In this document: positions 1 to 64,000 of the stretch, piece after piece | How the letters are laid out: the number at the start of each line of letters is the position of its first letter | Numbering within the stretch: the first letter of the stretch is position 1 | NCBI GenBank assembly: GCA_038087875.1 | Contig: CM075994.1 | Coordinates: forward strand, 6,386,001 to 6,450,000 | Direction: 5' to 3' | Length of the DNA: 64,000 nucleotides | Origin: Malacoraja senta | Lineage: Eukaryota | Notes under the pieces: generated by a model | The model's database searches: none | Told to the model about the DNA's origin: nothing | Seen by the model: only the letters and a program-made list of their open reading frames with translations | Translations under genes and position numbers: made by a program

Positions 1-620
1 TAGAGGTAAAAGCGACAAGTGTAGCATTTCCTGCGGTTGCAAGGGCAAGTGCCAGGAGAGAGGGTGGTTTGGGTGGGAAGGGACGAATTGACCAGGGAGT
101 TACGGAGGGAGCGGTCTCTGCGGAAAGCGAACAGGGGAGGAGATGGGAAGATGTGGCCAGTGGTGGGATCCCATTGGTAGACAAAAAATCTGGGGGAAAT
201 CAGCGGGTAAGGCAGCATCTATGGAGCAAAGGTATAGACGACGTTTCGGGTCGAGACCCTTCTTCAGATTGATGTCGGGGGGGGGGACATGAAAAGGAAA
301 GGAAGAGGCGGAGACAGTAGGCTGTGGGTGAGCTGGGAATGGGAGAGGAAGGAGGGAGAAAGCAAGGACTACCTGAAATTAGAGAAGCCAATGTTCATAC
401 CGCTGGGGTGTAAACTACCCAAGCAAATATGAGGTGCTGCTCCTCCAATATGCGGTGGGCCTCACTCTGGCCATGGAGGAGGCCCAGGATAGAAAGGTCG
501 GATTCGGAATGGGAAGGGGAGTTGAAGTGTTGAGCCACCAGGAGATCAGGTTGGTAATTGCAAACTGAGTGGAGGTGTTGTGCGAAGCGATTGCCAAGTC
601 TGCGCTTGGTCTCACCGAGG
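1..620 (-). mobile_element. Penelope-like element (PLE) fragments in tandem: GIY-YIG endonuclease C-terminus, 3' UTR/pLTR, then an RT-to-endonuclease linker fragment
   Basis: Minus-strand translation of 395-620 gives GETKRRLGNRFAQH...VAQHFNSPSHS...LEEQHLIF (PLE GIY-YIG). Bases 1-200 give DPTTGHIFPSPP..FRRDRSLRNSLV..PGTCPCNRRKCYTC (PLE Cys-rich linker). Confidence 0.85.
240..267 (-). ncRNA. Minimal type I hammerhead ribozyme core in a PLE pLTR
   Basis: Reverse complement reads CTGAAGA-A-GGGTCTCGACCC-GAAA-CGTC: CUGANGA box, stem II hairpin, GAAA box, and a GUC site with a palindromic ACGU helix III. Confidence 0.7.
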
Positions 621-667
621 TTGATCATACGCTGAATAATCCAACCACATTTTTGTTTGGAAGTGGA

Positions 668-953
668 AAGAAATTATAGAAATTGCATTCATTGCAATGT
701 GTAAAAAGAGTTGAGATAATGTATTATAATTTTACTGCATGTCATTGTGGTATATATCATGTATTGATTGGTGAATATGTTTAGTTTGTGACTTTATTTG
801 AAGCAGAAATAATATGCACTTCGTCCGAGCATATTTTCACACGCGTCATGCAAGCCGTCTTAAATGAGCACCTAAGCTGTCATTTGGCAACTTAAAAAGC
901 TGCCAAGGTTGCCCGGATGACAACAGAGAAAAAAGAATTAAGTGAGAGTCCTG
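668..953. mobile_element. Probable end of a non-autonomous DNA transposon (hAT-like)
   Basis: Ends ...aattaagtgagagtcCTG (CAGG-type terminus). The other end and a TSD were not found. Confidence 0.35.
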
Positions 954-988
954 CTTCAAGATATATAATATATATATATATATATATC

Positions 989-1781
989 TTTTTAATTTTT
1001 ATTTATTAGAAGTACATTACATTACAACCACATACATTAGTACTCGTCACATATATCTTCGTACAATTAATGTACTCCGTTTGTTTTTTACACTAGTAAA
1101 GGGAAAGGATGAAATTGAGAGAAAGAAGAAAGTGAAGGAAAAAGTGAAAGTGTAGAAAACGTGACAACAAGAAAGAACGAAGACCCTATAAGAACAAAAT
1201 TAAAAACAAAAGAAAAAGAGTTAAGAAATAGACCCTAGAAAAGAAGAAGAAAGAGAAAGAGGGAAAAGAGAAAAACAAATAGTTTTTGTAAGCATCACGC
1301 AAATGGGACATACCAACTCTCCAACTTTCATCCCCCCTTACCTGACCTCGGGTTTTTTTTTAAGGTACTTTTGCACCCTATATTTGTAATAATTCTATAA
1401 ATGCAGACCACGTCAGGTGGAAGTGATCTGATTTACTTGCCAGGAGGAGTCTTATCTCTTCTAGGTGTAATGTTTCGAACATATTTGAAATCCACATGTT
1501 TATAGTTGGTATTGGAGCCTGTTTCCAAAATTTTAGGATTAGCTTTTTTCCAGTTATTAACCCATAGTCTATTAGTTTCTTTTGGAACACATTTAGTTCT
1601 GGACCATCTTCCGTTATTCCGAAGATAATCCATTCTGCTTTGGGTATCAGTTTTATTTTAAATAATTTTGTAAAGATTTCAAAAATTTCAATCCAAAATT
1701 TTTGAATTTTTGTACAGAAAACAAATGAGTGCGCTATAGTAGCTTCTTGGGATTGACATTTATCACAAATGGATGATACAT
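989..1781 (-). mobile_element. L1-clade LINE, 3' part (ORF2 C-terminus, 3' UTR, A-rich tail), split off by the ERV insertion
   Basis: NVSSICDKCQSQEATIAHSFVFC zinc-knuckle region. The 3' UTR and AATAAA/A-tail match the copy at 61250-62062. Confidence 0.92.
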
Positions 1782-2174
1782 TGATATAAAAATTCATTCC
1801 TATAGTTATCGGGGACTGTACCTTTAAGAATCATGTATGGGCAAGTCTATTTTGGGATGACATTATGTGCTGACTATGGTTTTGTACTTTGTACTCTGTG
1901 TGACGAGATTAAGTTAGGGTCGCTGTGTGACGAGATTAAGTTAGGGTCGGTGTGTGATGAGATTAAGTTGTGTCCGATACCTGCGTGATGAGATTAAGTT
2001 GTGGTCGATACATCCTTGTTTACTCCATTGTATAAAAGAATGAGTTCTGGCGCTGCTTCGGCAGAGAGACTCGTTCAGACGCCTGAACTCTGTGCGATCC
2101 TCTCTCATGTATTAAACAGTCAGTTGGATCTAAATTTCTGTGACTGTCGTTTGTTGGGAGAAATATTTCTAACA
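1782..2174 (+). mobile_element. ERV 5' LTR (TG...CA, about 393 bp)
   Basis: Starts with TG at 1782 exactly where L1 homology stops. Contains four 27-31 bp U3 repeats (1897-2012), TATAAAA at 2031 and ATTAAA at 2111. Ends with CA at 2174, 4 nt before the PBS. Confidence 0.88.
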
Positions 2175-2178
2175 TAAT

Positions 2179-2196
2179 TGGCGCCCAACGTGGGGC
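2179..2196 (+). promoter_or_regulatory. Primer-binding site for tRNA-Lys(1,2)
   Basis: TGGCGCCCAACGTGGGGC, the canonical 18-nt Lys1,2 PBS. Confidence 0.95.
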
Positions 2197-2792
2197 CCCA
2201 ACATCTCTGTTGCCTTCTTCCAATAAACCAAGAGCGCTCACTTTAAGGATTTACGGAAGGTGGAAACAGAGTGACGGGGTCCAACCGACACGACCGAGAT
2301 AAAACTGAATGTTCCGTAGGAAGGGGCCCCCGGGTTAAGTAATTTTGACTTTGATGAGTTGTATTTTGTTACCTTCCTCGGAGACCAGAGACGACGTACA
2401 GAATTGTCGGGGACAATTGAAGAGAGTAGTTGGACTACTCCGGCGACTGGGTCGCCAAAGAAGTCTGGGACTTCAGAGTCAAGTTGGACTTGACAGGGAA
2501 AAAGTATTGTCGTAAGTCTCGAGGAGGGAATCAGAATGGGCTCGACAAACTGAAAAGGTAAACTGTTTGATTTTGACGAACCACTTTGTACTCTCGCGAA
2601 ACTGTACAGGAAAGGAAAAAAGAAAACGAAGTAAGGGTAAGAGACAATTATTGCGAATAATTGTCCCTGAGTAGTGCGACTACTCGTGTGGCGCGGCCAC
2701 GGAAGTCTGGGACTTCATAAACCCTTGTCAAGTCTGACTTGAAGAAGGGAAAAGGAAATTGTAAGTACTGACAGTGTAAACGAGAGGGGAGT

Positions 2793-4087
2793 ATGGGTTC
2801 GACAAACTCAAAAAAGTTACGAAGGCGATGAAAAATGCATGTTTATAGATAGCAAAAAAAATTGTAAATGGAGGTGGAAAAGGGACTATGGGTTTAGTGG
2901 TAAATTATTGGTAGACGATTGTTCTAAACTAATGTCCGCAATATTGAATGTTGCTGTTAAGAAACGTATAAACAAAGATAAATTAGGCTACCAACAGGCA
3001 CGAATTTGGCTCGGCGTAGCCAAAGCACGGAAGAACGGGCAGGAGGAGAAAAAGAAGAAAAAAAAGAAGAACAGACGACGGCGTACCTACAGAAAGGAGA
3101 CAACGAGGTCTTCTATCGATCGCCGCCTAAAAATACGTTGGCGCCTTTGCCGGCGAACCCCGGAACGGCGAGTGCACCCCCTCCCTATTTTCAGGAAGGT
3201 GGAGTGGCCTTGCCAACAGGAGAAAGGAGCGAAGCTGGGACCGCGACGGCCCGAGTTCACGGACCCATACCAGGTTTACAAAATCCGAGTGTCACCAGGT
3301 CAGGAACTCAATTTAAACCATTGGGGCCATTTATGGAACAAATAACAGAGGGAATGGGGGCCCTAATGAGCCCGCCTTGCCCGACCTTTAACCGAGTGGG
3401 CGAAGGGGAGGGAAGTATCCTGCCAATGATAGCCATGCCTAACCCAGGAGGAGCAGCCCAGCCGGTATATATATATCGGAAGTGGACACTCAAGGATGTT
3501 AAGAAGGCAGAAGAAGGGATCACACATCCCAAAGAGAATTTCACAAGGTGGCAACGGGATTTTGGAAACCTGGTCGTGCGTTATCGGTTAAACAGTATTG
3601 AATATGAACAAGCCTTGCGAAGTATGTTCGGTTTTGATTGGTGTTTGATAGAAGGGGATTGGAACCCCCATAACGCGGCAGGATTGCATTTCGAATGGGA
3701 ACCTAATGATAATGTTTACCAACAACGGAGAATAGCTATGGAAGGGCGTATAAGGGAGCATTACCAAAAAATGGTTGACTACAATAAAATAAGAGCATGT
3801 GTGCAGACAAAGGACGAGGACGTGCGCCACTATTTCGCCAGATTGAGACAAATATTCGAGGCAAATAGCGGGATAATGGCGCCCGTCCAGTGGGTGGATG
3901 ACGGACCATTCGCCCAACAACTAAAAATAGAATTATTAAACGGCATGCAGCCAGAAATCAGCTCGAACATTAAGTAGCACATGGTGGGTTACAGAACCGG
4001 AGGGTTAAGGCAATTTAAGGACTGGGCAGTACATGCGGAAGAAAAAGCTAAAAGCAGAAAAACCACAACCAAACACGTTTATCTGGC
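2793..4087 (+). pseudogene. gag: Retroviral gag (class I, gamma/epsilon-like), disrupted and truncated before NC
   Basis: ATG 2793 gives MGSTNSK (myristoylation motif), which joins the 2839 frame if one A is removed from the run at 2810-2815. MA-like WKRDYGFSGKL follows, then a second shift in the A-rich tract at about 3030-3070. Also present: late domain SAPPPY, CA start PVYIYRKWT, MHR-like QTKDEDVRHYFARL, and a premature TAG at 3975 followed in frame by MVGYRTGGLRQFKDWAVHAE. Confidence 0.9.
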
Positions 4088-4090
4088 TGA

Positions 4091-4245
4091 AGTAATAGAG
4101 GGGAAGACGGACTATGGAGGAATGATGAGGGAAAACTAATCTTACCAATATCACTATTTAAATATGCATGTTTAATGAGCCATGGGGTAACCCATGTCTC
4201 AACAGGAGGATTGATACAAATAGTGGACAAAATATTCAAAACATA

Positions 4246-4246
<1 letters not shown>
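4091..4246 (+). pseudogene. pol: pol remnant: RNase H-integrase linker and first half of the integrase HHCC zinc finger
   Basis: Frame 2 reads GEDGLWRNDEGKLILPISLFKYACLMSHGVTHVSTGGLIQIVDKIFKTY. PR, RT, RNase H and the IN core are absent. Confidence 0.82.
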
Positions 4247-4983
<737 letters not shown>

Positions 4984-5643
4984 TCAAAGCGCAACAGATA
5001 TCATCCAACAACCCCATCATTCCAAGGCAGTGTGAACTCTACAACTTAGACTTTTCACAGGAATATTTTTGGAAGAATAAAACAAAATCAAAACAGGCCT
5101 TTACAGCTACATCCTTGCAAAATAAAAGTGCAATGTCGGCATCTTGCAAATACTACATGTGATTTCGTATAGCTTCATTGCACACTACATTGTCATTCAT
5201 GTCTTAAATTTAGACTGCACAGGTGTGATATTGAAGCCTAATTTGTGTATATTTCATTGTTTTAGGATTTGTGAAACAATGTCACCAAGTAGATTTGATG
5301 AGCTTGTTTTACAATGGGGGTAAAATGATTTGGAGGAACCCAGCTATAACCCTTGTGCAAATTAAGATAGTACTTGAAGTTTTCTTGAAATGGGATTTTT
5401 ATGTTGGTTTAAGATGAAGAGTAGTACAATTTGAATACTGAAGGTGCATTTATGACTGTGGTTAGAGCAGAGAGCTAGGGTAGTTCAGAAAAAAGCTGCT
5501 AATAAAATACTGGAATGCTTAACTAAGGGTCAGTTTTTCACTATTGGGCTTACCATATGATGAAACAACATTAGAAAGAGCATTTGAGTTAAGAAATTGC
5601 ACTTGTTCTGGTTGTACAATTGGTTTTAGTTGAAGTGCAAATA
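4984..5643 (+). other. Probable KIF5B 3' UTR carried with the retrocopy
   Basis: AT-rich non-coding sequence directly after the native stop, with several AATAAA (e.g. 5501). No LTR, PPT or poly(A) before L1 homology resumes. UTR identity is inferred. Confidence 0.65.
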
Positions 5644-7345
5644 ATACATTGGGGAACATTTTATGAATTTTTGTTTTGGAATAATATAATCTATGTAAGA
5701 TTTTAAATTGCATTAAAATGTGTCTTGCATTAATCGAACATTTATGCATGTTTAATAAGTGTTCATTCCACCTTTCCTTTGAGATTTTAATAGCTAATTC
5801 TTGTTCCCAGTCTCTTCTGATACCCTCCGTAGATGGTATTTCTACATTTAAGATAATATTATACAAATATGATATTAAATTTGCTGATTCAGCTTTTATC
5901 TGCATTCCATCTTCCAATACATCTGCTGTGCTATTATAATGATCTTTTATATATATTTTCAAATAGTCGCATATTTGAAAATATTTAAAATATTGATTAT
6001 TTTCGAGTTTATATTTTATTTGTAATTGTTGAAATGAAAGTAATTTTCCAGTTTCATACAAGTCACCGAACGTTTTAATTCCTAGTCTATCCCAGTGTGT
6101 GAAAGATTTATCTATAATAGAGGGATTAAACAAGGGTTATTAACTATGGGAGATAAACGTGATAGATTTCTTAATTTTAAATTTTGTTTTATTTGTTTCC
6201 AAATTCGGATTGTGCTCTGTATAATTGGGTTTTTATTATAATTTATGTTATTCAGTTTCATTGGTGAGAGGAGGATCGCTCCAATGTTTCCAGAGGAGCA
6301 ATCCTCTCTCTCCATTACAATCCAGTCCACTTGCTGGGCAGAGTTATCCATCAGTTGAATCATATTTTTAATATTTACTGACCAATAATAATACATGAAA
6401 TTAGGTAGTGCTAAACCCCCTAATACTTTAGGTTTATTCAAGTGAGTTTTTTGTATTCTATGTGATTTATAGTCCCATATAAAATTAGTGATATCTGAGT
6501 CCAGTTTAAAAAAAAACTTCTTTGGTAAGTATATAGGAATCGATTGGAATAGGTATAAAATTTGTGGTAGAAAGATCATTTTTATTGCATTTATTCGGCC
6601 TATTAAAGACATCGGGAGCGTTTTCCAAAATTTAATTTGTGTGTTTAATTTATTAAGTAGGGGATCAAAATTTGCTTTAAACATACCTTGATATGTTCTA
6701 GTAATTTCGATTCCCAAGTATTTGAATTTTTCTGTAGCTATTTTAAAAAGGAATTTTAAAAGATGTGTTGAATCTTTCGGTTTTATTGACATAATTTCAC
6801 TTTTATTCCAATTTATTCTGTATCCAGAAAAAGATCCAAAGTCTTCAATTAAATTTAATATATTTGGTATAGTAATTTGAGGTTTTGTAATGTACAGTAA
6901 TATATCATCCGCGTATAAAGTTTTGTATTATTTGAATCTTTAGTATTATACCCATGGATATCAGGGTGTATTCTAATTTTTACTGCTAACGGTTCAATAA
7001 TAAGAGCAAACAACTGTGGTGATAATGAGCATCCTTGTCTATTTCCCCTTGATAGTTGAAATTTCGAGGATAATATGTTATTAGTTAGTATTCTAGCTGT
7101 AGGTATAATAAATAATAGTTTAATCCATAGAATAAAATTCTCTCCCAGTTGGAATTTTTGTAATACTTTATCCATATAATTCCATTCTACTTGGTCAAAT
7201 GCTTTTTCAGCATCCAGCGAAATAATTGATAATTCTTGTTCTTCAGATTTGTATGAGTGCATTATGTTGAGTAAACGTCTCATATTGTTAGATGAGTATC
7301 TCTTAGGGATAAACCCCGTCTGATCTGGGTTGTATAATATTTTTG
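5644..7345 (-). mobile_element. L1-clade LINE, 5'-truncated, RT to C-terminal part of ORF2 (frameshifted); continuous with 989-1781
   Basis: DQTGFIPKR, LDAEKAFDQVEW, RQGCSLSP, KYLGI. Joining 5644 to 1781 restores HKMFPNVSSICDKC. Confidence 0.93.
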
Positions 7346-7371
7346 ACACTATCATAGGCCTTTCTTACATA

Positions 7372-9199
7372 TGCAAACGTTTTTATAGATATGTGAAGAG
7401 AAAAAGATTAGTTGAAACAAATGTAGGTCCCTTGCAGTCAGAAACAGGTGAATTGATCATGGGGAACAAGGACATGGCAGACCAATTGAATAACTACTTT
7501 GGTTCTTTCTTCACTAAGGAAGACATAAATAATCTGCCGGAAATAGCAGGGGACCGGGGGTCAAATGAGATGGAACTGAGTGAAATCCAGGTTAGCCGGG
7601 AAGTGGTGTTAGGTAAATTGAATGGATTAAAGGCCGATAAATCCCCAGGGCCAGAAAGGCTGCATCCCAGAGTACTTAAGGAAGTATCCCCAGAAATAGT
7701 GGATGCATTAGTGATAGTTTTTCAAAACACTTTAGATTCTGTAGTTCCTGAGGATTAAGGGTAGCTAATGTAACCCCACTTTTTAAAAAGGGAGGGGGAG
7801 AGAAAACGGGGAATTACAGACCAGTTAGTCTAACATCGGTAGTGGGGAAACTGTTAGTCAGTTATTAAAGATGGAATAGCTGCACATTTGGGAAGTGGTG
7901 AAATCATTGGACAAAGTCAGCATGAATTTATGAAAGGTAAATCATGTCTGACGAATCTTATAGAATTTTTCGAGGATGTAAGTAGTAGAGTGGATAAGCG
8001 AGAACCAGTGGATGTGTTACATTTGGACTTTCAGAAGGCTTTCGACAAGGTCCCACATAAGAGATTAGTATGCAAACTTAAAGCACACGGTATTGGGGGT
8101 TCAGTATTGATGTGGGCAGACAGGAAGCAAAGAGTAGGAGTAAACGGGTCCTTTTCAGAATGGCAGGCAATGACTAGTGGGGTACCGCAAGGCTCGGTGC
8201 TGGGACCCCAGCTATTTACAATATATATTAATGATTTGGGCGAGGGAATTGAATGCAACATCTCCAAGTTTGCGGATGACACGAAGCTGGGGGGCAGCGT
8301 TAGCTGTGAGGAGGATGCTAGGAGGCTGCAAGGTGACTTGGATAGGTTGGGTGAGTGGGAAAATGCATGGCAGATGCAGTATAATGTGGATAAATGTGAG
8401 GTTATCCACTTTGGTGGCAAAAACATGAAAGTAGACTATTATCTGAATGGTGGCCGATTAGGAAAAGGGGAGATTCAACGAGACCTGGGTGTCATGGTAC
8501 ACCAATCCTTGAAAGTAGCTATGCAGGTGCAGCAGGCAGTGAAGAAAGCGAATGGTATGTTAGCATTCATAGCAAAAGGATTTGAGTATAGGAGCAGGGA
8601 GGTTCTACTGTAGTTGTACAGGGTCTTGGTGAGACCACACCTGGAGTATTGCGTACAGATTTGGTCTCCTAATCTGAGGAAAGACATTCTTCCCATAGAG
8701 GGAGTACAGAGAAGGTTCACCAGACTGATTCCTGGGATGTCAGAACTTTCATATGAAGAAAGACTGGATAGACTCAGGTTGTACTCGCTAGAATTTAGAA
8801 GATTGAGGGGGGATCTTATAGAAACTTACAAAATTCTTAAGGGGTTGGACAGGCTAGATGCAGGAGGCTTGTTCCCAATGTTGGGGAAGTCCAGAACAAG
8901 GGGTCACAGTTTAAGGATAAGGAGGAAGTCTTTTAGGACCGAGATGAGGAAATCATTTTTTACACAGAGAGTGGTGAATTTGTGGAATTCTCTGCCACAG
9001 AAGGTAGTTGAGGCCAGTTCATTGGCTATATGTAAGAGGGAGTTAGATGTGGCCCTTGTGGCTAAAGGGATCAGGGGGTATGGAGAGAAGGCAGGTACGG
9101 GATACTGAGTTGGATGATCAGCCATGATCACATTGAATGGCGGTGTAGGCTCGAAGGGCCGAATGGCCTACTCCTGCACCTATTTTCTATGTTTCTATG
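7372..9199 (+). mobile_element. CR1 LINE, 5'-truncated, disrupted ORF2 RT
   Basis: KSPGP, LDFQKAFDKVPH, GVPQGSVLGP, KFADDTKLG. 3' tail ctcctgcacctattttctatgtttctatg. Confidence 0.95.
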
Positions 9200-9465
9200 C
9201 TGTCACAACGCACCGTAGTCTCTAAACAACCCTTCAGTAATTTTCAGATTAATTGTGTTTTAAGCCAATAACTCGATACTAGCACTGACAATAAATAAAT
9301 AAAAAGTGCAGCTTTCCAGCCCCTTATCTCATTGGCCACGCTCGGCTGCAAATCGGTGTGAATCTGGTGGACCATCTTCATTTAGTCGTGGGGGTGGGGG
9401 ATTGGGAGGGGCCTCACAAGTGGAACAGCTTAGGGCCTCTCTTCATCTAAATCCGGCCCTGCTCG

Positions 9466-9575
9466 CAGGTCACGGGGAGAAGGTACAAACTTAGTGCAGA
9501 CAGCACCGTGCAGATCGAACCCGGGTCTCTGACGTGTGTGTAAGGCAGCAACTCTACCGCTGCGTCACCGTGCCT
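9466..9575 (-). mobile_element. HE1/V-type SINE, 5' tRNA-derived part
   Basis: Reverse complement shows A-box (GGTGACGCAGCGG) and B-box (GGTTCGATC) followed by the conserved central domain. Confidence 0.75.
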
Positions 9576-9917
9576 TCCATTACCAATATTGAATGTATAG
9601 GGAGGTTGCACGGCAGTCGAGGTCATGACCCGTGACCCGTACTGTTGCCATGCAACGCCTTCTGGAGGTGAACGCCAGGTAAGCACTTACTATGGCTGCC
9701 AGTAGAGCGGGCCCATCTTCTGTCCCAGCATCCGGACTCCACGCTGACTGGTTCCATACTCGCGGACCCCGGGCCATCTGTCCCGGTGAATCACCCCGTG
9801 TGTGAGTCGGGGACCAGTGGGGGGTGAATCACCCCGTGTGTGGGTCGGGGTCTGGTGCCGATGCAGCGCGGTCAGTGACTCTGGGTGGGCGGAGGGACCA
9901 GACACGGGCCAGTCAGA

Positions 9918-12900
9918 GTAGAAAGATATTGCAGATGAATACGTGGCTTGAAAAATGGTGCAAGGGGGAGGGATTCAAATTTTAGGGCATTGGAACCAGT
10001 TCTGGGGGAGGTGGGACCAGTACAAACAGGACGGTCTGCACCTGAGCTGGAATGGAACCAATGTCCTTGGGGGAGTGTTTGTTAGTGCTGTCGGGGAGGA
10101 TTTAAACTAATGTGGCAGGGGGATGGGTGCAAGAGCAGAGAGGCAGGGGGGTGTAAAATGAGGGTAGAAGCAATAGGTAGCAAGGTGAAAAGTAAAAGTA
10201 GCAGGCAGACAAAACCAGGGCAAAAATCAAAAAGGGCCACTTTTCAACATAATTGTATAAGGGGTAAGAGTGTTGTAAAGACAAGCCTGAAGGCTTTGTA
10301 TCTTAATGCAAGGAGCATTCGTAATAAGGTGGATGAGTTGAATGTGCAGATAGTTATTAATGAATATGATATAGTTGGGATCACGGAGACATGGCTCCAG
10401 GTTGACCAAGGCTGGGAGCTGAACATTCAGGGATATTCAATATTCAGGAGGGATAGACAGAAAGGAAAAGGAGCCGGGGTAGCGTTGCTGGTTAGAGAGG
10501 AGATTAACGGAATAGAAAGGAAGGACATTAGCTTGGAGGATGTGGAATCGATATGGGTAGAGCTGCGAAACACTAAGGGGCAGAAAACGCTAGTGGTGTA
10601 CCGGCCACCTAACAGTAGTAGTGGAGTTGGGGATGGCATCAAACAGGAAATTGGAAACGCGTGCAACAAAGGTAAAACCATTATAATGGGTGACTTCAAT
10701 CTACATATAGATTGGGTGAATCAAATTGGCAGGGGTGCTGAGGAAGAGGATTTCTTGGAATGTATGCGGGATAGTTTTCTAAACCAACATGTAGAAGAAC
10801 CAACGAGAGAGCAGGCTATTCTAGACTGGGTATTGAGTAATGAGGAAGGGTTAGTTAGCAGTCTTGTTGTGCGTGGCCCCTTGGGCAAGAGTGACCATAA
10901 TATGGTTGAGTTCTCCATTAGGATGGAGAGTGACATTGTTAATTCAGAAACAAAGGTCCTGAACATAAAGAAAGGTGACTTTGAGGGTATGAGACGTGAA
11001 TTGGCCAAGATAGACTGGCCAATGATTCTTAAAGGGTTGACGGTGGATATGCAATGGAAGGCATTTAAAAACTGCATGGATGAACTACAACAAGAGTTCA
11101 TCCCAGTTTGGCAAAAGAATAAATCATGGAAGGTAGTGCATCCGTGGATAACAAGGGAAATGAGGGATAGTATCAAAACAAAAGAGGAAGCCTACAAATT
11201 AGCCAGAACAAGCAGCCTACCAGAGGACTGGGAGAAATTCAGAGTCCAGCAGAGGAGGACAAAGGGCTTAATTAGGAAACGGAAAATAGATTATGAAAGA
11301 AAACTGACTGCAAAAGTTTTTATTAATATGTCAAGAGGAAAAGATTAGTTAAAACAAATGTAGGTCCCTTGCAGTCAGAAACAGGCAAATTGATCATGGG
11401 GAACAGGGACATGGCAGACCAATTGAATAATTACTTTGGTTCTGTCTTCACTAAGGAAGACATAAATAATCTGCCGGAAATAGCAAGGGACCAGGGGTTA
11501 AATGAGATGGAGGAACTGAGTGAAATCCAGGTTAGCCGGGAAGTGGTGTTAGGTAAATTGAATGGATTAAAGGCCGATAAATCCCCAGGGCCGGATAAGT
11601 TGCATCCCAGAGTACTTAAGGAAGTAGCCGCAGAAATAGTGGATGCATTAGTGATAATTTTTCAAAACTCTTTAGATTCTGGAGTAGTTCCTGAGGATTG
11701 GAGGGTAGTTAATGTAAACCCACTTTTTTAAAAGGGAGGGAGAGAGAAAACGGGGAATTACAGACCAGTTAGTCTAACATCGGTGGTGGGGAAAATTCTG
11801 GAGTCAGTTATTAAAGATGGGATAGCAGAACATTTGGAAAGTGGTGAGTTCATTGGACAAAGTCAGCATGGATTTATGAAAGGTAAATCATGTCTGACGA
11901 ATCTTATAGACTTTTTCGAGGATGTAACTAGTAGAGTGGATAAGGGAGAACCAGTGGATGTGTTATATCTGGACTTTCAGAAGGCTTTCGACTAGGTCCC
12001 ACATAAGAGATTAGCATACAAACTTAAAGCACATGGTATTGGGGGTTCAGTATTGATGTGGATAGAGAACTGGCTGGCAGACAGGAAGCAAAGAGTAGGA
12101 GTAAATGGGTCCTTTTCAGAATGGCAGGCAGTAACTAGTGGGGTACCGCAAGGCTCAGTGCTGGGACCCCAGCTATTTACAATATATATTAATGATATGG
12201 ATGAGGGAATTGAATGCAACATCTCCAAGTTTGCGGATGGCACGAAGCTGGGGGACAGTGTTAGCTGTGAGGAGGATGCTAGGAGGCTGCAAGGTGACTT
12301 GGATAGGTTGGGTGAGTGGGCAAAGGCATGGCAGATGCAGTATAATGTGGATAAATGTGAGGTTATCCACTTTGGTGGCAAAAACAGGAAAGTAGACTAT
12401 TATCTGAATGGTGGCCGATTAGGAAAAGGGGAGATGCAACGAGACCTAGGTGTCATGGTACACCAGTCATTGAAAGTAGGAATGCAGGTGCAGCAGGCAG
12501 TGAAGAAAGCAAATGGTATGTTAGCATTCATAGCAAAAGGATTTGAGTATAAGAGCAGGGAGGTTCTACTGCAGTTTTACAGGGTCTTGGTGAGACCACA
12601 CCTGGAGTATTGCATACAGTTTTGGTCTCCTAATCTGAGGAAAGACATTCTTGCCATAGAGGGAGTACAGAGAAGGTTCACCAGACTGATTCCTGGGATG
12701 GCAGGACTTTCATATGAGGAAAGACTGGATAGACTCGGCTTGTACACGTTGGAATTCAGTAGACTGAGGGGGGATCTTATAGAAACTTACAAAATTCTTA
12801 ATGGGTTGGACAGGCTAGAGGCAGGAAGGTTATTCCCGATGTTGGGGAAGTCCAGAACTAGGGGTCACAGTTTAAGGATAAGACGGAAGACTTTTAGGAC

Positions 12901-13159
12901 CGAGATGAGGAAATCATTTTTTACACAGAGAGTGGTGAATCTGTGGAATTCTCTGCCACAGAAGGTAGTTGAGGCCAGTTCATTGGCTATATTTAAGAGG
13001 GAGTTAGATGTGGCCTTGTGGCTAAAGGGATCATGGGGTATGGAGAGAAGGCAGGGATGGGATACTGAGTTGGATGATCAGCCATGATCATATCAAATGG
13101 CGGTGCAGGCTCGAAGGGCCGAATGGCCTACTCCTGCACCTATTTTCTATGTTTCTATG
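9918..13159 (+). mobile_element. CR1 LINE: end of ORF1 (SGNH esterase) plus near-complete ORF2 (APE endonuclease + RT), with a few disablements
   Basis: MNTWLEKWCKGEGFKFLGHW..DGLHL (ORF1); YLNARSI, GITETWL, VYRPPN, MGDFN, SDHN (EN); RT motifs; same tail as the 7372-9199 copy. Confidence 0.96.
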
Positions 13160-13841
13160 ACTGTCCCCAACTCTGCTGCAGCTGACAGGGACGTTGCTAG
13201 GTTTATGGCCCCGTGTGTCCGCTGCCCGGAGCCGCGGCCCCGCTCCACCCGGCTCCATGTGTGGGCGCTGCCGACCCACTGCCCGTCACAGTGAGCCACA
13301 CAGCGGGAGAAGGGGGGGGTGGCCGGGCAGCGCTGACCCCGGGGGGGAGAGTGGGGGCTGTCCCGAGGGATCCGCTCCTTTGGCCGCTTACACCTTGGTG
13401 CTCGGGTTCAGAGCGCTCAGTCACCTTCCAGCCCCGGGCGGTCGTGGACCGGGACTTGCCCTCAATGCTCCGACATGCTGCTCTTTCGCAAGTCAGTGAG
13501 CAGCAGTGATTTTGCTGGTTTTCTCTCACGGTTACCCCTATTTCCACAATTTTTTACAGCGCTAAAATTGACCATTTTGGCAGTTTTTAACAGGTAAGAA
13601 CGTACATGCTTCATGTGTTACTAGTGTATGCCAGAAGCTGCCTTCCACTCCAGAAGGATTGAGCTACTCCATGCATCACGCCCTTTGACCTTAAGATCTT
13701 ACGTGCAACTTCCCTATAGACACAAAAACATTTCCACGGTTTTTATTTTGATTTTTTTTTTTGGATCACCAATAATTTTTTTTTGTCTGGGGGCTTAACT
13801 GAAATAGGCGGCCGTGATGTGATTCGAATTACTTCTGGAAC

Positions 13842-16725
13842 CACAATTAGAACGCAGGGAACAAGAGGAACTGGGAGCACAAATTACTTCTAAGGAGATA
13901 GAAGACACAATAAAAACACTAAAAAATGGAAAAACACCAGGACCAGACGGATTCAGTAATGAATTTTATAAATCTTTTTATGATATAGTTACTCCACGAT
14001 TACAAAAAATGTATACATATGCTTATAAAGAGCAAAACCTACCTGAAACACGAGCGGAATCAACGATCATATTAATACTTAAAAAAGATAAAAATATAGA
14101 AGAACCAGGATCATATAGAGCTATTGCTTTGTTAAATACGGATCAGAAAATAATAGCAAAAACATTAGCCAATAGATTAAGCAAGTATGTTAGTAGACTA
14201 ATACATGAGGATCAAACAGGATTTATACCTAAGAGACACTCATTTAATAATTTGAGACGTTTGCTTAACATAATGCATTCACATAAATCTGATGACCAAG
14301 AGTTAGCTATCATCTCACTGGACGCAGAAAAAGCGTTTGATCAAGTAGAATGGGACTATATGATCAAAGTATTGCAAAAATTCCAATTGGGAGAAAACTT
14401 TATTGCATGGATAAAACTACTATATAACAAACCTACGGCTAGAATACTAACTAATAATATATTATCTTCAAAATTCGAATTATCTAGGGGCAACAGACAA
14501 GGATGTTCACTATCACCGCTGTTATTTGCTTTGGTAATTGAACCCCTTGCTGAAAAAATAAGAACACACTCGAATATTCACGGTTATAACACAAAATATT
14601 CAAACAACAAACTATCCCTATATGCTGATGATGTACTACTGTACATCACAAAACCACAAATTAGTATACCAAATATATTAAACTTAATTGAGGACTTTGG
14701 ATCCTTTTCAGGATATAGAATAAATTGGAACAAAAGTGAAATTATGTCGATTAAACCAAAAGACTCAACACATCTCAGGAAATTCCCTTTTAAAATAGCT
14801 ATGGAAAAATTCAAATATTTAGGAATTGAGATTACTAGAAATTACCATGATATGTTTAAAGCTAATTATAATCCCCTACTTAAGAAATTAAATAATCTGA
14901 TTAAATTTTGGAAAACACTTCCGATGTCCTTAATAGGTAGGATAAATGCTATAAAAATGATTTTCTTGCCACAAATCCTTTACCTATTTCAATCAATACC
15001 TATATATCTCCCAAAAAAGTTTTTCAAAAAACTGGACTCAGACATTACAAATTTTATATGGGATTACAAATCCCACAGAATACAAAGAACACACCTTAAC
15101 AAACGAAAAGAGTTGGGGGGTCTAGCGCTCCCTAACTTTATGTATTATAACTGGGCAGTAAATATTAAAAATATGATTCACCTGCTGGACAATTCTGCCC
15201 AGCAGGTGGACTGGATTATAATGGAAAAAGGGGATTGCTCCCCGAATAATATAGGAGCGATTATTCTCTCTCCAATAAATTTGAATAATAAAAATTATAA
15301 TAAAAATCCAATTATATATAGCACTATTAGAACATGGAAGCAAATAAAACAGAATCTAAAATTAAGAAACCTATCTCCCTTAATACCAATAGTCAATAAC
15401 CCATCGTTTAAACCTTCAATCATAGATAAAGCATTTATACAATGGGAAAGAATGGGAATTAAAACGCTCGAAGATCTGTATGAATTAGAAAAATTACTAT
15501 CATTCCAACAACTACAACTGAAATATAATTTGAAAAATAATCAATATTTTAAATATCTACAAATCTGTGACTATTTGAAAACACACACAAAAGATTATTA
15601 TAATATGCCTTCCGACTTACTAGATGAAGCAATGAAGACAAAGGCGGAATCAGTTAATTTAATATCATACTTATATAATATCATCTTAAATATAGAAATA
15701 CCCACAACAGATGGAATTAGAAGAGATTGGGAACAAGATCTAGGTATAAAAATTTCAAAAGAGAGTTGGGATAATCATTTATTACAGGTGCATAAATGCT
15801 CGATCAACGTACGACATACGCTTATCCAATTTAAAACATTACATAGATTATATTATTCAAAAACCAAACTAAATAAAATCTTTCCTAACGTCTCACCAAT
15901 CTGTGATAAATGTATATGTCAAGAAGCTACCATAGCACATTCTTTTGTTTTTTGTACAAAAATCCAAAAATTCTGGTTTGAAATATTTGATATTTTTTCA
16001 AAATTAATCAAAATAAAACTGGTACCAAAACCAGAATGGATTATTTTTGGAATATCGGAAGGTATTCCTGAATTAAACGTGTATCAGAAGAATTTACTCA
16101 ATTATGGGCTAATAATGGGAAAAAAGCTTATACTTAAATTCTGGAAAAATGCGCCCACACCAACAATAAAAATGTGGACATCAAATATGTTGGAAACATT
16201 ACATCTGGAAGAGATGAGATTCCTCCTAGTAGGCAAAGTAGATCAATTTCAAAAGACGTGGTCTACGTTTTTGGACCTATTACAAGCATGAGGTGCAATA
16301 GTAATTTAGAAAAACAAATAAATAAATAAAAGGTATCTGGACCTGGTAATGGGAGGTAAAATAAAAACAGACTTGGTTGGTAGTTCCTTCTCTATGAAGT
16401 ATGGTATAAGAATTATAATAGAGCGATTGTTCCTTCTTTCTTTCTCTTTTTTTTTCTAGGGTCTATTTTCTAACTTTACTTCCTTCTCTAACTTCTTTTC
16501 TAAGGGGCTTTCTTTTCCCAACACTCTTTTGCACTTCACAACCTTTGTGCACTTTCTTCACTTTTCTTACTTCTTTCTTTTTCTTTCTTAAAGTTTAAAA
16601 AAGTGAAGCGGTACAAAAAATGTATTAATATATACGTGTTGTACATTACTGTAATCTACCGTACTTCTAAAAAATAAAAAAAATAAAAATAAAAAAAAAA
16701 AAATAAATAAAAAAAAAAAAAAAAA
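13842..16725 (+). mobile_element. Young 5'-truncated L1-clade LINE with open ORF2 (RT to C-terminal zinc knuckle), poly(A) tail and 16-bp TSD
   Basis: The frame is open from the truncation point (QLERREQ..KTPGPDGF) to TGA at 16291. YADD motif, CDKC..HSFVFC. TSD GAATTACTTCTGGAAC at 13826-13841 and 16726-16741. Confidence 0.97.
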
Positions 16726-17004
16726 GAATTACTTCTGGAACTCGGAGCTTGCTTATCCAGTTACTGCCGCATAACTGCCTTGTGGCGCTCCGTGTATTAA
16801 TCGTGTAAAGAAATTGTTCTCCTCGCATGCATTTAGAATCATCAGTGCCTGTCATGTGATGCTGGTTTACAAAAAAAGTCACCAGGTGCTGCCGTTATTC
16901 AGAGGCTCAGGCACCATCTATAGAGAAGTTGCTTATTTTCAGGAAGGGATCCTTCTTCAAATTGATTGCAGAGAGAAGAGATGAAATGTGAGAGAGCGAA
17001 GGCA

Positions 17005-17262
17005 CAGGGCCGGAATGTGGTGCAGCGGAAGAGTTGCTGCCTTACATCGCCAGAGACCCAGGTTCGATGCTGACTGCGGGTGCTGCGTGTACAGAGTTTG
17101 TACATTTTCCCTGTGACCTGCATGGGTTCTCTCCGGGAGCCCCTCACATTCCAAATATGTTAATTGGCTTTGGTTAAAAAAAAAAGAATATTGTCCCTAG
17201 TGTGTGCAGGATAGTGCTAGTGTACGGGGATCGCTGGTCGGCGTGGATTCGGTGGGCCTAAG
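17005..17262 (+). mobile_element. HE1/V-type SINE
   Basis: A/B boxes, central domain, tail gatcgctggtcggcgtggattcggtgggcc. Confidence 0.8.
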
Positions 17263-17934
17263 GTCAGAAGTGATAGGAGCGGAACTATGCCATTCGACTC
17301 ATCAAGTCTACTCCGCCATTCAATGATGGCTGATTTATCTCTCCATCCTATCCCCATTCATCTGCCTTCTCCACATAACCTGTATTAATCAAGAATCTAT
17401 CTATCTCTGCCTTACAAATATCCATTGACTTGGCCTCCACAGCCTTCTGTTCAAAGGGTCTGTTTCCACGCTTTAAACTAAACTAAAGTTGAACCAAGAG
17501 TGGCAGGTGAATACAGGTGATGGGGCTGTTTTTGAGGGGTACATGGTTGAACAGAGGACAGACATGAAGAGACGTGAATAAAATGATATGGTATATTTAT
17601 CCAACATGGAAACAAAATGTTGGAGTAACTCAGCGGGTCAGGCAGCATTTCTGGAGAGGTGGAATGGGTGACGTTTCGCATCGAGACCCTTCTTCAGTTT
17701 AAACCAAAAGCTTTCTGTGGTCTGTCTCCACGCTGCCCCCAGGTTAGTTGGCATTTGGCTGCTGCTCTTCGTCACCTGGTGGAAGTGCACAAAATCAGAT
17801 TCGGGCAAAAGGGCTTAGTGCCCCGAACTCCCCGTGATTACACAACCAGCTTACCGGGGACGCATCGAATGTCCAGTTCAGTTAGTTTATTGTGTAGTGC
17901 AGAGGAAAAACAGAACATGAACTATCTTTATTGA

Positions 17935-18712
17935 AATCCCCCATCACCACAGTGGCATTACCTTTATTACATGCCAGTATATAACTCCTGCTGCAACTTA
18001 CACCCTACATCCGGGCTACTATTTGGGGGTCTGTAAATAACACCAATTAGTGTCTTCTTGCCTTTGCAATTCCTCAACTCAATCCACAGTGACTCTACCT
18101 CGTCAGTCCCTATGTCTTCCCTCGCAAGGGACTGAATTCCATTCCTCACCAGAAGAGCTTCCCCCCCCCCCCCTCCTCTGCCCATCTGCCTGTACTTTCT
18201 ATAGGATGTATAACCCTGAATATTAAGTTCCCAGATGCGATCCTCCTGCAGCCACGTCTCGGTAATCCCCACAATGTCATATCTCCCAACCTCTAACTGA
18301 GCCTCAAGCTCATCTACTTTACTTCTTATACTTCGCGCATTCAAATACAGTACTTTTAATTCCTTACGCATCTCACCATTCACATCGATCCCTACTACAT
18401 TTGGCCATACTCTCCTATCCCTTTATGAGCTTTCTTTCCCGTTAATTCTGGGGTCATTAACTATCCCTTTACTCCCTTTCCCTTTAACGCCGTCCTTGAC
18501 TATCCCATTTGACACCCCCTCCCCCCTTATTTAGTTTAAAACCACCTGTGCCACAGTGGCAAACCTGCCTGCCAGAATGCCGGTCCCCTACCTGTTTAGG
18601 TGCAATCCGTCCCTTTTGTTCAGTTCCCCCTTACTCCAAAACAGATCCCAGTGATCTACGAATCTAAATCCCTGCCCCCTGCACCAGTTGCCCAGCCACA
18701 CATTCAGGGGAA
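17935..18712 (-). mobile_element. CR1 fragment (ORF1 end and endonuclease N-terminus)
   Basis: LKVLYLNARSIRSK..VGITETWL..IYRPPN. Confidence 0.9.
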
Positions 18713-18725
18713 CTGTTGCAGGAGG

Positions 18726-19095
18726 CAGGGATTTATTTCAATCCAACCATATTTTCATTTTCAAACCACATTAAGGTCACTCAAGGTCAGTAAAACCAAA
18801 CTCACAGAGAGACGTGGCCCTCTCGCTCCCCCATCTTGCAGAAACTGACTGAGGCACTCAACACTTCCGGGTTTTATAGTCCCTCCGGAAGGGACGTGGC
18901 CTTCAGGAGAGAGAATCTCAACATTTTTTAAACACTAATAACTCTTTTATTTTTCATTGATGGGAAAAACCCTCTTGTCCTGCACAGCGGAGGGGGACTT
19001 TGAGTAAGATGGCCAAAAATCACAGCCGTAAGTCACAGCGTTTTTTCTAAAATTAATATACAGAACAACAGGAAGTGGTCAAGAACAGACTTTTA
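18726..19095 (-). mobile_element. 5' part of a non-autonomous Helitron-like element
   Basis: Reverse complement matches the start of the 25569-27235 element (aaaagtct..cttgac.acttcctg..gtgatttttggccatcttactca). Confidence 0.7.
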
Positions 19096-19208
19096 TGTAT
19101 ATGTATATGTATATATATGTATACGTGAGTGTAAATATATGTCTATATATGTAATCTATTTATCTGTCCCTTTACCTATATAGATATGTATAGATATATA
19201 TTTCTATA

Positions 19209-19639
19209 NNNNNNNNNNNNNNNNNNNNNNNNNNNNNNNNNNNNNNNNNNNNNNNNNNNNNNNNNNNNNNNNNNNNNNNNNNNNNNNNNNNNNNNNNNNN
19301 NNNNNNNNNNNNNNNNNNNNNNNNNNNNNNNNNNNNNNNNNNNNNNNNNNNNNNNNNNNNNNNNNNNNNNNNNNNNNNNNNNNNNNNNNNNNNNNNNNNN
19401 NNNNNNNNNNNNNNNNNNNNNNNNNNNNNNNNNNNNNNNNNNNNNNNNNNNNNNNNNNNNNNNNNNNNNNNNNNNNNNNNNNNNNNNNNNNNNNNNNNNN
19501 NNNNNNNNNNNNNNNNNNNNNNNNNNNNNNNNNNNNNNNNNNNNNNNNNNNNNNNNNNNNNNNNNNNNNNNNNNNNNNNNNNNNNNNNNNNNNNNNNNNN
19601 NNNNNNNNNNNNNNNNNNNNNNNNNNNNNNNNNNNNNNN
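19209..19639. other. Assembly gap flanked by TA/CA microsatellites
   Basis: Run of N. Confidence 1.
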
Positions 19640-19844
19640 ACACACATAAACACAGGCACACATATACATATATATATATATATATAACTAATCTGTGCGT
19701 GTGTATAGATATCTATTAGATATGTAGATATGTGCAGATAGATAGGTACATTAAAAAAATCTTTTTGGGACACATATGTAAGGAAGAAGCTGCTCCTGAA
19801 CCTGGACGTTACCATTTTCAGGCTCCTGTACCTTATTACCATAT

Positions 19845-21115
19845 AACCAAATAACAATTACAGCATGGAAACAGGCCATCTCGGCCCTTCAAGTCCATGC
19901 CGAACACTTTTTCTCCCCTAGTCCCATCTACCTGCACTCAGACCATAACCCTCCATTCCTTTCTCGTCCATATACCCATCCAATCTATTTTTAAATGATA
20001 AAAATCGAACCTGCCTCCACCACTTCCACTGGAAGCTCATTCCACACAGCTACCACTCTCTGAGTTTCTGGTCGATACACTTCTTCAGACCAGGCATGGA
20101 ACCAAATTGAGCCTCCGGGTGTTCGCTGGAAGACACTGAGTCTAAAGAAGGGTCTCGACCCGAAACATCACCCATTCCTTCTCTCCAGAGATGCTGCCTG
20201 CCCCGCTGAGTTACTCCAGCATTTTTGTGTCTATCTTCAGAGTTCCCTGGAGACTAGACGTGGTATCAGACAACTGAACCATCCCACCACCACCAGACAG
20301 CAGTGCTGAACTACAATCTACCAGATTGTTGTCCCTTGGACTACCCTTGAACGTACTTTGCTGGCTTAACTTTATTAATTAAACATTATTCCCATAACAT
20401 GTATCTATAAACTGTAAATGGATCGATTTTAATCATGTATGGTCTTTCCACTGACTGGATAGCATGCAAAGCGTCAGAATGATAGTGTGGAAACAGGCCC
20501 TTTGGCCCCACTTGCCCACACCGGCCAACATGTCCCAGCTACACCAGTCCCACCTGCCTGCGTTTGGTCCATATACCGCCAAACCTGTCCTATCCATGTA
20601 CCTGTAAATATTGGGATAGTCCCTGCCTCAACTACCTCCTCTTGCAGCTTGTTCCATACACCCACCACTTTTTGTGTGAAAAGTTTACCCCTCACATTTC
20701 TATTAAATCTTTTCCCCTTCACCTTAAACTTATATCATCTGGTCCTCGATTCCCCAAACTCTGGGCAAGAGTCTCTGTGTATCTACCCGATCTATTGCTC
20801 TCATGATAGTATACACCTCAATAAGATCACTCCTCATCCTCCTGCGCTCTAAGGAATAGAGTCCCAGCCTACAGCTCAGACCATCTAGTCCTAGCAGCAT
20901 AGTTGTAAATCTTCTCTGCCCCCTTTCCAGCTTGGCATCAAAAGATTTTTGCTGTACCTCGGTAGACATGACAATAAACTAACTGAAGATAGACACAAAC
21001 GGTTGGAGTAACTCAGCGGGACAGGCAGCATCTCCTCAGTCTGAAGAAGGGTCTCGACTCGAAATGTCACCCAATCCTTCTCTCAAGAGATGCTGCCTGT
21101 CCCGTTGAGTTACTC
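19845..21115. mobile_element. Mosaic of CR1 3' ends (minus), a Rex1/Babar tail (plus) and PLE pLTR copies
   Basis: CR1 C-terminal ORFs at 20474-20969, tail gacaataaactaactga, pLTR cores at about 20143 and 21041. Confidence 0.75.
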
Positions 21116-22768
21116 CAGGGACGCGCGGTCATGGGAGGCAGGGGAGGCAGGGGAGGCAGAGTCTCACCTGTCATACTCCCAATGAAAATAGCTGTTAAGA
21201 AAAGTAAAGTAAAATTAATAATAAAATAAAATAAATATCAAGATTTTTCCACTGATCTGTTATAAATATCATTTCTATATGAATCTAATCATTTTTTATG
21301 GGCAAATTCACCAAATTTGAGCAAATTTGATTGTGCAATCCCTCAGAAACTGGAAGGAGCGCGGGCAATAAGCGTGTGCCTGTTACTATCTCTCTGTATG
21401 TCACCAATGTAATGTTTGTAAACCCCTTCATTACATGTCCTCACCTTCCATAGTCCAGGTAACTTATTTCACATATAAATATATTAAATTTGTGCTCGCT
21501 GGTCTCACATTAAACTGCAATGTAAAAGCTGCAGGACAGGCTGCGATCACATCTGCCTAACAAGGGGGCGTGCCTTGAGCCCAGTGGAGGAAGAGCGAGC
21601 GTCAAATACGTAGGCTCATCCTACGTAATTGACGCTGCCTCGCACTTCTTCCACGTTAGCTTGCTTCAGCAGCGGCTGTGCAGCACTGGATTCCACCGCT
21701 GGCGGCGCTGACCAAAGCTCAGATACGCCATGCTCATAGCAAGATACGGCACTCGGCGAAAAAACGGTCATTGGGAAGGTAGACTTTGTCGGTACATTAG
21801 AAAGTTATTAGATTTTTTAAAAATAGATCTATACTTATCACAATAATAAAGTCATCAATTTTTGTACATATGTACATTTTTGTTTTGTTCTTGTAAGGCA
21901 GGAGTCTCCAAAATATAGCTCGCGGGACACATCAACCCATCATGAGATTTTTAAAGCTCAGATTCGAGTCGGGGAACGCGGCGGTCCGGGGCTGATCTTT
22001 GTGTTGTTACCGGTTAGATCCCTCGAATTGTCAGAACTGAGACATCATTGGGCCGCCGTGAAGTTCGGCGGCGGTCAGAATGGGACGACTGCGGGTTATA
22101 ACGTGCCATCGTTCCTCTCTCCCTTCTCTCTCTCCCCCTTCTCTCTCTCTCTCTCTGCCCCTTCCGTCTCTCTCCCCATTCTCTCTCTCTCTCCTTTCTC
22201 TCTCTCCCTTCTCTCTCTCCCTCTCTCTCACCCTCTCCCCCTTCTCTCTCTCTCTGCCCCTTCTGTCTCTCTCCCCATTCTCTCCCCATTNNNNNNNNNN
22301 NNNNNNNNNNNNNNNNNNNNNNNNNNNNNNNNNNNNNNNNNNNNNNNNNNNNNNNNNNNNNNNNNNNNNNNNNNNNNNNNNNNNNNNNNNNNNNNNNNNN
22401 NNNNNNNNNNNNNNNNNNNNNNNNNNNNNNNNNNNNNNNNNNNNNNNNNNNNNNNNNNNNNNNNNNNNNNNNNNNNNNNNNNNNNNNNNNNNNNNNNNNN
22501 NNNNNNNNNNNNNNNNNNNNNNNNNNNNNNNNNNNNNNNNNNNNNNNNNNNNNNNNNNNNNNNNNNNNNNNNNNNNNNNNNNNNNNNNNNNNNNNNNNNN
22601 NNNNNNNNNNNNNNNNNNNNNNNNNNNNNNNNNNNNNNNNNNNNNNNNNNNNNNNNNNNNCTCCACCCCTCTCTCTCCTCGGGGAGACGCGGTGATCAAT
22701 ACAGGGAGGGCCGGGCCACTGATACTAGCCAGTGCCTCCCCAGCCATTGACCTCACCGCACGTCACTG
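21116..22768 (+). mobile_element. Non-autonomous hAT DNA transposon with 8-bp TSD, inserted in a PLE pLTR (contains a CT microsatellite and the gap 22291-22660)
   Basis: Imperfect TIRs CAGGGACGCGCGGT / revcomp CAGTGACGTGCGGT. Flanks AGTTACTC (21108-21115) and AATTACAC (22769-22776). The pLTR resumes cagctttttgtgtctatc. Confidence 0.8.
22291..22660. other. Assembly gap
   Basis: Run of N. Confidence 1.
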
Positions 22769-22809
22769 AATTACACCAGCTTTTTGTGTCTATCCTCGGT
22801 CTTAACCAG

Positions 22810-25273
22810 AATATGCAGGTAGACTGGGAAAATCAGGTTGGTTCAGGACCCCAAGAAAGAGAGTTTGTAGAGTGTCTGAGATGGATTCTTAGAGCAGCTT
22901 GTAATGGAGCCGACCAGAGAAAGGGCAATTCTGGATTTAGTGTTGTCCAATGAACCAACTTTGATAAGAGAACTCGAGGTAAAGGAACCGCTTGGAGGTA
23001 GTGATCATAATATGCTTCGTTTTAATCTGCAATTTGAGAAGGAGAATGTTAAATTGGAAGTGGCAGTGATGCAGCTGAACAAAGGGGATTATGAAGGCCT
23101 GAGAGAGGAGCTGGCCAAGGTAGACTGGAAAGGGATACTAGCAGGAATGACGGTGGAACAGCAATGGCAGGAATTTCTGGGCATAATCCGGAAGACACAG
23201 GATCATTTCATTCCAAAAAGGAAGAAAGATCCTAAGGGGAGTAGGAGGCAACCGTGGCTGACAAGAGAAGTTAGGGATAGAATAAAACTAAAAGAAATGA
23301 TGTATAACACAGCAAAGAATAGCTGGAAGCCAGAGGATTGGGAAACTTTCATAGGACAACAGAAGGAAACAAAACGGGTAATACTGGCTGAAAAGATGAA
23401 GTACGAAGGGAAGCTGGCCAGGAATATAAAGAAGGACAGTAAAAGCTTCTTTAGATATGTTAAGGGAAAAAGAGTAGCAAAGTCAAATGTGGGTCCCTTG
23501 AAGGCAGACATGGGTGAAATTGTTATGGGGAACAAGGAAATGGTAGAAGAGTTGAACAGGTACTTCGGATCTGTCTTCACTAAGGAAGACACAAACAATC
23601 TCCCAGAAGTACTGGGGACCGAGGATCTAAGGGGGTCGAGGAACTGAAAGAATTTTTCATTAGCCGAGAAATGGTATTGGGTAGGCTAATGGGACTGAAG
23701 GATGATAAATCCCCGGGGCCTGATGGACTGCATCCCAGGGTCCTCAGGGAGGTGGCTCTAGAAATAGTGGACGCATTTGGTGATCATTTTCAAATGTTCA
23801 ATAGATTCAGGATCAGTTCCTGTGGATTGGAGGATAGCTAATGTTATCCCACTTTTCAAGAAAGGAGCGAGAGAGAAAACGGGGAATTACAGACCAGTTA
23901 GGCTGACCGGTGGTGGGAAGGATGCTGGAATCAATAATTAAAGAGGTAATAATGGGGCATCTGGTTAGCAGTAAAAGGATTAGTCCAAGTCAGCATGGAT
24001 TTATGAAAGGAAAACCATGCTTGACTAATCTTCTGGAATTTTTTGAGGATGTGACAAGTAAAATGGATGAAGTGGAGCCAGTGGATGTAGTGTATCTGGA
24101 CTTTCAGAAAGCCTTTGATAATGTCCCGCACGGGAGACTGGTGACTAAAATTAGAGCGCATGGTATTGGGGGTAGGGTGTTGACGTGGATAGAAAATTGG
24201 TTGGCAGGCAGCAAGCAAAGAGTTGGAGTGAACGGGCCTTTTCAGAATGGCAGGCCGAGTGGAGTGCCACAAGGCTCGGTGTTGGGGCCGCAACTGTTTA
24301 CCATATATATTAATGATGTGGAAGAGGGAATTAGGAGCAACACTTACAAGTTTGCGGATGACACAAAGCTGGGTGGCAGTGTGAACTGTGAAGAGGATGT
24401 TAGGAGATTGCAGGATGACCTGGACAGGTTGAGTGAGTGGGCAGGTGCATGGCAGATGCAGTATAATATAGATAAATGTGAGGTTATCCACTTTGGTGGC
24501 AAAAACAAGGGTGCAGATTATTATCTCAATGGGGTTAGGTTAGGTAAGGGGGAGGTACAGCGAGACCTGGGTGTCACTGAAGTTGGCGTGCAGGTACAGC
24601 AGGCAGTGAAGAAAGCTAATGGAATGTTGGCCTTCATAACAAGAGGATTTCAGCATTGGAGTAGAGAGGTTCTTCTGCAGTTATGTCGGGCTCTGGTAAG
24701 ACCACATCTGGAGTATTATGTACAGTTTTGGTCTCCTAATTTGAGGAAGGACATCCTTGTGATTGAGGCAGTGCAGCGTAGGTTCACGAGATTGATCCCT
24801 GGGATGGCGGGACTGTCATACGAGGAAAGATTGAAAAGACTAGGCTTGTATTCACTAGAGTTTAGAAGGATGTGGGGGGATCTTATAGAAACATATAAAA
24901 TTATAAAAGGACTGGACAAGCTCGATGCAGGAAAAATGTTCCCAATTTTGGGCGAGTGCAGAACCAGGGGCCACAGTCTTAGAATAAAGGGGAGGCCATT
25001 TAAGGCTGAGGTGAGAAAAAACTTTTTCACCCAGAGAGTTGTGAATTTGAGGAATTCCCTGCCACAGAGGGCAGTGGAGGCCAAATCACTGGATGGATTT
25101 AAGGGAGAGTTAGATAGAGCTCTAGAGGCTAGTGGAATCAAGGGATATGGGGAGAAGGCAGGCACGGGTTACTGATTGGGACGATCAGCCATGATCGCAA
25201 TGAATGGCGGTGCTGGCTCGAAGGGCCGAATGGCCTCCTCCTGCACCTATTTTCTATGATTCTATGATTCTAT
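22810..25273 (+). mobile_element. CR1 LINE (second subfamily), 5'-truncated within the endonuclease, disrupted
   Basis: AILDLVLSNE, SDHN, LDFQKAFD, KFADDTKLGG. Tail ctattttctatgattctatgattctatga. Confidence 0.95.
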
Positions 25274-25274
25274 G

Positions 25275-25568
25275 AAAGCACAGCAAATGGTTGTTGGTGG
25301 TGGTTGGTTTGAAATAAAGCACAGCAAATGGTTGTTGGGGTGGTTGGTTTGAAACAAAGCACAGAAAATGGTTGTTGGTGGTGGTTGGTTTGAAATAAAG
25401 CACAGCAAATGGTTGTTGGTGGTGGTTGGTTTGAAATAAAACACAGCAAATGGTTGTTGGTGGTGGTTGGTTTGAAATAAAGCACAGCAAATGGTTGTTG
25501 GTGGTGGTTGGTTTGAAATAAAGCACAGCAAATGGTTGGTGGTGGTGGTTGGTTTGAAATAAAGCACA
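25275..25568. repeat. 41-bp minisatellite, about 7 copies
   Basis: Unit aaagcacagcaaatggttgttggtggtggttggtttgaaat. Confidence 0.92.
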
Positions 25569-27235
25569 TGATTAAAAGTCTAAACTTGACAACTTCCTGT
25601 TTGCACTCTGTATTGATTTTAGATAAAAACGCTACCACTTACAGCTGTGATTTTTGGCCATCTTACTCAGTCCCCCTCCGCTCAATAGGTGCAGAGGATT
25701 TTTCCCGTCAATGAAAAATAAAAGTGTTATTAGTGTTTAAAATTTTTTGAGAATCTCTCTCCTGTCAATTCTGCAATGAAGGCCACGCCCCTTCCTGCGG
25801 GAGGGGGGAGGGATTATAAAACCCGGAAGTGTGCGTGTGGCTCAGTCTCTGCAAGATGGGAAGGGAGAGGTTATGACTCTGTCTGAGCTGTGAATCAACT
25901 GAACACACTGAATGTCTACTGAACTGAGTGTGATGTTTATGTGGTGTTTTGTGTGGTTTTATGGTGATTTCACCCTGCTTGAAATGGTATGAAACTGCAT
26001 CTGAATTTGGTGGCCTTGCACCCTGCATGAAATGGTATGAAACTGCATTAGAATTTGGTGGCATTGCACACTGCTTAAAATGGTATGAAACTGCACTTGA
26101 ATTTGGTGGCCTTGCACCCTGCTTGAAGTGGCAATAAACTGCACTTGAATTTGGTGGCCTTTCACCCTGCTTGAAGTGGCATGAAACTGCACTTGAATTT
26201 GGTGCCTTGCAACCTGCTTCGTGGCACGAAACTGCATTTGAATTTGGTGGCCATGCACCCTGCTTGAAGTGGCATGAAACTGCACTTGAATTTGGTGGCC
26301 TTGCACCCTGCTTGAAGTGGTATGAAACTGCACTTGAGTTTGGTGGACTTGGACCCTGCTTGAAGAGGTATGAAACTGCAATTGAATTTGGTGGACTTGA
26401 ACCCTGCTTGAAGTGGTATGAAACTGCACTTGAATTTGGTGGACTTGCACCCTGCATGAAGTGGTATGAAACTGCACTTGAATTAGGTGGCCTTGCACCC
26501 TGCTTGAGATGGTATGAAACTGCACTTGAATTAGGTGGCCTTGCACCCTGCTTGAGGTGGTATGAAACTGCACTTGAATTTGGTGGCCTTGCACCCTGCT
26601 TGAAGTGGTATGAAACTGCACTCGAATTCGTTGGCATTGCACCCTGATTCAAGTGGTATGAAACTGCACTTGAATGCAATGGCCTTGCACCCTGCTTGAA
26701 GTGGACGGAAACTGCACTTGAATTCGGTGGCCTTGCACCCTGTTTGAAGTGGTAGGAAGTGCACTTGAATTCGGTGGCCTTCCGCCCTGCTTGAAGTGAT
26801 ATGAAACTGCACTTGAATTTAGTGGCCTTGCACCCTGCTTGAAGTGGTAAGAAACTGCACTTGAATTTGGTGGCCTTGCACCCTACTTGAAATGGAAGGA
26901 AACTGCATTTGAATATGGTGGCCTTGCACCCTGCTTGAAATGGAATTTCAAGGAATAGCCATGAGTCAACTGCCAGCCCACCAGCCGTGAGTGAGCTGCC
27001 AGCACATCAGGCTTGAGTGACTGAGCTGCCACCCCAAGAATCCATTTGGCCCACAATATCCATACTAGCCCTCTGGAAACCTGTCCCTTCAGCCCACAAC
27101 ACCCATACTAGCGCTCCAGAAAGCCCCCCCCCCCACTGGCCACCAATATTTGAATTGGTGGAGAGGTGGAATATTGCGTTGGGGGACCAGCCGTCCCGTG
27201 TGAACATGGGACCGAACGGGTCCCACTTAGTCTAG
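25569..27235 (+). mobile_element. Non-autonomous Helitron-like element with an internal minisatellite
   Basis: 3' GC-rich hairpin GGGACC-GAACG-GGTCCC (27208-27224) followed 7 nt later by CTAG (27232-27235) and then T. No TIR or TSD. A second copy of the 5' part lies at 18726-19095. Confidence 0.75.
25972..26945. repeat. 48-bp minisatellite, about 20 copies, inside the Helitron-like element
   Basis: Unit gaaactgcacttgaatttggtggccttgcaccctgcttgaagtggtat. Confidence 0.95.
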
Positions 27236-27893
27236 TATATAACTAAAACTCTCATCTTGTTTGTTTGTGACTCTGCGTATGAGTGAGTGGGACCCCGGAA
27301 CAACGCCAAAATGGTACACGATAGCACTACGATTTTTGGACCACCTTACTCACAATTGTCATGTGGTGTGTTTTCAACAAGGTTCGTTCAGATTGATGTT
27401 ATATTTTACGTTAGTCGCATTTTTAACTTTACAAAATCCCAGTTTGAGAAAAAATTCTTCCATCTGCACACTGGCAGTTACAGCTATGACGTCACAATGG
27501 GACCCAAATTCTTGCTGGCCCTCCCTACAACAATGTTGCATTCACAGAACACTGAGTCCTGCCAGCAAGTTTTAAAAGTTTAAAAACAGGGAGGGGGAGG
27601 GAGTGCTGGGGGATGCAGGGGAAGTGCAATTGTATTCTTCTTTAAAGTCCTGACAGCAAGTGCAATTTGGAGGCTGAAGAGGAGGGGAGGGGGCAGTGCA
27701 GGGGCATAAGGGGAAATGAGCCGCCCCAGCGCAGTTGGGGGCTATGGATGAGTGGTGGAATATTGCTTTGGGGAACGGGTTGCGTTGGGGTAACGGGTGA
27801 GTGGTGGAATATTGCGTTGGGGGAATGGGTTGCGTTTGCGTTGGGGAACCAGGCCTCCCGTGTGACGGGGAAACAACGGATCCCACGGTCTGG
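27236..27893 (+). mobile_element. Second non-autonomous Helitron-like element, head-to-tail with the first
   Basis: Starts tatataactaaaactctcatcttg (similar to the aaaagtct.a.cttg start of the first). Shares the 3' ~70 bp (ggtggaatattgcgttgggg..cccgtgtga), with a degenerate hairpin and CTGG-T end. Confidence 0.62.
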
Positions 27894-27969
27894 TATGACA
27901 ATAAAACACTCTTGACGCACCGTGTGTCCGCACCCGTTCTCAATGGATCTCCCCGTCTGGGGGACTCAC

Positions 27970-28030
27970 TTTGTCTCCGCTTCGGCTTCACATTCAGACA
28001 CGCATAGACAATATCTTGCCCACCGAGCAC
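27970..28030 (-). CDS. Mucin-ITIM receptor gene, exon 6: cytoplasmic ITIM 2 (VLGGQDIVYACLNVKPKRRQ)
   Basis: Acceptor gtgcttgcttgtag, donor A|gtgagt. 61 nt, phase 0 to 1. IVYACL fits (I/V/L/S)xYxx(L/V). Confidence 0.72.
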
Positions 28031-28079
28031 CTACAAGCAAGCACAATTGAGACGGTGAAATACGGCTCTGTCGTGAACT

Positions 28080-28390
28080 GGCTCGCCGCTCCCGGTGGAG
28101 TTGCTGCCTCACAGTGCCAGAGACCCGGGTTCGATCCTGACAACGGGTGCTGCCTGTGCGGAGTTTGTCCGTTTCACCCTGTGACCTGCGTTGATTTTCT
28201 CCGGGTGCTCCGGTTTCCGCCCACAATCCAAAAGACGTACAGGTTTCTAAGTTGATTGGCTTCAGTACAGATTGTAACGTGTCCCTAGTGTGTGTAGGAT
28301 AGTGCTAGTGTGCGGGGATCGCTGGTCGGCGTGGACTCGGTGGGCCGAAGGGCCTGTTTTCGCGCTGTATCTCTAAAGTAAACTGAACTA
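28080..28390 (+). mobile_element. HE1/V-type SINE
   Basis: B-box GGTTCGATCC, central domain, tail gggccgaagggcctgtt..gctgtatctctaaa. Confidence 0.85.
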
Positions 28391-28464
28391 TACATGCACG
28401 CAGTAATGTTACATGGCAGCTTGGAATCTCGAGTATTGATTGGTCCCTAGATAGGAGGAGAATT

Positions 28465-28492
28465 CTGAAGAAGGGTCTCGACCCGAAACGTC
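28465..28492 (+). ncRNA. Minimal hammerhead ribozyme core (PLE pLTR)
   Basis: CTGAAGA-A-GGGTCTCGACCC-GAAA-CGTC, intact. Confidence 0.7.
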
Positions 28493-29843
28493 ACCCATTC
28501 CTTCTCTCCAGATATGCTGCCTGACTCCCTGAGTTACTCCAGCATTTCGTGTCTATCTTTGGACCCGTGACAGTTGACCCAGACGTGGATACAATGAGCT
28601 GCCAGAGGACGTGGTTGAGGCAGGTACAATAACAATATTGAAAAGGCATTAGGGCATGTGCATGGAAAGGAAATGTTTAGTTATGGGGCAAAAGTGGGTA
28701 TGTAGGAGCAGCTTAGATGGGGCCTGTCGGTTGGCGTGGACGATTTGGTCCGAGGGGAATAAATTTCTGTACTGTATGACTGTGACTCTATGGGCTTAAG
28801 GACCTGTTTCTTTGCCGCGTGATGCCATTGTAATGCAGCACCAGTATCGCGTCAACATTGGAAACATTGAATCGCTGCAATAGCGCAACACATCATTCTC
28901 CACATTCACGCTGGAGACAATGTGTTACTCCCCATCCCCCTCCCCCTCTCTCCCTTCCTCCCTCTATCACCCCGCCCCCCTCCCACTCTCCCTGTCCTCT
29001 CCCCCCCTGTCTTTCAAACCATTTCCTCAGCTCTCCACGTTGTACCACTCTTGAGATCACTCTTCGCCATGTCAGCAATAGGCCCACCAGTGCACCACAC
29101 TGCCTGAGGTCATCTGTGGCCGGTCTTGCTCTGTCCTGATCTTCTCTCGCCCCCAGCTCTGCACCCACCCCACTCCTCTCCCCCTATGCCCCATCCTCCT
29201 ACACCCTCCGCCCCCTCCCACATCCGTTCTTTCTGAAGGACACAGAAAAATAAATCTGAACAAGTGCGCCGACTCGAACGTGACCCACTCACATCCTCTA
29301 GAGATGCTGCCTGACCCACTGAGTTACAGGAGTGCTGCGTTTCTCCAGGACTTTGTATTAGAAAAGTTGCCCTGAATTAGAAGAGGATTGGGAAACTTTC
29401 ATAGGAATTAGAAGAGGCCCATCAGGAGTTAGAAGAGGCCCATCAGTTAACAATTCTCTTTCACTCACTCCCGGGCTATCGTTACCATTACTAGGTAGGA
29501 TAGACTACAACATCCATTAAGCTCTGAACTACATATTGTTGTTATTCCACTATTATTGCTTTTTGTTTTTACGTGTACCCATGTGTGTGTGTGTGTGTAT
29601 GTGTGTGTGCGAGTGTATGTGCGCGTGTGCGTGTGTTTGCGCACGTGTGTATGTGTGAGTTTGTGTATGTATACACACACTGAAATTACTTTTTCTCGTA
29701 TATTCTATTGTTTACAGTGTACTATGTTTACACATTCTGTTGTGCTACTGCAAGTAAGAATTTAATAGTTCTACCTGGGACATAAGACAATAAAACCCCC
29801 TTGACTCTTGGTCGCCAATTGTAAAAATGTTTGCTATTGGTAC

Positions 29844-29996
29844 CTTCTCCTGCTCTTCCGCAAACTGCCCGCGCGTCGATACCGGGTCTCCCAGTGAATC
29901 TTCGTGTGAATCCTCCCCGTCTCCCGAAGTCTCTCTCCGTGTCCCCGCTGGTTTCACATTTAGGCTCGCGTAGATGATAGTTTGTCCCCGGGGCAG
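29844..29996 (-). CDS. Mucin-ITIM receptor gene, exon 5: cytoplasmic ITIM 1 (LPRGQTIIYASLNVKP...AEEQEK)
   Basis: Acceptor ttctctttccttgcag, donor AAG|gtacca. 153 nt, phase 0 to 0, open. IIYASL is an ITIM. Confidence 0.72.
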
Positions 29997-30414
29997 CTGC
30001 AAGGAAAGAGAATTGAGACGGCCAAACGCCGTGTTGATATTTCAGCACCACAACAGACCTGAATTAACATTGAACAATACTCTTACAACATTACATATAT
30101 ATCACACCGCACTCCGAGCAGCAGAATTATCAACGTGGACGTTGGGATAAACAGGACAATGCAGAACAATATTTCTACCCTGAGTATTTTTTCACGGTTT
30201 CATTTAAACTTCGCACAGTATTTACATCTCAACACCATCACGGCACAGTGGCGCAGTGGCACAGCTGGTGGAGCCGCTGTCTCACATCGTCAGGGACGCA
30301 GGTGCGATTCTGACCTAGGGTGTTGTCTGCGTGTCGACTTTGTACGTTCTCCATGGCGTGTTGTGTTTTCTCCATGTGTTCTTGTTTCCTCCTACATTCC
30401 AAATGACCCTCTGT

Positions 30415-30870
30415 AGAGTATGGAAGCGGTACACATAGCTCGGTTTGCATTGATGGTGCCGAAGTAGACATGGTCGAAAACTTCAAATTCCTCGGAGTCA
30501 TTATCAACGACAACCTCTCCTGGACCACCCAGATTGCAGCAACGACCAAGAAGGCACAGCGACGCTTTACTTCCTTAGAAGACTTAGGAAGCTTGGTATG
30601 TGAACTGCAATTCACACCAACTTCTACAAATGCACCATAGAAAGCATTTTATCAGGATGCATCAAAGCCTGGTTTGGAAACAGCTCCATCCAGGACCGTA
30701 AGAAATTGCCGCGAATTGCGGACACAGCCCAGGCCATCACACAAACCAAACTCCCTTCTATTGATTCCAGCAGCATAATCAAAGACGAGTCGCACCCCGG
30801 CCATTCCCTCTTCTCCCCTCTCCCATCAGGCAAAAGGTTTAGAAGTGTGAAAACGCACACCTCCAGAATC
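30415..30870 (+). mobile_element. Rex1/Babar LINE 3' fragment
   Basis: VENFKFLGVIINDNLSWTT..KKAQRR.YFLRRL. Confidence 0.82.
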
Positions 30871-30954
30871 AGCCCCCCACCCGCCGCAACCGCGCGTTGA
30901 GGGGACGGGACCCAGAGGCTCCCACTTGGTCTATATCTCTCTAAACCTATACTA

Positions 30955-32850
30955 CCAGGTTAATTCCCAGGATGGCGGGACTAACATATAATGAAAAAAT
31001 GGGTCGACTGGGGGAGTCACTTAAATTTAGACGGATGAAAGGGGATCTTATAGAAACATATACAATTCTTAAGGGATAGGACAGGCTAGACGCAGGAAAT
31101 ATGTTCCCGGTGTTGTGGGGTCCAGAACCAAGGGTCGGTTTAAGAATAGGGTGTAGGTCATTTAGCACTGAGATGAGGAAAAATCTTTTCACCCAGAGAA
31201 TTGTGCACATGTGGAATTCTCTGCCACAGAAAGGGCAGTGGACGCCAATTCACTGGATGTTTTCAAGCTACAATTAGATATAGCTCTTCGGGCTAACGGA
31301 ATCAAGGGATAATGGGAAAAAGCAGGAATGGGGTACTGATTTTGGATGATCAGCCATGATCATATTGAATGGCGGAGCTGGCTTGAAGGACCGAATGTCC
31401 TACTTCTGCACCTATTTTCTATGTTTCAATCTATCCACTGTAAATGGATCAATTGTAATCATGTTTTGATTTTCTGCTGACTGGTTAGTACTCAACAAAA
31501 AAAGCTTTTCACTGTGCCTCGGTACACGTGACAATAAACTAAACTGAACGGAACTGAGATTGTCTCTACTGTGTAGGTTAGAACTAGCGTGAATGGATGA
31601 TCGCTGATCGGCGTGGTTTCGGTGATTGGAAGGGCCTGTTTCCTGCCATGCTGTATCTCTTAAACCTCTAGTTCGGTAAACTGAACGAGCTTAAAGAACG
31701 AACTGAAAATGACAAGTACCTCGCTGTTCGATCGTGGAATAAAGTCAAAGGACCCATCAAAGCAGCTCGAATCCGTACAGGCGCCTGAAAATGGAAATAG
31801 AAACCAAGAAAATAGGTGCAGAATTATGCCATTCGGTCCTTTAAGCCAGCGGCCATTCAATATGATCATGGCTGATCATTGAAAATCAGTACCCTGGTCC
31901 TGCTTTCTCCCCATATCCCTTGATTCCATTAGCCCCAAGAGCGATATCTAACTCTATTGAAAACATCCAGTGAATTGGATTCACAACAGTCTGGGTTTTT
32001 CCTCATCTCGATCCTAAATGCCCCACCCCTTATTCTTAAACTGTGACCTCTGGTTTTCGACTCCCCCAACATCGGGAACATTTTTCCTGCAACTAGCCTA
32101 TCCAACCCCTTAATAATGTTATTTGTTTCTATAAGATACCCTCTCATCCTTCTAAATTCCAGTGAATACTAGCCCAGTCGATCCGTTCTTTCATCATATG
32201 TCAGTCCCGCCATCCCGGGAATTAACCTGGTGAACCTACTGAGACTCTGTTGGGGTTCACTAGGGCCATGTACAACTGCAGAGGGATATTCTTGTTCCTC
32301 TGCTTCAATCCTCTCGCTATGAAGGCCAACGTGCCATTTGCTTTCTTCACTGCCTGCTATACCTGCATGCTTACTTTCAATGACTGATGTACAAGGACAC
32401 TCAAGTCTCGTTGCACTTCCCCTTTTCCTAATCTGACACCATTCAGATAATAGCCTGCCTTCTTGTTCTTGCCACCAAAGTGGATAACCTCACATTTATC
32501 CACATTATACTGCATCTGCCAATCATCTGCCCACTCACCAAACCCATCCAAGTCACAGTGCAGCCTCAAAGCATCTTCCTCGAAGCTCACCCTGCAACCC
32601 AGCTTTGTGTCATCCGCAAGCTTGGAGATGTTACATTTAAGTCCTTCGACTAAATCGATTATAATTTGTAAATAACTGGGGTCCCAGCACTGAGCCTTGC
32701 GGCACTGCCTGCCATTCTGAAAATTGACCCGTTAATTCCTACTCTTTGCACCCTGTCTACCAACCAGCTCCCTATCCATGTCAATGCCTTACCTCCAATA
32801 CCATGTGCTCTAATATTGCACACCAATCTCTTGTGTGGGATTGGAATGGA
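30955..32850. mobile_element. Degenerate CR1 3' fragments on both strands, with a Rex1 tail
   Basis: RT C-terminal remnants and ctattttctatgtttc tails: plus strand 30955-31427, minus strand 31800-32850. Confidence 0.8.
31720..31784 (-). CDS. Mucin-ITIM receptor gene, exon 4: juxtamembrane cytoplasmic (GACTDSSCFDGSFDFIPRSNSE)
   Basis: Acceptor tttctatttccattttcag, donor GAG|gtactt. 65 nt, phase 1 to 0, which bridges the TM exon to ITIM exon 5. Unique sequence between repeats. Confidence 0.58.
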
Positions 32851-34054
32851 ACTGGTATACAAGCGAACTCTTTAAAATTAACCACGCTGGACATTCATAT
32901 ATCAGGGCGGCACGGTTGCTCAGCGATAGATTTGCTTCCTTACAGCGCCAGAAACCAGGGTTCGATCCTGACTACGGGTGCTGTTTGTATGGAGTTTGTA
33001 CGTTCTTCCCGTGAGATGCGTGGGTTTTCTCCGGGTACTCCAGTTTCCTCCCACACTCCAAAGAAACTAAAGGTTTGTTGGATAATTGGCTGGGTATAAT
33101 TGTAACTTACCCCTAGTGTATGTATGGTCTGTTTCCGTGCTGTATCTCTAAACTAAATCTGTAACCGTTAGATCAATTAATCTCGGCACCATTTAAACAG
33201 CTCAAATCGAAATCAACTCGTTTATATTGTAATGAACAGGGGGTTAGGCTCAGAACAACGATTTACGATTTCAATTGCGAACATTAAATTAAGCTCAATG
33301 ATTTCAGATTATAGTGAAATAGATTAGATTGAAATCAGCCGTTTTATGTTAAAGGAAGTTAGAATGAAGTTAATGTTTCGATGTTCAAATGAAATCGGAG
33401 AAGATTATAATCAGTGGTAATTAAATAACAATTAGACGCCCCATTCGTTTTAGATGATATAATGGAAATTAGAATGAAATTTATTATTTCGTACTGCAAT
33501 TAAGCAGGGAGCAGATTTGCGAGGCAGGATGGTAGCTTACATTAAACATAAAATCCCGATAATTCAGAATGTTATATGGGACACGAGTCACACAGCATGG
33601 AAACAGGCCCTTAGGCCCAACTTGCCCACACAGATCAACATGCCCCATCTGCACTAGACCCACTTCCTGCTTTTGGCCCATATCTTCAGTCTGAAGAAGG
33701 GCCTCGACCCGAATCGTCACCCATTCCTTCTATCCAGAGGTGCTGCCTGTCCCGCTGAGTTACTCACTGATTTACTCCAATATTTCGTGTACCTCTAAAC
33801 CAATCCTATCCATGTACCTGTCTAAATGTTCAACTTTGCGATCGTACCTTTGGAGATACAGGACGAAAACAGACCCACCGAGTCCGCACCGACCAGCGAT
33901 CCCCGCACATGCGGGGTAATTTGCATTTATACCAAGCCAGTTAACCTACAAACCTGTACGTCTTCGGAGGGAGAAAACCGAAGATCACGGAGAAAACCCA
34001 CGCGTTCACGGGGAGAACGTACAAACTCCGTACAGACACCACCCGTAGTGGGGA

Positions 34055-34628
34055 TTTGTATAAGACGTTGGTGAGACCGCATTTAGAATATCGTGTTCAG
34101 TTCTGGCCACCATGTTATTCAAAATAAATTGTCAATCTAGAAAAGGTGCAGAGAAGGTTTACAAGGATGGTGCCAGGGCTAGAACTCAGGGTTGGGACTC
34201 TATTCCTTGGAGCTCAGGAGGATGAAGGGTGATTTTATTGAGGTGTATAAAATCATGAGAGGAACATATCGGGTAGATGCGCACAGTCTCTTGACCAGAG
34301 TAGGTGAATCGTGGACCAGAGGGACATAGGTTTAAGGAGAAGGGGAACAGATTTAATAGAAATCCGAGTGGTAACGTTTTCACACAAAGGGTGGTGGGAG
34401 TATGAAAAAAACGACCAGTGGTGGTAGTTGAGGCAGGGGTTATATCAACATTTAAGAAACAGTTAGACAGGTACATGGATTTGGACAGGTTTGGAGGGAT
34501 GTGGATCAAACGCAAGCAGGTAGGACTAGTGTAGATGGGGCATGTTGGTCAGTGTGGACAAGTTGGGCTGAACGGCCTGTTTCCACAATATATCACTCCA
34601 TGACTCTATAACTCTATGACTCTATGAC
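34055..34628 (+). mobile_element. CR1 (HER1-like) 3' end
   Basis: [10 protein letters not shown]; tail gggctgaacggcctgtttcc..(gactctat)n, shared with the SINE tails. Confidence 0.82.
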
Positions 34629-34805
34629 TTCTATCAAGTCTCCCCTCAAACTCCGATGTTCCAGGAAATATTCCTGAGAGAACTCAACTCACACAGTGCG
34701 CTCGCATCTGAAAAACCCGGGCAGTTACCAATCATCGAATAATCCTTTGACCGGCCCCTTGCCCGATATCTAAGGAACACCTCTGGAAGGCGCTCAGTCA
34801 CTCAC

Positions 34806-34928
34806 CGGTCCCATTTTTAACCAGGTACAGGCAGGACAACGCGGCGATCCCGAACACAAGTCCAAGCGCGGCGGCGATCAAAATGTCACTTCCAGAGAGC
34901 GAGGGGCAATTCGCTCCGCTGTCACCAT
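34806..34928 (-). CDS. Mucin-ITIM receptor gene, exon 3: transmembrane (DGDSGANCPSLSGSDILIAAALGLVFGIAALSCLYLVKNGT)
   Basis: Acceptor caactctttctgatag, donor G|gtgagt. 123 nt, phase 1 to 1. 22-residue hydrophobic helix followed by K. Confidence 0.85.
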
Positions 34929-35659
34929 CTATCAGAAAGAGTTGTTACAACACGGTTCGCCGGTAAACCTCTACATTTGGTCTGTTGACCGTTGGCCCGG
35001 GTTCATATGTGTGAAACATGCCCAGAGTATAGTGAGCGGGTGGGGGGCCCGACTGGAAAATTGTCACAGTGGCGTATCGGTAAAGTTGCTGCCTCATAGA
35101 GCCAGAACTAGTGTACCGACCAGAACTACGATCGCTGGTCGGCGTAGACTCCACACCGGGGAAGGATGCAATAGGAATCTGAGGGGTAACTTTTTCACAC
35201 AAAGGGTAATGGGTGTATGGAACAAGCTGCCGGAGGAGGTAGTTGAGGCAGGTACTATCGCAACGTTTAAGAAACGTTTAGACAGGTACATGATAAGTTA
35301 AGTTTAAAGGGTTATGGGCCGAACGCAGGCAGGTAAGACATATTGGCCGGTATGGGCAAGTTGGGCCGAAGGATCTTTCTCCACGCTGTGTGACTATGAC
35401 TCCTTGACAATCTCCTTTGAACTTTGCTCCTCTGAATGAACAGTCTAGTCTAGTCTTTGACATTTCCACCCTGAAAAAATGGTTCTGACTGTCCACCCCC
35501 TCTATGCGTATCATAATGTTGCATACTTCGATCAGGTCTGGTCGAATGTAGAGCGATGGACACGATTTAGTAGCGAGGACGGTGATTGAAGGCTACGCTT
35601 TTCCTCACGAAACCGCAGCGAGAGCATGAGACCTGCACACTTGACAGCAAGACTCACAA

Positions 35660-35820
35660 CTAAAGATTCAAAGTTAGGTTATCTACCAACAGACAGTTCG
35701 CGGACTCAGCTTAATGCAAGTCGATGACTTGGACCAAGTCACTTGGACCAAGTCACCGACTTGTATTAAGCTGAGCCCGCGGGCTGTCAGTGGATAGATG
35801 ACCTATCTTTGAATCTCTAG
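35660..35820. mobile_element. Fold-back (palindromic) MITE-like element, 161 bp
   Basis: Left arm ctaaagattcaaagttaggttatcta..gacttgg pairs imperfectly along its whole length with the right arm (revcomp ctagagattcaaagataggtcatcta..gacttgg). Confidence 0.75.
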
Positions 35821-36069
35821 CATCAGAGGTGAAATGCCTGTGAGAGTGGGCGACCTGCCGGCGCCCGCACCTCCCCCATACTCCGCCAAGGCCAGTGTCA
35901 CACGGCATCGGCCTGAATGTGAGACATCTGTTGTTTCCTCCCCAAATTTACTGCAGCCGAGCAGGCGGCCATTTGGCCCACAGGGTCGCTGCTGGCCCGT
36001 GGGGGGGGGTGGAGTGGAATCAATTAGTCGCTATGACCTCTTGTCCTAGACCCTCCCACTAGTTTCTAC

Positions 36070-36207
36070 CTGTGGATTTGGTCAGACTGCTCCATGATGT
36101 ATCGGTTATGTATGTTGTATTCATAACTGTGGTCTCCGTCGCCGTTCTTGCTCCGCTGGCTGTCTCCATTTTATCCGTCGGCGCCGATATCACCAGGACA
36201 CCAAATG
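36070..36207 (-). CDS. Mucin-ITIM receptor gene, exon 2: end of signal peptide plus Ser/Thr-rich ectodomain (TFGVLVISAPTDKMETASGARTATETTVMNTTYITDTSWSSLTKST)
   Basis: Acceptor acatttgtttag, donor G|gtagaa. 138 nt, phase 1 to 1, open. N-glycosylation sequon NTT. Confidence 0.82.
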
Positions 36208-36802
36208 CTAAACAAATGTCATGTGAAAATAAGAGGGGAAATTCAACGCCATGTTCAACTCAAGCGACTACAAACAGATTCATATTCTCTCACCAACTGG
36301 TTTATAGGTTAATTGGCTTCGGTAAAATTGTAAAATTGTCCTTAGTGTTTGTAGGATAGTGTTAATGTGTGGGGTCGCCGGATCGCCGGTCGGCGCGGAC
36401 TCGGTCGCGCTGTATCTCCAAACTAAACTAAACTAAACTAAATTATTCTCAACTCTTGTCCGCGGGAGGCAGATCCGTATTTTCACCGCTATTTGGGCAA
36501 GGGCATTTTCCTCTTCTATCTTCCATATTCTTCAAGTTCAGATGAGTAAAGTTTAAAGGAGATGTGCGGGGCATGGTTTCTATACTCATAGAATGGTGGG
36601 GCCATGGAACGCGCTGTCAGATTAGGTGGTATCGAGTTAGTGGCATTTAAGAGGCTTTTATATAGGCAAATGGATATACAGATGGCGGGGGATGGGGGGG
36701 GGGGGCATGGACCATGTACATGTAGAGGGTATTAATTTATCTTGGCATCATTTTCGGCACGGAAAGTATGGGCACAACGGCCTGCTCCTATGCTTTATTG
36801 TT

Positions 36803-37445
36803 CAGCAGACGCAGAAGGCTAGAGTAATTCAGCGGGACAGGCAGCATCTCTGGAGAGAAGGAATGGGCGACGTTTCGGATCTGAAGAAGGGTCTCGACCC
36901 GAAACATCATCCATTGCTCCTTCTCTCAGGAGATGCTGCCTGTCCCGCTGAGTTACTCCAGCATTTTGTGTCTATCGCCGAAGGACAGAAAGTGCTGGAG
37001 TAACTCAGTGGGTCAGGCATGATCCCTGGAGAAAACGGATAGGTAACGTTTCGGGTCGGGTCTCAAGAAGGGCCTCGACCCGAACCATCACCTATTCACC
37101 TTCTCCAAAGATGCTGCCTGACCCGCTGAGTTACTCCAGCATTTTGTGTCATTTTTGTGTATTAACCAGCATCTTCTTGTCTTTGTTTCCACTGTAAAAC
37201 GGAGACACAAATGACTGCAGTTGCTGGGATCCTGAGCAAGAATACAAAGTGCTAGAGGAACTCAGCGGGTCAGCCACTATCTGAGGAGGGAAATTTCTCC
37301 ATCACTTTGTTCTTTGCTTCTTCAGACAAGAAGGGAATCGACCCGAAACATCGCCCATTCCTTCTCTCCAGAGATGCTGCCTGTCCCGCTGAGTTACTCC
37401 AGCATTTTGTCTCTCTCTCTCTTCGGTGTAAGCATCTGCAGTTCC
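36803..37445. repeat. Three consecutive inverted pairs of PLE pLTR / hammerhead modules
   Basis: Minus copy then plus copy at about 36820/36881, 36991/37074 and 37231/37321. Confidence 0.8.
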
Positions 37446-38789
37446 TTCCTACACTACATTGTTCCGTGTTCTATGTTGTATGTGCGGGCAGAATCTGTGT
37501 AAAGAAAATCGGGTTTTCTAAACGTGCGATAAAACAGCAATTTTCCAAACATTTGCAATAATCGGGCAGTTTAATTTCCCTCTCGTAGTCTTAAAGGACT
37601 GGTTCCCAAAACACACGGACGACTGAAATTAAAGTGCATTTCAAGTCTTTTAAATATATAATTTAAATCATTTAAAATATTTAAGCAGAAACGCCAAACG
37701 CCTATCACACCAGGGCATAATCCTACTCTAAATGCTTACGAATCTGCAATTTGATATTGTTTTCAAATTATGTTTAATTAAGTAGTTGGTTTCTATATTA
37801 CCTTGTGAGACAGAACGATGATATTTCGGCTAAGCGGGGCTCTCACACGTTCACACTTTCTAGGAGTAGAATTAGGCCATTCGGCCCATCGAGTCCACTC
37901 CGCCATTAAATCATGGCTGACCTCTACCTCCTAATCCAATTTTCATGCCTTCTTCCCATAACCCTCGACACCTGTTGTAATCAATGTAGCCACGAACGTA
38001 GGAGATGACCTGCATCTTTAAGAGTTGGCCTCTCGACAGTGTCACAAGTGGCCCAGGGAAATAATGCTATTTAAGCCACTGTCTGAACTAGGGCCCCGAT
38101 CTGGGCAGCGGTAGAGTTGTTGCCTCGTAGCGCCAGAGACCCAGGTTTGATCCTGACTACGGGTGCTCTCTGTACGGAGTTTGTAAGTTCTACCCGTGAC
38201 CGCGTGGGTTTTCTCCGAATTTTTCGGTTTCCTCATACACTCCAAAGACGCGCAGGTTTGTAGATTAATTGGCTAGAGTTTATAAACTTGGTGTAAAAAA
38301 TATATATTGTCCTTTGTGCGTGCAGGCTTGGGTTAATGTGCAGGGATCGCTGGTCGGTGCGGACTCAGTGGGCCGAAGAGCCTGTTTCCTGTACCTCTAA
38401 ACTAAACTGAACTAAAAAAAATCTCGCACTTTGTTTTTCGTTAAATATTCCAGCATGAAGTCACAGTCATAGAATCATACAGCGTGGAAAAAGCCCAAAT
38501 TGCCCACAATGACAAGCATGCCCCATCTACATTAGTGCCACCTGCTTGCGTTTGGCCCATGGCCCTCTGAACCTATCCTATCCATGTATCTATCTAAATG
38601 TTTCTTAAACGTTGGAATTATACCTATCTCCTCCGGCAGCTCGTTCCATGCAGCTACCACACTTTGTGTTAAAAAAGTTGTCCTTCGGGTTCCTATTAAA
38701 TACCCCCCCCCCCCCCCAACGTAAACCTATATCTCACCTTCTCCCAAAATTTAAAAAAAAAACTTCCCTCCATCCGTCATGGCACTTAC

Positions 38790-38817
38790 TCAGTATTACA
38801 AGGTACACGGGAAGCAT
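38790..38817 (-). CDS. Mucin-ITIM receptor gene, exon 1 coding part: signal peptide start (MLPVYLVIL)
   Basis: AAC-ATG context, donor A|gtaagt. 28 nt, phase 1. Splicing to exon 2 yields MLPVYLVILTFGVLVISA-PTD. Confidence 0.78.
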
Positions 38818-39610
38818 GTTCTGCTGTCCAACCCCGATGCCAATTCAGGCTCACTATCCCCGGCGTCAAGCTGAGTTTATCTGGCGGGTTTCTCTCTTGA
38901 TATTCTTGTCCAGTGGCCGACAGATGTACAATATAAATAATGTTGACGTCGGAGCATGGGTGTGAATTTTAATTTAAATGGCGCGTGCCCCTTTCCCCAC
39001 CCACTTCGCATCTCCAATTAGAGATGGAACACATAGAACTGTCTCTGTTAACCTTTTCCAGCGCAGCGGTAGTTACAGCGGCAGAGACCTGGGTTCGATC
39101 CTGACCTCGGGTGCTGTCTGTGTGGAGTTTACACGTTTTCCCCGTGATTGCGTGGGTTTTCTCTGGGTGCTCCGGTTTCCCGCACTCCAACATTTCAATG
39201 ACGTACACGTTTGGAGATTTAATGACTAAGTTTAGTTTAGATATACCGCGAGGAAACAGCCCCTTCAGCTCACCGAGTTCGCACCGACCAGCGGTCCCCG
39301 CACACGAACACTATCCTACACATACTGTGGACAATTTACAATTATGCCGAAGCCAATTAACCTACGAACCTGCGCGTCTTTGGAATGTGGGAAGAAACCG
39401 AAGATCTCGGAGAAAACCCGCAGGGGGAACGTGCACACTCAGTGCAGTCAACATAGACAGTTCCTCGCGTCTCGGGTGTATTTTCAACTCGGACAGCAAC
39501 CATAGTCAGGATCGAACCCGGGTCTCTGGTGCTATGAGGCAGCAACTGTACCGCTGCGCCACGTGGCCATTCACCTTCACAGATGGTGCTTGATCACGCT
39601 GAGTTCTGAG

Positions 39611-39889
39611 GGCGGCACGGTGGCGCAGCGGTAGAGTTGCTGCCAACAGGCCAGAGACTCGGGTTCGATCCCTGACCACGGGTGCTGTCTGTATGGAGTT
39701 TGTACATTTTCCCCGTGACATGCGTGGGTTATCTCCGAGTTCTTCAGTTAACTCCCACATACATGTTTGTATAAATGGAAATTGCCCCTAGTATGTATAG
39801 GATGGTGTAAATATGCGGGGATCGCTGGTCGGTGCGGACTCGGTGGGCCGAAATGCCTGTTTCCGCGCTGCATCACTAACCTAAACTAA
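39611..39889 (+). mobile_element. HE1/V-type SINE, full length (one of more than 20 copies in the window)
   Basis: GGCGGCACGGTGGCGCAGCGG A-box, GGTTCGATCC B-box, central domain and CR1-like tail with ctaaa repeats. Others at about 32905, 33845(-), 38100, 39225(-), 48425(-), 49141, 52840(-), 55667 and 63010. Confidence 0.9.
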
Positions 39890-41701
39890 TCAGGGCAGTT
39901 TATATATTAGTGGCTTTTGTTCGACGCACCTTTATGTTGGCGAATGTCGTGACAGGTACTAACACTACTGGATAAGACGCTATTGAACGTAGATATACAT
40001 ATATATTTCTTATAAAGAATATTTTGTATATATTTCTTATTTTCTTATATATAAATATATAGTTTTTTTTATTTTTTACATTTTAAACACGGCAGATCGT
40101 CGTCCTAGAAAACTGTTCAAACTTTTATAATCATTTGCGTCCCTTAAACTTTTTAAGGGTCTGGCCACCTAATTTAATTAACACGTTGTATTTGTTAAAC
40201 GATGATTCTTTTGTAATATTGAGAGTCTGAAGCATGTAAAAGTCTAGTTTTTAAGTTTTGGATTGCTGGCACACAAAAACAATGATTAATTTTTACATCT
40301 TATTTATTAAACAACTTTTTCTGATCGCTAGAACAAAGTTATTTAAATTTAAGGGCAGCGCAGTGGTGCAGCTGGTAGAGCCGCTGCCTCACGGCATCAG
40401 AGAACGGAGTTCGATTCTGACCTCGGGTACTCTCTCTGTGGAGTTTACAAGTTAGTGGGTAGGTTTCCTCCGGGTGCTCCGGTTTCCACCTTTGTAGGTT
40501 AATTGACCCCCAGTAAATTGTCCCTACTGTGTAGGGGGTGGGTGAGGAAGTCAGAAAGCATTTGAAGGCACTGAGCCTGTACTTGCTGGAGTTTGGAAGG
40601 ATGAGGGAGGACCTCATTGAAACTTACCGAACAACGAAAGGCCTGGATAGAGTGTATGTGGAGAGGATGTTCCCACTAGTGGAAGAGTCTAGGTCCAGAG
40701 GTCGCAGCATCAGAATAAAAGTTCGTTCATTTAGAAAGAAGATGAGAAGAAATTTATTTAGTCTGAGATTGCCGTGGAGGCCGTTTTAAGGCGGAGATTG
40801 TTTGATTCTTGGTTATGGGAAGAAGGCAGGAAAATGCTGTTGAGAGAGAAATATATATAATTGCGGGGTAGACTTGATGGGCTTAATGACCTAATTCTGC
40901 TTCTAGAATGTATAGACTTATGGACTAGGGTGATCGATGGTCGACGTGGGTACGGTGGGCCGAAGGACTTTTTTTCTGTGCTGTATCAGTAAATTAAACC
41001 AAACAAAAACGTTGACCCAGTTTCTGTCTCCACTGCAGCGGTTGTGGTTATGGCTATTATTAAAACCACTTGCTGATCCTCCAAGTTCTGAATTTGAGTA
41101 TAAATTCTACAGCCACTGTAGCGAGCATTGAACTTACGCCTCCGCTTCATTGGACTATTAACTTGATCGGCACTATTCCCAGATTTCCATCAGCCTATTA
41201 AACACTACAACAACCTCCAAATAAGCTCAGAACTACATAGACATGGAACGCTAGAGACCCGTGTTCGATCCTGAATGCGGGTGCCGTCTGAAAAGAGTTT
41301 GTAAGTTCTCCCCGTGCCCTGCGTGGGTTTTCCCCGGGCGCTCCGGTTCACTCCCACATTCCAAAGACATACAGATTTGTAGGTTAATTCGCTTCGGTAA
41401 AATTGTAAATTGTCCCTCGTGTGTGTAGGATAGTGTCAGTGTGTGGGGATAGCGGTGCGGAATTGGTGGGCCGAAAGGCCTGTTTCCGCTCTGTATCTCC
41501 AAACTAAACTATTATTGTTATTATTGCATTATTATTGCTTGTTTCTATGTACATATATGCCTATCATGTGCGTATGTGCGCGTATATATTTATGAATATA
41601 GAAAAGAAGATAGACACAAAATGCTGGAACAGCGGGATAGGCAGCATATATATAGATTATTGTTGTTATTGCATTGTTATTGTTTGTTTTTATGTACATT
41701 T

Positions 41702-41948
41702 NNNNNNNNNNNNNNNNNNNNNNNNNNNNNNNNNNNNNNNNNNNNNNNNNNNNNNNNNNNNNNNNNNNNNNNNNNNNNNNNNNNNNNNNNNNNNNNNNNN
41801 NNNNNNNNNNNNNNNNNNNNNNNNNNNNNNNNNNNNNNNNNNNNNNNNNNNNNNNNNNNNNNNNNNNNNNNNNNNNNNNNNNNNNNNNNNNNNNNNNNNN
41901 NNNNNNNNNNNNNNNNNNNNNNNNNNNNNNNNNNNNNNNNNNNNNNNN
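41702..41948. other. Assembly gap
   Basis: Run of N. Confidence 1.
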
Positions 41949-42640
41949 ATATTTACATATTTTGTTGTGCTGCTGCAAGTAAGAATGTCATTGTTCTATT
42001 TGGCACATATGATAATAAACCACTCTAGACTCTTGACTTGAGATGATACTTGAGGGAGGGAAAAATGATTTGTTGTTGGTTGTTTGAAAGGAGTGGTTGG
42101 ATTCCATGAAAAGGAATCATGCATTTGAGGTCAGAAATACAGCATTTAAAAGACATTTTAATATAATGGTCCCCGGGTTGAATGGGTCAACATATGACAG
42201 CGTTTGATGGCATTGGGCCTGTACTCGCTAGTTTAAAAGGATGAGGGGGTATATCACTGAAACTTAACGGGTAGTGAAAGGCCTTGATAGAGTGGATGTG
42301 GAGAGGATGTTTTCACGAGTGGGAGAGTCTAGGATCAGAGTGCGGGTGTCAGGGGTTATGGGGAGAAGGCAGGAGAATGGGGTTGAGATGGACAGATAGA
42401 TCGGCCAAGATTGAAAGGCGGAGTAGACTGGACGGGCTGAACAGTTTAATTCTGCTCCTATGACTTATGGACATGAACTACCTTTTCTCTGCACTCTGCG
42501 GTTCTTGTCCAGCATTTCTTTGCCTCCACAAATGCTGCTCGAACTGCTGAGATCCTCTAACAGGTTATTGTTTTCTTGCTACAGATTGCAGTATCTGCAG
42601 TCTCTTGTATCTCAATAACAACCTGCTCTTCAGAGAAGAC

Positions 42641-42710
42641 ATGTACAGGAGAATTCCTGGGATTCACTCCCTCATCGGGATACTTTGGCTGCTGTTGAGC
42701 GACTCTGGAG
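42641..42710 (+). CDS. CD2/SLAM-family gene, leader exon (MYRRIPGIHSLIGILWLLLSDSG)
   Basis: 70 nt, phase 1, donor G|gtgagt. Basic n-region, hydrophobic h-region, small-residue c-region. Confidence 0.82.
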
Positions 42711-43169
42711 GTGAGTCCATGCCTTGAGCTCGGGGTGCGGGTGGCGGTAGGGTGGACGAAGGTGTGTTATAGAGAACAGTACAGCACATGAACAGGCCAT
42801 TTAGCCCACAACATCCATGCCGAACATGATGCCAAGTTAAAGTAAACTCCTCTGCCCGCACATAATCCATATCTATGCATTCCCTGTATATCAATGTGCC
42901 TTTCCAAAAGCCACATAAACCCCGCTATCGTATCTTCCGTCCACCGCCACTTCCAGCAGCGCATTCCAGACACCCACCACTCTTGGTGTAAACAAAAACT
43001 TGTGGTGCCCCAGTCCCCTCCCACATCCCGAAGACGTGCAGGTTTGTAGTTTAATTGCCCGCAGTGCGTCTGGAGTGGGTGCGAAAGTGGAATAATATAG
43101 AAGTTGTGTGATCGGGTGATCCATGGTTGACATGAGCTCTGAGTAATGAGTACCCTTTTTCCATGCTCG

Positions 43170-43217
<48 letters not shown>

Positions 43218-43296
43218 GGTCTGTCTGTCTGGTCTGCCTGGTCTGTCTGGTCTGTCTGTCTGTCCTGTCTGTCTGTCCTGTCTGTCTGTCCTGTCC

Positions 43297-43368
<72 letters not shown>
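43170..43368. repeat. (TGTC)n microsatellite
   Basis: Direct reading. Confidence 0.98.
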
Positions 43369-43371
<3 letters not shown>

Positions 43372-43404
43372 ATTTATCCATCCACCTACCCAGGGACTAT
43401 AAAT

Positions 43405-44010
43405 GCCTGTGAGTGTACCAGGACAGTAAACTGGACTGGTCCAGGAACACTAAGGCCTTGCATAAGAAGGGGGAGAACCGTCTGCTCCGCAACTTCAACG
43501 TCCGCAGTGAGATGCAGCAAATGTTCTACCAACCGGTGGTAGCCAGTGCCATCTTCGTTGCTGCTGTGTGCTGTGGCAGCGGGGCGAAGGCTGCGGACTG
43601 CAACAGGATCAACAAACTCATCAGGAAGGCTGGCCCCATTCTGGGGGTGGAGTTGGATTCATGGGAGGTGGTCTTGGAGGGGATGATGCTTCGCAAACTG
43701 CGGAGCATCCTGGACAATACAGCTCACCCACCCATGACACACTGGTCAACCTGAGTAGTACCTTCAGTAACAGACTGCTTCCACCAAGATGCAGGACAGA
43801 ACGCCACAGGAGACCCTTCTTCCCTGTGGCTATCGAACTTTACAACTCCTCCCCCCTCTAATGGGGTAGACTGAGACTGAGACTGACCCACCCCCATCCT
43901 CATTCTGTGCACATTCCCAAAGCCATACCACTCTCACTTTATTTTCATGTTTCATGTTTCATGTTTTTTTTATGACTGTTGGCAAATTAATTTCCTTCCT
44001 GCGTAAATAA
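43405..44010 (+). mobile_element. Rex1/Babar LINE 3' fragment
   Basis: DSKLDWSRNT..MFYQPVVASAIF.AAVC.GS, followed by 3' UTR. Confidence 0.8.
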
Positions 44011-44338
44011 AGTTCTAGTGTATCGGATCGGATCTATCGAAACGCGTTACAATGTACCTCTGTACATGTGACAATAAACTAAACTAAACTATCTATCTTC
44101 TAATCTATCTAAATAATCTATCTATACAATCTATCAATATATCTAATCTATCTAATATATCAATCTAATCTATCTAGTTTATCTATCTATTTAATTTATC
44201 AATCTAATCTATCCATCCAGACTGGGTTCAATAACAACCTCCAGAAATGTCTGTGTGGAATTTACAAATTCTCCCTCTGACTGACCCTTGCAAACTTCAA
44301 ATTGAATATGTGACGTGATGCCATATTCTGAATATGTG

Positions 44339-44997
44339 AATAAGTAAGTAAGTAACTAAGCAAGTAAGTACGTTTATTGGCCATGTATTCACATACAAGG
44401 AATTTGCCTTGGTGCCCCGCCCACAAATAACAACATGACATACAGTGACAGTTACGAATGACTCAGAAAACACTAAATATTAATAATAATAAGAGATTAA
44501 TGATAAAACACCATTGATCAAGCATGTGAACCAACAAAATACCAGATCAAAGGGAGGCTACATTTTTTGGCTGTTGAGTAGAGCAACTACTCGTGGATAA
44601 ATACTGTTTTTATGTCTGGCTGTGGCAGCTTTGACAATCTGGAGTCGCCTTCCAGAGGGAAGTGATTCAAAGACTTTGTGGCCAGGGTGAGAGGGGTCAG
44701 AGATGATCTTGCCCGCTCGCTTCCTGGCCCTTGCAGTGCACAGTTCATCAATGGAGGGAAGGTTGCAGCCAATAACCTTCTCTGCTGATCGGACGATTCG
44801 CTGCAGCCTCCAGGTGTCGTGCTTGGTGGCTGAGCCAAACCAGACCATGATGGAGAAGATGAGAACAGACTCTACGATGGCCATGTAGAATTGGACCATC
44901 ATTGCCTGTGGCAGATTGTGCTTCCTCAGCTGCCGTAGGAAGTACATCCTCTGGTGTGCCTTTTTGACTGTGGAGTCGATAGTGCTGCTGGCAGAAT
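44339..44997 (-). mobile_element. Rex1/Babar LINE, 5'-truncated, with 21-bp TSD
   Basis: KKAHQRMYFLRQLRKHNLPQ..FYMAIVESVL; (CTTA)n-type tail. TSD ATGCCATATTCTGAATATGTG at 44318-44338 and 44998-45018. Confidence 0.9.
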
Positions 44998-45199
44998 ATG
45001 CCATATTCTGAATATGTGGAAGGAAAACGGCGCACCCGGAGAAAACCCACGCGGTCACGGGGCGAACGCAGAAAATCCGTACAGACAGCAGCCGTTGTCA
45101 GGATCAAACCCGGGTCTCTGTCGCTGCAAGGCAACAAGTCTACCGCTGCTGTTTTAAATACTGTGGGGGTTTTTTGTTAATCTGCTTTTCTTGAAACAG

Positions 45200-45298
45200 A
45201 ACATGTGTCATTAACGGTGATAAATATCAGTGAGACCTTCACTGTAGAGGTGTGTAACGTTAGCTTGGTATGTTCACTGAAGCACGGCACCGAGCCAA
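45200..45298 (+). pseudogene. Truncated duplicate of the SLAM-like IgC2 exon
   Basis: ttttcttgaaacag acceptor, then a sequence nearly identical to the first third of 47909-48199 that breaks off at gagcca. Confidence 0.85.
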
Positions 45299-45603
45299 TA
45301 TATCCAATCTATCTAATATATCAATCTATCTAATGTATCTAGTTTATCTACCTATTTAATTTATCAATCTAATCTATCCATCTAGACTGGGTTCAATCAC
45401 AACCTCCAGAAATGTATGTGTGGAGTTTGCATATCTCCCTGTGACTTACCCTTGCTAACTCCAAATTGAAGATGTGAGATGCTGCCATGGGTAGACCTGC
45501 TGCCCTTGCCATTAGGGTTGGGGCAACTCACTGCTGTGCTGGGAAACTATGAACACCAACACACCAGAGCTTATGGCACTAATACCTTGTCCTTCTGTTT
45601 CAA

Positions 45604-45850
45604 GTCTGGGACAGACTGCTGGGAAACCAGGCACTCGTCGCTTGGTGAATGGGACACTGGGACATGTCAGTCACATTACCAGGATGTATCTCAGGAGAAA
45701 ACATTTCAATCCTCACTTGGGATTACCAAAGTTCACCAACAACAGGAAATATCCCATTATGTACGAAAACTCAAAACAGTCCAACAAAATATGGCAAACA
45801 GCGAATCAGATTAAACTTAAAAGACTAGTCTGCAAATACAGAACCTACAG
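45604..45850 (+). pseudogene. Decayed duplicate of the SLAM-like IgV exon
   Basis: Acceptor mutated (tttcag to tttcaa), frameshifts, and a 3' end lost at the MITE. Confidence 0.88.
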
Positions 45851-46137
45851 CCCTGTCCCACGGTGCGAGTTCGTTCCAAGAGCTCTCCCGAGTTTTGAAA
45901 AAATCAACCTCGTGGTAAGCACGGAGAATGAACATAGCGGGTACGTCGAAGCTCGGGGACGTCACTTAGCGCTAACGGCGGGTAAGCATGGGAAGACTCG
46001 TGAAGATTTTTCAACATGATGAGAAATGTCCACGAGAGCCCCGAGTACCGACGAGTGGCCATTATCGTAAATCTCCGAGTTCGAATCAGGGCATACTCGG
46101 GAGAACTCTTGGAATGAACTCGGACCGTGGGACAGGG
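45851..46137. mobile_element. MITE (PIF/Harbinger-like TIR)
   Basis: 14-bp perfect TIR CCCTGTCCCACGGT at 45851-45864 and 46124-46137. No clean TSD, and an adjacent deletion. Confidence 0.75.
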
Positions 46138-46162
46138 GACAGTTTGCTTTTCATTGAAACAG

Positions 46163-46468
46163 AACGTGTATTATTACCGGTGATAACTATCTGTGAAACC
46201 TTCACTGAAGAGGTGTGTAACGTTAGCTTGGTATGTTCACTGGAGCACGGTACCGAGCCAGTCTACACTTGGTGGTCAGGAGACGCAAGGTCACGGCAGA
46301 TGGATCGCACATACTGATTGACGAAGGGAGAATGCTGGCAATATCCATAGCTCTACCGAACAACAACAGCGTGTACAACTGCACCGTGGGGAACCCTGTT
46401 AGTGAGGAACCCTGTTAGTGATGAGACGCTGAGCGTGGATCTCACAGAGCTCTGACCTGCCCATGAAG
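46163..46468 (+). pseudogene. Decayed duplicate of the SLAM-like IgC2 exon
   Basis: 1-bp deletion, 16-bp tandem duplication (ggaaccctgttagtga) and TGT to TGA. The downstream intron matches 48200-48261. Confidence 0.9.
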
Positions 46469-46980
46469 GTTTGGGGCTTTATCTTTTCACACTAAGCACA
46501 CTTCTCAAATAAAATAAGGGCTATTTATTATGTACCTAAACAAATCCAAAATCCTTCCGATGGAAGAAATCAGGTAATAAATTTAGTTTAAACAGGCACA
46601 AAATGCTGCCAGTGGGATTCTATGCCATAGAAGGCAGTGGAGTCTAATTCAATGGATGTATTCAAGAGAGAGAGTTAGATAAAGCTCTTGGGGTTAACGG
46701 AATCAAGAGATATGAAGTAAAAGCAGGAACAGGGTACCGATTGTGGATAATCAGCCACGGTCATATTGTATGGCTCGAAGGGCTGAATGGCCTATTCCTG
46801 CACGTACTTTCTATGTTTCTAAGATTATTCATTCAGAGCCTCATCTGTATGGGTGGTGGAATACTCATGTGCCTGCTGCCCTTGTCCATTAGGGTTGGGA
46901 CAACTCACTGCTGTGCTGGGAAACTATGGACAACAACACACCAGAGCTGATGGCACTAATATCTTGTCCTTGTGTTTCAG

Positions 46981-47310
46981 GTCTGGGACAGACTGCTGGG
47001 AAACCAGGCACTCGTCGCTTGGTGAATGGGACACTGGGACAGTCAGTCACGTTACCAGGATGTATCTCAGGAGAAAACATTTCAATTCGCACTTGGGATT
47101 ACCGCAATTCACCAACAACAGGAAAGGTTAAATTATGTATGAAAACTGAAAACAAGCCAATACAATGTAACAAACAGGGAATTAGGTTAAACCTGAAGGA
47201 CTGTAGTCTGCAAATACAGAACCTAACAGAACATGATCAAGGTCTATATGAAATGAACTTATGGACGACTTTGGCTGTCCATCTACAAGTGACAGAACTG
47301 ACGATTTATG
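46981..47310 (+). CDS. CD2/SLAM-family gene, IgV exon
   Basis: Acceptor cttgtgtttcag, donor G|gtaatc. 330 nt, phase 1 to 1, open. VNGTLGQSVTLP..W..DCSLQIQNLTEHDQGLYE..LTIY, with no F-strand Cys as in the CD2 family. Confidence 0.9.
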
Positions 47311-47908
47311 GTAATCTATTTCAATTTTTTAAACGATACATTTTCCAATCTAACAATCTTTAAGAACTTAAAGATGTAAGGGGAGATGCTTTCGATGTGA
47401 GTCCATGTCTGTGGGTTATACGGGCAGGGTGAATACTGAAACATTGCGTGGGTTGGAGTCCTTGCTTATTTAGGAACCCATCCTCAGTATTTGCCGTTTG
47501 AACATTAATGGCAGTGTATTAGGATGGGTTCTTGAAGGGAGGTCTCTCCAAGCCATCTGACTTCTCTGTACTATGGTAGGTCCACAGACATTAAACTTTC
47601 TCTGCTAATAACGAGTTTACTTGTGATCCAGTTTTGGTGGCAAAGTGTAACCTGGACGATTCGTTTTTGTAAACTCACGGGAAGGATTTTGAACTAAAAC
47701 TACGGGTGCTTGTCTGTACACAGTTTGTGAATTGTCTGTAGTGTGTGTAGGATAGTGCTAATGTGCGGGGATCGCTGGTGGGCGCGGACTGGGTGGGCCG
47801 AGGGCTTGTTTACGCTGTATCTCTTAATGTTCTCGTGGGAAACTCATGGCGAGCAGCTTCTGGTTGTTATTATTCCATCGCTTGTATTTGTGCTTTTCTT
47901 TGAAACAG

Positions 47909-48199
47909 AACGAGTGTCATTACCAGTAATAAATATCAGTGAAGCCTTCAATGACGGGGTGTGTAACGTTAGCTTGCTATGTTCATTGGAGCACGGCACC
48001 GAGCCAGTCTACACTTGGTGGTCAGGAGATGGCAAGGTCACGGCAGATGGGTCCCACATACTGACTAACGAAGGGAGAAGGCTGGCACTATCCATAGCTC
48101 TACCCAACAACAACAGCGTGTATAACTGCACCGTGGGGAACCCTGTCAGTGAGGAGACGCGGAGCGTGGATCTCACAGAGCTCTGTCCTGCCCATGAAG
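47909..48199 (+). CDS. CD2/SLAM-family gene, IgC2 exon
   Basis: Acceptor ttttctttgaaacag, donor G|gtctgt. 291 nt, phase 1 to 1. ERVSLPVI..CNVSLLCS..YTW..SVYNCTVGNPVSE..LTELC is the four-Cys SLAM C2 pattern. Confidence 0.92.
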
Positions 48200-50376
48200 G
48201 TCTGTGGCTTTATCTTTTCACACTAAGCACACTTCTCAAATAAAATAAGGGCTATTTATTTCGTTCCTATCCAAATCGGCGGGAAAGGCAGCATCTCTGG
48301 AGAGAAGGAATGCTTGACGTTTTGGGTCGAGAAGAAGGGCCTCGACCCAAAACATCGCCCATTCATTTTGTCCAGAGAAACTTTCGGTTTGAACCAGCAT
48401 CTGCAGTTCCTTCCTATACAATAGCTTTAGTTTAGTTTAGGTTAGAGATACAGCATGCAAACAGCCTTCGGCCCACCGAGTCCGCGCCGACCATCGATCA
48501 CCCGTACACTAATTCTATCCTACACGTTAGGGACAATTTACAGAAGCCAATTAACCTACAAACCTGCACGTCTTGGGGATGTGGGAGGAAACCGGAGCAC
48601 CCGGACAAAACGCACGCGGTCTCAGGGAGAACGTACAAACTCCGTACAGACAGCATAGGTAGTCAAGATCGACCAGGGTCTCTGGCGTTGGGAGGTAGCA
48701 ATACCACCGCTGAGTTACTCCAGCATTGTGTGTCTATCTTCGGTGTAAATCGGCATCTGCAGTTCCTTCCTACGCCAAACGAAAAATAAGCTGTGAGCAA
48801 AAAACCCAGACATGAATGCAGAAATACAGAATCAGTAAACAATTCCATGGTAGTGCAAGTGATGGTCCCTAGTCTTCCATTGGCGAGGTTGGACTTGAAT
48901 TATGCAAGTTGGTTCAAGACCCTGATGGTTGCATGAAAGTACATTTAACTAGAGAAAGACTGCAGATGTTGGAACCTTGAGCAAAAGTCAGTGCTGAAGA
49001 AACTCAGCGGGTCAGGCAGCTTCTGTAGAGGGAATGATCTAAAGAATGATATATTTCATTCCTGAGATACAGCCAGACCCATCGATTTCCTCCGGTGCGT
49101 TGTTTTTTTACCTTTAACCATAGCTGCTTCTCCCTAACTTTGCCTTACAGCGTTTACAGCGCTTGAAGCGCCAGAAACCCAGGTTCGATCCCGACTACAG
49201 GTGCTGTCTGTACGGAGTTTGTACGTTCTCTCCGTGACCGCGTGGGATTTCTCCGAGATATTCGGTTTCTTCCCACACTCCAAAGACATACAAGCTTGTA
49301 GGTTAATTGGCTTCTGTATACGTGTGATTTGTCCCTCGTGTGTGTAGGATAGTGTACGTGTGCGGGGATCGCTGGTAGGTGCAGACTCGGTGGGCCGAAT
49401 GGCCTGTTCTTGGGCTGTATCTCTAAAATAAAACTAACATAGCTCAGCCTCTCCAGTCTAAACTTGGAAGCTGAATTTTCCATTTTAAGCAAAGATTATT
49501 GAACAGGCGACTAAAACCATGTGAGGAAAAGTTAGGGTGAATACACAGTCGTCTACCCGGTGTAGGGGAATGGAGAACCAGAGGACATAGGTTTAAGCTG
49601 AAAGGGAAGGGATTGATAAGGAAACCGAGGGGCAATGTTTCCCACAGAGGGTGGGTGGTACATGAATGAGGAGGGGAGGTACTTGAGGCAGGTACTATAA
49701 CATAATTTAAAGCTACATGTACATGGATAGTAAAGGTTTAGAAGGAGAAATGCCAAATGCGGGAATATGGGACTAGCTTAGATGGGACATCTTGGGCGTC
49801 ATGGACAAGTGGGGCTGAAGGGCACTATTATCTTCTTGCATGACACGTAAGCAATTGCAGCGAATTTTAGACGCAACCCCGCACGTCACACAAACCAACC
49901 TCCCTTCTATCGATTCCATTTATACCTCACGCATAATCAAGGACAAGTCGTACCGTGCCCACTCCCTCTTCTCCCCTCTCCCTTCAGGCAAAAGTTATAG
50001 AAGTGTGAAACTGCACACCTCTAGATTCAGGAACAGTTCCTACTCAGCTGTTATCAGGCAACTGAATCATCCTACCACAACCAGAGAGCAGTGCTGAACT
50101 ACTATCTATCTCTTTGATGTCCCTCGGTCTATCCTTGACCGGACTTTACCTTGCACGAAATGTTATTCCCTTATCATGTATCTATACATTATAAATGGAT
50201 TGATTGTAATCATGTATTGTCTTTCTGTTGACTCGATAGCACACAACAAAAAGCTTTTCATTGCAGCTCGGTACACGTGACAATAAACTAAGCTGAACTG
50301 AACTGATCTCCATCATCCTGTTCCTGTTCATCAACAAGTCATTAGATTGGCAATTGAAATATTGATTTATCTTCAG

Positions 50377-50486
50377 GTTATAAGCCACTGAGAATCTCAA
50401 GCCGTGTACTTTTTACAGCCGCCTCAATCATCTTCATCTCAGCTATCTTTTGCTACATGTATTGCAAGAGGACAAGCTCAGCACAA
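50377..50486 (+). CDS. CD2/SLAM-family gene, transmembrane exon (GYKPLRISSRVLFTAASIIFISAIFCYMYCKRTSSAQ)
   Basis: Acceptor atttatcttcag, donor CAA|gtcagt (alternative in-phase donor at 50526). 110 nt, phase 1 to 0. Hydrophobic helix followed by KR. Confidence 0.8.
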
Positions 50487-53299
50487 GTCAGTACCTTAGA
50501 ATATTTTTTCTTCGTCCAATTCCAGGTAATAATCTGTAACCCACCCACCCCTCTCTCCCTCTCTCTATTCCTCTGCCTTACCAGTTAGTGCGCCCATTTC
50601 TCCCACTATCCCATCCGTCCCCTTACCCTTCAACGATTTGACCGTGGATGGAATGCGCCAAGAATTAATTGGTGAAACTGTGGATATGCGAGAGACTTGG
50701 ATGTGGATGTGGAGAGGATTTTTCCAATAGTGGGAGACACTAGGACTAGAGGTCATAGCCTCAGATTTAAAGGACGGTTTTTTAGGAAGGAGATCAGGAG
50801 GAATGTATTTTGTCAGAGGTGGTGAATCTGTGGAATTCTTTGCCATAGAAGGCTGTGGAGGACGTCAATGGATATTTTTGTGGCAGACGGAGATAGATTC
50901 TTGATTAGTACAGGTGTCAGGCGTTACAGGGAGCAGGTAGGATAATAAGGTTAAGAGGGAGATACAGATCAGCCATGATTCAATGGCGGGGTAGACTTGA
51001 TGGGCGAATGGCCTAATTCTGCTCCTATCACTTATGACCTTATGTGGGGCCAAAGATGACGGTTTCTGCGGGATTATAGGGATGATTGAAACAATAGGCT
51101 GGCATCGCGCTAGAATTGGGATGGGACATTAAAGTAATTTTAAAATACACCAAAGAAACGTCCCATTAGCGAGGCGAGCTGCAGATAGTTCAACCCATGT
51201 GGTTTGGACCCTGGCTGCAGATGCTGTCGCATTCTATCGCCCACTGCGGTCCCAGACCACACGTAGCGTGAACAAAAATACGCGTGTGATCGGATAAACA
51301 GATGGGCTTGGAACAAGGTGCAGCAGAGAGGACAGTCCGTGCTTAAAGGTGATAACCGCACCGTATTTAAGTTGACAAACCCACAGTAACATCCTCTGAC
51401 AACACCATTCTGCCTTTTTTTTTGTATGTAATTCTCTAAAGTGAAAAGTCATGGCGGTGACCGATAAGGCATAATCAGAAAAGGACACAACGTGCTGGAG
51501 CTAACTCAGCGGGTCTGGCTGGATCTCTGGAGAGCACGGAAAGGCGACACAGCTTCGAGTCACAGCTCCATCCAAGACCGCAAGAAATTGCAGCGAATTG
51601 TAGACGCAGCCAGACCATCACACAAACCGACCTCCCTTCCATTGATTCCATCTACACCTCACGCTGCCTTCGCAAGGCCAGCAGCATAATCAAAGAGGAG
51701 TTACACCCTGTCCACTCTCTCTTCTCCCCTCTCCTATCAGACAAAGGTACATTGCAGACATCCATATTCAAGGACAGTTTATTCCCAGCTGTTATCAGGC
51801 AACTGAATCATCCAGCCACAACCAGAGAGAAGTGCTGAACTACTATCCCCCCCTCATTGGCGACCCGCAGACTATCCTTGATTGGACTTTGCTGGTTTTA
51901 CCTTGCGCTAAATGTTATTCCCTTATCACTGTAAGTGGCTTGATTGTAATCATGTGTTGTCTTACCGCTGACTGGGTAGCACTCAACAAAAGTTTTTCAC
52001 TGTACCTCGGTGCAGGTAACAATAAAGAAAACTGTAAACCAAATTGTACTATACCTTCTTCAAACTGATTTGGTGGAAGTTGCGGAGAAGAAGGCTGGAA
52101 AAGGGGGAGAGGCATGCCAAAACGTGGCAGGTAATAGTGAGACAGGTGAATGGGGAGCTTGATAGGCAGGTAGTGTCATGGAAACATACAGCGTGGAAAC
52201 AGGCTCTTCGGCCCAACTTGCCCACACCGACCAACATGCCCCATCTACACTCGTCAGACCTGCCTGCATTTGGCCCATATTCTTCCAAACCTATCATATC
52301 CATGTACCTGTCTAATTGTTTCTTGAACGTTGCAATGATCCCTGCCTCAACGCTCACTACTGGAAATATATATTTGAAGGAACTGCAGATGCTCGTTTAA
52401 ACGAAAGATAGACACAAAATGCTGGAGTAACCGAGCGGGACAGGCAACAACTCTGGAGAGAAGGAATGCGTTACGTTTCAGGTCGAGACCCTTCTTCTAC
52501 TGCTGGAAAGATCCTCTCCACGTCCGTTCTATCTCGAACTTTCATTGTCTGGCAAGTTTCAATGAAATCCCCATCATCCTTCTAAACTCCAGCGAGTACA
52601 GGCCCAGAGTCTTCAAATGCTCCTCATACATTAACCCGATCATCCCTGGGATCATTCTCGTAAACCTCCTCTAGACCCTCTGCAATGCCACCACATCCTG
52701 CACATCCTTCCTCAGTTATGGGACCCAACACTGCTCACAGTATTGCAAATGTGGCCTCACCAACACCTTATAAGTTATTGTGCTTGGAATTAAATCCTCT
52801 CCACTGTAAGTCTCGGCTGATACTTTAACTGAACGTATTTTTATACTTTAGTGATACAGTGTGGAAACAGGCCCTTCGGCGCATTGAGTCCGCGCCGATC
52901 AGTGATCATCCCGTACACAGTAGCATTATCCTACACACTTGGGACAATTTACAATTTTACTGGAGCCAATTAATCTACAAATCTGTACATCTTTGGGAGG
53001 AAACCGGAGCACCCGGAGAAAACCCACATGATCCCACAAACCCACAGGGAGAACGTGCAAACTCCGTAAATACAGCAGCCGTGGTCAGGATCGAACCCGG
53101 GTCTCTGGCGCTGTAAGGCAGCAAGTCTACGGCTGTGCCACCGTGCGACTTACAGCACAGAAATAGGCCCTTCGGCCCAATTGCCCAGGTCATCTAACGC
53201 TCCTCCTATGTTAACCCAATCATCACCAGGTCCATTCAAGTAAACCTTGCTCTGTGCGTTACAAGCCTGAGTCACATAAACACAAGGTCTAAATACATG

Positions 53300-53790
53300 G
53301 TCCACTGACAAGCTGCGGCGAGGAAGAGACCATGCGAGAAGCTGCAGCCCCTGTACCACTATCTGAAGGGGATGCTCCTCAAGTTTTGGTTATATTTTAG
53401 TCCCACGATTTTGGTATTTGGGCACAAGGCAGGGAGTGGGGAGGGTCGATCGTGAGGGTGGGATCTCCCTGTCAGTCAGCTCCTGGGCCTGACCAAGATG
53501 GCCATCCAGGTGTCCAGACAGCGGGCGGTCGATGGTCACACCAGGGTCAGCTGTCCGACCTCTTCTGGGTCTACGTCCGTTCCTGCGTGTCCCCAGAGAG
53601 GGAACACACACGCGGTGTCCACGGGGACTCTGGGGGCCTTCCGTGTACGCCGGTCGCCGCGGGGGACGGGGGGGGGGGTGAATTGCAGACAAGGATGGTA
53701 CAATTGTATCACAATGACTGCCTGATGGAATGTGACTATTGAAATCGTGTACTATCTTGTCCAGTGTAAACACTGAATAAAGCTCCATGA
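53300..53790 (+). mobile_element. Tx1-type LINE 3' fragment
   Basis: CEKLQPLYHYLKGMLLKFW..LLGLTKMAIQVSR..REHAVSTGTLGAF, followed by AATAAA. Confidence 0.75.
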
Positions 53791-54249
53791 AAGAAGGGGG
53801 GGGGGGGGGAATGGCCCACTGACATTCTCCCCTTTCAAGCCACAGAGAGATTTGTGTGAACTGGATGCCAGTGGAGGAGAGGAAACATAGAAACGTAGAA
53901 AATATGTGCTGGAGTAGGCCTTTCCGTCCTTCGAGCCAGCACCGCTGTTCAATATGATCATGGCTGATCATCCAAAATCAGTGCCCCGTTCCTGCTTTTT
54001 TCCCCCATATCCCTCGATTCCTTTGGCCCTAAGAGCTAAATCTAACTCTCTTGAATACATCCAATTAATTGGCCTCCACTGTCTTCTGTGGCAGGGAATT
54101 CCACTGGTTCGCAACTCTCTGGGTGAAAATGTTTTTCCTCATCTCAATCCTAAATGGCCTACCCCTTATTCTTAAACTGTGACCCCTGGTTCTGGACTCC
54201 CCCAACATCGGGAACATGAGGAAAAGTTTTCCTGCATCGGAAAGCACAG

Positions 54250-54301
54250 CTCACCACGATTTACGATGAGATAAAATTCTATCCCGATCTGGACACTGCA
54301 G
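54250..54301 (+). CDS. Candidate cytoplasmic ITSM exon of the SLAM-family gene (LTTIYDEIKFYPDLDTA)
   Basis: TIYDEI fits TxYxx(V/I). Phase 0 start after cacag matches the TM exon. Ends CAG|gcaaga (GC donor). The acceptor is weak and abuts a CR1. Confidence 0.58.
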
Positions 54302-54584
54302 GCAAGAACGACCGAGGGAAAGGCATCAAATCTAACCACCTGCTTGAATTGTGCCTTGAATTTAGATTAGTTTAGAGATACAAATGGTGGCGCAGCGGTA
54401 GAGTTGCCACCTTACAGCGCTAACAGCGCCAGAGACCCTGGTTCGATCCTGACTACGGGTGCTGTTTTGTACGCAGTTTATAAGTTAGCACGTCACCTGT
54501 GTGTCTCCTCCCAGTTTCCTCGTTAATTGGCTTCATTTATGGTAACCGCTGCGATAGCGTGCAACAGCCGTAAGTGGGTCTCAC

Positions 54585-54801
54585 CGTGAGGAGCCTGTGT
54601 CGCGTCCTTGGCGTTGATGAGAGCGGATCACCGCGATCAGCTTCTCGATTGAGTTTCTTCTCTTGGCCTGAGGTTGGCCTCCAGGATCTGCACCACCCCC
54701 TGGGACTCGTGGCCCCGCCGCTCCCGCAGGCCGTTCTCCTGCTCCCGTGCATGGTGCCGAACTGCCCCTCAATGCCGGGAGAGTGGGTGAAGGGGTGACT
54801 C
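54585..54801 (-). pseudogene. Possible degenerate TRIM coiled-coil exon
   Basis: Across frameshifts it reads IEGQFGTMH..REQENGLRERRGHESQGVVQILEANLR..NSIEKLIAVIRS..KD.T.LLT|gtgag, and it runs into the gap. Confidence 0.38.
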
Positions 54802-54989
54802 NNNNNNNNNNNNNNNNNNNNNNNNNNNNNNNNNNNNNNNNNNNNNNNNNNNNNNNNNNNNNNNNNNNNNNNNNNNNNNNNNNNNNNNNNNNNNNNNNNN
54901 NNNNNNNNNNNNNNNNNNNNNNNNNNNNNNNNNNNNNNNNNNNNNNNNNNNNNNNNNNNNNNNNNNNNNNNNNNNNNNNNNNNNNNNNN
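54802..54989. other. Assembly gap
   Basis: Run of N. Confidence 1.
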
Positions 54990-56399
54990 CTGACACACAC
55001 ATACAGACACGAACACGCATACACACAAATAAACCTCAAGCACATGCTGACACACATACAGACGAACACATACAGACACACCCACACGCACACACGCACA
55101 AGCACACAGATAATCCCAAAACCGTACAGGTTTGTAGGTTAATTGGCTTGGTAAATTTAAAAATTCTCCCGAGTGTGTGTAGGATAGTGTTAGTGTGCAG
55201 GGATCGCTGGTCGGCGCGGACATGGAGGTCCGAAAGGCCTGTTACCGCACCGTATCTCTAAACTAAACATACACATACAGACACACTCAAAGATACGTAC
55301 ACACACACAGATAAACATACACATACAGACATCTACACAGACACACATACACACATACAGACAAACACCAATAAACATACACAAACAGACACATGCGCAC
55401 ACGCAGGTAAACACGGGAGGGCGGGGCTATTTCCGCGATGAAGAAGGGTCTCGACCCGAAAATCACCCATTCCTTCTCTCCAGAGATACTGGGTTACTCC
55501 AGCATTTTGTGTCTATCTTCTGCTACCTACAGTCTGAAGACTCTCCCCTCGCTTGATTCTACCAGTTCACCTTCCCGCTGTTGTATCACCCCACCCCCTG
55601 AACTTCCTCAACGCGGTCCCGTCCCTTTTACATTCACAGATACTGCTTGATCACGCTGAGTTCTGAGGACGGCACGGTGGCGCAGCGGTAGAGTTGCTGC
55701 CTTAGAGCACCAGAAATCCGGGTTCGATCCTGACCACGGGTGCTGTCTGCACGGAGTTTGTACGTTCTCCCCGTGACATGCGTGGGTTTTCTACGAGATC
55801 TTCAGTTTCCTCCCACATACAAGTTTGTACGTGAACCGGCTTGGCATAAGTGTAAATTGTCCATAGTATGTTTAGGATAGAGTAAATGTGCGGGGATCGC
55901 TGGTCGGTGCGGATTCGGTGGGCCGAAGGGCCTGTTTCCGCGCTGTATCACTAAACTAAGCAGTTTATATATTTGTGAATTTTTGTGATGTTGGCGAATA
56001 TCGTGAGAGGTACTAACACTACTGATTAAGACGCTATTGAACGTAGATATACATATATATTTCTTATAAATAATATTTTGTATATATTTCTTATTTTCTT
56101 ATATAAATATATATATATTTTAATTGTTTTACATTTTAAACACGGCAGATCGTCGTCCTAGGAAACTGTTTAAACTTTTTAAATCATTTGTGCCCCATAA
56201 ACCTTTTAAGGGTCAGGCCACCTAATTTAATTAACACGTTTTAATTGTTAAACGACGATTCTTTTGTAATATTGAAAGTCTGAAACATGTAAAAGTCTAG
56301 TTTTTAAGTTTTAGATTGCTGGCACACAAAAAAGAATGATTGATTCTTGCATCTTGTTTGGTAAGCAACCTTTTCTGTTCGCTAGAACAAAGACCAGCA

Positions 56400-59300
56400 G
56401 ACAATAGGCAATAGGTACAGGACTAGGCCATTCGGCCCTTCGAGCCATTCAATGTGATCATGGCTGATCATCCCCAATCAGTACCCCGTTCCTGCCTTCT
56501 CCCCATATCCCCTGACTCCGCTATCTTTAAGAGCCCTATCTAGCTCTAGAAACATAGAAACATAGAAACATAGAAAATAGGTGCAGGAGGAGGCCATTCG
56601 GCCCTTCGAGCCAGCACTGCCATTCACTGTGATCATGGCTGATCGTCCCCTATCAATAACCCTTGCCTGCCTTCTCCCCATATCCCTCGACTCCACTAGC
56701 CCCTGGAGCTCTACCAAACTCTCTCTTAAATCCATCCAGTGACTTGGCCTCCACTGCCCTCTGTGGTAGGGAATTCCATAAATTCACAACTCTCTGGGTG
56801 AAAAAAAAAATTCTCACCTCAGTCTGAAATGACGTCCCATTTATTCTATTCTAAGACTGTGGCCCCTGGTTTATGGACTCGCCCCACATTGGGAACATTT
56901 TTCCTGCATCTAGCTTGTCCAGTCCTTTTATAATTTTATATGTTTCTATAAGATCCCCCCTCATCTTTTATATTTCTATAAGATCCCCCCTCTAAACTCC
57001 GGTGAATACAAGCCTAGTCTTTTCAATCTTTCCTCATATGACAGTCCCGCCATCCCAGGGATCAATCTCGTGAACCTACGCTGCACTGCCTCAATCACAA
57101 GGATGTCCTTCCTCAAATTAGGAGACCAAAACGGTACACAATACTCCAGATGTGGTCTCACCAGAGCCCTATACAACTGCAGAAGAACCTCTTTACTCCT
57201 CTACTGAAATCCTCTTGTTATGAAGGCCAACATTCAATTAGCTTTCTTCACTGCCTGCTGTACCTGCACGCCAACTTCAGTGACACCCAGGTCTCGCTGT
57301 AAGCCAACTTTCAGTGACCGGTGTACAAGGACGCCCAGGTCTCGCTGCACCTCCCCCTTACCTAACCTAACCCCATTGAGATAATAATCTCCCGCCTTGT
57401 TTTTGCCGCCAAAGTGGATAACCTCACATTTATCTATATTATACTGCATCTGCCACGCATCTACCCACTCACTCAACCTGGCAACCTTTCTCTTAAAACC
57501 CCACTCAACCTATCTCTTAGAAGTGTCCAGAAAACCGGCCTCCACCGCCCTCTGAGGCAGAGAATTCCACAGACTCACACTCTGTGTGAGAAAAAGTGTT
57601 TCCTTGTCTCCGTTCTAAATGGCTTACCCCGTATCCTTAAACTGTGGCCCCTGGTTCTGGACTCCCCCAACATCGGGAACATGTTACCTGCCTCTAGCGT
57701 GTCCAAACCCTCTCATCCTTCTAAACTCCAGAGTGTACAACCCAGCTGCTCAATTTTCTCAGCATATGACAGTCCCGCCATCCCGGGAATTAACCTTGTA
57801 AACCTACGCTGCACTCCCTCAATAGCAATAATGTCCTTCCTCAAATTAGGGGACCAAAACTGCACACAATAATGCAGGTGTGGTCTCACTAGGGCCCTGT
57901 ATAACTGCAGAAGGACCTCTTTGCACCTATGCTCGACTCCTCTTGTTATGCAGGCCAACATTCGCTTTCATCACTGCCTGCTGTACCTGCATGCTTACTT
58001 TCATACTAATGAACAAGGGCCCCTAGATTCTGTTGTAGTTCCCCATTTCCCAACTCAACGCCATTTAGATAGTAATCTGCCTTTCTGTTTTTGATACCAA
58101 AGTTGATAACCTCACATTTGTCCACATTAAACTTCATCTGCCATGCATCTGGCCACTCCCCCAACCTGTCCAAGTCACCCTGCATTCTCATAGTATCCTC
58201 CTCGCAGTTCACACTGCCACCCGGCTTTGTGTTATCTGCAAATTTGCTAATGTTACTTTGAATCCCTTCATCCAAATCATTGATGCATATTGTAAATAGC
58301 TGCAGTCTCAGCACCGAGCCTTGCAGTACCCCACTAGTCACGGCCTGCCATTCTGAAAGGGACCCGTTAATCCCTACTCTTTGTTTACTGGCTGCCAACC
58401 AATTTTCTATCCATGTCAACACTCAACCCCCAATACCATGTGCCCTAATTTTCCCCGCTAATATCCTATGTGGGACCTTATCAAATGCTTTCTGAAAGTC
58501 CAGGTACACTACATCCACTGGTTCTCCCTTGTCCATTTTCCTAGTTACATCCTCAAAAAATTCCAGAAGATTAATCAGGCATGATTTCCCGTTCGTAAAT
58601 CCATGCAGACTCGGACCGATCCTTTTACTGCCATCCAAATGTGTGCCTATTTCATCTTTTATAATTGACTCCAGCATCTTCCCCACCACCGATGTCAGGC
58701 TAACTGGTCTATAATTCCCAGTTTTCTCTCTCCCGCCTTTCTTTAAAAATGGGATAACATTAACTACCCTCCAATCCACTGGAACTGGTCCTGAGTCTAT
58801 AGAACATTGGAAAATTATCACCAATGCATCTACCATTTCTAGAGCCACCTCCTTAAGTACCCTGGGATAGAGACCATCAGGCCCTGGGGATTTATCAGCC
58901 TTCTGTCCCATCAGTCCACCCAACACCATTTCCGGCCTAATGTGGATTTCCTTCAGTTCCTCCGTCACCCTAGATCCTCTGGCCACTACTATATCAGGAA
59001 GATTGTTTGTGTCCTCCTTAGTGAAGACAGATCCAAAGTACCTGTTCATCTGCCATTTCCTTGTTCCCCATAATAAATTCACCTTTTTCGGTCTTCAAGG
59101 GTCCAACTTTGGTCTTAACTACTTTTTTCCTCTTCACATACCTAAAGAAGCTTTTACTATCCTCCTTTATATTCTTGGCTAGCTTACCTTCGTACCTCAT
59201 CTTTTCTCCCCGTATTGTGTTTTTAGTTATCTTCCGTTGCTCTTTAAACATTACCCAATCCTCTTTCTTCCCGCTCATCTTTGCTATGTTGTACTTCTCC

Positions 59301-60720
59301 TCGTCTATTTTTATACTGTTCCTGACGTCCCTTGTCAGCCACGGTCGCCCCTTGCTCCCCTTGGAATCTTTCTTCCTCAACAGAATGAACAGATCCTGCA
59401 CCTTCTGTATTATTCCTAGAAATACCTGCCATTTTTTGTTCCACTGTCATCCCTGCTAGTGTATCTTTCCAGTCAACTTTGGCCAGGTCCTCCCTTATGG
59501 CCCCAGAGTCCCCTTTATTCAACTGTAACACTGATACCTCCGATCTACCCTTCACCCTCTCCAATTGTAGATTAAAGCTGACCATATTTTGGTCACTACC
59601 TCCTAATGGCTCATTAACCTCGTACATTTCATAACACTAAATCCAGAATTGCATTCTCCCTGGCAGGCTCTAATATAAGCTGCTCTAAGATTCCATCATA
59701 AAGACACTCTACAACGTCCCTTTCTTGGGGTCCAGTACCAACCTGATTTCCCCAGTCTACTTGCATGTTGAAATCTCCCATAACAACCACAGCATTAACT
59801 TTGCTACATGCCAATTTGAACTCCTGATTCAACTTGCACCCTATGTCCAGGCTACTGTTTGGGGGCTTGCAGATAAATCCCATTAGTGTCTTTTTACCCA
59901 TACAATTCCTTAGTTCTATCCATACTGACTCCACATCTACTGTTTTGTCACCCCTTGCAATGGAGTGAATTTCATTCCTCAGCAACAGAGCTACCCTACC
60001 CCCTCTACCCACCTGTCTGTCTTTTCGGTAGGAGGTATACCCTTGGATATTCAGTTTCCAGCCCTGGCCCTCTTGCAGCCATGTCTCTTAAATTCCCACA
60101 ACATCATACTTGCCAATTTCTAACTGAACCTCAAACTCGTCCACTTTATTTCTTATACTTTGCGCATTCATATGCAACACTCTGACCTCCTTATTCACGT
60201 CCCCGCGCGCACTGCTCGCAATTGGCCCTGGCCTTTTCTCTTTTATCCCTTCTCGAACTTTCCTTCCCATTAATTCGAGAATCTTTTGTAATTTTTCCTG
60301 TACTCACTTCCCCTTCAACTCCATCTTTATACTCCCAATTTGTCAATCCCCCACTATTTAGTTTAAACCCACACGTGTAGCCCTAGCTAACCTGCCTGCC
60401 AGAATGTCGGTCCCCCTCCAGTTAAGGTGTAATCCGTCCCTTTTGTACAGGTCACCCCAAACCCAGAAAAGATCCCATTAAATCTAAATCCTTGCTCCCT
60501 GCACCAGCCCCTCAGCCACACATTCAGATCCCCTATCTCCCTGTTCCTGTCCTCACTAGCACGAGGTACTGGAAGCAATCCAGAGGTAACCACCCTAGAG
60601 GTCCTGCTTTTCAGTCTTCTTCCTAACTCTCTGAACTCACGTTGGAGAACCACTTTCCTCTTCTTCCCGATGTCGTTTGTGCCTACATGCACAACTACTG
60701 CCGGCTGTTCACCTTCTCTC
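56400..60720 (-). mobile_element. Nested CR1 LINEs, including a long decayed copy with ORF1 esterase, endonuclease and RT
   Basis: HVGTNDI..SGLLPVP..NVWLRGWC (SGNH ORF1 at 60387-60692); EN and RT motifs at 58006-60270; extra 3' pieces and tails at 56400-57960. Confidence 0.93.
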
Positions 60721-60863
60721 TCAAGGATGTTCTGAACAGATGTTTGTTAATGCACCAGGGTGACAACAGATGTTTGTTAATACACAACATTACACAAAAT
60801 GTTGTCAGGCATCGGATCATGTTTTACGGTGGCACTGCAAAATCCCATAAGAAACATGACCTC

Positions 60864-62032
60864 CTCTCTCCAATGAAACTGAATAACATAAATTATAATA
60901 AGAATCCAATTATTCATAGTACAATCCGTATTTGGAAACAAATAAAACAAAATTTAAAATTAAGAAACTTATCACTTTTATTACCTATAGTCAATAACCC
61001 TTCGTTTAGTCCTTCTATTATAGATAAAGCTTATACACAATGGGATAGACTAGGAATTAAAACGCTTGGTGACTTGTATGAAACTGGAAAATTACTTTCA
61101 TTTCAACAATTACAAATAAAATATAAACTCGGAAATAATCAATATTTTAAATATTTTCAAATATGCGACTATTTAATACAATTTAAAATTTTACATAGAT
61201 TATATTATTCGAAAACTAAAATTCATAAAATTTTCCCAAACGTATCATCTATTTGTGATAAATGTCAATCCCAAGAAGCAACTATAGCGCACTCATTTGT
61301 CTTCTGTACAAAAATTCAAAAATTTTGGAATGAAATTTTTGAAATCTTTACAAAGTTATTTAAAACAAGACTGATACCCAAAGCAGAATGGATTATCTTC
61401 GGAATAACGGAAGATGATCCAGAACTAAATGTATTTCAAAAGAAATTAATGGACTATGGGTTAATAACTGGAAAAAAGCTAATTCTAAAATTTTGGAAGA
61501 AGGCTCCATTACCAACTATAAATATGTGGATTTCAAATATGTTTGAAACATTACACCTAGAAGAGATAAGACTCCTCCTAGCAGGTAAACCAGATCACTT
61601 CCACCTGACGTGGTCTGCATTTATAGAATTATTACAAACATAGGGTGCAAAAGTACTTTAAAAAAATAAAAAAAATTGAGGTCAGGTAAGGGGGGATGAT
61701 AGTTGAAGAGTTGGTATGTCCTATTTACGTGATGCTCAAAAAAAAACATTTGTTTTTCTTTTTTTCTCTTTCTCTTTTCTTTTCTTAGGGCCTATTTCTT
61801 AACTCTTTTTCTTTTTGTTTTTAATTTCGCTCTTATAGGGTCTTCGTCCTTTTTTGTTGTTACATTTTCTACACTTTTCTACACTTGCACTTTTTCCTTC
61901 ACTTTCTTCTTTCTTTCAATCTTTTCCTTTTCTAGTGTAAAAAAATAAATAAAGGGAGTACATTAATTGTAAGAAGATATAAATGACGAGTATTAATGTA
62001 TGTGGTTGTAATGTAATGTACTTCTAATAAAT

Positions 62033-62062
<30 letters not shown>
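60864..62062 (+). mobile_element. 5'-truncated L1 with poly(A), 15-bp TSD and an in-frame internal deletion
   Basis: TSD AAGAAACATGACCTC at 60849-60863 and 62063-62077. FQICDYL is fused to IQFKILHRL. Same subfamily as 989-7345. Confidence 0.95.
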
Positions 62063-62064
<2 letters not shown>

Positions 62065-63464
62065 GAAACATGACCTCTTTCAATAAAGTTCATGAAGTTA
62101 TTAAATTTAAGGGCAGAGCAGTGGTGCAGCTGGTAGAGCCGCTGCCTCGCAGCATCAGAGAACGGAGTTCGATTCTGACCTCTGGTACTCTCTGTGTGCA
62201 GTTTGCATGTTGTTGGGTAGTTTTCCTCCGGGTGCTCCGGTTTCCACCCTTGTAGGTTAATTGGCCCTCAGTAAATTGTCCCTAGTGTATACGGGATGGG
62301 TGAGATAACCGGATAACATAGAACTGGCGTTTGAAGGCACTGGGCCTGTACTCGATGGAGTTTAGAAGGATGAGGGGGGACCTCATTGAAACTTACCGAA
62401 CAGTGAAAGGCCTGGATAGAGTGGATGCGGAGAGGATGTTCTCTTTAGAAAAGGGATGAGAAGGAATTTATTTAGTCTGAAGGTGGTGGAACTCATTGCC
62501 ACAGATGGCTGTGGAGGCCAAGTCAATGGATATTTTTAAGGCGGAGATTGACTGATTCTTGATTAATGAGTGTGTCAGGGGTTATGGGAAGAAGGGAGGA
62601 GAATATTGTTGAGAGGGAAAGACAGATCAGCCATGATTGAATGGCGGAGTAGACTTGATTCAGCCTTATTCTGCTTCTAGAACTTATGGATTTATGGACT
62701 AGTGAGAACGGATGATCGATGGTCGACGTGGTCGACGTGGTTACGGTGGGCCGAAGGACATGTTTCCGTGCTGTATCTGTAAATTAAACCAAACAAAAAC
62801 ATTGACCCAGTTTCTGTCTCTACTGCGACGTTTGTGGTTATGTCCATTATTAAAACCATTTGCTGATCCCCAAGTTCTGACTTCGAGCATTTACTTTCGC
62901 CTCTGCATCATTGAACTATTAACTTGATCGGCACCATTCCCGGATTCCTATTAGCCTATTAAACACTACAACAACGTCCAAATAAACCCTGAACTACACA
63001 GACTATTGAGGGCGGCATGATAGTGCAACGGTATAGTTGCTGCCTTACAGCGCTAGAGGCCCGCGTTCGATCCTGACTGCGGGTGCTGTTTGTACGGAGT
63101 TTGTAAGTTCTCCCTATGACCTGCGTGGGTTTTCCCGGGTGCTCCGGTTCCCTCCCACATTCCAAAGAGATACAGATTTGTAGGTTAATTAGCTTAGGTA
63201 AAATTGTAAATTATCCCTCATGTGTGTATGATAGTGTTAGTGTGTGGGATAACTGGTCGGTGCGGACTAGATTAGCCGAAGGTCCTGTTTCCGCGCTGTA
63301 TTTCTAAACTACACTATACTATTATTGTTATTATTGCATTATTATTGTTTGTTTATATGTACATATATGCGTATTATGTGCGTATGTGCGCGTATATATA
63401 TATATTCAATATTTGCGCACTTATATTCATAAGCGCACATTTTATATATATATATGTGCGTGCA

Positions 63465-63495
<31 letters not shown>

Positions 63496-63564
63496 AGAAA
63501 ATAGACACAAAATGCTGGAGTAACTCAGCGGAACAGGCAGAATCTCTGGACAGAAGGAATGGGT

Positions 63565-63592
63565 AACGTTTCGGGTCGAGACCCTTCTTCAG
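63565..63592 (-). ncRNA. Minimal hammerhead ribozyme core (PLE pLTR)
   Basis: Reverse complement CTGAAGA-A-GGGTCTCGACCC-GAAA-CGTT (GUU site). Confidence 0.62.
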
Positions 63593-64000
63593 ACTGTCCA
63601 GCTGAGTTACTTCAGCATTTCGTGTCTATATTCAGTGTAAACCAGCATCTGCAGTTCCTTAATTTTCTTATATATACACATATAAACACACACACATACA
63701 CACACGCATATATTTTAATATATATATACACATATACGCACACATACGCACATAATACGTATGTGTACATAAAAACAAACAATAACAATGCAATAACAAT
63801 AATAGTATATGTATATATCTGTGTGTGCGTTTATTATATTGTTTACAGTGTACTATATTTACATATTTTGTTGTGCTGCTGCATGTAAGAATTTCATTTT
63901 TCTATCTGGGTCATTTGATAATAAAACATTCTTTTTTGTAATAAAAAATTTTATTGGAGGTAAATACATATCATATTAAAATCGTTACCAGTCTTTCATT

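What the first reader, a model, noticed from the sequence alone, without database searches (positions are those of the whole stretch)
27970..38817. Ig-less mucin-type receptor with two ITIMs: a gene hidden from the ORF track
Seen: six minus-strand exons with GT-AG sites and fully concordant phases (38817-38790, 36207-36070, 34928-34806, 31784-31720, 29996-29844, 28030-27970). They splice to MLPVYLVILTFGVLVISA-PTDKMETASGARTATETTVMNTTYITDTSWSSLTKSTDGDSGANCPSLSGSD-ILIAAALGLVFGIAALSCLYLV-KNGTGACTDSSCFDGSFDFIPRSNSELPRGQTIIYASLNVKP...EEQEKVLGGQDIVYACLNVKPKRRQ. The signal peptide runs straight into a ~50-residue Ser/Thr-rich ectodomain with one N-glycan site and one Cys. Established: tandem ITIMs recruit SHP-1/SHP-2, and most ITIM receptors have Ig or lectin domains. 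Inference: an inhibitory sialomucin or transmembrane adaptor (reminiscent of SIT1-type adaptors) that I cannot assign to a known family. The terminal exon was not identified.
Basis: partly seen in the sequence, partly recalled or inferred. Interest (0 to 1): 0.78.

Follow-up and report, generated by a model that had tools for sequence, protein, structure and literature searches.

The report
Skate Ig-less two-ITIM membrane gene model
A skate genome holds an intact-looking six-exon gene model for a small membrane protein with no antibody-like domain and two "off-switch" tyrosine motifs, resembling the mammalian adaptors LST1 and SIT, but I found no RNA, no annotated relative and no 3' end, so it is not yet shown to be a working gene.

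Summary
The six minus-strand exons sit at the stated coordinates, all with AG/GT sites and matching phases. They splice into 189 codons: leader, 52-residue Ser/Thr-rich ectodomain (one NTT sequon, one Cys), uncharged 22-residue TM helix, and a 97-residue tail with two canonical ITIMs (IIYASL, IVYACL).

It is more than chance. The exons are single-copy islands in repeat-filled introns. The TM is the only non-repetitive hydrophobic helix in the region. Exon 6 is an old duplicate of exon 5, with synonymous sites near saturation but the ITIM peptide preserved (pS 0.64 vs pN 0.20, p=0.008).

No Ig exon or Ig relic lies within the gene span. The tail is unrelated to those of the neighbouring SLAM/CD2-like genes.

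Function is unproven:
- All sequencing runs found were DNA.
- Exon 5 has no homologue among 1.84 billion protein representatives, which include skate RNA assemblies.
- No orthologue turned up in six fetched SLAM-like loci of four batoid species.
- The exon-1 homologue in Leucoraja erinacea has a 10-nt gap that breaks the phase.
- Exons 4-5 show dN/dS of about 2 (not significant) against a related species.
- The last exon is missing.

Best reading (about 45%): a lineage-restricted, LST1/SIT-like inhibitory adaptor. Main rival: a recently inactivated or incomplete relic. The scan had already noted the SLAM-like neighbours, but not this gene.

The parts
38790..38817 (-). Exon 1: ATG plus 9 codons of a hydrophobic leader (MLPVYLVIL), ending in phase 1, donor TGA|GTAAGT
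   Evidence: A at -3 of the ATG. The homologous stretch in L. erinacea locus L001 lacks 10 nt, leaving an 18-nt, phase-0 exon.
36070..36207 (-). Exon 2: the rest of the leader (TFGVLVISA) plus the Ser/Thr-rich ectodomain with one NTT sequon; phase 1-1
   Evidence: Unique in the window. No Pfam family.
34806..34928 (-). Exon 3: membrane-proximal stalk with the single ectodomain Cys, the TM helix, and KNGTG; phase 1-1
34819..34884 (-). Uncharged 22-residue TM helix (residues 71-92), Asp before it and Lys after it
   Evidence: It is the only non-repetitive hydrophobic helix in the gene region.
31720..31784 (-). Exon 4: juxtamembrane cytoplasmic segment with two Cys; phase 1 to 0
   Evidence: The acceptor is at the 99th percentile. 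Three amino-acid changes and no stop in organism D.
29844..29996 (-). Exon 5: first ITIM plus an acidic linker; phase 0-0
   Evidence: In organism D the ORF, both splice sites and the ITIM are kept (IIYASV), with 10 nonsynonymous and 1 synonymous change.
29961..29978 (-). ITIM 1, IIYASL (Y127)
27970..28030 (-). Exon 6: second ITIM; an old duplicate of the 5' part of exon 5; ends in phase 1 at donor AAA|GTGAGT, with no stop codon
   Evidence: pS 0.64 vs pN 0.20 over 16 codons, p=0.008.
27995..28012 (-). ITIM 2, IVYACL (Y178)
30011..30021 (-). 11-nt block CCGTCTCAATT, 15-25 nt upstream of the exon 5 acceptor (candidate branch-point region)
   Evidence: An identical block lies upstream of exon 6. 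Organism D has one change inside it, at 30014.
28045..28055 (-). The same 11-nt block, 15-25 nt upstream of the exon 6 acceptor

Best explanation
This is a lineage-restricted skate gene for a small type I membrane protein without any Ig or lectin domain, working as an inhibitory transmembrane adaptor.

Shown by the sequence: a leader; a 52-residue Ser/Thr-rich ectodomain with one N-glycan sequon and one membrane-proximal Cys; an uncharged TM helix; cysteines at and just after the cytoplasmic end of the helix; and a 97-residue tail whose only two tyrosines sit in canonical ITIMs, 51 residues apart, each on its own phase-0 exon.

Inferred from established ITIM biology and from LST1 and SIT: the ectodomain is O-glycosylated. 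The Cys may make a disulfide-linked homodimer. The juxtamembrane cysteines may be palmitoylated. Src-family kinases phosphorylate the two ITIMs, which then recruit SHP-1/SHP-2 (or SHIP or Csk) to the membrane and damp nearby activating receptors.

The phase-1 leader, stalk and TM exons suggest descent from an IgSF receptor gene that lost its Ig exons.
For: - The exon structure, phases and translation are confirmed, and the splice sites are strong.
- The exons are unique, single-copy islands between high-copy repeats (depth table).
- The TM helix is genuine-looking and correctly placed.
- Exon 6 duplicates exon 5 together with 25 nt of upstream intron. Synonymous sites are near saturation while the ITIM peptide is kept: codons 1-16 give pS 0.64 vs pN 0.20, Fisher p=0.008; the ITIM core gives pS 0.84 vs pN 0.09. 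This means long-term purifying selection on both copies.
- There is no stop or frameshift in 189 codons, and all 11 splice sites are intact.
- In a relative about 6% diverged, exon 5 keeps its ORF, both splice sites and an ITIM-compatible motif.
- No Ig-like ORF or relic lies in the introns.
- The gene lies head-to-head, about 3.9 kb from the leader of an immune SLAM/CD2-like gene.
- The architecture parallels LST1 (PMC8111073) and SIT (PMC2193021).
Against: - There is no RNA evidence. The runs labelled RNA behaved as DNA, and no RNA run holds exon 5.
- Exon 5 finds no homologue among 1.84e9 protein representatives. That collection does contain skate RNA-assembly proteins: L002 is a Logan RNA contig of the neighbouring gene type.
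- There is no annotated gene in the L. erinacea flank that holds the exon-1 homologue. That homologue has a 10-nt gap giving phase 0, incompatible with exon 2.
- Exons 2-6 were not found in six SLAM-like loci of L. erinacea, A. radiata, R. longicauda and P. pectinata.
- Between species, exons 4-5 show 13 nonsynonymous and 2 synonymous differences (dN/dS about 2, not significant), so no purifying selection is visible outside the ITIM.
- The model has no stop codon, and everything just downstream is high-copy repeat or satellite.
- Pro at +1 of the predicted leader cleavage site is unfavourable.
Confidence: 0.45

Rival explanations
1. It is a relic: the leader, stalk, TM and tail of a former IgSF inhibitory receptor that lost its Ig exons and is now silent or recently pseudogenised. 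The exons look intact only because inactivation is recent, or because it lies in the missing 3' end or the promoter.
For: - No transcript-derived or annotated protein exists anywhere.
- There is no terminal exon or stop. Repeats and a 48-bp satellite lie directly downstream.
- Read-through beyond exon 6 is homologous to exon 5 but in a shifted frame.
- dN/dS between species is not below 1.
- The exon-1 homologue in L. erinacea is out of phase.
- The phase-1 exon layout is typical of IgSF genes that normally carry Ig exons.
Against: - All six exons and all 11 splice sites are undamaged.
- Both ITIM copies show old purifying selection.
- ORF, splice sites and ITIM are kept in a relative.
- No decayed Ig exon is detectable by tblastn with the neighbour's C2 domain.
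Confidence: 0.3
2. It is a real gene, but the model is wrong or incomplete in a way that changes the reading. Possibilities: further coding exons, a different first exon, translation starting at the Met inside exon 2 (giving a leaderless type III adaptor like LST1 or LAT), or an Ig-bearing isoform that uses exons outside the span.
For: - The 3' end is missing.
- The exon 1 phase is not conserved in L001.
- An in-frame Met lies four residues after the predicted leader.
- The donors of exons 2, 4 and 5 are only moderate.
- N gaps at 41702-41948 and downstream at 22291-22660 and 19209-19639 cannot be read.
Against: - No Ig-like ORF lies on the minus strand anywhere from 20 to 42 kb.
- The next Ig exons are on the opposite strand and belong to a separate gene, as shown by the RNA contig L002.
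- Exon 1 has a good Kozak context and a perfect donor in the right phase.
Confidence: 0.15
3. It is a chance assembly: short ORFs stitched together by a reader who could choose among many AG/GT sites.
For: - The exons are short (28-153 nt).
- Selection bias in picking splice sites cannot be excluded.
- There is no external support.
Against: - The exon 5/exon 6 duplication has a synonymous-biased divergence pattern.
- The TM helix is unique and sits in the right place and order.
- Two acceptors and two donors score at the 99th percentile or above.
- A hydrophobic ATG exon has a consensus donor in the required phase.
- The order leader, ectodomain, TM, basic anchor, ITIM, ITIM is coherent.
Confidence: 0.05

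Closest known systems
LST1/A (leukocyte-specific transcript 1), mammalian transmembrane adaptor
   Same: A small Ig-less single-pass protein with an extracellular dimerisation Cys, cysteine next to the cytoplasmic end of the TM, and a tail with two ITIMs that bind SHP-1 and SHP-2 (PMC8111073). Its ITIMs are also of the YASL / YAC type; this last point is from my own recollection of the human sequence and was not tested here.
   Different: LST1 is 97 aa, has no leader and only a very short ectodomain, and lies in the MHC class III region. The skate model has a leader, a 52-residue Ser/Thr-rich ectodomain and a SLAM-like neighbour. No sequence similarity was detected.
SIT / SIT1 (SHP2-interacting transmembrane adaptor)
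   Same: Leader peptide, short glycosylated ectodomain with one N-glycan sequon and one Cys, disulfide-linked homodimer, about 20-aa TM, long tyrosine-motif tail with an ITIM that recruits SHP2; 196 aa in all (PMC2193021). It is the only non-Ig, non-lectin entry I recognise in a list of 52 known ITIM receptors (PMC11460946, Table 1).
   Different: In SIT the ectodomain is 18 aa, the sequon includes the Cys, and there are five tyrosine motifs with only one ITIM. The skate model has 52 aa, a separate sequon and Cys, and exactly two tyrosines in the tail, both ITIMs. No sequence similarity was detected.
SLAM/CD2-family receptors (the genomic neighbours)
   Same: The same genomic neighbourhood; a phase-1 leader, stalk and TM exon layout; immune signalling through tyrosine motifs.
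   Different: There are no V or C2 domains. The tail shows no similarity to 28 batoid and shark SLAM-like proteins, whose tails carry TIYDEI and VLYAVI switch motifs rather than I-x-Y-A-x-L-N-V-K-P.
IgSF ITIM receptors such as LAIR1, PILRA, KIR and LILRB
   Same: Two ITIMs of the (I/V)xYAxL type on separate cytoplasmic exons, and a split leader with a phase-1 junction.
   Different: Those receptors bind ligand through Ig domains. Here none is encoded within the gene span.

Membership tests
ITIM-bearing inhibitory membrane proteins (functional class) | A cytoplasmic (I/V/L/S)-x-Y-x-x-(I/V/L) motif downstream of a TM helix | tested here: met
   IIYASL at Y127 and IVYACL at Y178, both after the TM at residues 71-92.
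ITIM-bearing inhibitory membrane proteins (functional class) | Tyrosine phosphorylation and recruitment of SHP-1, SHP-2 or SHIP | not testable with these tools
   Needs a phosphopeptide pull-down or co-immunoprecipitation.
SIT1 | Sequence homology to SIT | tested here: not met
   Pfam scan of the exon 2, 3, 5 and 6 pieces found no family. phmmer of exon 5 against 1.84e9 representatives returned only two spurious bacterial repeat proteins. The full-length spliced protein could not be searched because it has no reference.
SIT1 | Leader plus short ectodomain with one N-glycan sequon and one Cys, and a long tail with an ITIM | tested here: inconclusive
   The same elements are present. But the ectodomain is 52 aa rather than 18, the sequon does not include the Cys, and the set of tyrosine motifs differs (PMC2193021).
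LST1 | Two ITIMs, an extracellular dimerisation Cys, and a juxtamembrane palmitoylation Cys | tested here: met
   Two ITIMs; Cys 8 residues before the TM; Cys at the TM end and 6 and 11 residues after it. Dimerisation and palmitoylation themselves were not tested.
LST1 | Sequence homology, no leader, very short ectodomain, MHC class III location | tested here: not met
   No Pfam or phmmer hit. A leader and a 52-aa ectodomain are present. The only identified neighbour is a SLAM/CD2-like gene, and no MHC class III gene was seen in the window.
SLAM/CD2 family | An N-terminal V-type and a membrane-proximal C2-type Ig domain | tested here: not met
   No Ig-like ORF on the minus strand between 20 and 42 kb. 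tblastn with the neighbour's C2 domain found nothing in the introns.
SLAM/CD2 family | A tail with TxYxx(V/I) switch motifs homologous to other members | tested here: not met
   blastp and phmmer of the model against 28 SLAM-like proteins gave nothing below E=0.07. Their tails carry TIYDEI and VLYAVI.
Mucin-type (sialomucin) membrane proteins | A Ser/Thr-rich, densely O-glycosylated ectodomain | tested here: inconclusive
   21 of 52 ectodomain residues are Ser or Thr. There are no tandem repeats, few Pro, and glycosylation cannot be tested here.

The most novel reading that the evidence does not exclude
The gene is a working, skate-specific Ig-less inhibitory adaptor that arose from an IgSF receptor by loss of its Ig exons. 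It serves as the signalling partner, or a cis-acting brake, for the tail-less SLAM/CD2-like receptors encoded head-to-head next to it. Recognition and inhibition would then be split over two neighbouring, possibly co-regulated genes.
Probability: 0.08. Interest if true: 0.65.

Novelty: new member of a known kind. Interest (0 to 1): 0.36.

Why it matters
If it is expressed, this would be an Ig-less ITIM adaptor in a cartilaginous fish with no detectable sequence relationship to LST1 or SIT. That would suggest that 'ligand-blind' inhibitory adaptors arose repeatedly, here probably from an IgSF receptor that lost its Ig exons.

It sits beside a cluster of SLAM/CD2-like genes that an earlier agent's note (s1-140212) describes as tail-less. 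This raises a testable idea of division of labour between recognition and inhibition.

It is also an example of a small-exon immune gene that annotation pipelines miss. If it is a relic, it is an ordinary by-product of turnover in an immune receptor cluster.

Tried and rejected
**RNA evidence**
- Two run searches were made. The 'RNA?' runs held only repeat words and behaved as DNA when laid.
- No RNA run held exon 5, so the junctions could not be tested.

**Homology**
- The exon-6 ORF gave no candidates.
- Exon 5 by phmmer gave only two bacterial repeat proteins, rejected as spurious.
- Pfam found nothing on the exon pieces.
- The full-length spliced protein was not searched because it has no reference and must not be typed.

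**Ig exon**
- Pattern scans of all stop-to-stop ORFs found none.
- tblastn with the neighbour's C2 domain found none on the minus strand or in the introns.

**Synteny**
- Six SLAM-like loci were fetched (L001, L003-L007).
- Only L001 (L. erinacea) is collinear with the window, and it reaches only as far as exon 1. The rest of the gene would lie beyond the 10-kb flank.
- All 12 look-ups are spent.

**Other readings rejected**
- SLAM-derived tail: rejected.
- ITAM adaptor of the FcR-gamma or CD3-zeta type: rejected. The tyrosines are 51 residues apart and the TM has no Asp.
- Read-through of the exon 6 donor as the true C-terminus: unlikely. The 132 extra codons run into high-copy repeat, and the stretch homologous to exon 5 is in another frame.

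**Terminal exon**
- 29 candidate acceptors were listed, and none is convincing. The nearest strong one, at 27673, would add 10 codons.

**Earlier notes of this scan**
- Nothing like this gene was found by words or by sequence.


Full report
**1. The observation**

- Exons 2-6 are each preceded by AG, and all six are followed by GT.
- The lengths (28, 138, 123, 65, 153, 61 nt) give phases 1,1,1,0,0, and the last exon ends in phase 1.
- The joined sequence is 568 nt, or 189 codons with no stop.
- No assembly gap lies inside the gene span.

The protein has these parts:
- an 18-residue hydrophobic leader;
- a 52-residue ectodomain with 21 Ser/Thr, one NTT sequon and one Cys eight residues before the membrane;
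- a 22-residue uncharged TM helix (residues 71-92), with Asp before it and Lys after it;
- a 97-residue tail whose only two tyrosines lie in IIYASL (Y127) and IVYACL (Y178).

**2. Is it more than chance?**

Several independent features say yes.
- All 11 splice sites score at or above the 80th percentile of GT/AG dinucleotides on that strand. The exon 4 and 5 acceptors and the exon 3 and 6 donors reach the 99th percentile. The PWM is a rough one of my own, used only for ranking.
- The exon-3 helix is the only plausible TM helix in the gene region. Of the 22 hydrophobic 21-mers found in six frames of the window, the others are mostly low-complexity or repeat-derived.
- Each exon is unique in the window. 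When DNA contigs of four runs were laid on 26950-32949, the exons sat in low-depth, single-copy islands, and the introns reached depths of 10^5 to 10^7, that is, transposon copies.
- Exon 6 is a duplicate of the first third of exon 5. The similarity starts 25 nt upstream of both acceptors, with an identical 11-mer CCGTCTCAATT that may be a branch-point region. It runs through the ITIM and continues about 20 nt past the exon 6 donor.
- Over the 16 ungapped codons the two copies differ at 8.0 of 12.5 synonymous sites but at only 7.0 of 35.5 nonsynonymous sites (Fisher p=0.008). In the ten ITIM-core codons the figures are 6.0 of 7.2 against 2.0 of 22.8. The duplication is therefore old, and the peptide I-(I/V)-Y-A-(S/C)-L-N-V-K-P was kept by selection in both copies. 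The region was chosen after seeing it and the counts are small, but this is the strongest internal evidence that these are, or long were, coding exons.

**3. Is it really Ig-less?**

- Every minus-strand stop-to-stop ORF of 55 residues or more between 20 and 42 kb was listed. None looks like an Ig domain; those that met the loose Cys-spacing pattern look like transposon or satellite fragments.
- A tblastn with the neighbour's C2 domain finds its own exon and two paralogous exons on the plus strand (47896-48240, 46150-46509, 45187-45312). It finds nothing in the introns of this gene.
- The second half of the leader is fused to the Ser/Thr-rich exon, so an Ig exon between exons 1 and 2 would break the leader.
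- Within the limits of sequence inspection, the gene encodes no Ig or lectin domain.

**4. Surroundings**

- The plus strand from about 42.6 to 51.7 kb carries a SLAM/CD2-like gene with serial V-C2 cassettes.
- Its best database relatives are named 'signaling lymphocytic activation molecule-like', from Leucoraja erinacea (91-94% identity), Amblyraja radiata and Rhinoraja longicauda. The window therefore comes from a skate.
- A Logan RNA contig (L002) of a close homologue aligns to the V, C2, TM and last exons at 46888-47310, 47908-48201, 50375-50485 and 51437-51676.
- The two genes are head-to-head, about 3.9 kb apart.
- The model shows no similarity to 28 SLAM-like proteins. Their tails carry TIYDEI and VLYAVI motifs.

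**5. Evidence about function**

The evidence here is weak or negative.
- Expression: the runs that ranked as 'RNA?' held only repeat words and behaved as DNA. No RNA run holds exon 5.
- Homologues: exon 5 searched by phmmer against 1.84 billion representatives gave only two bacterial repeat proteins. The exon-6 ORF gave no candidates. The underlying collection does contain skate RNA-assembly proteins (L002) and annotated skate proteomes. The gene therefore appears to be neither annotated nor assembled from RNA in what was indexed.
- Synteny: of six fetched SLAM-like loci, only L001 (L. erinacea scaffold JAMYXN010000212.1) is collinear with the window (38525-52000), and its flank stops just past exon 1.
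  - The exon-1 homologue there reads ATGCCTCCCATGTACCTT|GTAAGT. It is 10 nt shorter than in the window, which gives an 18-nt, phase-0 exon incompatible with exon 2.
  - No gene is annotated in that flank.
  - I cannot tell whether L001 is an orthologue or a paralogue.
  - The loci from A. radiata, R. longicauda and Pristis show no trace of exons 2-6. They may not be the cluster-edge copies.
- Relatives' DNA: in organism D, about 6% diverged, the contigs over exons 4 and 5 carry 15 listed substitutions, of which 13 are nonsynonymous. There is no stop, both exon 5 splice sites are unchanged, and the ITIM reads IIYASV, still within the consensus. dN/dS is about 2 and not significant, so apart from the ITIM core no constraint is visible. 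The difference table is truncated. I judged it complete for these single-copy stretches, but that is an assumption.
- A second haplotype in organism C, which also has contigs identical to the window, carries V-to-A and G-to-R changes in exon 5 and P-to-R in exon 4.

**6. The 3' end**

- Exon 6 ends in phase 1 at a strong donor.
- Read-through would add 132 codons of repeat-derived sequence. The part still homologous to exon 5 is in another frame.
- Downstream lie high-copy repeats, a 48-bp satellite (25971-26943), a 41-bp repeat and two N gaps.
- Twenty-nine candidate acceptors were listed, and none stands out.

**7. Reading**

- The most likely explanation (0.45) is a lineage-restricted gene for an Ig-less, possibly dimeric and glycosylated, two-ITIM adaptor.
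- It would work like mammalian LST1/A, which has two ITIMs, a dimerisation Cys and a palmitoylation site and binds SHP-1 and SHP-2 (PMC8111073). It would also resemble SIT, which has a leader, an 18-aa glycosylated ectodomain with a Cys, and an ITIM that binds SHP2 (PMC2193021).
- It is not a member of either family. No sequence similarity was found, and the defining details differ.
- Its phase-1 leader, stalk and TM exons and its location suggest an origin from an IgSF receptor gene that lost its Ig exons.
- The rivals are a recently silenced relic (0.30), a real gene with a different or larger structure (0.15) and chance (0.05).

**8. Novelty**

- Ig-less ITIM adaptors are a known, small kind. 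SIT1 is the only non-Ig, non-lectin entry I recognise among 52 known ITIM receptors in PMC11460946.
- If real, this would be a new and apparently unrelated member in a cartilaginous fish.
- Without RNA, an orthologue or a 3' end, the interest is moderate.
- Earlier notes of this scan covered the neighbouring SLAM-like genes, but not this gene.

Noticed in passing
window 42575-51676 (+): A SLAM/CD2-like gene with serial V-C2 cassettes. V exons lie near 45.5-45.8 and 46.9-47.3 kb. C2 exons lie at 45187-45312 (partial), 46150-46509 and 47896-48240. By alignment with RNA contig L002 of a close homologue, the TM exon is at 50375-50485 and the short last exon at 51437-51676. It is 91-94% identical to an L. 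erinacea 'SLAM-like' protein.
   Followed up: partly
window 38790-38817 versus L001 1192-1213: There is a 10-nt difference (GTAATACTGA is present in the window and absent in L. erinacea) exactly at the end of exon 1. It changes the exon from 18 nt (phase 0) to 28 nt (phase 1). Which state is ancestral is unknown.
   Followed up: partly
window 25971-26943 and 25275-25568: A 48-bp satellite of 20 copies (89% matches) and a 41-bp repeat of 7 copies (96% matches) lie directly downstream of the gene. The satellite reads as a long open frame in several phases but is not coding.
   Followed up: no
window 28093-28359: A tRNA-like SINE (start GGGCGGCAC(A/G)GTGGCGCAG, poly-A end) sits in intron 5, only 62 nt from the exon 6 acceptor. 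Contig depth there reaches 10^6 to 10^7 in all four DNA runs.
   Followed up: no
window 29740-30225 and 31540-31878: DNA runs of organism C contain contigs identical to the window and also contigs about 3% different over the same single-copy stretches. This is either a very divergent second haplotype or a close paralogue of this gene.
   Followed up: no
window 7858-8610 (+) and 32360-32731 (-): Reverse-transcriptase fragments of a LINE (motif FADDTKLGG). The second lies in intron 3 of the gene model.
   Followed up: no
L005 4328-27138 and L007 (Rhinoraja longicauda): The upstream region equivalent to window 39.6-44.3 kb is repeated with each SLAM-like gene copy. The tandem duplication unit therefore starts about 0.8 kb beyond exon 1 of the ITIM gene and does not include it.
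   Followed up: partly
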